A DNA stretch of 38,275 nt from Promethearchaeota archaeon (GTDB lineage Archaea > Asgardarchaeota > Lokiarchaeia > Sigyniarchaeales > SOKP01): assembly GCA_016839585.1 (NCBI GenBank), contig JAEOTZ010000029.1, forward strand, positions 1 through 38,275. Reading direction: 5' to 3'. How positions within the stretch are numbered: position 1 is the stretch's first letter; every line of letters starts with the position of its first letter. The position numbers and the translations under genes were made by a program. The notes under the pieces were generated by a model that did no database searches, had not been told where the DNA came from, and worked only from the letters and a program-made list of their open reading frames with translations. Shown piece after piece: positions 1-38,275 of the stretch.

Positions 1-390
1 TTAAAATTTGATTTTGAATGTACAGATGGAAATTATACGGGATTAAGTCAATATAATTGGAAAATAACTATTAATGGGACTGATTATGGAGAATTTAAAT
101 TCTTAAATAATTTAAGTCAAGTAGAAAATATGAAATTAGCCTCAGGACTAAATGATTATGGTTGGAACACTTCTCTTGATGCTTTTAATTTTTCTTGGGA
201 ACCATTTTATAACATTGATAATTGTATTTTAAACTTGCCATTAGTAATTAACCATTTAAAAACAAATAATATTCAGTATTTTATACTTGACTTAAATAAT
301 TCAGAATTATATAGAGATTTAATATCAACCTTCTACAAGAGAAAATTATATGAGTATGGAGATCTTGCAATATTTACTTCTCTATTTTGA
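1..390 (+). CDS. 3' end of a 5'-truncated CDS; probable extracytoplasmic C-terminal domain of a membrane (GT-C-like) protein
   Basis: Frame 1 is open from base 1 (LKFDFECTDGNYTGLSQYNWKITINGTDYGEFKFLNNLSQVEN-MKLAS...), so the 130 ATG is internal. The tail 'INHLKTNNIQYFILD...LYEYGDLAIF' resembles the C-termini of the 7330, 15519 and 26214 proteins. Confidence 0.6.
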   Translation, partial: LKFDFECTDGNYTGLSQYNWKITINGTDYGEFKFLNNLSQVENMKLASGLNDYGWNTSLDAFNFSWEPFYNIDNCILNLPLVINHLKTNNIQYFILDLNNSELYRDLISTFYKRKLYEYGDLAIFTSLF

Positions 391-474
391 CTTATTTTAA
401 AATAACTTTTACAAAATACTCAAAAAAAGATTTTGCAATAATTTTTAGAACCCTTTTATTAAATTTTCAAAAAT

Positions 475-2226
475 TCATGGCATCATATGAGGAGGAGGAG
501 TTTTAAGACAGAATCCGCATTTACCAAATGATTTAATGGTTTGTTCCCAACAATGGTTATGATAGGTTCTTTCACAATAAGGACATGCAGTATAACAAGG
601 TTTTATATCACCAGAGGTCGCAATCTTTACTCCACACGTAGGACAATCGATCTTATGGCAAATGACACAGGACACCACCGAAACTTCGAAGATCTTTTTT
701 GATATTAAATTAAATAAGTCAATGAGATAACTAAAAGGAGTCCATTCATCAAAAAAATCGTCGAAAGAAGAATGGAGGTCATCTCTAATTTTTGCATGCG
801 AGTCTAACTCAAATTCATTTACCACTTTTACTTCAGGCATTTTTGAAGGATATTCTCTTGGTAATTTTATCTGAAACTGGAAAGTTAAATCCTGTGTTTT
901 CATTTTTCCTTTCATTTCCATTGATAAAATTGCTGTTAAAGGATCATAATTTATATTCTGATAATGCTCTTTCAATAAATCAATTTCAAAACTTATTCTT
1001 GAATTTTTATCAAGTAGCCAAGAGACCTCTCTGACAATTTCAACTGGCTCTGATTCATTTTCTTTCCAATTTTTGTAAGAATTTAATTCTATTATTGGAA
1101 TTTCAATGATATTTTTTAAATCAGACGTTAAATCTATTTTAGGAGGATTTGGATAAGTTTCTAAATCAATATCCATTGTATGCTCTTTAAAACCATACGT
1201 TAATAAATGAACTTTTAATTGCGTTATACTATCAGCAATTTTATCGCATTGATATTCACCAAGAATTTTCTTTGATTGATTTTCAATTTCTTTAAGAAAA
1301 TATAATTTCTTCTCAATTTCATGTAAAACGTCTACGATATGGGAAGGAACTTTAATATTCCAATTCTTCAGGGTCTCAATAGATTGATAAGGATCTCCCA
1401 TTATTTTTTTCATCTCATCAGGAATAGAAATTGTTGGTTTTTTAGGATAATCTGTAAAATCTATTCGAACTATAAATGTTTTTGTTAGAGTTATTGTGAT
1501 ATAAACATTAATATCTGCCGTCTTTTTGCCGATTTGATCATAAGCATACTCTTGCTGTATCAATCCTAATTCAGTGTTAATAGCTACACTTGTTTCTTCA
1601 GATTCTTCAAATTTTTGTTCTTGCGGTGGTTTTTCTAATTCATCTTTAGATATTTCAGAAGGAGAGAAGGTTTCTATTTCAAATAAGGTTTCTTTTGATT
1701 GCTCATCATGAAAAATATCTTCAACTGAACTCTCTGGAATAAGATACTCATCAAATTCAAAATCTGGTGGATATGCAGTTAAATCAGGAGTTATATACTC
1801 TTCAGTTTCAGGAGAAATTTCAATATCTTCTGATTTTTGTCCTTTTTTTATTTCAAGGTTAGACTCCTTTTTGGGAACATCAGTTATTGATGCAATTTCT
1901 TGTTCTTCTTTCTTTTTTGAGACTTGTAGCGCATCTTGGATTTTTTCTTTAAGCTCTTGTACAATATCAACAATAGAGGATTCCGGAGACCAATTCATAA
2001 GTTTATCTAATTGAATATTGACCAAAAGTTCTTTAATTTCATCATGAAGTAGAAATTTAGGGGGCTTATCTGGAAAATTTTCACCAAACTTAATTTCCAA
2101 TTCATATTTTTTTACTGGAGTTTCATACACGTAGCCATATAAGTGTGTTATATTTCCCGAAACCATCCAAAATGAAAATTTTTTGGCAATTTTCTGGGCT
2201 TCTCTTAAGATTCTTTTTTTATCCAT
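475..2226 (-). CDS. Tandem UEV/RWD (E2-fold, no catalytic Cys) x4 plus C-terminal RING-variant zinc finger; putative E3 ubiquitin ligase/adaptor
   Basis: Four repeats carry the E2/RWD (F/Y)PxxP(P) motif (FPDKPP, YPKKP, YPNPP, YPSKMP) and a downstream Trp (WSP, WNI, WKE, WTP). N-terminal helix KRILRE; acidic linker about aa 100-210; C-terminal CxxC..CxxC..CxxC-x4-HxxC..CxxC. Confidence 0.8.
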   Translation of the reverse strand: MDKKRILREAQKIAKKFSFWMVSGNITHLYGYVYETPVKKYELEIKFGENFPDKPPKFLLHDEIKELLVNIQLDKLMNWSPESSIVDIVQELKEKIQDALQVSKKKEEQEIASITDVPKKESNLEIKKGQKSEDIEISPETEEYITPDLTAYPPDFEFDEYLIPESSVEDIFHDEQSKETLFEIETFSPSEISKDELEKPPQEQKFEESEETSVAINTELGLIQQEYAYDQIGKKTADINVYITITLTKTFIVRIDFTDYPKKPTISIPDEMKKIMGDPYQSIETLKNWNIKVPSHIVDVLHEIEKKLYFLKEIENQSKKILGEYQCDKIADSITQLKVHLLTYGFKEHTMDIDLETYPNPPKIDLTSDLKNIIEIPIIELNSYKNWKENESEPVEIVREVSWLLDKNSRISFEIDLLKEHYQNINYDPLTAILSMEMKGKMKTQDLTFQFQIKLPREYPSKMPEVKVVNEFELDSHAKIRDDLHSSFDDFFDEWTPFSYLIDLFNLISKKIFEVSVVSCVICHKIDCPTCGVKIATSGDIKPCYTACPYCERTYHNHCWEQTIKSFGKCGFCLKTPPPHMMP

Positions 2227-2672
2227 CTGAAATCATTAAAAAATCAACATTTTTCTTATATAAAAAGAATTAAAATATACTCTTAAAAATATTTTTAAAA
2301 GTAATATTTATAAATTAAACCTATTTATGGAAAGAGTTGCTTCTTTTAAAATTTAAAAAATTAAATTATTAAATAATTGAAAAAGGATAATATTCTATAA
2401 CTTTTTTCCTGCTAAATTAAATCTTAAAATCTCTTTCTGAGAACATATGATAATATTAAGCAATAGGGGATCAGAAGATTTATAGTTTTCAATTTCCTCC
2501 TAATTATTCTTATTGATCGTATTTACTTTAATCACTTTATATCTTTTTAATTTTTCATTTAATTAAGGCAGTTTTGAAAAAGACTATTTAAGCATTAATT
2601 ATATATATAAAATTAATAAGTAAAACAATCCAAAATATATAAGATCCAAATAATAGATTTTGATTATATAAA

Positions 2673-3638
2673 TTGAATACATATAAAATTAGTTTAATAT
2701 TTACTGTAAAAAATGAAGAAAAAACTATAAAATCATTATTAGATTCAATTTTAATTCAAACTAAGATGCCAGATGAGATAATTATTGTTGATGGAGGATC
2801 TTTTGATAAAACAGTAAAAATTATTGAGAAGTATAAGCATCTACTACCTATTAAAATTATTATAAAAAAGGGAGCTAATGTTCCAGAGGGACGAAATATA
2901 GGCATATCAAATTCCAAATACCCAATAATTGCTGTGACAGATGGTGGTTGTGTACTAGATAAGAATTGGGTTTTTGAGATTACCGAACCATTCAAATATA
3001 AGACTATTGATATAGTATCAGGTAAATATATTGCTACAGGGGACTCTTTACTTCAAAAATTGACTGGAATATTATTGATGTACGATTTTAATAAAGTGGA
3101 TTCTGCCACGTTCTCTCCTTCAAGTAGATCGATTGCCTTTAAAAAATCTGCTTGGGAGCAAGTTAAGGGTTACCCTGAATGGTTAATAAGTGGTGAGGAT
3201 ACTTATTTTAATGATAAATTAAGAAAAATCGGGAAAGTATTTTATTTAAACAAAAATGCTATAGTATATTGGGAGCCACGTGATAATTTAATAAAATTAT
3301 TTAAACAATATTTTCAATATTCCTATTATGATGCAATTGGTTTAATCAATCCTGGATATTATTTCCTTAGGATAGCTTCTTGGTTTATTTTTAGTTTAAT
3401 TCTGATTGAACTATTGTTTTATAGTCTTTTTCAATTACTACCAATTCTATTAATAATCCCTTTCTTTTTACTTTCTTTTAGAGTAATTTACAAATTAAAA
3501 AACAAAATGTTAAATTTAAAAAATTATTGTTACGGTTTAGTAATTTTATCAATTTTTGAATTAGCATTACTTCTTGGGTATTTCAATGGAATTTTTGAAT
3601 CAATTAAACGTTTTTTAAAAATTTTATTACGTAAGTAA
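2673..3638 (+). CDS. GT2 family glycosyltransferase with C-terminal transmembrane helices
   Basis: ISLIFTVKNEE, IIIVDGGSFD, GRNIGI, TDGG (DxD region), GED motif; hydrophobic C-terminus; TTG start. Confidence 0.9.
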   Translation: MNTYKISLIFTVKNEEKTIKSLLDSILIQTKMPDEIIIVDGGSFDKTVKIIEKYKHLLPIKIIIKKGANVPEGRNIGISNSKYPIIAVTDGGCVLDKNWVFEITEPFKYKTIDIVSGKYIATGDSLLQKLTGILLMYDFNKVDSATFSPSSRSIAFKKSAWEQVKGYPEWLISGEDTYFNDKLRKIGKVFYLNKNAIVYWEPRDNLIKLFKQYFQYSYYDAIGLINPGYYFLRIASWFIFSLILIELLFYSLFQLLPILLIIPFFLLSFRVIYKLKNKMLNLKNYCYGLVILSIFELALLLGYFNGIFESIKRFLKILLRK

Positions 3639-3706
3639 TTCCTTTTACAAATATCTTTGCCAGAATCATAGAAAAATTAAATCTTTATTGATTCTGAAGA
3701 TTAACG

Positions 3707-5038
3707 TTAAAAAATATTATCTCCTATAAATAATTGAAAATAAAGATATAAAATTAAAAATACTAAGGCAATAACATGAGTTATAATATATATATACACA
3801 ACTCCAAAAATTTCAAAAATTATAATAAAAAAGGGTTCAAATACTACTATGATCATTAATTCAATTATAATAATTAATGTTAAAATTTTTGGTTTATCAA
3901 TTTTATATATTATCGTTGATAGAGGATTAATTATAAAACTTAATCCTACCACAGGAATCAAAATTTGAAAAATTGGAATTGAATTAACGTAAGTATCACT
4001 TAAAATTAATAGAAGTATATAAGGGGCAATAAATATTAATGGAATAATTGCTATAAATAATAAAGTAGAATATTTAAGAATTAATTTATAAGTATTTTTA
4101 ATTTCTTTAATATTTGTTAGACTTGAAATTTTTGGCAACAATATAAATGTAATTGAATTTGTTAAAATTGTAATAATCTGAGTCATTTGATAACCTGCTG
4201 AATAAAAACCTACTGCTGATGAATCCATAAATAAATTAAGGTAAAATAAATCAATTCGATTAAAAAACATTGAACATAGGTTCGTAATTATTACAAAAAT
4301 ATTAAATTTCATAATCTTTTTATATTTTAAATTTGTAGATTTAGAGAAGAGAAATGTATTATCAATTAATAAGAATGCAATTATAAAAATTAGAAATGGT
4401 AATATGCTATAAATTATAATTGCACTTAATACAGTTAAGCTTGAATGAAAAATAAGAATTAAAAGCAAGATCAAATTTAAAATGTTATAGAAATTAATAT
4501 AAACCACATAATTTTTAAATTTTTGTTTAGATTGTAAATAGGTTTTAATAAATTCGAACAGTGAAATCCCTATTCCTCCTATAAAAATAATTACTAAAGA
4601 TATCGTTAATTTTACATTATTTAGAATATATTTGGAGATTGTATATGAGAAGATTATACCACAGATACAAATAATTAAAGAACTAATTAATCTGACCATA
4701 AATGAAATTTTAATTAAGTTACTTGTCTTATCAAATTCTCCTTTGGAGATGAATTCTGAGTAAAATTTTACTAAACTTATCCCCAATCCAAAATCTGATA
4801 TAATTATTATTATAGATAAAATAGCATACAATAAAGAAAAATTTCCATATTCATATGGTCCCAGATACCGGGCTATTAATGTCATATTAATAAAACTTAT
4901 ACCAGCGAAAGTTGTATTGCCTAAAAATATATAAATAAGATCAATTTGCGCTTTAGATTTAAAAAAATTGAAATGTCCCATAATAAATTTAAAAATTAAT
5001 TTATTATTAGAATTTAGGTATTTGATCATAATAATCAA
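3707..5038 (-). CDS. Wzx/RfbX-type oligosaccharide flippase (MOP superfamily)
   Basis: IARYLGPYEYGNFSL, DFGL, RIDLFYL..., VGFYSAG motifs; about 12 hydrophobic segments. The true start may be the downstream MGHF (~4981). Confidence 0.85.
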   Translation of the reverse strand: MIIMIKYLNSNNKLIFKFIMGHFNFFKSKAQIDLIYIFLGNTTFAGISFINMTLIARYLGPYEYGNFSLLYAILSIIIIISDFGLGISLVKFYSEFISKGEFDKTSNLIKISFMVRLISSLIICICGIIFSYTISKYILNNVKLTISLVIIFIGGIGISLFEFIKTYLQSKQKFKNYVVYINFYNILNLILLLILIFHSSLTVLSAIIIYSILPFLIFIIAFLLIDNTFLFSKSTNLKYKKIMKFNIFVIITNLCSMFFNRIDLFYLNLFMDSSAVGFYSAGYQMTQIITILTNSITFILLPKISSLTNIKEIKNTYKLILKYSTLLFIAIIPLIFIAPYILLLILSDTYVNSIPIFQILIPVVGLSFIINPLSTIIYKIDKPKILTLIIIIELMIIVVFEPFFIIIFEIFGVVYIYIITHVIALVFLILYLYFQLFIGDNIF

Positions 5039-5167
5039 AGTGTTTAAAAAATATTTTACTTAGAAATAATTTCAATTTTAAAACAAAATTGAAAATAGAG
5101 AGAGTTCAATTTTGTGAAGAATTATTGTGCAATAATGGAATTTTGAAATTATGACCCATATAGATAC

Positions 5168-6217
5168 TTAAACTTGATGAATGATATTTGTATTATCATT
5201 TGAGTCATTTTTAAGAATGCTATAGATAATTTCTGAAAAGTAATTAGGATTTCTGCTTTCTATTAGATAACAATTGGAATTTTTAACAACCTCAGACAAG
5301 ATATTTTCCTCCAAGTTTAATAAATCATTTAAATCCTTTTTAGAATTCAAATAAAAATACATATATATCATATCAGATAATCTTCCTAATTCGGATTTAT
5401 TAATATATAGTATTTTTTGAAATGCAAGAGTTTTGTTAATCTTTTTCCATCGTTGTTGTGAATTTTCTATTATAAAAGCTTTAGTGATTTTTATTTTATC
5501 TTTAATTGATACATCTAAGGCTTTATAAATGTCTTTAGCATCAATAGGACCCAAATATGCTGAAATAAATGGAATTTCCGTTAATATAGTTCTTAATTTT
5601 CCCATCTGGAATAAATTCTTAGATTTTTTATTCAGATATCCAGCAAATTTAAGAGTTCGATAATTTATTAAACGTGGTAAACAATAAGCATATCCTTTCC
5701 CATCTAAAATTATAAAATCATCCGATAAATAACATGTTGAATTATTTTTTAAACATCTCAATACTGTGGTAGTCTTTCCGGTATCTGCAAATGCTGAAAT
5801 TAATACCCCTTCATCTTTATATGATATGCAAGCAGAATGTAGCAGACTATATCCTTTTATCAAAAATTTTAGTTGCAATAATGAATTTATAAAATCATGA
5901 AAACTTATTGGAAGTCTGGTGTAATAGTATGCTTTATTCATCAATAATTCAGTTTTTCCTTGTAAATTTTTTAATAAAGCTCTTGTTCTAAAGCCACCAA
6001 TTTTATTTTCAAGATATATCAGATTGCCATTCTCTATTCCATAATAGTATAAACCAATTTTTTTATATTCATTTGTTTTTATGTTAAAATCTTTAAGTAA
6101 TTTAATATCTAAATCATAATCACATTTATCAACTTTAAAGTAATTAAACCAAAGATCCAAATTTGATCGAACCTTTAATATCCCATGAAAATCATAATAA
6201 TATTGTAATTTGAGCAC
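5168..6217 (-). CDS. HprK-related P-loop kinase
   Basis: LLHSACI...GVLISAFADTGKTTT (Walker A) followed by YLSDD: the H...GKT...DD signature of the HPr kinase/PEPCK-like fold. GTG start. Confidence 0.7.
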   Translation of the reverse strand: MLKLQYYYDFHGILKVRSNLDLWFNYFKVDKCDYDLDIKLLKDFNIKTNEYKKIGLYYYGIENGNLIYLENKIGGFRTRALLKNLQGKTELLMNKAYYYTRLPISFHDFINSLLQLKFLIKGYSLLHSACISYKDEGVLISAFADTGKTTTVLRCLKNNSTCYLSDDFIILDGKGYAYCLPRLINYRTLKFAGYLNKKSKNLFQMGKLRTILTEIPFISAYLGPIDAKDIYKALDVSIKDKIKITKAFIIENSQQRWKKINKTLAFQKILYINKSELGRLSDMIYMYFYLNSKKDLNDLLNLEENILSEVVKNSNCYLIESRNPNYFSEIIYSILKNDSNDNTNIIHQV

Positions 6218-6609
6218 CTTTTCTAATTAAATAATTGTATGTAAAAACTATAAATTAAAAGATAATTGGATATGGTTGAAATATTTATTATCTTTCATTA
6301 AAGAAAAAATGATTAATTTTTTAAATTCTTTTTAGGATAACATTAAAAAATTAAGATTTAATAAAAATTCAATTTATATTTATTTTTTAGAAGTTATTGG
6401 AATAATAATAAATTAAAGTCTAACTAAATTTCAAAGTTATAATAGAATAAATTACTCTACTTCTTTAGCTGAAATTAAATTAATTTAGAGTAAATTATTG
6501 ATATTAGAACTTGAATTTATTTAAGTTATATGATAATTTTTAGATCTATAAGATATTTTAAAATATAAATTTAAATGAGTTATAATTAGATTTAATTCTG
6601 TATTTAAAA

Positions 6610-7149
6610 ATGGATGAAGAAGAACTCATAATGAAGGATGATTTTCAGGGACTATTTGATAATCAAGAAACAGTGCATTATTGTTTAAAATCTATAAGTG
6701 AGATAAAGAAAAAATCATTAGAGCAGATTCCAAGGCAATTATCAGATTTAATAATTTCACAAATAATTGTTTATTTATTAATTCTATCGGCGATAATTGC
6801 GTTTATAATTTTTAATCTTATGAATTTAAACTATTCTATTATTTTAATCGATGTTGGAATTATATATTTAAGTTTTTTATCATTAAAATACTTAGAAAAT
6901 AAATATTATAAAATCTTAAAAATTAGCAAAAGAAAATTTTACTATTTTATGAAACAAAAGAAAAGAACTGAGGAGTATTCAAAGTTTTACATAATTTTTC
7001 ATTTAATTATAATTATCCTAACTAGTTTCATATTAATCTCTTCTTTAATAGAAAGTAATATAATGAATTTAATTTTTTTATTTGGATTCACTTTAATATA
7101 TATTTATTTTGATAAAGATCTTGAAACTCTTAATGATCGAAAGGATTAA
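6610..7149 (+). CDS. Hypothetical small membrane protein (~4 TM)
   Basis: 179-aa ORF with four hydrophobic stretches separated by a basic loop; no motif recognised. Confidence 0.6.
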   Translation: MDEEELIMKDDFQGLFDNQETVHYCLKSISEIKKKSLEQIPRQLSDLIISQIIVYLLILSAIIAFIIFNLMNLNYSIILIDVGIIYLSFLSLKYLENKYYKILKISKRKFYYFMKQKKRTEEYSKFYIIFHLIIIILTSFILISSLIESNIMNLIFLFGFTLIYIYFDKDLETLNDRKD

Positions 7150-7329
7150 AATTTGAAATCTAAATATAAATTGAATATAAAATTTTAAATAATTAAGAGA
7201 ATCTAATTAATGATATTTAGGAAAAATATTTCACATTTAATAAAAAATATCGAATTGATATTTTAAATAATCATTTTAAATTTTGAAAAGTAATAATGTT
7301 ATTATAAATCAATTCAATTTTTAATAATA

Positions 7330-9402
7330 ATGAGTTTTATAGATATCTATTTTTTGCTCTCAATTTTTGTTTTTTCTTTTTATTTTTGTTTAATATCAAC
7401 CTTTGGATTTGCATTTTTTATCTTCTCAAACAGAGATAACATCAAACAAAAATTAGATTTATCATTAATATTGATTTCTTTTTCTATTGGACTTAGCTTT
7501 CATCTTGTTTATTCTTTTATAATGGCTACTCTAAAAATTTTTAATTTTTATACAATATATTTACCATTTATAGTAATTGATATTTTCCTCTTCTATTATA
7601 TAATAAAAAAAAGAGGGCTTCAAGGAAAAAAGCTTTTTAAAAATTTTAGTTTTATTAATATCTTTAAAAAAATAAAAAATCATCTTCTTGATCTTATAAT
7701 CTTAATCATAATTTTTATAATGTTATACTTACTGCAAATGTATTTTATCTGGCAATCAGTATCTTATCCCGCATGTGATCCTTATTTTTGGTTTGAAAAT
7801 ATTTGGTTTGTTCATGAAAATGGATTTTTAAATTATACTTTAATTGAAACATTTCCTCCTGGTTTTACACTTTTCAATGCGAGTATGATTTTAATTACAG
7901 ATGATTATTATTTAATATATTTTTTCTTGAAATATATTCCAATTTTTTTAGCTGGAATTAATATATTAGTTTTATTTGTGATAGCAAGATCTATTTTTAA
8001 AAATAAAATTAATGTGTTCTTTACTTTAGCAATTTATTTAAGCTTTAATTATCTATCTTATCGTTATCAAATGCTATTACCCTCAACTTTAGCAACCACA
8101 TTAAGTTTTTTATTTCTTCTTTGTTTATTAAAAAAAAATTCAATTACAATATTAGAAACTAAAGGGTTAATACTCTCAGGAATATTTATGACTCATCACC
8201 TTTATTTTTTATATTATTTTATTCTATATTTTTTTTATACAATTATAATTTTAATAAAAAATTTGAATTTTAAAAGAAAAAATAATGTTAATCCAAAATA
8301 CGAAAAAACTGTTTTAATTAAAAAATTCTTTATAAACCAAATTTATATTTATTCAATTGTCCTTATTATGATATTACCATTTTTAGTTATTACATCTATC
8401 AAATTAAATAGTCCTGTTTTAAATTATTACTTTAGTTTTGTAAATCCTCTTTATTTGTTTAATTCTCTTAATGATATAATCAAAATTGGAGATTTCTTTA
8501 TAAAAATAGCAGTTTTATTAATGAATAATTTCTTCTATAATGGCATAAATAATTTCATTTTAAAATTTTTTGAGAGGGGATTTATTTCAAGTTTAGATAT
8601 ATTTTATTTTCAGACATTAGGGATAGGTATAGTATTAATTATTATAAGTTTATTTCTACCATTAAATAAACTCTTTAAATTTAATCCTAAGCAAAAAAAT
8701 ATGTTAACATTCATCAAATTTACATTAATCTTTAGTATATTAAGCTATCTTTTTCTATTTTTACTAGAAAATTATTTAAATATAAGTCTATTTTCAAAAT
8801 TAATATATTTTATTTCTGAGTTCTTTAAAAGATATTTTGAACTATTTGCAGGACTTTGGGCCTTGTTATTTGTGTTAGCATTTAATTTCATATTTATTTA
8901 CATAAAAATAAAATTAAAAAAATTAGTAAAAATAACAAGAAATAAAAAGAAAATCCTTAGAAAGTTATACTCTATTACATTTTATACACAAATAATCATA
9001 TTAATTAGTTTTTTTTATTTAAGCAATTTTAAAAGAGTTCAATATTTTCAATACTTTTCTGATGGTCACACTGATGTTATTTTATTTGCTGGAAATTATT
9101 TTAACGAAAATCCGCCTAATGATGGAACGGTAATTCTGCTAGAAGAAGTGGAATATAAATATAACTTATGGTATACGAATTATAATTTACTAGCAAATTC
9201 AAAATTGATAAAGATTTATTTTAACTTTACTCATAATTTAACTTATTTAATGTTCAAAGTTTATTATGAATCCTTAAATGTAGAATATACTTTATTCAAT
9301 ATTAATAATCTTACAGAGAGTTTTGTAATTGATTTTGAGTTAGACTTTGATATCCTTTATCATAACAATGATGATTGGTTATTTGCAAAATTAAAATTAT
9401 AG
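7330..9402 (+). CDS. Polytopic membrane protein, GT-C-fold glycosyltransferase-like
   Basis: Many TM helices; first external loop ACDPYFW and FPPGF; THHLY; RYFE; soluble C-terminal domain. Confidence 0.6.
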   Translation: MSFIDIYFLLSIFVFSFYFCLISTFGFAFFIFSNRDNIKQKLDLSLILISFSIGLSFHLVYSFIMATLKIFNFYTIYLPFIVIDIFLFYYIIKKRGLQGKKLFKNFSFINIFKKIKNHLLDLIILIIIFIMLYLLQMYFIWQSVSYPACDPYFWFENIWFVHENGFLNYTLIETFPPGFTLFNASMILITDDYYLIYFFLKYIPIFLAGINILVLFVIARSIFKNKINVFFTLAIYLSFNYLSYRYQMLLPSTLATTLSFLFLLCLLKKNSITILETKGLILSGIFMTHHLYFLYYFILYFFYTIIILIKNLNFKRKNNVNPKYEKTVLIKKFFINQIYIYSIVLIMILPFLVITSIKLNSPVLNYYFSFVNPLYLFNSLNDIIKIGDFFIKIAVLLMNNFFYNGINNFILKFFERGFISSLDIFYFQTLGIGIVLIIISLFLPLNKLFKFNPKQKNMLTFIKFTLIFSILSYLFLFLLENYLNISLFSKLIYFISEFFKRYFELFAGLWALLFVLAFNFIFIYIKIKLKKLVKITRNKKKILRKLYSITFYTQIIILISFFYLSNFKRVQYFQYFSDGHTDVILFAGNYFNENPPNDGTVILLEEVEYKYNLWYTNYNLLANSKLIKIYFNFTHNLTYLMFKVYYESLNVEYTLFNINNLTESFVIDFELDFDILYHNNDDWLFAKLKL

Positions 9403-9496
9403 TTAAAATCGTATTTCAAGTTAATTAATAATTATAAATAAAAATATAAAAAGAAAGTCAAGTTTTTTAAATCAGAATAAAAATAATAGAGCTTTT

Positions 9497-10531
9497 TTAG
9501 ATCTTCCAAAGACTTTTATATATATTAGATAGTTTAGTCCAAGGTTGTTTTAATGAATAATTATATCCATCCAAAATCATTTTATTAGTGAATTGTCTTG
9601 ATTCAATAATATGTTTAATATTTAAGGCAATTTGACTTGAATCTTTACAAACTAGAACGTATTTCCTAAAAGGAGATAACCCCAAATAGTCTTTCTTCAA
9701 TTTATTTTGATAGATACTGATTACAAATTTCTTTCTATAGAGAGATTCTAATATACATAAATAACTTGAACATAAAACAACTCCGCTTTTTTTATAAAAA
9801 CCATCTAAAGTTTTTATAAAACCATTTATATTAACCGTTAATTTGTTTTTTTCACTGTAATCTTCAATTATTTTTCTTAATCTACCATCTCCACATATTT
9901 CAAGAGTTATTTCTCTATCATATTTATATTTTAAGATTTTTATTGCTTTAATATATTCCAATATTCCAGTATCTGGTTCTAAGCGCCCAATAAATAAAGC
10001 AGAGTTTAATATTTTATTAGTAATTTCATTAACATCATTACTTTTTTTTGTATTAATCCCTCCATAAATAATAAATGTTGGTTTTGTCTTGTAATACTTG
10101 GAGATAAACTTTCCTACACAAATATTGCCTTTTGTAAAAATTTCAGCAATTTTTCTAAGAAAAATATATATTTTTGGTATAGGATATTTTTCAAATCCAT
10201 GAAAAGTGATGTAAAGATTAGAGTTAATCAATATAAATGGAAAGTACCAATAAAATGTAATAAAGTCATGACAATGAATAATATCACATTTCTTAAACAA
10301 CTGTTTATACTTAAATAACTCAATCCAAGTTCGGAAATGATTTTTGTCAGGAATTCTTATAATTATGATTTGACCATGTTTTTCGACATTTCTTAAAGTT
10401 TTCTCATATTTTCTTGTAATTATATAAATCCTATGTCCTTGTTTACTTAAAACTTTAGAAATTTCGAGAGAATGTTTTTCTACTCCTCCAATATGAGGAA
10501 AAAATGATGGTACAAACATTAAAATTTTCAT
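9497..10531 (-). CDS. GT4 family glycosyltransferase
   Basis: FFPHIGGVEKH, DIIHCH, TFHG, LFIGRLEPDTG, ICGDG; the ExxxxxxxE motif is degenerate (SYLCILES). Confidence 0.85.
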   Translation of the reverse strand: MKILMFVPSFFPHIGGVEKHSLEISKVLSKQGHRIYIITRKYEKTLRNVEKHGQIIIIRIPDKNHFRTWIELFKYKQLFKKCDIIHCHDFITFYWYFPFILINSNLYITFHGFEKYPIPKIYIFLRKIAEIFTKGNICVGKFISKYYKTKPTFIIYGGINTKKSNDVNEITNKILNSALFIGRLEPDTGILEYIKAIKILKYKYDREITLEICGDGRLRKIIEDYSEKNKLTVNINGFIKTLDGFYKKSGVVLCSSYLCILESLYRKKFVISIYQNKLKKDYLGLSPFRKYVLVCKDSSQIALNIKHIIESRQFTNKMILDGYNYSLKQPWTKLSNIYKSLWKI

Positions 10532-10567
10532 TTGAATCGGTAAAGAATTTTTATAGATGTTTATATT

Positions 10568-11671
10568 TTAAATATCTAATTCTTTTATAATTATAGAAAT
10601 TATTTTTTGACTAGCCTTCCCATCACCATAAGGAGATTTATTTGATAATTTTGGTGGATTTCTAAGAAATTCTTTAATATTAGTCAAAATGACATCTTTA
10701 TCTGTCCCTACTACTTTGCTAAAACCCAATTCACAAGATTCGGGTCTATCAGTAGTTTTTCTTATCACGAATGTAAATTTTCGCATTATAGGGGCCGTTG
10801 CTTCTTCTTGAATCCCTCCTGAATCTGTAATTATAAATGCACAATGATACATTAGTTTTAGCAAATCAAAATAGCCAATCGGGGGCAAAATTAAAATTTT
10901 CTTTGAATTTATTAATTTTTTATAGAGAGAAAATTGCTTTAGTCTATTTATTGTTCGAGGGTGTGCTGGGAAAACAATTGGAATTGGAACTTCTAAAAAA
11001 GTTCCAACTAAATTATTTAACACACTTGGATTATCTACATTCTCAGCTCGATGTGTAGTTACTAAAATATAATTTTCAAACGGTATATTAGAAAGTATTT
11101 CAGATTTTTTTTCTGCATAATTAAAATGTTGGTTACATGCATCTATTATAGGATTTCCTGTACAAAAAATCTTTCCCCAGACATTCTCATTTTCAAGTAT
11201 TTTTGTTGATTTTTCTGTTGGAGCAAATAATAGATCTGAAATATGATCAATTATTCGTCTATTATATTCTTCCGGCATTCTATAATCATATGATCGAAGT
11301 CCTGCTTCAATATGTCCAATTTTATTATGTAATTTTACAGCCGCCAATGCTCCTGCTAAAGAAGAATTCGTATCTCCTTGAACTAAAACTAAGTTAGAGG
11401 GTTCTTTTATCAAAATTTTATCTATACCAATAATAGCTTTTCCAGTTTGTTCTCCTTGAGTTCCTTTTCCGATATTTAAATGATATTTTGGATTATCTAA
11501 TTCCAATTCCTCAAAAAACTTTTTAGAAAGGTTATAATCAAAGTGTTGGTCGGTAAAAATTACGTCAAAGTATATATTTTGATTCTTTAATTCTCTTATA
11601 ATTGGAGCAAATTTGATTATTTCTGGTCGTGTTCCCATAATAATACGTATATCCAAAGAATTTCGAGGCAT
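10568..11671 (-). CDS. wecB: UDP-N-acetylglucosamine 2-epimerase (non-hydrolysing)
   Basis: GTRPEIIK, VQGDT, HIEAGLRS, PEEYNR, HRAEN, HPRT, TDSGGIQEEA, PYGDGKAS. Confidence 0.95.
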   Translation of the reverse strand: MPRNSLDIRIIMGTRPEIIKFAPIIRELKNQNIYFDVIFTDQHFDYNLSKKFFEELELDNPKYHLNIGKGTQGEQTGKAIIGIDKILIKEPSNLVLVQGDTNSSLAGALAAVKLHNKIGHIEAGLRSYDYRMPEEYNRRIIDHISDLLFAPTEKSTKILENENVWGKIFCTGNPIIDACNQHFNYAEKKSEILSNIPFENYILVTTHRAENVDNPSVLNNLVGTFLEVPIPIVFPAHPRTINRLKQFSLYKKLINSKKILILPPIGYFDLLKLMYHCAFIITDSGGIQEEATAPIMRKFTFVIRKTTDRPESCELGFSKVVGTDKDVILTNIKEFLRNPPKLSNKSPYGDGKASQKIISIIIKELDI

Positions 11672-11723
11672 CTTTATTAATATTTTAATTATTTCTTTTT
11701 TTAGATTAATTAATATAAAATTT

Positions 11724-11736
11724 AAAACTTATATAA
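11724..11736 (+). promoter_or_regulatory. Candidate archaeal BRE/TATA element (AAAAC-TTATATAA)
   Basis: The TATA-like octamer lies 27-34 nt upstream of the 11763 ATG, in the short divergent wecB/GT4 spacer. The AT-rich background weakens the call. Confidence 0.4.
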
Positions 11737-11762
11737 CCTAAATGTAAATATTAAAATTTTAG

Positions 11763-12959
11763 ATGAAAATCTTATATCTTGCAAATTACTTTTCTCCATT
11801 ACCAGAGGCAGCTGCGGTTATTGAATCAAAAATTGCAGAATATCTTGCTAATTATGGACATGAAATTATAGTTTTAATACCTAAAGAATTAACAAATTCT
11901 AGACAATTAAAACAATTTAAAAGAAAGAAAAAGCCCTCAAATTTTCTTTTATATCGTTCTAGTTCTTTTTTCAGATACCCATTTAGTTTCATTTTTTCTC
12001 ATTTTGAAAACATTATTAAATTCTTTATTAAATTAAAGAAAAATTTTACACCAGATTTAATTCTATCTCAATTTCACCCTCATCATTATGCTAGTGTTGC
12101 AGGAGGTTATATTTCAAAGATATTAAAAATACCTCATATCATTCGATCGCACGATCTTTTTATTATGGATAAAAATCAAGGACCTTTATTTTATCAGCTT
12201 TATAATTTAATTGTATATCCTCCTATTCATAAATCTATATCAAATTGTAGAATTTTTTATGCTAGTACTACAGAAATGCAAAGATATCTTTATAAATTTC
12301 ATAAGTTTAAAGATATGAATATAAGAGTCTCTTATAATGGTGTAGATATAGAAAGATTTTATCCATATAATAATCAAGAAAGTTTAAAAGATGAATTCGG
12401 ATGTAATACTATTTTATCTTTTATTGGCTTAGTACATAAGAATTATGGTTTTCATAATTTTTTGCATGCATTACCAAATATTTTTAAATATAACAAAGAT
12501 ACACATTTTATTTTAGTTGGTTTTGGACCAGATATGAATTATGTTTTAAATTTTGTAAAAAAAAATAATCTAACTAAACAATTTCATTATTTGGGTGTGA
12601 AACCTAATGATCAGATCCCTTTTTATATTAATAATAGTGATATTGGAATAGTTAGATTTACACAAACAAAATATGTTCAATATTGTATACCATATAAGTG
12701 TCTAGAATATATGGCATGTCAAAAACCATTTATTACAACACCAATTTCTAAGGATGTTATTTATAAAAATGATACGGGGATTGTATTAAGGGGTGATTAT
12801 AAAGAAATAGAATTAATAGATAATTTAATAATGTTAATTGAAGATAAAAATTTAAGAGAGAAATTAGGAAAGAATGGATTAACTAAGGTTTATCAAAAAT
12901 TTAAATGGGAAGTAATTATCGATAAGATTAATAATGATATATTAAATATATTGAATTAA
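11763..12959 (+). CDS. GT4 family glycosyltransferase
   Basis: MKILYLANYFSP, YNGVDIERF, VGFGP, PYKCLEYMACQKP. Confidence 0.9.
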   Translation: MKILYLANYFSPLPEAAAVIESKIAEYLANYGHEIIVLIPKELTNSRQLKQFKRKKKPSNFLLYRSSSFFRYPFSFIFSHFENIIKFFIKLKKNFTPDLILSQFHPHHYASVAGGYISKILKIPHIIRSHDLFIMDKNQGPLFYQLYNLIVYPPIHKSISNCRIFYASTTEMQRYLYKFHKFKDMNIRVSYNGVDIERFYPYNNQESLKDEFGCNTILSFIGLVHKNYGFHNFLHALPNIFKYNKDTHFILVGFGPDMNYVLNFVKKNNLTKQFHYLGVKPNDQIPFYINNSDIGIVRFTQTKYVQYCIPYKCLEYMACQKPFITTPISKDVIYKNDTGIVLRGDYKEIELIDNLIMLIEDKNLREKLGKNGLTKVYQKFKWEVIIDKINNDILNILN

Positions 12960-13036
12960 ATAAAATATTTTAAATAAAACAATAACATCCTTTAAATTTA
13001 ATAAATGAGTTAATAAGAGTTTTAACTAATCCAATT

Positions 13037-14218
13037 TTATTTTTTCAAAATTTTCAAATATATATAGTAAGTTAATTTTGCTAGCTTTACACAATTATAC
13101 TTTTCTCGGATAAGACTTTTTCCCTTTCGTGTTAAATCCATCTGAAGTTTTCTATTACCCAATATATAGATAATTTTTTCACTAATATCTTTTATATTTC
13201 TGGGAATTATTGGGATGTATAACTTTTCATTTTTATATTTGATCCATTTGGCAAAGTACATATCTGAAATGATAATAGGATTTCCAAAGTAAAGTCCTTC
13301 CATTACAGATACAGGCATAGATTCTGCTAAGGAAGGTAGAATTTGGAGATCAGCTATTTTAAAGAAAGCAATTAATTCTCGCGATAATGGTTTAATATAT
13401 CCAGTAAAAATTGTATTATTTTTCAGATTTAGATTTGATGCAAGCATTTTAAATTGTTTTTCTTCTGGTCCATCTCCAATGATAATACATTTCATTTCAG
13501 GAAATTTTTTTAACACAGCTGGAAGCGCTTGTAATAAAAAATGACAACCTTTTCGTTCTATAAGGCGTCCAACATATAATATAACAGGCCATTTTAAATT
13601 ATATTTTATTCTTATTAAATCTATAACTTCTGTTGTGACTTCATTATCAATTTTTTTATAGATTTCTAAATCTAATCCTGATGGAAGAATTTTAATTTTA
13701 TTTTCTTCAATCCCTATCTTTTCCAAAATTCTTTTATCTTCTAAATGATTGCATGTCATCATCTTCATTTGGTTAAACATAAATATTCCTATTGTCTTTA
13801 TATAAGAAAGAACGATAAAGCGTGAAAAAATATTTTTTGTGTAAAGACTTGATTGAAAGCCATGTGATGTATAAATGAGAGGTATTTTTCTAATTTTAGA
13901 AACCAAGGCTGCGATATTTGCAAATATAGACCAATATCCTTGAACATGAAAAATATCAGAATCAATTTTCATTAATAGTGGAAATAATTTTAATGGAAAA
14001 GGATTAGTATAAAACTCAAATAAAGGTTTCAATCTAAAAATTTCAAGATTGTCAAATTTTTCATAACTTTTTAAATGTGGGTTATTTGTAGTAATAATAG
14101 TTATTTTTACATTGTGCTTTTTTAGATATTTTACAAGAAAAGCAGTATGAATTTCCTGGCCTCCAGCAAAAGGTATATAATAAGGGCATATAATAGTTAC
14201 TTTTAGGAGTTTCTTCAT
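13037..14218 (-). CDS. GT4 family glycosyltransferase
   Basis: PFAGGQE, YVGRLIERKG, IIGDGPE, LPSLAESMPVSVMEG. Confidence 0.92.
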   Translation of the reverse strand: MKKLLKVTIICPYYIPFAGGQEIHTAFLVKYLKKHNVKITIITTNNPHLKSYEKFDNLEIFRLKPLFEFYTNPFPLKLFPLLMKIDSDIFHVQGYWSIFANIAALVSKIRKIPLIYTSHGFQSSLYTKNIFSRFIVLSYIKTIGIFMFNQMKMMTCNHLEDKRILEKIGIEENKIKILPSGLDLEIYKKIDNEVTTEVIDLIRIKYNLKWPVILYVGRLIERKGCHFLLQALPAVLKKFPEMKCIIIGDGPEEKQFKMLASNLNLKNNTIFTGYIKPLSRELIAFFKIADLQILPSLAESMPVSVMEGLYFGNPIIISDMYFAKWIKYKNEKLYIPIIPRNIKDISEKIIYILGNRKLQMDLTRKGKSLIREKYNCVKLAKLTYYIYLKILKK

Positions 14219-14300
14219 TACTTACGGTAGAGATGTAAAATATATATTGTTTTAGTTTAATATCGAATTATTAAGAGTTAGGATTAAGGTAAACAATAAA

Positions 14301-15149
14301 TCACTTTATTATATTACTATAAAATTTATCGTAAATTGGCTTTGGTACAAATCGGATTTTTCTAAATCTTTTTAATCCATAAAACAGAATACATAAACTA
14401 ATTGATTTTATAATATGAAACAGTTTAACGTAAGAACAGCCATGTTTTCGAGGGTTCATATTAACAGCAATTTCTATAATCCTTAATTTTTTAGAGGCTG
14501 CTTTAAAGAGTGTTTCGGTACATAATCCAAACCTAACATGCCTCATAATCTTAAGTTTTTTTAAGCTTGAACTACTGAAAGCTCGAAAACCACTCTGATT
14601 ATTACGAATTTTTTGATGATATAAGAACCATAAGCACAAATTAATAAAATATTCTCCGACACGAGCATAGAGAAGTACTTTATAGGTAGAACTTCCTAAA
14701 TATCTTGATCCAACGACTATATCTGCCTGTTCATTAATGATCGGTTTAATCAGGTCAGAAATTTCTTCAGGATTATGTTGTCCATCAGAATCCATTGTTA
14801 CAATTATATCACCAGTAACATACTTAAACCCTGTTAGTATCGATGCCCCATACCCTTGATTTTTATCATGGTGAATTATTTTAATATTTCTACCTTCTAT
14901 TTCCTGGACTTTATTCACACTTTTGTCAGTAGAACCATCATCAACTACAATAATCTCATAGGAACTGTGATCGGGTATCCTTTCAATTACATTTTTAATG
15001 GAATGCTCTTCATTATATAGCGGAATAACAACCGAGATTAAGGGTGAATCTTTTATATAAGAATTTTTGATTTTACTTGATGATTCGGTTGAGTAATCCT
15101 TGTCTATGTTAGAATCATCTATATCCGGAGTAATCTGTCTAATGCTCAT
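14301..15149 (-). CDS. GT2, DPM1-like polyprenol/dolichol-phosphate sugar synthase
   Basis: VVIPLYNEE, VDDGSTD, NQGYG, TMDSDGQHNP, DIVVGSR, QSGFRAF. Confidence 0.88.
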   Translation of the reverse strand: MSIRQITPDIDDSNIDKDYSTESSSKIKNSYIKDSPLISVVIPLYNEEHSIKNVIERIPDHSSYEIIVVDDGSTDKSVNKVQEIEGRNIKIIHHDKNQGYGASILTGFKYVTGDIIVTMDSDGQHNPEEISDLIKPIINEQADIVVGSRYLGSSTYKVLLYARVGEYFINLCLWFLYHQKIRNNQSGFRAFSSSSLKKLKIMRHVRFGLCTETLFKAASKKLRIIEIAVNMNPRKHGCSYVKLFHIIKSISLCILFYGLKRFRKIRFVPKPIYDKFYSNIIK

Positions 15150-15518
15150 TTTATAGGTTTGCCCAATGATTTATCAATTGAAATAGATCTCTATTTAATT
15201 AATAAATCTTGTGCTCGTTTTGTCTTTTTTCTTACATATTATTATCATGCTTATACATATAAATGTTTCTATAGATATCTCTATATAGTCTCTTTGTGAT
15301 GAAAAATTTGTATAAATTAAAAAAAGGTTTAATTAGAATGAGATCTAATTAAAAGAGATGCTAAAATAAGACAATTATAATAATAGATTAATTAAATCAA
15401 AAATTTTGATGAAATTATATTTAAGATTCTTAATATCTAAAATATCTGTTAAAAAATCTTATAAAATCTTTGAATCATTAGGTAGAATTTAATAAGTATT
15501 TAGATTTGATTTTATACA

Positions 15519-17462
15519 ATGACATTAATTCTATCACTTATTAAAACATACTTTATTTTCATAATTTTTTCTTTAATTATTTCTCTATTTGGATATATTT
15601 TTATTTATATTTTCCAAAAACATAGTAAGAAGAAATGGAATTTATCTTTACTTGAGTATGGTTTTATTTCTTACGCTGTGGGGATATTAATATACATTTT
15701 AATCTCATACATACTTAGTTGGTTTAAGTTTTTTAATTTTTTTACTGCATTTTTACCTTTTATAATAATTTCTTTAATATTTTTATTGTTTTTGTTTAAA
15801 AAGAAGAAAATTCGGGAAGCTTTACCTCGAATTAGAAATTATTTAACTTTGAATTATAAAGAGATTGTTATAAACATCTTTATTTTAACAGTTATTTTTT
15901 TATTTCAATTTTTAACTCTTTGGCCGAAAATATCAAAAACTTCAGCACTTTTATCCAGAGATTCTTATTATTGGACTAGACAAATACTATCTCTTAATGA
16001 AAATGGGATTGTGAATTATTCTGAGCATGGTTCTTTATATCCATGGGGTTTTATTTTATTCTGTGGAGGAAATTTATTAATCTCAAATGATTTTATTACG
16101 ACCTATTATTTTATGAAATTAGCCTGTTTTCCTTTTTTGAATTTCTATATTTTAGTTATGTTTTCAATTTCTAAGAGAATTTTTAAAAAAAATGTTTTAA
16201 TTTTTTTTTGTTTGATTTCAATTTTGAGCCAAATTTTCTTTATGTATAGAACATTGATGTTTCTATCATCATCTATTACTGTTTTGTTGATTTTAATTTC
16301 ATTGATAATACTTTTAACTGAAACTCCAAATTATTTTTTATGTTTTATTATACCTGCAACATTTTTATTCAATCCTGTATACGCTTTTTATTTCATTTTA
16401 GCATTATCAATTTTTTATATTATAAAATTGATAAATTTGAATAGAAATAGGATTTTGATTTATAAAGAAATTATAGCAATTAGCTCATTATCGATAATTT
16501 TAGTTATTCCATATGTAATAAGTGCTTTCTTTTTTTATGGTAAAGATCTAATTAGTCTCATTGATTCTTTTTGTCGCTTTTTCGAGATAAAAAACTTTCA
16601 CCGATCTAATAGTTTAATTGAAACCCCCCCGAATTTTCAGTCAAAATTGTTTTTATTAAATTTATTTAACATTGAATTATATGAAATTCAATTTCTACTT
16701 TATATTGGATTCATTTTTCTTTTACCAATTTGGAGTTTCTTTTTAAAAATTGAAACTCAAGATGATAGACGTAAAGATTTTATTATCTTTTTAAAAGTAG
16801 GATTTATCTTGACAATTTTTATCTTACTTACGCCTTTCTTTTTTAGTACAATTAGATTTTTTAAGACATTTTATATAAGAATATTAGAAGCATTTATCCC
16901 TTTTTTAATACTTCTTTCAGGATTTTTTTTTGAACAAGTTTTATCTAAAGCTGAAAAATTATGGGGTAATACTAAGCTAAGATTCAAAAAAGTTAAAAAA
17001 TGGGCAGAAAAAAATAAATTCAATAAAAATATATTGAATCTTCCTTCACTTTCAATAATTTTAATGCTTGTATTTTCTCTTTTTGCGTATAATTATTCCA
17101 GAATTCATACAGTTACTCATTATTATTATGATGACTCTTTAGTTAAATGTTGTTTTTATATTAATGAAAATATTGAAGAAAACGCAGATATAGCAGTTTA
17201 CGATCTTAATGAACCATCTATCCATTCTAGTGCAATTTATTACTTATTATACCGTTATGATTTAATCTATTATCGATTTAATGAAAATGTAACCTTAAAT
17301 GAATTTTGGGCATTTCTGCAAGCAAATACAATTGAAAATTTAATTATAAACTTGTCATATTACACTCAGGATTTCATTGATGATCTTTCTTCTAATAGTT
17401 CTTTTAATTTATTATTAGGCGGATTAACGAACGGAGAATTCTCTTTATATCAGATATTATAG
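15519..17462 (+). CDS. Polytopic membrane protein, GT-C-fold glycosyltransferase-like (paralogue-like of 7330..9402)
   Basis: SRDSYYW and YPWGF match ACDPYFW and FPPGF of 7330; TYYFMK vs IYFFLK; SKRIFKK vs ARSIFKN; RILE vs RYFE; soluble C-terminal domain. Confidence 0.6.
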   Translation: MTLILSLIKTYFIFIIFSLIISLFGYIFIYIFQKHSKKKWNLSLLEYGFISYAVGILIYILISYILSWFKFFNFFTAFLPFIIISLIFLLFLFKKKKIREALPRIRNYLTLNYKEIVINIFILTVIFLFQFLTLWPKISKTSALLSRDSYYWTRQILSLNENGIVNYSEHGSLYPWGFILFCGGNLLISNDFITTYYFMKLACFPFLNFYILVMFSISKRIFKKNVLIFFCLISILSQIFFMYRTLMFLSSSITVLLILISLIILLTETPNYFLCFIIPATFLFNPVYAFYFILALSIFYIIKLINLNRNRILIYKEIIAISSLSIILVIPYVISAFFFYGKDLISLIDSFCRFFEIKNFHRSNSLIETPPNFQSKLFLLNLFNIELYEIQFLLYIGFIFLLPIWSFFLKIETQDDRRKDFIIFLKVGFILTIFILLTPFFFSTIRFFKTFYIRILEAFIPFLILLSGFFFEQVLSKAEKLWGNTKLRFKKVKKWAEKNKFNKNILNLPSLSIILMLVFSLFAYNYSRIHTVTHYYYDDSLVKCCFYINENIEENADIAVYDLNEPSIHSSAIYYLLYRYDLIYYRFNENVTLNEFWAFLQANTIENLIINLSYYTQDFIDDLSSNSSFNLLLGGLTNGEFSLYQIL

Positions 17463-17513
17463 ATTTATAATTCAGATATGGAGTTAAAAAGGGATATTAA
17501 ATTCAGGTTTATT

Positions 17514-18350
17514 TTAAGTTTTTAAAATATATATTCTCACTCTATCCCTAAACTTTTTGCTAAATATTTTATGAGTAATTCCTTTTATTCTTGGAAAGAT
17601 ATAGTATTTTATAAAGAGTAAGATTATTTTTGAGAAGTAATTTCTCATTGTGATAAACGATTTTCCATGATCCCTTTGTTTTACTACAATTGGAATTTGT
17701 TTATAATTGTAATAGGGAATAATTTTAAAAAGCATTTCTTGCGAAATGGAGTATTCAGATTCAATTTCCAAATTTTCTAATACTTTTGATGTTAATGCCC
17801 GATATCCATTTGTAGGATCCATTACTTTTTTATGAAGGAATACCATGTAAAAGGCAGTCATAATTTTTAAACAGAGCTTCTTATAGGTTTCAATCTCATA
17901 ATAATACTTAAATCGATTTCCAAGTACAAAATCAATATTATCTTCTAAGATAGGTTTTATAAAATCTTTAATATATTTAGGATTGTGTTGACCATCAGCA
18001 TCAAGTATAATTACTATATCAAATTTATTGTTTTTACAATAATCTAACCCTGTTCTAACTGCAGCGCCATATCCTCTATTTTGAGAATGTTTAATAAGAT
18101 TAATATTATAATGGCTAGCAATTTCACTAGTCTTATCAGCAGATCCGTCATCTACTACTATTACTTCAAACTTATCAGATATATTAGTTGGGATTTGTTC
18201 AAGTGTTTTTCCAATATTTAACTCTTCATTATATGCAGGTATTACTATACCTATATTCAAGCCAGGATAAATGTAATTTATATTTTGGGGTTCTAATTTT
18301 ACTTTTTTTGATGTATAATTCAATTTCTCGGAAGTTGATGATATTTTCAA
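17514..18350 (-). CDS. GT2, DPM1-like polyprenol/dolichol-phosphate sugar synthase
   Basis: VIPAYNEE, VDDGSAD, NRGYGAA, LDADGQHNP, VLGNRF, DPTNGYRA; start codon uncertain (TTG). Confidence 0.88.
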   Translation of the reverse strand: MKISSTSEKLNYTSKKVKLEPQNINYIYPGLNIGIVIPAYNEELNIGKTLEQIPTNISDKFEVIVVDDGSADKTSEIASHYNINLIKHSQNRGYGAAVRTGLDYCKNNKFDIVIILDADGQHNPKYIKDFIKPILEDNIDFVLGNRFKYYYEIETYKKLCLKIMTAFYMVFLHKKVMDPTNGYRALTSKVLENLEIESEYSISQEMLFKIIPYYNYKQIPIVVKQRDHGKSFITMRNYFSKIILLFIKYYIFPRIKGITHKIFSKKFRDRVRIYILKT

Positions 18351-18652
18351 TATTTAAACCCCATCGTATATTAAAAGTGGTCGTAATATTTGCTATTATT
18401 GAAATTTAAAATAAATTTTGATATGTGTTGCAATATTCTGTAATATAAGAAATAAATTTATTTTATTAATTAAATATTTATTTAATCCCAATATTTGAAA
18501 TTTATTATTTCCTTTAATATATTTGATTAAAGGAGCTGTTCTTTACAATTTTTATATTTAATTAAATCAAAAAAATAATCATTTTTGAATTAACTATTCG
18601 AATATTTGTAGAAAAAAGTAAATTAAAAATTTCATAATACTTTCCCATATTT

Positions 18653-19807
18653 ATGGGTAAACAAATTAAAAGAATTTGTTATGTTAATCCCGGTATTAAT
18701 GTTAAAAGACCAATTTCTTTTCTTATGAATAAATTAAAAAATAAAAGATATACAGTCACAATTTTAACACCAAAGAAAAAATATGAAATAAAAAGAGAAA
18801 ATACAAGATATTATGATGATTTTAAAGGGATAAATCTATTAACATACCCTATTTGGACTAAATCTTCAGGATTTATTTGGCCAATTCCAATCAATTTAGA
18901 CTTTTTTAGAAAATGTTGGAAAGTTTTAAGAGAAAATGATATAATTCATATTTGGACTGCTTTTTATCCTAATACACTTATAACATGTTTGTTAAAGTTA
19001 TTATTTTTTAAAAAAAAAACTCTAATTCTAACAATGGATACCTTTCCAGCTTATTCTTTTAAGGTATCTGCAATTTTAGATATCTTATTCAAATTGTATT
19101 TTAAAACAATAGGTAAAATTGCCTTTTTTGCAGCTAATTATATCACAATTTATGGCAAATCTTTTCTTAAATATGCAAAAAAAGTTGGAATCCCTAAAAG
19201 AAAAATTCGCATTACACCTACAGGGATTGAATCAACACCTAAAACTTCTGATAAAAATATTAGGGTATTATTTAACATTAATTCAAATGAAAAAATTGTA
19301 TTATATGTTGGTCTTCATAATAAAAGGAAAGGAATTGATTTAATAATAAAAACAGCAAATATATTAAAAAGTGAAAATATCAAGTTTGTATTAGTAGGTG
19401 ATGGTCCAGCAAGGTTAAATTCGATAAAAAAGGCTTCAAAAATGGGTTTACATAAAAAAGTTTTATTTACTGGTAATCGATTTGATGTCTATAATTTCTA
19501 TAATCAAGCAGATGTGTTTTTTCTTCCAAGTAGAGGTGAAGGTTTGGCAGGTGTTTTAATGGAAGCAATGATTTATCAAGTTCCAATAGTAACTAGCAAT
19601 ATTCCGGGAACAAGAGATTTAGTTAATCATTTAGAAAATGGATTATTATGTGAAACGGAAAATTATAGATGTTATGCAGAATCAATAAAAAGAATTCTAC
19701 AAGATGATAAACTATCAAATAGATTTAAAATAAATGGTTTGAATAAGATGAGAACTAAATTTTTATGGGAAAATAATATAAAAAAATATGAGCTTTTATA
19801 TCTATAA
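18653..19807 (+). CDS. GT4 family glycosyltransferase
   Basis: LYVG..NKRKG, VGDGP, LPSRGEGLAGVLMEAM. Confidence 0.92.
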   Translation: MGKQIKRICYVNPGINVKRPISFLMNKLKNKRYTVTILTPKKKYEIKRENTRYYDDFKGINLLTYPIWTKSSGFIWPIPINLDFFRKCWKVLRENDIIHIWTAFYPNTLITCLLKLLFFKKKTLILTMDTFPAYSFKVSAILDILFKLYFKTIGKIAFFAANYITIYGKSFLKYAKKVGIPKRKIRITPTGIESTPKTSDKNIRVLFNINSNEKIVLYVGLHNKRKGIDLIIKTANILKSENIKFVLVGDGPARLNSIKKASKMGLHKKVLFTGNRFDVYNFYNQADVFFLPSRGEGLAGVLMEAMIYQVPIVTSNIPGTRDLVNHLENGLLCETENYRCYAESIKRILQDDKLSNRFKINGLNKMRTKFLWENNIKKYELLYL

Positions 19808-19935
19808 TTTAAGAATTTAAAGATAAAATTATTGAATTTTTTTAAAAATAAAGTGAACAGATAAAGAAGAAAATTTTTCTGAAAAGTTTAATTTGATAAA
19901 TTATATTTTTTCATATTAAAAAATCTAGAACCATT

Positions 19936-20898
19936 ATGTTAAAAAATAGAAACGTTTTAATTACTGGTGGAGCAGGTTTTATTGGAACACACCTATTTGA
20001 AACATTAATAAAAGATGATAATTATATTGTGATAATTGATAACTTCAATGAGTGTTATTATTCAGGAAAAGAGGAAAATTTAGTAAATGTGACTCAAAAT
20101 CATGAAATTCTAAAAGATTATAATATAATTAAAGGTGATTTATTAAACAACTCAATTTATAGCAAAATAAAATGTGAAATTGATATTATATTTCATCTTG
20201 CTGCTCATGCTGGAGTAAGATATTCAATTCAAAATGCAGAAGAAGTAACAAGAAATAACATTATAAGTTTTGTCAACATTTTAGAATATGCTTTACATAA
20301 TAATGTAAAAAAAGTTGTTTATGCGTCTTCTTCTTCTGTATATGGAAATCCAATTTATACACCTGTAGATGAAGAACATCCAAAGAATCCAATATCTCCA
20401 TATGGTGTATCAAAATTATGTGGTGAAGTTTATGCTGATTACTATTTTAGAGAATATTCCTTGCCAATTACTTCATTGAGATTTTATACTGTTTATGGGC
20501 CAAGAGGTAGACCTGATATGGCTATTGGAAAATTTTTTAATCTAATTTTTCAAGATAAAGAAATAATAGTATATGGAGATGGAGAGCAGCTCCGAGACTT
20601 CACTTTTATTTCTGATATTGTGAATGGACTAATTTTATCAGGAGAAAAAAAGAAGTCTTCTGGTGAAGCATTTAATTTAGGTTGGTCTAATCCAATCACA
20701 GTTAATCATTTAGTTGATATGATGTTTAAAATTGCAAATAAAACTAAAAAAGTTAAATATATAGAAAGACAAAAGGGAGATGTAGATATTACCCATTCAG
20801 ATATTAAGAAAGCGAATGATATGCTAAATTATCAGCCAAGAGTGAATATTGAAGAGGGATTACAAAAAACATACAAGTGGCATAAAAATAATGTTTAA
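19936..20898 (+). CDS. NAD-dependent sugar-nucleotide epimerase, most like UDP-glucuronate 4-epimerase
   Basis: TGGAGFIG, HLAAHAGVRYS, ASSSSVYG, YGVSK (YxxxK), RFYTVYGPRGRPDMA. Confidence 0.88.
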   Translation: MLKNRNVLITGGAGFIGTHLFETLIKDDNYIVIIDNFNECYYSGKEENLVNVTQNHEILKDYNIIKGDLLNNSIYSKIKCEIDIIFHLAAHAGVRYSIQNAEEVTRNNIISFVNILEYALHNNVKKVVYASSSSVYGNPIYTPVDEEHPKNPISPYGVSKLCGEVYADYYFREYSLPITSLRFYTVYGPRGRPDMAIGKFFNLIFQDKEIIVYGDGEQLRDFTFISDIVNGLILSGEKKKSSGEAFNLGWSNPITVNHLVDMMFKIANKTKKVKYIERQKGDVDITHSDIKKANDMLNYQPRVNIEEGLQKTYKWHKNNV

Positions 20899-20954
20899 AA
20901 TTTGATTGTTATTTTATAGCTAAAGTTAAAAAATAAAGTAATTCTCAAGGAAGG

Positions 20955-22082
20955 ATGTTTTTAAAAAAAATAAAGGTCTGTCTTGTCTCGCATGGGTATC
21001 CAATTTATAATAAAAAATACAATGATTGTTATAAAATTGGAGGTGCTGAGGTACAACTATTTCTCCTTTCAAAAGAACTTGCTAAGAATGATAATTTTGA
21101 AGTAAATCTTATTATTGGAAATTATAAAGGAAAAACTTCAATTGAATTTTTCGGAAAAATTAAGATATTTGGTTTGCGCTCTCTTAGTAAAAAATTAATA
21201 AATCATTTCATAAGTATGATTAAATTGTTTTTCACATTAAAACAAATAAATCCAGATTTTGTAATTAAGAGAGCTGCTAGTATGGTTACTGGAGTCTGCG
21301 CACTATATTGTAGAATATTTAAAAAAAATTATATTTATTCCATTGCAAATGAAACCGATGTAAATGGAGAATCAGAGAAAAATATTTTTGGTAAAATCTA
21401 TAAATTTGGTTTAGATAATACTACTTATCTTGTAGCCCAAAATTTTAACCAAATTATTGAATTAGAAAAATTCAAGAAAAGAAAATTCTACAATATTAAA
21501 GTTATTAAAAGTGGTTATGAAATTAAAAAAGAAGAGCCTAAAACCCAAAAAAAAATTATATTATGGGTTGCAAGGGCTATTGAATGGAAGAGACCAGAAA
21601 TATTTTTCATGCTTGCGAAGCAATTTCCTAATGAAAAATTTATAATGATATGTAATGAGGTCAATTATAAGAAAAACTATTACAAAACAATTGTTAAAAA
21701 AGCGTCAAATTTAAAAAATTTAACATTTATTAAATTTGTTCCATTTCACGAGATTGATGATTATTTTAAACAAGCAAAAATTTTAATCAATACATCTATT
21801 TATGAAGGGTTTCCAAACACATTTATTCAAGCTTTTAGAAATGAAACTCCTGTTATAAGTCTAAATGTGAATCCTGATAACATATTTTCAAAAAACAAAA
21901 TAGGATATTTTTGTAATGATGATTTTGAAAAAATGAAAGCAAATTTAAGTCTATTATTAGAAAAACGTGATTTATATAAAACTTATTCTAAAAATGCATA
22001 TCACTTTTGTAGAGAAAATCATGATATAAAAAAAATTGGACATCAATGGATTCAATTGATTGATACTCTTTCTAAATCATAA
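20955..22082 (+). CDS. GT4 family glycosyltransferase (paralogue of 23350..24498)
   Basis: IGGAEVQ, WVARAIEWKRP, NTSIYEGFPNTFIQA. Confidence 0.92.
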   Translation: MFLKKIKVCLVSHGYPIYNKKYNDCYKIGGAEVQLFLLSKELAKNDNFEVNLIIGNYKGKTSIEFFGKIKIFGLRSLSKKLINHFISMIKLFFTLKQINPDFVIKRAASMVTGVCALYCRIFKKNYIYSIANETDVNGESEKNIFGKIYKFGLDNTTYLVAQNFNQIIELEKFKKRKFYNIKVIKSGYEIKKEEPKTQKKIILWVARAIEWKRPEIFFMLAKQFPNEKFIMICNEVNYKKNYYKTIVKKASNLKNLTFIKFVPFHEIDDYFKQAKILINTSIYEGFPNTFIQAFRNETPVISLNVNPDNIFSKNKIGYFCNDDFEKMKANLSLLLEKRDLYKTYSKNAYHFCRENHDIKKIGHQWIQLIDTLSKS

Positions 22083-22186
22083 ACTGTTACACACTTGAAT
22101 GTACTATTTTTATATATAGTGTGCTATTAAGTTGTAATATTACTTGAAATCCCTTATAAAGAGTGAAACAAAAATTTTTTAATTTA

Positions 22187-22242
22187 ATTTATAATTTTTC
22201 TAATATTTCTAATTATTAATAAGTTATTACTCAAAATTGAAT
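22187..22242 (+). repeat. 56-bp intergenic direct repeat, copy 1
   Basis: atttataatttttctaatatttctaattattaataagttattactcaaaattgaat; 53/56 identical to 29457..29512. Confidence 0.85.
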
Positions 22243-22252
22243 TCTTTTAAAA

Positions 22253-23335
22253 ATGAAAATCTGTTTTCTCATTACCGGTTTAGGAATAGGGGGTGCTGAA
22301 AAACATTTATTTAATCTTGTTCCAAGACTAAAATTCAATGTATTTATTATTAGCCTGTCTAATAATAATGATTTTGGAGTAAAAATAGAGCAAAAAGGAA
22401 TAAAAGTTTATTATTTAGGATTAAATAAAATTAATTTACCTTTAGTAATATGGCGATTTAAAAAGATAATAAAGAAAGAGAGACCTGATATAATAGATAC
22501 ATATCTTATACACTCTAATATTTTTGGCAGAATCTTTGGAAAAATTTTTGGGATTAAAAAAATAATTTCTTCAGTAAGAAATGATTATACAAGTTTGAAA
22601 TTGTTATCGTTTATTGATAGAATTACTCAATGTTTTGTTAGTTTATATATCTTAAATTCAAAAGCATTGCTTTTCTATGCTAATAAAAAATGTAAAGTTC
22701 CTAAGGAAGAACTTGAAATTATTACTAATGGGATTGATTTAGAATCTCTTTACAATCAAGTTGATAAAAAATATAATATACGAAATAAATTAAATTTAAA
22801 AAACGAGGATTTTATTGCTGTTACTATAGCTCGATTATTAAAACAAAAAGATATTTCTACGCTAATTCAAGCAATCAAATATATTAACAAAAATATCCAT
22901 TTAATTATCGTTGGTGATGGCCCAGAAAAAAAAAATCTTATTAACCTTTCAAGAAAGTTAAACCTTTCAGATAGGATATTTTTTCTGGGAACTAGATATG
23001 ACGTTCCTAATATTTTATATAGCTCTAATGTCTTTATATTACCTAGTATAAGAGAAGGTATGAGTAATGCGTTATTAGAGGCAATGGCATTAAAAAAATG
23101 CTGTATTGTTAGCGATATTGCTCCTAATATAGAGTTGATACAGGATGGTTTTAATGGAATGGTTTTTAAAACGAGTAATAAAAGACATCTTGCAGAGGTT
23201 ATTGAAAAAGTATATAATACTCCCAATTTAAAAATTATTGAACAAGAGGCTTACAATACTATAAACAAGAAATATCGAATTAATAATACGATAAAAAAAT
23301 ATGAAAGAATAATAGAAAAATTGTATAATAAATAG
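22253..23335 (+). CDS. GT4 family glycosyltransferase
   Basis: LGIGGAEK, ARLLKQKD, VGDGPE, LPSIREGMSNALLEAMA. Confidence 0.93.
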   Translation: MKICFLITGLGIGGAEKHLFNLVPRLKFNVFIISLSNNNDFGVKIEQKGIKVYYLGLNKINLPLVIWRFKKIIKKERPDIIDTYLIHSNIFGRIFGKIFGIKKIISSVRNDYTSLKLLSFIDRITQCFVSLYILNSKALLFYANKKCKVPKEELEIITNGIDLESLYNQVDKKYNIRNKLNLKNEDFIAVTIARLLKQKDISTLIQAIKYINKNIHLIIVGDGPEKKNLINLSRKLNLSDRIFFLGTRYDVPNILYSSNVFILPSIREGMSNALLEAMALKKCCIVSDIAPNIELIQDGFNGMVFKTSNKRHLAEVIEKVYNTPNLKIIEQEAYNTINKKYRINNTIKKYERIIEKLYNK

Positions 23336-23349
23336 AGAACTTAGAAACT

Positions 23350-24498
23350 ATGTGTTATAAAAATACAAAAATAATAAAAGTTTGTATTGTTTCACATTGG
23401 GGATATCCCCTATATAATAAAAAATGTAAAGATACTTTTGGTGGTGGTTCAGCAGTTCAATTATATCTCTTATCAAAAGCATTTGCCAATAATAAAAATT
23501 TTAATATTCATATTATGACTGGCAATCATGATATGACTAAAAATAGAATTGAATTTATAGAAAATATCTTGCTCTATAGTATCCTACCCATTAAAAGAAC
23601 ATTTCTAAATTATTTCCGTTATATTCTTAATATTTTTAAATATTTAATCTTAATTAATCCTGATGTTGTTATTCAAAGAGGTTCCGGTGTTAAAACAGGG
23701 CTTATAGCGCTTTATTGTAAGTTATTTAAAAAGAAATTTATCTACTCAGTTGCGAGTGCAAAAGACGTAAATGGTGTCTCTGAGAGGGGGCTTAAGGGTA
23801 AATTTTTCAAATTTGGTATTGATAATGCAGATTTTATAGTGGCTCAAAATGATGACCATATTAATGAATTAGAAACATATAAACAAAAAAAATTTAAAAA
23901 CCTTAAGGTCATAAGAAGTGGATATGAAATTAATGAAATTGACATTAAATTTAACGAAAGTATCTTATGGGTTGGAAGAGCAATTAAATTAAAAAGACCT
24001 GATCTATTTTTAAAACTTGCTCAAAAATTTCCTAATGAAAAATTTATTATCATTTGTTATAAGAGGAAAAAGGATATAGATTATTGGAAGTCTATTTATA
24101 ATGAAGCCAAAAAAATTTTTAATTTAGAATTTATAGAATTTGTTCCCTTTCATAAAATTGCTAACTATTTTAAAGAAGCTAAAATATTTATCAACACATC
24201 GACATATGAAGGATTTCCCAACACATTTATTCAAGCTTTTATGAATAAAATACCTGTTATTAGTTTAAATGTGGATCCTGATGATATTATAACAGAAAAT
24301 AAGACTGGGTTTTTTTGTAATGACGATTTTAATAAAATGGAGGAAAATTTGAAATTAATACTTGAAAATAAGGAATTATATAAACAGTATTCAAATAATT
24401 CTTACAATTATGCAAAAAAAAATCATGATATTAAAAAGATAAGTGATGAATGGTTTTTATTAATTCGAGAACAACAAAAAAAAAAAAAGAATTATTAG
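23350..24498 (+). CDS. GT4 family glycosyltransferase (paralogue of 20955..22082)
   Basis: GGGSAVQ, WVGRAIKLKRP, NTSTYEGFPNTFIQA. Confidence 0.92.
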   Translation: MCYKNTKIIKVCIVSHWGYPLYNKKCKDTFGGGSAVQLYLLSKAFANNKNFNIHIMTGNHDMTKNRIEFIENILLYSILPIKRTFLNYFRYILNIFKYLILINPDVVIQRGSGVKTGLIALYCKLFKKKFIYSVASAKDVNGVSERGLKGKFFKFGIDNADFIVAQNDDHINELETYKQKKFKNLKVIRSGYEINEIDIKFNESILWVGRAIKLKRPDLFLKLAQKFPNEKFIIICYKRKKDIDYWKSIYNEAKKIFNLEFIEFVPFHKIANYFKEAKIFINTSTYEGFPNTFIQAFMNKIPVISLNVDPDDIITENKTGFFCNDDFNKMEENLKLILENKELYKQYSNNSYNYAKKNHDIKKISDEWFLLIREQQKKKKNY

Positions 24499-24514
24499 TA
24501 TGGGATCCTATAAA

Positions 24515-24619
24515 ATGTGTGGAATTTGTGGATTCAATTTCGAAGATTAGCAATTGCTAATCAAAATGTGTGATCTTCTCGAACATAGAGGTTCTGATCA
24601 TGCGGGTTATTATGTTGAT
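24515..24619 (+). pseudogene. asnB: N-terminal remnant of an AsnB-family glutamine amidotransferase (asparagine synthase-like)
   Basis: Translates MCGICGFNFED*QLLIKMCDLLEHRGSDHAGYYVD: Ntn-amidotransferase MCGI start and HRG(P>S)D motif. In-frame TAG at 24548-24550; similarity ends at about 24620. Not in the ORF track. Confidence 0.8.
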
Positions 24620-24648
24620 TACTGGAACAGACATGCGGAATTATCAAT

Positions 24649-24846
24649 ATGATTAATTATCTTGAAAACTGCTTGTTGCCGGATCTCTTGATTGTGGGGG
24701 CTATGAAAACCCGAACTATCTCGATGGTTTGCTATCTGAACGAGCCAATAACACGCAAGGTACCTGAAAAACATTGGCGAAGGAAAAGAGCGTCGGAGAA
24801 CTTTTTAAACCATTTCACGAGGAATTATTTTTGCTGGCTGGACTAA
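24649..24846 (+). pseudogene. Degenerate N-terminal fragment of a PAPS-dependent sulfotransferase
   Basis: LPDLLIVGAMKTRTISMVCYLNEP resembles the 5'-PSB motif LP(D/N)FxIIGAxKxGTTSLxxYLxxHP; NHFTRNY..LD resembles the following 'HFF..Y..GLDWY'. Stops after 65 aa. Confidence 0.6.
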
Positions 24847-24950
24847 ATTATAAGTATAGCATAGTAGGTGAAATATCGTTTTGGAAATAGATAATTTTAT
24901 AACGAATGAATGCACATCCTCATTAGATAGGAAAAACTGAGCGTGAACAT

Positions 24951-25712
24951 ATGATAAAACGTGTCGCCTTTAAGGCAAAACGAATCAGGTCTAAGTTAAG
25001 ACGTATCCCACGAAAGATAAAACGTGTACCACGCAATATCCTTTGGCAACTCTTCCCCACCAAAACGAAGGAATGGTACGCACTGGGCACCTGGAAGCGG
25101 AAGAAAGCAGTAGAAGGACGACTGAAAAATAGCCATTTCAAGGAATTCTATACAAAACACTTTGAAATCGAGGATAGCTTCTATTCAGGCAAAAGGATAC
25201 TGGATATCGGTTGCGGTCCGCGCGGGAGTCTCGAGTGGGCAGACATGGCCTTGGAGCGGATAGGGTTGGATCCTCTGGCGAAACAATATCTTAAACTTGG
25301 CGCCGATGAGCATAAAACAAAATATGTAGCGGCCTATTCCGAGTCGATTCCCTTTGATGACGATTACTTTGATGTAATATCCTCCTTCAATTCATTAGAT
25401 CATGTTGCAGATGTTCAAATCACGATATCAGAGATCAAGCGCGTACTTAAGCCGGGAGGGGAGTTCTTGTTATTAACGGAGTTAAACCACAAGCCCAAAA
25501 TTAGAGAACCCCAGGTTTTTTCATGGGATATCGTCCATGCTTTTCTACCTGAATTCGAGATCCTGAACGAAAAACATTATGAAATGAAAGTAAAAGGTAT
25601 GTATGAGAGTATCCGCTATGGCATACCCTTCAATCATTCGGATCGCTCTAAACGTACTGGCATTCTTTCGGCAAAATTCCGCAAATTTGGGTATTTAACC
25701 TTTGGCAAATAA
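24951..25712 (+). CDS. Class I SAM-dependent methyltransferase
   Basis: ILDIGCGP (motif I), GLDP, ESIPFDDDYFDVI, NSLDHV, EIKRVLKPGG. Confidence 0.92.
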   Translation: MIKRVAFKAKRIRSKLRRIPRKIKRVPRNILWQLFPTKTKEWYALGTWKRKKAVEGRLKNSHFKEFYTKHFEIEDSFYSGKRILDIGCGPRGSLEWADMALERIGLDPLAKQYLKLGADEHKTKYVAAYSESIPFDDDYFDVISSFNSLDHVADVQITISEIKRVLKPGGEFLLLTELNHKPKIREPQVFSWDIVHAFLPEFEILNEKHYEMKVKGMYESIRYGIPFNHSDRSKRTGILSAKFRKFGYLTFGK

Positions 25713-26029
25713 AATAATAGAAAAACTGCTCGCGAAATGGGATGCCTTGATTTTGGCAGTTTTTGTGGAGAATGCATGTAACGACAGTGCCGCAACAAAA
25801 ATTGGAGGTACATTACCTTAACAGAATGATTGAGGTTTTTCCTCTTAAACCAAATGTTTCTAAACCGTTTTGATTTGCAGGAATGTTATTTTAAAAGCAA
25901 GAAAACATAACATGAACAAATCAGCTATCCTGCTACTGTCAATTCCAAAGCTGGAGACAGTGGTTGAAATATTATCTAAATCGGTAATCGTTTCTACGGG
26001 AAGGCATTCGAAGAGAAGGATAGAGAAAT

Positions 26030-26107
26030 ATGAAATACGAAATAGTCAGATATTGCCCAGAGTTTAAGAGTCACATAGTGGAACTACTATATTATATGAT
26101 TCAATAA
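26030..26107 (+). pseudogene. Short N-terminal gene fragment, possibly GNAT acetyltransferase-like
   Basis: ATG preceded by purine-rich AGGATAGAGAAAT; MKYEIVRYCPEFKSHIVELL has the beta1-alpha1 pattern of GNAT N-termini; it runs into the AT-rich GT-C remnant and stops. Confidence 0.35.
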
Positions 26108-27095
26108 TTTTTGCGGGGATAATATATTTGTTTATTCTATTTTATTTATTTATTTATAAAAAAAAATAAACTTAAAGACGATAATAATATCCATTTCTTC
26201 GATTATAATTGGAATGGGCACATTAATCTTTGGGTTTTATTTAATGGGTGGTTCTTTTATCCCTATAAGTGCAAAAGTTAAAACCTCATTAAACCAAAAT
26301 CCTACATTTCCTCAATATTTATTTAATATTATGTTCATTAATACTATATTGAAATTTCCATTCAGTGAAATTTTCTCAGCAATTCTTATAATATTTCTGA
26401 TCTCACTTAATTTGAAATTCCTCTCTGTTTTTTTAAAGGAAAAAGAAAAAAAAATTTCATTGAAAAGTTTGATAATGATATTATCATTATCTAATTTTAT
26501 ATATAGTTTGATTGTAGGATATGTATTTTATTGGTACTATATTTGGTACTTATCTTTAACTTTCATTCTCTGGGCAATTGTAATCACTTATATAATTACT
26601 GTTATAATAACCAAATTTCAAGAGAAAATTCATATCTCTAATAGAAATTTCAATTATAAAAAAAAAATTTCTTATGTATTTATGATATTTATTTCAACAT
26701 CCATTCTGGGCTTTATAGTATTAAATGAAATCGATTATTATTTTAATTATCGTTATTCCATGCGTTATAATGCAGCAATTTGGTTAAAGTCTAATACAAA
26801 TGAGGAGGATATTATTGGATCTTGGAATGCAGGTCAGATTGGGTTTTTTCCAGATAGAAGAGTCATCAATCTCGATGGATTAATAAATAATTATGATTAT
26901 TATGAAAGAATATTATTGAATGATAATAAATTCAATTCAAGTGAATTTGTGGAATATCTTAACGAAAACAATGTATCATATATTGTTGACTATAAGTTTT
27001 ACGGATTTAAACCATGGTATGCAAATTTTACATTAATCAAGGAATTTACATCTCAACGATACGATACGATACAGGTTTGGGCTAAGATTCCTTAA
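26092..27095 (+). pseudogene. 5'-truncated, frameshifted GT-C-like membrane protein
   Basis: The frame of ORF 26214 extends upstream (KINLKTIIISISSIIIG) to an A9 run at 26158-26166. The adjacent frame reads LYDSIIFAGIIYLFILFYLFIYKKK, and adding one A joins them. C-terminal AIWLKSNT..IGSWNAGQIGFF..VINLDGLIN is typical of GT-C soluble domains. Confidence 0.65.
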
Positions 27096-27306
27096 TTTTC
27101 ATTATGATTTCCATTAATAGCTCCTTCAGGGGATTAAAATCCGGAAAAATCTTATTTTAAAAAGTATATTATTTAAAAAAAAGCCCGTAGCACTAGAGCA
27201 CAAAAATCATTTGATCATTTTATAGAAAAAATCCTTTTAATTTTTATTGAATAGAATCCTATATAGTACTAAAGCTAATATTCATAATAATCGTTAATTA
27301 ACTATT

Positions 27307-28218
27307 ATGGAAAATCCTTTAGTAAGTGTAATAATACCTACATTCAACCGGGCCTATTTACTAAAAAAAGCAATTTACTCCGTATTAAATCAAACCTATA
27401 AAAATTTTGAGATTATTATTGTTGATGATGGGTCCACGGATAACACAGAAGAATTAATAAGGGGTTTTGAAAATGAAAAAATAAGATATTTTAAATTAGA
27501 ACATACTGGATTACCTGCAGTAGTTAGAAATAAAGGATTTGAGGAGTGTCACGGGGAACTCATTGCTTTTTTAGATTCAGATGATTTTTGGATACCTAAT
27601 AAATTAGAACTGCAAATCAGAGCATTTAAAAATCATGAAAACATATTATTAGTCGCTTCAAGAAGAATTATACTACCTGATAAAATAACATATCATCTTA
27701 ATTATCAAAAAAGGGGTGTTGTTTCTTTTAGAGAATTGATTAGGCGAAACGTTATACCCACCTCAAGCGTCATTATTAGAAGAGAAGTTATCGAAAAAGT
27801 AGGAAAATTCGATGAAGATTATAGGCTTAGATCTGGTCAAGATTTTTCTTACTGGTTAGATATTTTATCATATCGAGATAAATCAATTCTAATTTTAAAA
27901 GCACCTTTAATAATTTTTAGAGTTCATGATAAAACTCTTACATTTGAAAGAAGGCAAGAATCAGATTTTTTCAAGGATAGTTTCTATAAACGTAAATATT
28001 TAATATTAAAATACGAAGATGTTGATAGGAATTATGTTAATTCTATTTTGAGAAAATGGGTCAAAAAGATTTTACTTGATCATAGAAAAAAATTACTACA
28101 TGAAGGAAGTCTTAATTTTAGGAAAATATTAAGAGATAATTTATTAACTCCCTATGAAAAGATTAAAATCATCATAGTCGTTTTGCTAAAGAAAATCCAA
28201 ATGAAATTTTTCAAATAG
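27307..28218 (+). CDS. GT2 family glycosyltransferase
   Basis: PLVSVIIPTFNR, IVDDGSTD, RNKG, AFLDSDDFWIPNKLE, GQD. Confidence 0.93.
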   Translation: MENPLVSVIIPTFNRAYLLKKAIYSVLNQTYKNFEIIIVDDGSTDNTEELIRGFENEKIRYFKLEHTGLPAVVRNKGFEECHGELIAFLDSDDFWIPNKLELQIRAFKNHENILLVASRRIILPDKITYHLNYQKRGVVSFRELIRRNVIPTSSVIIRREVIEKVGKFDEDYRLRSGQDFSYWLDILSYRDKSILILKAPLIIFRVHDKTLTFERRQESDFFKDSFYKRKYLILKYEDVDRNYVNSILRKWVKKILLDHRKKLLHEGSLNFRKILRDNLLTPYEKIKIIIVVLLKKIQMKFFK

Positions 28219-28263
28219 AATTTCATATGTAAGAAGTATGAATCTTCTGGATGATACTTATTA

Positions 28264-29409
28264 TTACTTAAAAGTTAGAAAATCGTAAAAACGTTCACAA
28301 AAAGCTTTCTTTCCTTCCTTTGTCCATAATCTTTTATATGTATCTTGTCCATTTTTAGCTAATTCATAAAGAAGTGTTTTATCTGCCAAGATTTCATTAA
28401 ACTCATCGTCCCAATTCTCAATTTTCCAAGATATTGGTATATATGTTGCTTGTTTTTTATATAAATTTGGCCAAGTTTCTACATGATCCATATCAGGCTT
28501 TATCAATGCCGCACCTGCTATAAAAGCTTCAAAATCTCGAAAACAGATTTCTCCCCATCCAAAAGGACTACAAATTGACTTAGATTTTCTTAAATTTATT
28601 AAATAATCCTTTTTAGGCAATTTTCCTATAGATATCTTCTGGTTAGACTTATACTTTTCTTTTAAAAACTTCAAGAGAGCATGTCGCTGAAAATAATATT
28701 TTGGTTTAGTAATTTTATAAGAGAAATTTGCAGATAAAAGTATTTTTCGGTTTATACTTGGCTTACAAAAATTCATTTCATTTTTTCTTGTAAAACCATA
28801 TAAAAATCTATCAAGAATATTAGTAAAACGATAATCTGTTAATGCAAGGTTCCATGATAGGCTGACTTTATGATTATATTTTGGATCAAGAGGAGTATAA
28901 TTTAAAAATTCATTTTTTTTATTGTATAATTTGTCTAAATTATATTCTTTATTATAAAAGTTAATATAGATTCTGCTTTCTTTTTTAAAAGAATTTTTTG
29001 TATAGAAAGTACGGTCTTTAAGAATAGACCTTTTTAAATATCGATCAACATAAGGTAATACTTCAAATCGAGTGGTTCCTGTACTGGCAGTGTTATCAAA
29101 CCATATTAAATAATCAGTTTTTTTCTTTAACACTTTAAGAGTTGATAATAATTCTTCCTTATTTCTTAATGGTACCATTGTACCAAGGAATTTACAATCA
29201 ATTCCTACTATTTTTGAAAAATTTGTTTTTTTTCTAAAAATTCTACCAAAATCATGTAAAAATCGGACATTGATGCCCATATTTTTAAGTTCCTTTTTAT
29301 AATACCATACGGGAAACCAGTAGGAATTCCACTTATAGGTAGGGAAAGAATAGTTTTGGTATTTTCGAAAAGGGGTGAGTGTAGGGATAAATATATCCAC
29401 ATTAAGCAT
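28264..29409 (-). CDS. Putative GT-B-fold glycosyltransferase (atypical family)
   Basis: C-terminal YLINLRKSKSICSPFGWGEICFRDFEAFIAGAALIKP resembles GT-B nucleotide-binding domains (Glyco_trans_1_2/exostosin-like); glycan-locus context. Confidence 0.55.
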   Translation of the reverse strand: MLNVDIFIPTLTPFRKYQNYSFPTYKWNSYWFPVWYYKKELKNMGINVRFLHDFGRIFRKKTNFSKIVGIDCKFLGTMVPLRNKEELLSTLKVLKKKTDYLIWFDNTASTGTTRFEVLPYVDRYLKRSILKDRTFYTKNSFKKESRIYINFYNKEYNLDKLYNKKNEFLNYTPLDPKYNHKVSLSWNLALTDYRFTNILDRFLYGFTRKNEMNFCKPSINRKILLSANFSYKITKPKYYFQRHALLKFLKEKYKSNQKISIGKLPKKDYLINLRKSKSICSPFGWGEICFRDFEAFIAGAALIKPDMDHVETWPNLYKKQATYIPISWKIENWDDEFNEILADKTLLYELAKNGQDTYKRLWTKEGKKAFCERFYDFLTFK

Positions 29410-29456
29410 TTAGAAAATCCCCTGTTTAAATATTGAAATTAGAAATCCTTTGTTTT

Positions 29457-29512
29457 ATTTATAATTTTCCTAATATTTCTAATTATTAATAATTTATTAC
29501 TTAAAATTGAAT
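29457..29512 (+). repeat. 56-bp intergenic direct repeat, copy 2
   Basis: atttataattttcctaatatttctaattattaataatttattacttaaaattgaat; 3 mismatches to 22187..22242. Confidence 0.85.
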
Positions 29513-29588
29513 CAAAATAAAAAAATAAGGTATAAACTAAGTATCAATAAAGAAAAAAGATTTAAATAACTAGTCTGACAAAATCTTT

Positions 29589-31244
29589 TTATTTTCTTCT
29601 TGTAAGTTTCTTTAAAACATTTAAAGTTTTAAGCATAATTCTATTTAAGAATTTATCCTTACTTAATAAAGACTCAAAATATTCAATATCAGGTGATTTT
29701 ACAATTCCAAAAGCTAGATTCATTAATATAAAGAGTGCAAAGAATACTATAATAGAAAAGAAGTCAAGATTTATGAAGAATGTTAACCCTAAACCATCTA
29801 AAATTGTCCTGCTGATTTCCTTTAGTATTAAATTCCCCAAAATTACCGTAATAACTAAAGGGATAAAAAAAGTTAAGTATTGCAATATAATCCTTTTAAT
29901 ATTTATTTTAATATTTCCAATTTTGTAAATTGAGTAAACTTGTATTATTAATGATATTATATTTCCGATTATTAAACCAAAGATTATTGCACCCTCAATC
30001 CCGCCATAGATTAAACCGATAAAAAACAATGGTATAGAATACGTCGTATAGAGCATATTTAATAGAAATGACATTTTTACTTTATTCTGGGCGTTTAAAA
30101 GCGATAGGACAAAGATTTTGAATATTTGAAAAATTGCCGCAAGAACAAATAATTTAAGAATATTTGAAAAAATTATACGAGATTCGAGAAAAACAAAATC
30201 TAAGAAAAAGTCTACACTAAAAAATAGAATTCCAGATAAAATTAATAATAAGAATAATGTAATCCTATTCGCAATCTTAAAAATTTTAACAAGTTGGTAA
30301 TAATCCTTTTTTGTACTCAAACTTGTAAAAGAAGTCATTAAAGGAAAATAAAAAGATCCTACTGACACTTGCCCGATATTACTGTAATTTAAGGCGATAT
30401 TAAATCCAGTAACTGCTCCTGCCGATTCAAAGAATCCAATACTTTGTAGTTGTACTTCTCTCCAACCCTTTGCAATAAGATTAGAAAAAGTTGAATAACC
30501 ACCATATTTCACACTTTTCAAAATATCTTTTTTAAATGGTTCTATCTCATTCCCTACCGGCTTAATTCTAATTACTTTTATCAAAACATATAAAAACTTT
30601 AAAATAAATGGAATTAAGGAAGAAATCATGACAATCAAGGCTATAGTACCAATATTAATATTAATATCAAAAATATAGTAAATTAATAAAGGGCAAATAT
30701 GAAAAGCATTTTTTATGAGCAATATTAGAAAAAGAAAATTAAATTTACTAAAACCTCTATTTATAGCATCTAAAAGAGAGCCTAAACTATTGAAAAAAAT
30801 AGTTGGAGATAAGATAAATAAAATAGATACATTATCTTCCAAATTAATTGCAAATAAATCTTCAAAAATAGTGAAAAAAACGATGCTTATTAGAAGAATA
30901 ATTATTATAAATAATGATTTTATAATTAGTGTATTTTTAATTAATGCCTTGATTTTTTTTTTCTCATTTAAGGCAAGATATCTTGGAATATAATAATTTA
31001 AGGCATCACTCAGTCCTGGTGGTAATAAGGTTATAATAATATCAATAATTGTTATATATGAGGTTGCTAATATTAGAAAGTCCCAAGTTCTATTTGAAAT
31101 TAATCGTGCTAAAATAAAAGAATATATTAATGTGAAAAAAAAGGATCCATAATTTATTAAATAAGAGTAAAATGTATTTGTAGCTAATCTTTTGTACTCT
31201 TTATTATTTTTTAATTGATTATTTTCATGGTTATTATTTACCAT
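29589..31244 (-). CDS. Second Wzx/MurJ-like (MOP) oligosaccharide flippase, divergent from 3707..5038
   Basis: LATNTFYSY, ILARLIS, GLSDALNYYIPRY, AVTGFNIA, YGGIEGA; about 14 hydrophobic segments. Confidence 0.8.
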   Translation of the reverse strand: MVNNNHENNQLKNNKEYKRLATNTFYSYLINYGSFFFTLIYSFILARLISNRTWDFLILATSYITIIDIIITLLPPGLSDALNYYIPRYLALNEKKKIKALIKNTLIIKSLFIIIILLISIVFFTIFEDLFAINLEDNVSILFILSPTIFFNSLGSLLDAINRGFSKFNFLFLILLIKNAFHICPLLIYYIFDININIGTIALIVMISSLIPFILKFLYVLIKVIRIKPVGNEIEPFKKDILKSVKYGGYSTFSNLIAKGWREVQLQSIGFFESAGAVTGFNIALNYSNIGQVSVGSFYFPLMTSFTSLSTKKDYYQLVKIFKIANRITLFLLLILSGILFFSVDFFLDFVFLESRIIFSNILKLFVLAAIFQIFKIFVLSLLNAQNKVKMSFLLNMLYTTYSIPLFFIGLIYGGIEGAIIFGLIIGNIISLIIQVYSIYKIGNIKINIKRIILQYLTFFIPLVITVILGNLILKEISRTILDGLGLTFFINLDFFSIIVFFALFILMNLAFGIVKSPDIEYFESLLSKDKFLNRIMLKTLNVLKKLTRRK

Positions 31245-31552
31245 TATACAGAAAACATTTCAATGATAATATTAAATTAAAAAAAAAAATAATGAATTTC
31301 AAATTAATTTTATGATTTAAGATTATTCTTTTTGTTTAGAAATTATAAATTAATACTTTCACTATGATTTATTAGTAAAATTGTTTAAATTTTGATTAGG
31401 TTAATTTTATTCTGTCCTTTTATTGTCAAGAGATATTCATTAAATTTTTAACCTTATAAAAATTATTCCACACGCATAGCATATTTGTAGTTTTTACTAT
31501 TTCAATAAAAATGTATAGAAAGAGCATTATAAAATAGTCTGATGGTGTTCGG

Positions 31553-33058
31553 ATGAATATTTTCTGGATTGTGACCGATTCGATATGTAGCTATGAAAGA
31601 TCTGATCTGCATAGTTTACTTCCAATCTACAAAAAATTAAAAAAAAATAAAGAAGGTTTCTTTTTTAAAGACGCATTATCTCAGTTCACATCAACAAATT
31701 TATCTATTTTTTCATTTTTAACAGGTAGATTTCCTTATTATATATTTCCTGATTATTACCCTTCAATCAAATTTCTTCCAAGTTATAAATATAAAAATAA
31801 TATCATCCCATTGAAGAAAAAAAATTATAAGATTCAAGCAATTATGCACTCGAAAGAAGCAGTCGATGTTTTTAAGGATATTCTTAATCCATATTATGTG
31901 AATAATATGTATCATGGAGATCATTTGTTAGATAGTAAAGAAGTTTACCATTTTTTAGCTGAAAAAATTAATGAACTCGATATAAATGAGAACAATTTCA
32001 TATATGTACATTTCAGACCAACTGATCCTGAAACAAATTCATACATGAATAAAATAGTTTATTTATTAAAGGAGATGGGTTTTTGGGAAAAATCCATCAT
32101 TATTATTAATTCTGATCATGGTTATTATGATAAGTCAATTTATAAAAAGATAAATTTAATACATTTTAATGATATTCACCAAACCTCATTATTATCAGCT
32201 TTATTTATAAAATTACCCCCCAATTTAACATCTAAAATCCCAAGAACTATTAAAAAAAGAGTTTATTTAATGGATATTATGGAAACAGTTCTTGATTATC
32301 TTAATATTAAAGCAGATCATGAGAGAGAATCAATTTCTTTTAAAGAATTAATAGAAAAAGATATAGATATTAATAAAAACAGAAAAATTAGAGGAGATTG
32401 TTATTTAATGTTTCAACCAATTAAAAAAACCACGATAATCAAAGATAATTGGAAGCTTTTTAATAATAACGGAAAATTTGCCTTGTATAATCTTAATGAA
32501 GATAATCTAGAAAAAAAAGATGTAAAAAAAAAATATCCTAAGATTTATACCGAACTGTATCAATTTTATTTGGAGACAGAATTGAAAGCTTATAAAATAT
32601 TTAAATCAACCCTAAATACACTTTATAATCATAATAATTTGACTTTACTAGAATATGAGAATATTTTAGTTCCTCATCAATTTCCTCCACAACTAGCAAA
32701 TTATTTAAAAGAAAAGTTAAAGATAAAGAATAAAATAGTGAAACCATCTGAAATCGGTATCTCAAATTCAATCAAAAATCAAAGCTTGATTACAATTCTA
32801 TTTTTTAATAGATTAACTGGTTATAGATTAAAAAAACTGCAAAGAAAATACAGAAAATATACAAAAAAATTCATAATTTTAGATACAGCATTATCTGATG
32901 TATCAGATCAAATAAATAATACTGGTTATATGAAATTTGTTATTAGATCATTAATTACCCGAAAAAAACAGTTGTTTCAAAGATGGAAAGAGATACTAGT
33001 ATGGACTTTATATTTTCCACTTTATTTCAATAAATTTATGAAAAAATACTATAATTAA
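31553..33058 (+). CDS. Alkaline phosphatase/sulfatase-superfamily protein with Thr at the nucleophile position
   Basis: MNIFWIVTDS (metal Asp9), T48-NLSIFSFLTGRFP aligned to CxPSRxxLLTG, YVHF, INSDHG, WKL...ALYNLNED.LE. Confidence 0.75.
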   Translation: MNIFWIVTDSICSYERSDLHSLLPIYKKLKKNKEGFFFKDALSQFTSTNLSIFSFLTGRFPYYIFPDYYPSIKFLPSYKYKNNIIPLKKKNYKIQAIMHSKEAVDVFKDILNPYYVNNMYHGDHLLDSKEVYHFLAEKINELDINENNFIYVHFRPTDPETNSYMNKIVYLLKEMGFWEKSIIIINSDHGYYDKSIYKKINLIHFNDIHQTSLLSALFIKLPPNLTSKIPRTIKKRVYLMDIMETVLDYLNIKADHERESISFKELIEKDIDINKNRKIRGDCYLMFQPIKKTTIIKDNWKLFNNNGKFALYNLNEDNLEKKDVKKKYPKIYTELYQFYLETELKAYKIFKSTLNTLYNHNNLTLLEYENILVPHQFPPQLANYLKEKLKIKNKIVKPSEIGISNSIKNQSLITILFFNRLTGYRLKKLQRKYRKYTKKFIILDTALSDVSDQINNTGYMKFVIRSLITRKKQLFQRWKEILVWTLYFPLYFNKFMKKYYN

Positions 33059-33211
33059 TTTAATATTTTATTCAAGAGAATATGTTTAAGAATAGAAATT
33101 TTTAATGCCTTAATCGAAATAATTTAAAGATTGAAAGAAGTAATCCTATTAAATCCCGTTGATATAAATTCAAATAAACTCATCATTAAGAAATCCAAAA
33201 AAAATTTAATA

Positions 33212-33217
33212 TTTAAA
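33212..33217 (+). promoter_or_regulatory. Candidate TATA box (TTTAAA) of the phosphonate operon, leaderless spacing
   Basis: Lies 23-28 nt upstream of the pepM ATG (33240), preceded by an A-rich tract; weak because of the AT-rich background. Confidence 0.3.
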
Positions 33218-33239
33218 GCACTTATTTTTAATAGATCTT

Positions 33240-34931
33240 ATGAGCTTAAAAAATCGAATTTCACCTGAAGATAGAAGGAAATCCTTAAAAAATTTACTTA
33301 AAGAAAAAGATTTTATAAGAGCTATTGAAGCTCATAATGGTTTAAGTGCAATAATTGCTAATGATATTAAAGAAAAAGTAAGAAACGAAATTATTGAATT
33401 TGATGCCATTTGGGAAAGTAGTTTAACGGATAGTGCCACAAAGGGCTATCCAGATGCTGAAATAATAGGACCAGAATCTAGATATGAAACGATACGCCAA
33501 ATTTTACATAGCTCTCATAAACCATTAATAGTAGATGGAGATACTGGCGGAGAAGCAACAAATTTTGAATATTTTGTGAAAAATTTGGAAGATTTTGGTG
33601 TTTCAATGGTTATTATTGAAGATAAAAAATTTCCAAAAAGAAATAGTTTGGAAGCGGGGGCAATACAAATCCAAGAAGATCCAGATATTTTTTCGATAAA
33701 GATTAAAAGAGGTAAAAGTGTTTTATTATCGCAGGATTTTATGATAGCAGCTAGAATAGAAAGTCTTATTTCTGGAGCAGGAATAGAAGATGCCTTATTT
33801 AGAGCTAGAAAATATTTAATGGCTGGTGCTGATGCGATAATGATCCATTCAAAGGATTCAAAACCTAATGACATTTTTAAGTTTGCTGAGGAATATAATA
33901 AGTTAAGCTCTGAATTAGGTTTTAGAAAGCCATTAATATGTGTTCCTACTACATATAATACCATTACGGAAGACCAATTAAAAGAACATGGCTTTAATAT
34001 TGTGATATATGCAAATCATCTTTTACGATCATGTCATAAAGCTATGAAAGAAACAGCCTCTTTAATTTTGAGGAGTCAAAGATGTTTTGAGGCAGAACCT
34101 ATGTGCAGTTCTGTTAATACTATTTTTAAAGATGTAGGTTTTCTTGAAGTAAAAGAAAAAGATATGAAATATTCTAAAGGAAAAACACGTGTAATCATAC
34201 CCGCAGCAGGTAAAGAACCAATTTTCAAAATTCCTAAATCAATGATAAAAATTAATGGAAAACCAATTCTTCAAAGACAAATAGAAACTTTAAATAGCTG
34301 CGGTATTTATAACATTACTGTTGTTAGGGGATTTAAAAAAGAACTTATTGATATTCCAGGAGTTAAATATATTGATAATGAGTATTATGAAGATTATGGA
34401 TTATTATATTCTTTATTTAGAGCAGAAAGTGAAATGGAAGGGGGATTTATCTATATAAATTCAGATATATTGTTTGATAGACATATCATAAATTCTCTTT
34501 TAGAATCTAAAAAGGATATTGTTTTGGTTGTTGATAATTCTTATGCTTACCATAAACATGAGATTGACAAAAGATTAGATCTAGTTATGACATTGAATAA
34601 GCCATCTGACCAAAGGAGATTATTATATTCTCGAGATAATGAAGTAATAAGAATTGGTAAGAATATAGATAAAAGTATGGCAGACTATGAATACATAGGG
34701 ATTGCTTATTTTTCTGAATATGGTATTGATATAGTAAAAAAAATATTTCATGATTGTAGTTCTAATAATAGAGGATGTTTTCATGCTGTTTCTATTGAGA
34801 AAGCTACTTTTAATGATTTTATTCAAGAAATAATTGATCGTGGTTTTAAGGTTCATAATCTAGAGATACATAAAGGATGGATAGAGATTCATAATAAAAA
34901 AGATCTTGAACTGGCTGAAAAGCTAATTTAA
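33240..34931 (+). CDS. pepM: Phosphoenolpyruvate mutase fused to a C-terminal NTP-transferase (LicC/PntC-like) domain
   Basis: PEP mutase signature EDKxxxxxNS (EDKKFPKRNS, 33618-33647), EAHNGLSA, WESSLTDS, DGDTG, IYANHLLR. From about 34191: VIIPAAG..PKSMIKINGKPIL...SDILF...GWIEIH. Confidence 0.95.
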   Translation: MSLKNRISPEDRRKSLKNLLKEKDFIRAIEAHNGLSAIIANDIKEKVRNEIIEFDAIWESSLTDSATKGYPDAEIIGPESRYETIRQILHSSHKPLIVDGDTGGEATNFEYFVKNLEDFGVSMVIIEDKKFPKRNSLEAGAIQIQEDPDIFSIKIKRGKSVLLSQDFMIAARIESLISGAGIEDALFRARKYLMAGADAIMIHSKDSKPNDIFKFAEEYNKLSSELGFRKPLICVPTTYNTITEDQLKEHGFNIVIYANHLLRSCHKAMKETASLILRSQRCFEAEPMCSSVNTIFKDVGFLEVKEKDMKYSKGKTRVIIPAAGKEPIFKIPKSMIKINGKPILQRQIETLNSCGIYNITVVRGFKKELIDIPGVKYIDNEYYEDYGLLYSLFRAESEMEGGFIYINSDILFDRHIINSLLESKKDIVLVVDNSYAYHKHEIDKRLDLVMTLNKPSDQRRLLYSRDNEVIRIGKNIDKSMADYEYIGIAYFSEYGIDIVKKIFHDCSSNNRGCFHAVSIEKATFNDFIQEIIDRGFKVHNLEIHKGWIEIHNKKDLELAEKLI

Positions 34932-34958
34932 CTATTTTTCGAAAAGTGGAATAATGAA

Positions 34959-36095
34959 ATGATTGAATTTATTGAAAATGGCTCTATTAAAAATCTTAAA
35001 CGCATTTTAAAAGAAAATAACTTTGAAAATATTTTTTACATTACAGGTAATTCACCTTTAGAACAAGGTAATGTTGATAAAATCCAATTTATAATTGAGA
35101 ATGAATGTAAATTTTTTCATTTTAATGATATTGCACCTACACCAACAGTAGAAGGTATTAAAAAGGCACTAAATTTATTTAAGAAAGGTAATTATGATTT
35201 AATTTTAGCTATGGGAGGGGGGTCTGTTTTAGATATTGGTAAAAGTGTATCAATTTTTTCTACTAATAAAGGAGAAATTAAAGATTTTCTTTTAAAGAAA
35301 CTAAAAATTAAAAGAAAAGGTACTCCATTAATATTAATTCCAACTACAGCAGGAACGGGTAGTGAGGCTACTCATTTCGCCGTTATCTTTATCGAAAAAA
35401 CAAAATATTCTTTAGCAGATCCTAAAATTTTACATGCGGATTATGCAATCGTAGACCCTGAATTAACATATAGTCTCCCTAAGAGAGTTACTGCTTATAC
35501 AGGTATGGATGCATTAAGTCAGGGAATAGAATCTTATTGGAATATCAATTCTACAGATGAATCAAAAGAATATGCAAAAAAAGCAATAGAGCTTGTTATG
35601 AATAATTTATTAAAAGCTGTTCATAATCCTAATGAAGAATCTAGATACAACATGGCACTTGCCGCTAATTATGCTGGAAAAGCTATAAATATAACAAAAA
35701 CAACAGCATGTCATGCCATTTCGTATCCTATTACCTCATGTTTTAATGTACCTCATGGCCATGCAGTAGCTTTAACTTTACCTTCTATGATTGTCTTTAA
35801 TTCGAGAGTTAATGAAAATGATGTATTAGATACACGTGGAGTTGAATACGTAAAAAATATTATGAGTAAATTAGTCTCTATAATAGGTGTTTCTAGTTTT
35901 ATTGAAACAAAAGAAAAAATCAAAAATTTAATGGTAGATATTGAATTAGAAATAAAATTACAGGATTTGGGAATAAAATCTCAAGAAGATATTGAAATAA
36001 TTATAAAAAATGGTTTTAATCCTGATAGAGTTAAAAATAATCCGAGATTATTAACAGAAACTCAGTTAAGAAAGATTTTAGAAGAAATAAGATGA
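34959..36095 (+). CDS. Fe-containing (group III) alcohol dehydrogenase; probable phosphonoacetaldehyde reductase (PhpC-like)
   Basis: GGGSVLD, IPTTAGTGSEAT, DALSQGIES, TTACHAISY, PHGHAV; located between pepM and ppd. Confidence 0.88.
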   Translation: MIEFIENGSIKNLKRILKENNFENIFYITGNSPLEQGNVDKIQFIIENECKFFHFNDIAPTPTVEGIKKALNLFKKGNYDLILAMGGGSVLDIGKSVSIFSTNKGEIKDFLLKKLKIKRKGTPLILIPTTAGTGSEATHFAVIFIEKTKYSLADPKILHADYAIVDPELTYSLPKRVTAYTGMDALSQGIESYWNINSTDESKEYAKKAIELVMNNLLKAVHNPNEESRYNMALAANYAGKAINITKTTACHAISYPITSCFNVPHGHAVALTLPSMIVFNSRVNENDVLDTRGVEYVKNIMSKLVSIIGVSSFIETKEKIKNLMVDIELEIKLQDLGIKSQEDIEIIIKNGFNPDRVKNNPRLLTETQLRKILEEIR

Positions 36096-36808
36096 AAGTT
36101 ATATTATTAAATGCGGGGATAGGTAAAAGGTTAGCCCCTTTAACCAACAATTTGCCAAAATGCCTTGTAAAAATAAGTAATAATGAAACAATTTTAGATC
36201 ATCAATTAAAAAATATTCTTAAGTATGGATTTAAAGATTTTATCATTCCAACAGGTCCGTTTGAGGAGAAAATTAAAAATCATATTATAGAACATTATCC
36301 TTCAATTAACGTTCAATATATTAATAATCCACTTCATGACAAAACAAATTATATATATTCCATATATTTAGTAAAAGACATGATTAATGATGATGTTTTG
36401 TATTCTCATGGGGATTTAATATTTTCTGGAAATTTAGTAAAATTATTACTTAAATCGAGTTATAAAAATTGTGTATTAGTTAATAAAGAAATTCCACCTC
36501 CAGTAAAAGACTTTAAAGCAATTATATTAAATGATAGGATAAGTAAGATTGGAGTTAATTTGTTTGGACCAAATACAGCATTCTTAGCCCCATTATACAA
36601 ACTAACTAAGGAATTTATGTTAAGTTGGCTTAATCAAATAGAGAAATTTATAAATGATAACAAAGTAAATTATTATGCTGAAGATGCTTTAAATGAAATT
36701 CTGGATACTCTTGTTCTAAAACCTTGTTATTATAATGAATTCTGTGTCGAAATTGATGATTATGAAGATTTAGAAGGAGTAAAAAATTATTTTAATAATA
36801 ATAAGTAA
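36092..36808 (+). CDS. Phosphocholine/phosphonate cytidylyltransferase-like NTP transferase (LicC/PntC family)
   Basis: LLNAGIGKRLAPLTNNLPKCL, TNYIYS, HGDLIF, EIDDYEDL; ATGA overlap with the upstream stop indicates translational coupling. Confidence 0.85.
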   Translation: MKVILLNAGIGKRLAPLTNNLPKCLVKISNNETILDHQLKNILKYGFKDFIIPTGPFEEKIKNHIIEHYPSINVQYINNPLHDKTNYIYSIYLVKDMINDDVLYSHGDLIFSGNLVKLLLKSSYKNCVLVNKEIPPPVKDFKAIILNDRISKIGVNLFGPNTAFLAPLYKLTKEFMLSWLNQIEKFINDNKVNYYAEDALNEILDTLVLKPCYYNEFCVEIDDYEDLEGVKNYFNNNK

Positions 36809-36831
36809 AATAGTAGTTAATATAGGATAAA

Positions 36832-37968
36832 ATGATTTCTTGCGAAAATTTTTTTGAAATTCTAAAAATTAATAATTTTACATTCTTTACAGGAATTCCA
36901 GACTCAACTTTTAAAGATTTGATGAAATTCTTAGCTGATAATGAAAGTAAAGATCTAAGAAATATTGTTGCATGTAATGAATGCGAAGCTATTGCATTAG
37001 CATCTGGTTATCATTTAGCAACTAATAGAGTAGGAATTGTATATATGCAGAATTCCGGACTCGGAAAGGCAGTCAATCCTTTAACATCCTTATGTGATCC
37101 TGATGTATATTCAATTCCTATTCTTTTAATGATAGGATGGCGTGGTGAACCTGGAAAAATTGATGCTCCTCAACATAAAAAAATGGGAAAGATTACATTA
37201 CCATTATTGGACACACTCCAAATACCTTATATCGTATTGGAACCAGATTTGAGTGTGGTTAAAAAAGAACTTACTAAAGCATTAAATTATTTCAATAAAA
37301 ATAAGGGTCCTTACGCTTTTGTTTTTCGAAGAGGTTTCTTTAAAGATTATGAAATGAGATTTAAGCAATTAAATAACTATAGTCTAACCACAAAAGAAGT
37401 AATTCAATTGATTATGGATAATTTGAACAACGATGAAATCATTGTTTCAAATACAGGTTATATTACACGAGAGCTATATGAATATAGAGAATCAAGAAAT
37501 AAAGATCATCATAAAAGTTTTTATAATATTGGATCTATGGGGTGTGCTAGCTCGATAGGATTAAGTATAGCGCTACACAAACCAAAAAATAGAGTTATAG
37601 TATTTGATGGAGATGGTGCAGCTATTATGCAAATGGGTGCTTTTACAACAATAGGAAAAAATTCACCTTCTAACTTTGTCCATATTATTTTAGATAATGA
37701 AGCTCATGAATCTACTGGTGGTCAACCAACTAATTCATCTAATGTTGACTTTGTTAATGTAGCTTTAGCATCAAATTATAAATGGGTTGTTCGAGTTGAA
37801 ACCACAGAAGATTTATTAAAATCGATTGATAAAATTAAAAACCGAAAGGGACCAATCTTAGTATTAATAAAAATCAAAATTTATTCTAGATCAGAATTAA
37901 AAAGACCAAGTAAAAGTCCAAAAGAGTATAAAGAAGGATTTATGAGATACTTAAATGATTTAGATTAA
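36832..37968 (+). CDS. ppd: Phosphonopyruvate decarboxylase (single-chain, ThDP-dependent)
   Basis: FFTGIPDS, YMQNSGLG..VNPLTSL, GWRGEPG..D.PQH..MG, TGYITREL, GSMG, DGDGAAIMQMG...DN..HESTGGQ. Confidence 0.93.
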   Translation: MISCENFFEILKINNFTFFTGIPDSTFKDLMKFLADNESKDLRNIVACNECEAIALASGYHLATNRVGIVYMQNSGLGKAVNPLTSLCDPDVYSIPILLMIGWRGEPGKIDAPQHKKMGKITLPLLDTLQIPYIVLEPDLSVVKKELTKALNYFNKNKGPYAFVFRRGFFKDYEMRFKQLNNYSLTTKEVIQLIMDNLNNDEIIVSNTGYITRELYEYRESRNKDHHKSFYNIGSMGCASSIGLSIALHKPKNRVIVFDGDGAAIMQMGAFTTIGKNSPSNFVHIILDNEAHESTGGQPTNSSNVDFVNVALASNYKWVVRVETTEDLLKSIDKIKNRKGPILVLIKIKIYSRSELKRPSKSPKEYKEGFMRYLNDLD

Positions 37969-38089
37969 GGAACTTAATATTTACCTATAAAAATTTATTT
38001 TTTATGAACATTTTTATATGATATGAAATTTTTTATGATAAAATATAATTTAATAAAAAAATAAGATTTTTTTAATAAAAAGTAAATAA

Positions 38090-38275
<186 letters not shown>

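What the first reader, a model, noticed from the sequence alone, without database searches (positions are those of the whole stretch)
31553..33058. Thr-nucleophile 'sulfatase-like' protein as candidate phosphonate transferase
Seen: AP-superfamily metal motifs (D9, H in YVHF, SDHG). The formylglycine motif CxPxR is replaced by T48-N-L-S-I, so this is not a conventional sulfatase. There is no N-terminal signal or TM segment, and there is an extra ~150-aa basic C-terminal domain. It lies immediately upstream of pepM. No LicD, TagF, Stealth or CDP-alcohol phosphotransferase gene is visible in the window. Established: Thr-nucleophile AP-superfamily members include EptA, LtaS, PIG-N/O and phosphonoacetate hydrolase, and sulfatase-annotated genes also flank the Nitrosopumilus phosphonate cluster. 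Inference: a cytoplasmic enzyme that transfers HEP from CMP-HEP to a glycan, the step otherwise missing here.
Basis: partly seen in the sequence, partly recalled or inferred. Interest (0 to 1): 0.72.

Follow-up and report, generated by a model that had tools for sequence, protein, structure and literature searches.

The report
Sulfatase-fold candidate phosphonate transferase in Asgard
A soluble, sulfatase-shaped enzyme with threonine in place of the usual sulfatase catalytic residue sits beside the phosphonate-making genes of an Asgard archaeon, and comparison with related loci points to it as the unidentified enzyme that attaches the phosphonate to a cell-surface sugar chain, though no experiment shows this yet.

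Summary
ORF 31553-33058 encodes a 501-aa leaderless protein with a type I sulfatase fold. Thr48 sits where sulfatases have the formylglycine Cys, and D9 and S187-D188-H189-G190 are invariant. Residues 345-501 form an extra basic domain, and pepM starts 182 bp downstream. One detail fails: the His of 'YVHF' is not conserved.

The genome is an Asgard archaeon. Close homologues occur only in Asgard archaea: 13 of 18 informative loci have an intact pepM operon just downstream, and 2 more have remnants.

A much wider leaderless Thr/Ser family occurs in bacterial and archaeal glycan loci, and some members are fused to GT4 glycosyltransferases. In the window's own superclade the gene always lies next to a cytidylyltransferase. 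That partner is fused to PepM, a TagD equivalog, or a small one beside a phosphonate-type ABC importer.

Three Asgard pepM operons that lack this gene carry a TagF-like CDP-alcohol transferase instead.

I read it as a cytoplasmic phosphonyl (HEP) transferase fed by a CMP-activated donor (about 0.45). Rivals are a lipid relay through a CDP-alcohol phosphotransferase that is adjacent in most sister loci, a hydrolase, and the genome's own TagF-like gene on another contig.

First readers of this scan proposed the same idea on other genomes. Nothing here is biochemical.

The parts
31553..33058 (+). Leaderless sulfatase-fold (alkaline-phosphatase superfamily) protein of 501 aa, the candidate phosphonyl transferase
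   Evidence: Translation. Pfam Sulfatase PF00884 E 2.5e-7, residues 2-155 only. AF2 model pLDDT 84.6; Foldseek top hits are S1 sulfatases, E 5e-13. 57 Asgard-only close homologues.
31694..31696 (+). Codon of Thr48, the predicted nucleophile at the position of the sulfatase formylglycine Cys
   Evidence: Thr in 19 of 20 family members and Ser in one. Thr 86 / Ser 34 in 120 wider relatives. Aligned to the Cys of CxPxR in solved sulfatases.
31577..31579 (+). Codon of Asp9, a predicted metal ligand at the end of strand 1
   Evidence: Invariant in A1. D or E in the wider family.
32111..32122 (+). S187-D188-H189-G190, the metal-binding DH motif
   Evidence: Invariant in A1 and A3. Aligned to the SD(H/N/Q)G motif of sulfatases and LtaS.
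32162..32164 (+). Codon of His204, an invariant His 15 residues after the DH motif
   Evidence: Invariant in A1 and in 52 wide-family sequences. Its role is inferred.
32585..33055 (+). Extra C-terminal domain (residues 345-501): a small Rossmann-like alpha/beta unit plus a long basic, aromatic terminal helix
   Evidence: AF2 of the domain alone, pLDDT 85.2. pI 10.07. No significant PDB match: Foldseek best E 5e-3, VIA best Z 5.6.
33240..34931 (+). PEP mutase fused to a C-terminal MobA-like NTP (cytidylyl) transferase domain
   Evidence: TIGR02320 329 bits, over the cut-off of 319.55. PF12804 E 4e-9 at residues 319-436.
34959..36095 (+). Iron-containing alcohol dehydrogenase, the likely phosphonoacetaldehyde reductase that gives HEP
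   Evidence: PF00465 and PF25137. TIGR03405 Phn_Fe-ADH 191.6 bits, below its cut-off.
36092..36808 (+). Stand-alone LicC/sugar-phosphate type nucleotidyltransferase
   Evidence: PF00483 E 3.4e-13. Conserved in all Asgard pepM operons examined.
36832..37968 (+). Phosphonopyruvate decarboxylase
   Evidence: TIGR03297 438.9 bits, over the cut-off of 312.5.
29589..31244 (-). Polysacc_synt (Wzx-like) flippase, transcribed divergently from the sulfatase-fold gene
   Evidence: PF01943 E 1.8e-7. A 50-58% identical homologue (91% in the near-identical relative L004) lies upstream of the gene in 14 related loci.

Best explanation
The gene encodes a soluble, cytoplasmic enzyme, probably attached peripherally to the membrane. 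It derives from the type I sulfatase fold but uses Thr48 and one metal site (D9, D188, H189, with H204 and D18 nearby) instead of formylglycine.

Proposed pathway:
1. The adjacent operon makes 2-hydroxyethylphosphonate (PepM, Ppd, Fe-ADH).
2. The operon's cytidylyltransferases activate it to CMP-HEP.
3. Thr48 attacks the phosphonate phosphorus, CMP leaves, and a phosphonyl-Thr enzyme forms.
4. The phosphonyl group passes to a hydroxyl of a lipid-linked glycan on the inner face of the membrane.
5. The neighbouring flippase then exports the glycan.

What is shown: the fold, the residue conservation, the lack of a leader or TM segment, and the genomic associations. What is inferred: the donor, the covalent intermediate, the acceptor, and transfer rather than hydrolysis.
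For: Fold and active site:
- Sulfatase fold with Thr/Ser at the nucleophile position and conserved metal ligands.
- No leader or TM segment.

Linkage to pepM:
- 13 of 18 Asgard loci with at least 5 kb downstream have an intact pepM-NT/ADH/NT/ppd operon. Two more have pepM or ppd remnants.
- Independent linkage in bacterial glycan loci: L029 and L031, 7 of 42 metagenome loci, and several separate clades on the tree.

Linkage to cytidylyltransferases:
- In the window's superclade the gene always lies next to one. The partner is PepM-fused or stand-alone in Asgard loci and L029, a TagD equivalog in L123, and a small one beside a PhnD-type ABC importer in L126.
- Sister Asgard loci carry an NT plus an organophosphate:Pi antiporter-like MFS right after the gene, even where pepM is lost.

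Other context:
- Relatives are fused to GT1/GT4 domains.
- Three pepM operons without this gene have a TagF/TarF-like CDP-alcohol transferase directly adjacent.
- No LicD, TagF or CAPT gene in the window or in L029/L031 apart from a distant CAPT-like gene in L029.
Against: - There are no biochemical data, and no AP-superfamily enzyme is known to use a CDP/CMP-activated donor (my own knowledge).
- At least 15 of 25 Asgard loci have a CDP-alcohol phosphotransferase directly upstream that could do the transfer itself.
- The window's genome has a TagF-like gene on C54 and six CAPT genes elsewhere.
- Seven of ten PepM-positive Asgard genomes sampled have no close member of the family at E <= 1e-30; five of them, searched more loosely, showed only ordinary sulfatases or nothing.
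- MK-D1 keeps its copy 308 kb from pepM.
- Most wider-family members are not near pepM or a cytidylyltransferase.
- The loops around the active site (residues 9-16 and 200-202) are modelled with low confidence.
Confidence: 0.45

Rival explanations
1. Lipid relay. A CDP-alcohol phosphotransferase first moves HEP from CMP-HEP onto a membrane lipid alcohol, making a phosphonolipid. The sulfatase-fold enzyme then takes the head group from that lipid through Thr48 and puts it on the glycan. This is how LtaS, EptA and OpgB use phosphatidylglycerol or phosphatidylethanolamine, but here it would happen on the cytoplasmic leaflet.
For: A CAPT-like gene (PF01066, 28 bits, with His in place of the last motif Asp) lies directly upstream of the gene in at least 15 of 25 Asgard loci. 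Distant CAPT-like genes recur near relatives in L066 (adjacent), L029, L100, L048, L091 and L056. All known Thr/Ser transferases of this superfamily use lipid donors (established knowledge). The basic, aromatic C-terminal helix suits membrane-surface binding.
Against: The window, its 98% relative L004, and L020 lack the CAPT gene but keep the sulfatase-fold gene and the pepM operon. L031 and L123 have no CAPT within reach. The best match to the Asgard CAPT-like protein in the own genome is a weak hit on C3, 29% identity, E 1.5e-4.
Confidence: 0.2
2. Hydrolase. The enzyme is a phosphodiesterase or phosphonate-monoester hydrolase. It might release free phosphonate from CMP-HEP (the role FomD plays in fosfomycin synthesis), proofread mis-activated nucleotides, or free phosphonate from imported esters.
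For: By sequence and fold the nearest solved relatives are hydrolases: S1 sulfatases and phosphonate monoester hydrolases such as 4upk, 2vqr and 2w8s. Transporters lie beside it: an MFS in Asgard loci and a PhnD-type ABC system in L126. MK-D1 has a NUDIX hydrolase next to it.
Against: Where a transporter is present, a cytidylyltransferase lies between or beside it and this gene. Importing a compound, activating it with CTP and then hydrolysing it would be futile. Fusions to GT4 enzymes and the constant glycan-locus context argue for an anabolic role. A hydrolase would not be replaced by a TagF-like transferase in sister operons.
Confidence: 0.2
3. The HEP transferase of this genome is the canonical TagF-like enzyme on contig C54 or one of the six CAPT enzymes. 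The sulfatase-fold protein would then add or process a different substituent of the same glycan, such as glycerol phosphate or sulfate, or would have a non-catalytic role.
For: The own genome has a TagF-like gene 40% identical to the pepM-adjacent one of G034. Most wider-family members sit in glycan loci without pepM. The L123 relative sits beside a TagD equivalog, which implies a glycerol-phosphate substrate there. Agl7 of Haloferax volcanii is needed for sulfation of a dolichol-linked hexose (PMC3892788). From memory it may be a sulfatase-family protein; I could not verify this.
Against: The C54 gene lies in a different glycan cluster with no phosphonate genes. The Asgard clade is tied to pepM operons or their remnants in 15 of 18 informative loci. 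All catalytic residues are strictly conserved.
Confidence: 0.12

Closest known systems
Type I (formylglycine) sulfatases, SulfAtlas family S1, and the related phosphonate monoester hydrolases (e.g. 2vqr, 2w8s, 4upk)
   Same: They share the catalytic alpha/beta fold, including the C-terminal antiparallel-sheet subdomain. They are the best structural and profile matches: Foldseek E 5e-13, family profile E 6e-13, wide-family profile E down to 8e-31. The DH(G) metal motif and the LTGR-like helix after the nucleophile are kept.
   Different: The Cys/Ser-x-Pro-x-Arg motif is replaced by Thr-Asn-Leu-Ser-Ile, so formylglycine cannot form. The second Asp of the DD pair is Ser or Gly. There is no secretion signal. 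There is an extra basic C-terminal domain. The context is biosynthetic rather than catabolic.
LtaS / EptA (MCR-1) / OpgB / BcsG head-group transferases of the alkaline-phosphatase superfamily
   Same: They have a Thr or Ser nucleophile at the same structural position and one metal site built from an acidic residue plus a DH pair. They act through a covalent phospho-alcohol enzyme intermediate that is resolved by an acceptor other than water (established knowledge). LtaS-type chains are found by the profiles (E 1e-3 with A1, 2e-11 with A3).
   Different: Those enzymes have an N-terminal multi-span membrane domain, work outside the cytoplasmic membrane and take head groups from phospholipids. 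This protein has no TM segment, is closer to sulfatases than to them, and is genomically tied to cytidylyltransferases.
TagF/TarF, LicD and CDP-alcohol phosphotransferases (canonical CDP-alcohol-dependent transferases)
   Same: This is the proposed reaction type: transfer of a phospho- or phosphono-alcohol from a cytidine-activated donor to a glycan or lipid on the cytoplasmic side. A TagF/TarF-like gene occupies the neighbouring position in the Asgard pepM operons that lack this gene.
   Different: There is no sequence or fold relationship. Those enzymes use direct displacement without a covalent enzyme intermediate (established knowledge).
Sulfatase-annotated genes noted beside pepM/mpnS clusters of marine bacteria and Nitrosopumilus
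   Same: Lockwood et al. 2022 (PMC9381506) list arylsulfatase A among the neighbours of pepM and mpnS. They read this as a potential for phosphonate ester synthesis, and cite the earlier analysis of the Nitrosopumilus maritimus cluster.
   Different: Those notes give no residue-level, topological or comparative analysis and no function. I could not test whether those genes belong to the Thr/Ser family described here.

Membership tests
Type I formylglycine sulfatase (S1) | Sulfatase alpha/beta fold with the C-terminal subdomain | tested here: met
   Foldseek top 30 or more hits are all S1 sulfatases, E 5e-13 to 1e-9, TM about 0.5. Profile against PDB: E 6e-13 with A1 and 8e-31 with A3.
Type I formylglycine sulfatase (S1) | C/S-x-P-x-R motif that is converted to formylglycine | tested here: not met
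   T48-N-L-S-I in the window. There is no Cys at this column in any of 20 family members or 120 wider relatives (Thr 86, Ser 34). The Pro and Arg are also lost.
Type I formylglycine sulfatase (S1) | Full set of metal ligands and sulfate-binding residues (DD pair, Arg of the motif, Lys/His pairs) | tested here: inconclusive
   D9, D188 and H189 are kept. The second Asp is Ser or Gly, and the motif Arg is Ile, Leu, Val or Met. Other positions could not be mapped without model coordinates.
LtaS/EptA/OpgB-type head-group transferases | Thr/Ser nucleophile plus an acidic residue and a DH metal site | tested here: met
   T48, D9 and D188-H189 are conserved.
LtaS/EptA/OpgB-type head-group transferases | N-terminal polytopic membrane domain with an extracytoplasmic catalytic domain | tested here: not met
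   The fold starts at residue 3. The highest 19-residue hydropathy mean is 0.91, so there is no TM segment.
LtaS/EptA/OpgB-type head-group transferases | Phospholipid head group as donor | not testable with these tools
   Only context bears on this: a CAPT-like gene is adjacent in most sister loci but absent from the window.
Nucleotide pyrophosphatase/phosphodiesterase and phosphonoacetate hydrolase (PF01663) | Match to the family model over its cut-off, and a two-metal site | tested here: not met
   PF01663 E 0.0087, 16.1 bits against a cut-off of 23, covering residues 164-223 only.
Leaderless Thr/Ser sulfatase-fold family of glycan loci (unnamed, defined here) | No leader, an S-x-x-S-[TS] nucleophile motif, SDHG, an invariant His about 15-25 residues later, length 490-600 aa | tested here: met
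   A profile of the Asgard clade finds 572 representatives at E <= 1e-10. 120 were inspected and all have Thr or Ser at the nucleophile column; most start at about residue 5 with no leader.

The most novel reading that the evidence does not exclude
The protein represents a widespread, uncharacterised class of cytoplasmic sulfatase-fold transferases in bacteria and archaea. Members would use cytidine-activated phosphonates or phospho-alcohols (CMP-HEP, CMP-AEP, CDP-glycerol) as donors. They would pass the head group through a covalent Thr/Ser intermediate onto lipid-linked glycans before flipping. That would make them a third, non-homologous solution beside TagF and LicD, and the missing phosphonyl transferase of many phosphonoglycan clusters, including marine ones.
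Probability: 0.4. Interest if true: 0.78.

Novelty: new variant of a known kind. Interest (0 to 1): 0.62.

Why it matters
Phosphonates on cell-surface glycans hold a large share of marine organic phosphorus. How the phosphonate gets from its CMP-activated form onto the polymer is still described as enigmatic (Rice et al. 2019, PMC6697681).

This gene family gives a concrete, testable candidate with a predicted nucleophile, Thr48. It occurs in a cultured Asgard archaeon (MK-D1) and in marine bacteria.

If confirmed, the alkaline-phosphatase superfamily would gain a new donor type and a new cellular side of action. It would also allow phosphonoglycan producers to be recognised in metagenomes. 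For Asgard archaea, it would show that their surface glycans can carry phosphonates.

Tried and rejected
- C-terminal domain: I folded residues 340-501 alone and searched PDB with Foldseek and VIA-align. The best hits were generic Rossmann-like folds (HGPRT E 5e-3, Z 5.6), so there is no informative match.
- GT link for the C-terminal domain: hhalign against the GT part of a fused relative gave probability 0.1, so there is no relation.
- Wide alignment as a metagenome query: A3 had no stretch conserved enough, and I had to use the narrower A4.
- Names in the protein collection were uninformative for the wide family.
- Papers: I found no characterised sulfatase-fold phosphonyl transferase. The Metcalf 2012 paper is not held.
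- Agl7 of Haloferax volcanii: I could not confirm from the held papers that it is a sulfatase-family protein, and its supplementary table is not held.
- 'Canonical transferase just outside the window' was rejected. The 98% relative L004 and the parallel contig end C5 show an epimerase, a 759-aa protein with no family, two small unknown ORFs and small GTPases downstream of ppd.

Full report
**What is there**

The window is a whole 38,275-bp contig (C12) of a 3.45-Mb genome that is 99% complete. Homologue names and related loci place the genome among Asgard archaea (Promethearchaeota).

ORF 31553-33058 (+) gives a 501-aa protein, P0001. Pfam sees only a marginal Sulfatase match: PF00884, 30.7 bits, residues 2-155. 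Three ordinary sulfatase genes elsewhere in the genome score 96-167 bits.

Downstream, on the same strand, lie:
- PepM fused to a MobA-like NTP transferase (TIGR02320, 329 bits);
- an Fe-alcohol dehydrogenase;
- a LicC-type nucleotidyltransferase;
- phosphonopyruvate decarboxylase (TIGR03297, 439 bits).

No AEP transaminase over its cut-off exists in the genome. By established chemistry the operon should therefore make 2-hydroxyethylphosphonate and cytidylylate it. PntC-type activation is described in PMC6697681.

The rest of the window is a glycan island: two flippases, about a dozen GT1/GT2/GT4 genes and epimerases.

**The protein**

An alignment of 20 family members shows D9, D18, S47, S51, S187-D188-H189-G190, H204 and D207 as invariant. 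T48 is Thr in 19 and Ser in one.

The AF2 model (pLDDT 84.6, pTM 0.85) is matched best by type I sulfatases (Foldseek E 5e-13). This includes their C-terminal sheet subdomain.

Profile searches of PDB agree. Sulfatases and phosphonate monoester hydrolases come first and LtaS-type enzymes come later. T48 falls opposite the formylglycine Cys.

There is no leader and no TM segment.

Residues 345-501 form an extra small Rossmann-like domain that ends in a long basic, aromatic helix (pI 10.07). It has no informative structural relative.

The protein is therefore a sulfatase-derived enzyme that cannot make formylglycine. It keeps one metal site and a hydroxyl nucleophile, and it stays in the cytoplasm.

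**Close relatives and their loci**

All 57 close homologues come from Asgard MAGs or sediment metagenomes. A scan of species-representative genomes gave 25 loci, including the cultured Promethearchaeum syntrophicum MK-D1.

Eighteen loci have at least 5 kb downstream of the gene:
- 13 have the intact pepM-NT/ADH/NT/ppd operon;
- 2 have only pepM or ppd remnants;
- 3 have none.

MK-D1 has its pepM operon 308 kb away.

Most loci are richer than the window. A CDP-alcohol phosphotransferase-like gene, with His in place of the last motif Asp, lies directly upstream in at least 15 loci. A nucleotidyltransferase plus an organophosphate:Pi antiporter-like MFS lie directly downstream.

The window, its 98% relative L004, and L020 are a stripped form: flippase, this gene, then the pepM operon.

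**Wider family**

A profile of the clade finds 572 cluster representatives at E <= 1e-10. Of 120 inspected, all have Thr (86) or Ser (34) at the nucleophile column, and nearly all of those that match from the N-terminus have no leader. Several are fused to GT1/GT4 domains.

Among 80 metagenome loci of one bacterial branch, 7 of the 42 with enough flank carry pepM or ppd. The others sit in polysaccharide loci rich in GT4 enzymes, methyltransferases and flippases.

On a tree, pepM linkage appears in several places:
- the Asgard clade;
- the L029 branch;
- a uniformly linked marine clade (L031-L039 plus L100);
- three scattered members.

**Cytidylyltransferase link**

Within the window's own superclade, every informative locus puts the gene beside a cytidylyltransferase:
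- PepM-fused and free ones in Asgard loci and in L029;
- a TagD equivalog (177 bits, over its cut-off) in L123;
- a 157-aa cytidylyltransferase between a PhnD-type ABC importer and the gene in L126.

A transporter, a cytidylyltransferase and this gene therefore occur together twice, independently. That arrangement fits salvage, activation and transfer. It does not fit hydrolysis.

**Displacement**

In a sample of 201 Asgard genomes the family occurs in 5 and PepM in 10, with 3 holding both.

Three PepM-positive genomes without the family carry the same operon, with PepM 68-71% identical. Each has a TagF/TarF-like CDP-alcohol transferase directly beside the operon. None has a CAPT gene or a close relative of the window's flippase by tblastn.

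This looks like non-orthologous replacement. It is the strongest hint that the sulfatase-fold gene performs the transfer step. It rests on only two genera.

**Caveats**

The window's genome also has a TagF-like gene, 40% identical to that of G034. It sits at the edge of another glycan cluster on C54. The genome also has six CAPT genes.

The CAPT-like neighbour recurs near relatives outside Asgard, so a lipid relay remains open.

Nothing here is biochemical, and the active-site loops are poorly modelled.

**Literature and earlier notes**

Sulfatase-annotated neighbours of pepM and mpnS have been noted before (PMC9381506). I found no characterised enzyme of this kind in the held literature.

First readers of this scan raised the same idea on other genomes. 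I tested their CAPT and transporter leads here.

**Verdict**

It is a new variant of the Thr-nucleophile alkaline-phosphatase-superfamily transferases. Interest 0.62.

Noticed in passing
window 37300-38275 and G000 contig C5 92443-93369 (L003 17300-18370): The end of contig C5 carries a truncated copy of ppd: the last 163 codons, 86.5% identical in protein. It is followed by the same intergenic region and the same epimerase gene start as the end of the window. This is either a second, decayed copy or a strain-variant fork of the assembly.
   Followed up: partly
L008 11923-12090 and L019 10422-10711: Two Asgard loci keep an intact sulfatase-fold gene, but only fragments of pepM (residues 3-58) or ppd (residues 281-377) remain beside it. 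The phosphonate operon has decayed while the gene stayed.
   Followed up: partly
L005 7911-8717 (and homologues in at least 15 related loci): The CDP-alcohol phosphotransferase-like gene upstream of the sulfatase-fold gene has the motif D-x2-D-G-x2-A-R-x8-G-x3-D-x3-H, with His in place of the usual fourth Asp.
   Followed up: partly
window 33240-34931 versus L115 9651-10958, L029 5787-7085: PepM is fused to a cytidylyltransferase in two different ways. The window type has a C-terminal MobA-like NTP_transf_3 domain. MK-D1 and the bacterial loci have an N-terminal CTP_transf_like domain. These look like independent fusions.
   Followed up: no
window 475-2226 (-) and L127 17956-19611 (-): A 551-583 aa protein with a ubiquitin-conjugating (UQ_con) domain and an RWD domain flanks the glycan island in the window. 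In G034 it lies right next to the pepM operon and the TagF-like gene. The island between them therefore looks like a variable insertion.
   Followed up: no
window 24001-26000: GC content rises to 0.35 around the methyltransferase gene, against about 0.25 for the rest of the contig. The contig as a whole (0.251) is lower than most other contigs of the genome (0.28-0.31).
   Followed up: no
window 5168-6217, 6610-7149, 7330-9402, 15519-17462, 26214-27095, 28264-29409; L003 14319-16598: Seven ORFs of 179-759 aa in or just beyond the glycan island have no Pfam or NCBIfam family. The only match is a weak RXYLT1_C hit for 28264-29409.
   Followed up: no
L025 9174-9740: In MK-D1 a NUDIX hydrolase gene lies between the NT-MFS pair and the sulfatase-fold gene. 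This hints that a nucleotide-linked intermediate is turned over there.
   Followed up: no

What the first reader, a model, noticed from the sequence alone, without database searches (positions are those of the whole stretch)
33240..37968. Complete 2-hydroxyethylphosphonate pathway in a probable Asgard archaeal surface-glycan locus
Seen: pepM(+NTase), Fe-ADH, NTase and ppd with gaps of 27, -4 and 23 bp, embedded among GTs, flippases and epimerases. Established: PepM makes phosphonopyruvate, Ppd makes phosphonoacetaldehyde, a PhpC-type group III ADH makes 2-HEP, and PntC-type cytidylyltransferases activate phosphonates for attachment to glycans or lipids. No AEP transaminase and no MpnS/HEPD dioxygenase is present in the window. 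Inference: the cell makes an HEP-decorated glycan or glycoprotein coat by an O2-independent route. Archaeal phosphonate synthesis is best known from Nitrosopumilus (methylphosphonate); I know of no characterised Asgard phosphonoglycan, so this is the strongest candidate for an undescribed system here. The operon is AT-rich like its surroundings, unlike the 24.6-26.1 kb patch, suggesting it is not a very recent import from a GC-rich donor.
Basis: partly seen in the sequence, partly recalled or inferred. Interest (0 to 1): 0.88.

Follow-up and report, generated by a model that had tools for sequence, protein, structure and literature searches.

The report
Asgard hydroxyethylphosphonate glycan-decoration cassette
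A Loki-type Asgard archaeon carries an intact four-gene set, of a kind known from bacteria, that should make the carbon-phosphorus compound 2-hydroxyethylphosphonate and activate it with CMP for attachment to cell-surface sugars; this compound also fits an unexplained sugar mass published for the cultured Asgard archaeon MK-D1.

Summary
Window 33240-37968 encodes PepM fused to a LicC-like nucleotidyltransferase, an Fe-ADH, a second LicC-like nucleotidyltransferase and Ppd, with gaps of 27, -4 and 23 bp. PepM and Ppd pass their NCBIfam equivalog cut-offs.

The contig is archaeal. Its genome is a Lokiarchaeia MAG in the same order as Promethearchaeum syntrophicum MK-D1.

PepM occurs in 42 of 400 Asgard genomes sampled. 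Of the 37 other Asgard PepM loci not cut short, 33 carry the ADH, 3 carry an AEP transaminase in its place, and 1 carries neither. This genome has no AEP transaminase and no LicD.

The likely product is therefore CMP-2-hydroxyethylphosphonate, used to decorate a surface glycan. The transfer enzyme is not identified. The adjacent Thr-type sulfatase-fold protein (31553-33058) is the best candidate.

MK-D1 carries a related cassette. Its published N-glycan has an unassigned 311.08 Da residue, which equals HexNAc + C2H5O3P (311.077). AEP would give 310.093.

The chemistry is known from bacteria, and I found no paper describing it in Asgard archaea. This scan had already noted the same cassette in at least 11 other genomes, and the 311.08 Da link once. 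Verdict: new member of a known kind, moderately interesting and directly testable.

The parts
33240..34931 (+). PepM (aa 16-297) fused to a C-terminal LicC/PntC-like nucleotidyltransferase (aa ~318-563)
   Evidence: TIGR02320 at 329 bits, over the cut-off; PF12804; EDKKFPKRNS at aa 127. The C-terminal domain's best solved relatives are LicC 1JYK and PntC 6PD1.
34959..36095 (+). Group III Fe-dependent alcohol dehydrogenase, inferred phosphonoacetaldehyde reductase
   Evidence: PF00465 and PF25137; GGGS and HxxxxxxxxxxxxHGH motifs. It lies next to PepM/Ppd in 33 of 37 informative Asgard loci and is replaced by AEPT in 3. It is below every NCBIfam cut-off.
36092..36808 (+). Stand-alone LicC/PntC-like nucleotidyltransferase (238 aa), inferred HEP cytidylyltransferase
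   Evidence: PF00483; the GIGKRL signature. Its best solved relative is LicC 1JYK, and it also hits PntC 6PD1. It is 48% identical to the equivalent gene of the MK-D1 cassette.
36832..37968 (+). Phosphonopyruvate decarboxylase (Ppd)
   Evidence: TIGR03297 at 438.9 bits against a cut-off of 312.5; GDG...N TPP motif.
31553..33058 (+). Soluble sulfatase-fold (alkaline-phosphatase superfamily) protein of 501 aa with Thr/Ser at the nucleophile position; candidate HEP transferase (or phosphonate monoester hydrolase)
   Evidence: Weak PF00884 hit. The family is rare: 17 representatives below 1e-30 among 1.8 billion. AF2 model pLDDT is 92. Top Foldseek hits are S1 sulfatases, YejM and phosphonate monoester hydrolase. 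It is found with the cassette in 13 other loci, all of genus g1.
29589..31244 (-). Wzx-like flippase (Polysacc_synt) that travels with the cassette in relatives
   Evidence: PF01943. It is 54-91% identical next to the cassette in L018, L022, L125, L126, L133, L137, L146 and L149.
38114..38275 (+). 5' end of an SDR sugar epimerase/dehydratase gene cut by the contig end; the gene continues on contig C5
   Evidence: Open-ended ORF. The complete 323-aa homologue lies at the C5 end. The junction is shown by G182:C18.
2673..28218 (.). Variable surface-glycan island: GT2/GT4 genes, a second flippase, UDP-GlcNAc 2-epimerase, an SDR, large membrane proteins and a methyltransferase
   Evidence: Pfam hits. 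The island is much shorter in relative L018, between the same flanking genes.
475..2226 (-). E2 (UQ_con) + RWD protein, the conserved flank of the island and an Asgard marker on the contig itself
   Evidence: PF00179 and PF05773. It is 59% identical at the corresponding flank of Promethearchaeota MAG locus L018.

Best explanation
The four co-directional genes form a phosphonyl-tailoring cassette. PepM converts PEP to phosphonopyruvate. Ppd makes that step irreversible by decarboxylating the product to phosphonoacetaldehyde. The Fe-ADH reduces phosphonoacetaldehyde to 2-hydroxyethylphosphonate (HEP). A LicC/PntC-like nucleotidyltransferase then condenses HEP with CTP to give CMP-HEP. CMP-HEP donates the phosphonyl group to a sugar hydroxyl of a surface glycan built by the surrounding glycosyltransferase and flippase island. 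The route needs no O2. Shown here: the family identity of PepM and Ppd, the domain identity of the ADH and both nucleotidyltransferases, the archaeal (Lokiarchaeia) host, conservation of the cassette, and the mutual exclusivity of the ADH and the AEP transaminase. Inferred: the ADH substrate, which of the two nucleotidyltransferases acts on HEP and why there are two, the acceptor glycan, and the transferase. My best candidate for the transferase is the adjacent Thr-type sulfatase-fold protein, at roughly 35% odds.
For: PepM and Ppd are over their equivalog cut-offs and keep their motifs. The gene spacing of 27, -4 and 23 bp is operon-like. The same four genes lie together in 29 other Asgard genomes and, cut short by contig ends, in 4 more. 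They also lie together in Thermoplasmata and Methanosarcinales loci. Only three Asgard cassettes lack the ADH while keeping PepM and Ppd, and exactly those three carry a true AEP transaminase (437-444 bits) in its place. G000 has no AEPT and no LicD. Both nucleotidyltransferases are closest to LicC and PntC among solved structures. The cassette sits inside a GT/flippase island. MK-D1 (G143) carries CyTase-PepM, Ppd, Fe-ADH and an NTase that are 41-49% identical to the window's genes. Its published N-glycans differ by 108.00 Da on a HexNAc derivative that the authors left unassigned (PMC11284389). HexNAc + C2H5O3P is 311.0770 Da, and the glycan total is 909.299 against the reported 909.30.
Against: The ADH is a generic group III enzyme. 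It scores highest against lactaldehyde reductase (198 bits) and is below the cut-off of the phosphonate ADH model. No phosphonate has been measured in any Asgard archaeon. The transferase is unknown. The sulfatase-fold candidate is confined to one genus and could equally be a hydrolase, since Foldseek also hits phosphonate monoester hydrolases. The 108.00 Da mass is reported to two decimals, is isobaric with ethyl or dimethyl phosphate, and comes from a different family whose cassette has a different PepM fusion. The role of the second nucleotidyltransferase is unexplained.
Confidence: 0.72

Rival explanations
1. CMP-HEP is used for a phosphonolipid head group rather than a glycan.
For: In a congeneric relative (L122) a CDP-alcohol phosphatidyltransferase-like gene lies beside the sulfatase-fold gene and the cassette.
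Against: That gene, the extra NTase and the MFS transporter of relatives are absent from the whole G000 genome. Here the cassette is surrounded by GTs and flippases. The MK-D1 mass shift sits on a glycan residue.
Confidence: 0.1
2. The end product is not HEP. The ADH acts on another aldehyde or alcohol, and the cell makes AEP through an unrecognised aminotransferase, or makes a diffusible phosphonate natural product.
For: The ADH is below all family cut-offs. Two nucleotidyltransferases are more than a simple HEP route needs.
Against: The ADH and AEPT are mutually exclusive within otherwise identical cassettes. The conserved module holds no further tailoring enzymes. AEP (310.093) does not fit the MK-D1 residue.
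Confidence: 0.1
3. HEP is only an intermediate towards methylphosphonate or hydroxymethylphosphonate, as in Nitrosopumilus.
For: HEP is the substrate of MpnS and HEPD (established knowledge).
Against: Those enzymes need O2, and no such gene appears in the conserved module or among the Pfam-annotated ORFs of the window. I did not run a dedicated genome-wide search for MpnS or HEPD. Methylphosphonate on HexNAc would be 281.066 Da.
Confidence: 0.03
4. The contig is a mis-binned bacterial fragment.
For: Contig GC is 25% against 29% for the genome.
Against: The contig carries an E2+RWD gene. It is syntenic with named Promethearchaeota MAGs. In sister genome G182, a single 90-kb contig spans window 24754-38275 (97.6% identical) and continues into the end of C5 (96% identical), which carries Arf-like GTPase genes.
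Confidence: 0.02

Closest known systems
Bacterial phosphonyl-tailoring (Pnt) clusters: Ppm fused to a PF12804 nucleotidyltransferase, Ppd and the PntC cytidylyltransferase (Rice et al. 2019, PMC6697681)
   Same: The PepM-PF12804 fusion, Ppd, a LicC-like cytidylyltransferase and a cell-surface glycan context. PntC 6PD1 is among the few solved relatives of both NTases.
   Different: An Fe-ADH takes the place of the AEP transaminase, so HEP rather than AEP is expected. The genome has no LicD-type transferase. The host is an Asgard archaeon.
PhpC/FomC-type phosphonoacetaldehyde reductase branch (HEP branch, 8.5% of ppm neighbourhoods; Li & Horsman 2022, PMC8942020)
   Same: A group III Fe-ADH next to Ppm and Ppd, the criterion used in that inventory.
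   Different: The ADH does not reach the TIGR03405 cut-off. That inventory covered 12 archaeal neighbourhoods from RefSeq and does not discuss Asgard archaea.
Fom1/Fom2/FomC early fosfomycin steps, where the Fom1 CyTase domain makes CMP-HEP
   Same: The logic of HEP synthesis followed by cytidylylation. The MK-D1 and probable L. ossiferum cassettes have the Fom1-like N-terminal CyTase-PepM fusion.
   Different: The window's fusion is C-terminal and LicC-like, not a PF01467 CyTase. No Fom3/Fom4-type downstream enzymes are present.
Methylphosphonate pathway of Nitrosopumilus maritimus (archaeal; from my own knowledge)
   Same: An archaeal PepM-Ppd-ADH front end that yields HEP, with the phosphonate esterified to a surface polymer.
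   Different: That pathway needs the O2-dependent MpnS. None is seen here, and the hosts are anaerobes.
HEP-bearing exopolysaccharides of Stigmatella aurantiaca and Glycomyces (from my own knowledge, not checked here)
   Same: HEP as a glycan substituent.

Membership tests
PEP mutase (TIGR02320) | Score over the equivalog cut-off | tested here: met
   329 bits against a cut-off of 319.55; 331 bits in the genome search.
PEP mutase (TIGR02320) | EDK-x5-NS active-site motif that separates PepM from other isocitrate-lyase superfamily members | tested here: met
   EDKKFPKRNS at aa 127; invariant in 21 aligned homologues.
PEP mutase (TIGR02320) | Mutase activity | not testable with these tools
   Needs an enzyme assay.
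Phosphonopyruvate decarboxylase (TIGR03297) | Score over the equivalog cut-off and a TPP-binding GDG...N motif | tested here: met
   438.9 bits against 312.5; GDG-x26-NE at aa 260.
PhpC/FomC-type phosphonoacetaldehyde reductase | Group III Fe-ADH fold next to PepM and Ppd | tested here: met
   PF00465 and PF25137; adjacency conserved in 33 of 37 informative Asgard loci.
PhpC/FomC-type phosphonoacetaldehyde reductase | Membership of the phosphonate-cluster ADH model TIGR03405 | tested here: not met
   191.6 bits against a cut-off of 423.7. The best hit is lactaldehyde reductase at 198 bits, also below its cut-off.
PhpC/FomC-type phosphonoacetaldehyde reductase | Reduces phosphonoacetaldehyde to HEP | not testable with these tools
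   Indirect support only: mutual exclusivity with AEPT.
PntC / LicC-type cytidylyltransferase | LicC-like NTase fold and signature | tested here: met
   NT238 has GIGKRL and hits LicC at E 1.7e-11 and PntC at 1.4e-6. The fused domain hits LicC at 1.3e-10 and PntC at 3e-4.
PntC / LicC-type cytidylyltransferase | CTP-dependent activation of a phosphonate | not testable with these tools
   Needs an assay with HEP, AEP and phosphocholine.
Bacterial Pnt pathway as a whole | AEP transaminase | tested here: not met
   Best genome hit is 48 bits against 360.8.
Bacterial Pnt pathway as a whole | LicD-family phosphotransferase | tested here: not met
   No PF04991 match in the 99%-complete genome.
Asgard (Promethearchaeota) host | Eukaryotic signature proteins and kinship to named Asgard genomes | tested here: met
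   Actin at 443 bits; E2+RWD on the contig; Arf-like GTPase on the joined contig; same order as MK-D1; named Promethearchaeota loci share the synteny.

The most novel reading that the evidence does not exclude
Lokiarchaeia cap a HexNAc of their protein N-glycans with 2-hydroxyethylphosphonate, which would be the first phosphonate-bearing N-glycan in Archaea and would explain the unassigned 311.08 Da residue of MK-D1. In this genus the group would be installed from CMP-HEP by a previously unknown soluble, Thr-nucleophile, sulfatase-fold phosphonyl transferase rather than by a LicD-type enzyme.
Probability: 0.2. Interest if true: 0.75.

Novelty: new member of a known kind. Interest (0 to 1): 0.55.

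Why it matters
Little is known about the cell surface of Asgard archaea, which has been studied in only a few cultured strains. This cassette gives a concrete, cheaply testable prediction for that surface: an O2-independent C-P decoration present in about one in ten sampled Asgard genomes, including strain MK-D1 and probably L. ossiferum. It also offers an assignment for a published but unexplained N-glycan residue. It extends phosphonate production to anoxic-sediment archaea, which bears on the sedimentary phosphorus redox cycle. Finally, the genome lacks both LicD and the AEP transaminase, which points to an unidentified phosphonyl-transfer enzyme.

Tried and rejected

No 16S rRNA gene is present in the MAG, so taxonomy rests on protein markers and kinship.

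The MK-D1 glycoproteomics paper has no supplementary tables held as text, so I could not check whether the cassette proteins were detected in its proteome.

The sulfatase-fold protein has no sequence relative among solved structures; only the fold search gave matches.

The Nitrososphaerota glycoproteomics paper does not mention phosphonates.

Literature searches for phosphonate together with Asgard, Lokiarchaeia or MK-D1 found no description of the pathway. They found only phnWX catabolism (PMC12106651), an unspecific statement that six archaeal phyla carry phosphonate BGCs (PMC11051675), and a PepM fusion on a Borg element.

The careful PepM tree did not finish in the time allowed, so one search is the quick tree with SH-aLRT support only.

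A bacterial or mis-binned contig was considered and rejected.

I did not search for MpnS or HEPD by a dedicated model.
Full report
**Observation.** The window is the whole 38,275-bp contig C12 of a 3.45-Mb MAG with 91 contigs, 29% GC and 99% completeness. Four + strand ORFs lie at 33240-34931, 34959-36095, 36092-36808 and 36832-37968.
- ORF 1 is a PEP mutase over its equivalog cut-off (TIGR02320, 329 against 319.55 bits) with the EDKKFPKRNS motif. It is fused to a C-terminal PF12804 nucleotidyltransferase.
- ORF 2 is a group III Fe-ADH.
- ORF 3 is a 238-aa nucleotidyltransferase with a GIGKRL signature.
- ORF 4 is a phosphonopyruvate decarboxylase (TIGR03297, 438.9 against 312.5 bits).
- The rest of the contig holds GT2/GT4 genes, two Wzx-like flippases, a UDP-GlcNAc 2-epimerase, SDR enzymes and large membrane proteins.

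- The genome has four actin-family genes, the best at 443 bits.
- The contig itself carries an E2(UQ_con)+RWD protein.
- The closest PepM-NTase proteins and loci belong to MAGs named Promethearchaeota, Promethearchaeia or Lokiarchaeota.
- In the phylum-wide search the genome falls in the same order as G143.

The contig's low GC (25%) raised the question of mis-binning, so I tested it. Its last 775 bp are 90% identical to the reverse-complemented end of contig C5. In sister genome G182, a single 90-kb contig is 97.6% identical to window 24754-38275 and runs on, 96% identical, into that C5 end. C5 carries an Arf-like GTPase gene. C12 therefore joins C5, and the break is an assembly fork. Downstream of ppd come an SDR epimerase and a 759-aa protein without a Pfam match, not a transaminase.

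**What the cassette makes.** The ADH sequence alone does not say. It scores 198 bits to lactaldehyde reductase and 191.6 bits to the phosphonate-cluster ADH model TIGR03405, all below cut-off. The comparative evidence is stronger.
- PepM over cut-off occurs in 42 of 400 Asgard genomes sampled. I fetched the 41 other loci and mapped the window's and MK-D1's proteins onto them.
- Twenty-nine loci carry PepM, Ppd, ADH and the small NTase together. Four more show the ADH before a contig end.
- Four loci are cut directly after PepM, and one (G234) has an orphan CyTase-PepM.
- Three loci, all in one genus, have PepM-NTase, Ppd and an NTase but no ADH. These are three of only four genomes out of 400 with a true AEP transaminase (437-444 bits), and in each it sits in the ADH's slot.
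- The ADH and the transaminase are thus alternative occupants of the step after Ppd, which is what a phosphonoacetaldehyde reductase predicts.
- G000 has no AEPT: the best hit is 48 bits against a cut-off of 360.8.
- Both nucleotidyltransferases find LicC (1JYK) and PntC (6PD1) as their closest solved relatives. CMP activation of the phosphonate is therefore the expected next step, as in bacterial Pnt pathways (PMC6697681). Every Asgard cassette type carries two NTase activities, and I cannot say why.

**Transfer step.** The genome has no LicD. AglB lies on another contig. Directly upstream of pepM, 182 bp away and co-oriented, is a 501-aa protein.
- Its family is rare: 17 representatives below 1e-30 among 1.8 billion.
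- It folds confidently (pLDDT 92).
- It resembles S1 sulfatases, YejM and phosphonate monoester hydrolases.
- By motif register, which I judged from my own knowledge of the sulfatase CxPxR...LTG motif, Thr48 of FTSTNLS...LTGR sits at the nucleophile position, and SDHG is kept.
- It accompanies the cassette in 13 other loci, all in genus g1.

Relatives also carry a CDP-alcohol phosphotransferase-like gene, a further NTase and an MFS transporter. All three are absent from the whole G000 genome. The sulfatase-fold protein is my best candidate for the transferase here, but it could be a hydrolase. Because it is confined to one genus, it cannot be the general solution.

**Link to experiment.** MK-D1 (locus L110) carries the following genes:
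- an N-terminal CyTase-PepM (382 bits);
- Ppd (446 bits);
- an Fe-ADH whose best model is TIGR03405 (253 bits);
- a 240-aa NTase;
- a methyltransferase.

These proteins are 47%, 49%, 41% and 48% identical to the window's PepM, Ppd, ADH and NTase. G138, which has one contig of 6,035,313 bp and is probably Ca. Lokiarchaeum ossiferum, has the same set.

The published glycoproteomics of MK-D1 found three N-glycans: 304.13-Pen-Hex-HexNAc (801.30 Da), 304.13-Pen-Hex-311.08 (909.30 Da) and 304.13-Pen-Hex-311.08-303.10 (1212.40 Da). HexNAc fragment ions were seen in the latter two. The authors state that no structure matched 311.08 (PMC11284389). HexNAc plus a HEP ester (C2H5O3P, 107.9976) is 311.0770, and the whole glycan is 909.299. 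The alternatives do not fit:
- AEP gives 310.093;
- phosphoethanolamine gives 326.088;
- methylphosphonate gives 281.066;
- ethyl-sulfate gives 311.068.

This is a fit to two decimals, not a proof. Ethyl or dimethyl phosphate are isobaric.

**Evolution.** In a quick PepM tree (SH-aLRT support only), the window lies in a 99%-supported clade of 35 sequences, all from Asgard family f1. The nearest outside sequences are from Thermoplasmata and Chloroflexota, then Nitrospinota. The MK-D1 type lies in the other half of the tree, and starred branches force at least three origins within Asgard. Module GC (28%) matches the genome. The island between the conserved E2+RWD flank and the cassette varies greatly in length between relatives. 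Together these support an old, family-resident, optional cassette rather than a recent import.

**Novelty.** PepM-NTase fusions, Ppd, PhpC-like ADHs and HEP branches are established in bacteria; HEP accounts for 8.5% of ppm neighbourhoods (PMC8942020). NCBI already names these Asgard genes 'phosphoenolpyruvate mutase'. I found no paper that describes phosphonate biosynthesis in Asgard archaea. Earlier notes of this scan had already reported the same cassette in at least 11 other genomes and, once, the 311.08 Da link. I reached both before reading them, and my tests agree. The finding is a new member of a known kind, with a sharp and inexpensive experimental test.

Noticed in passing
window 37502-38275 and G000:C5 end (L017 about 13440-14200): The contig end is duplicated at 90% identity on the end of contig C5, as a ppd 3' fragment plus the SDR gene. 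The outermost 174 bp of C5 are unrelated and GC-rich. This looks like an assembly fork from strain heterogeneity at the edge of the glycan island.
   Followed up: partly
window 24754-25712: A SAM methyltransferase gene (24951-25712) has 43% GC in a 25% GC contig. It lies at the point (24754) where near-identity to sister genome G182 begins, so it may mark a recombination or import boundary.
   Followed up: no
window 475-2226 (-): A 583-aa protein with an N-terminal UQ_con (E2) domain and a C-terminal RWD domain is conserved at 59% identity at the same island flank in another Promethearchaeota MAG (L018).
   Followed up: no
L141, L143, L144 (G170, G173, G175): One Asgard genus carries an AEP version of the cassette (PepM-NTase, Ppd, NTase, AEP transaminase) instead of the ADH version. 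A fourth genome (G282) has a true AEPT at 475 bits but no PepM over the cut-off.
   Followed up: partly
L119 (G234:C151): An orphan CyTase-PepM gene has no Ppd, ADH or small NTase within about 9 kb on either side.
   Followed up: no
window 7330-9402 and 15519-17462: Two large proteins (690 and 647 aa) have no Pfam match. The first is 34.5% identical to a 705-aa DUF6077-like protein that follows ppd in relative L122, so it may be a glycan polymerase or GT-C-like enzyme.
   Followed up: no
L122 4331-9210 (G225): Congeners carry an extra block beside the cassette: a CDP-alcohol phosphotransferase-like gene, the sulfatase-fold gene, a third LicC-like NTase and an MFS transporter. It may be a salvage or import and relay module. 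Apart from the sulfatase-fold gene, it is absent from the whole G000 genome.
   Followed up: partly
PMC11284389 (MK-D1 N-glycan): The second unassigned residue, 303.10 Da, equals HexNAc + C4H4O3 (303.0954) by arithmetic, for example a succinylated HexNAc. This is numerology only, with no genetic support sought.
   Followed up: no
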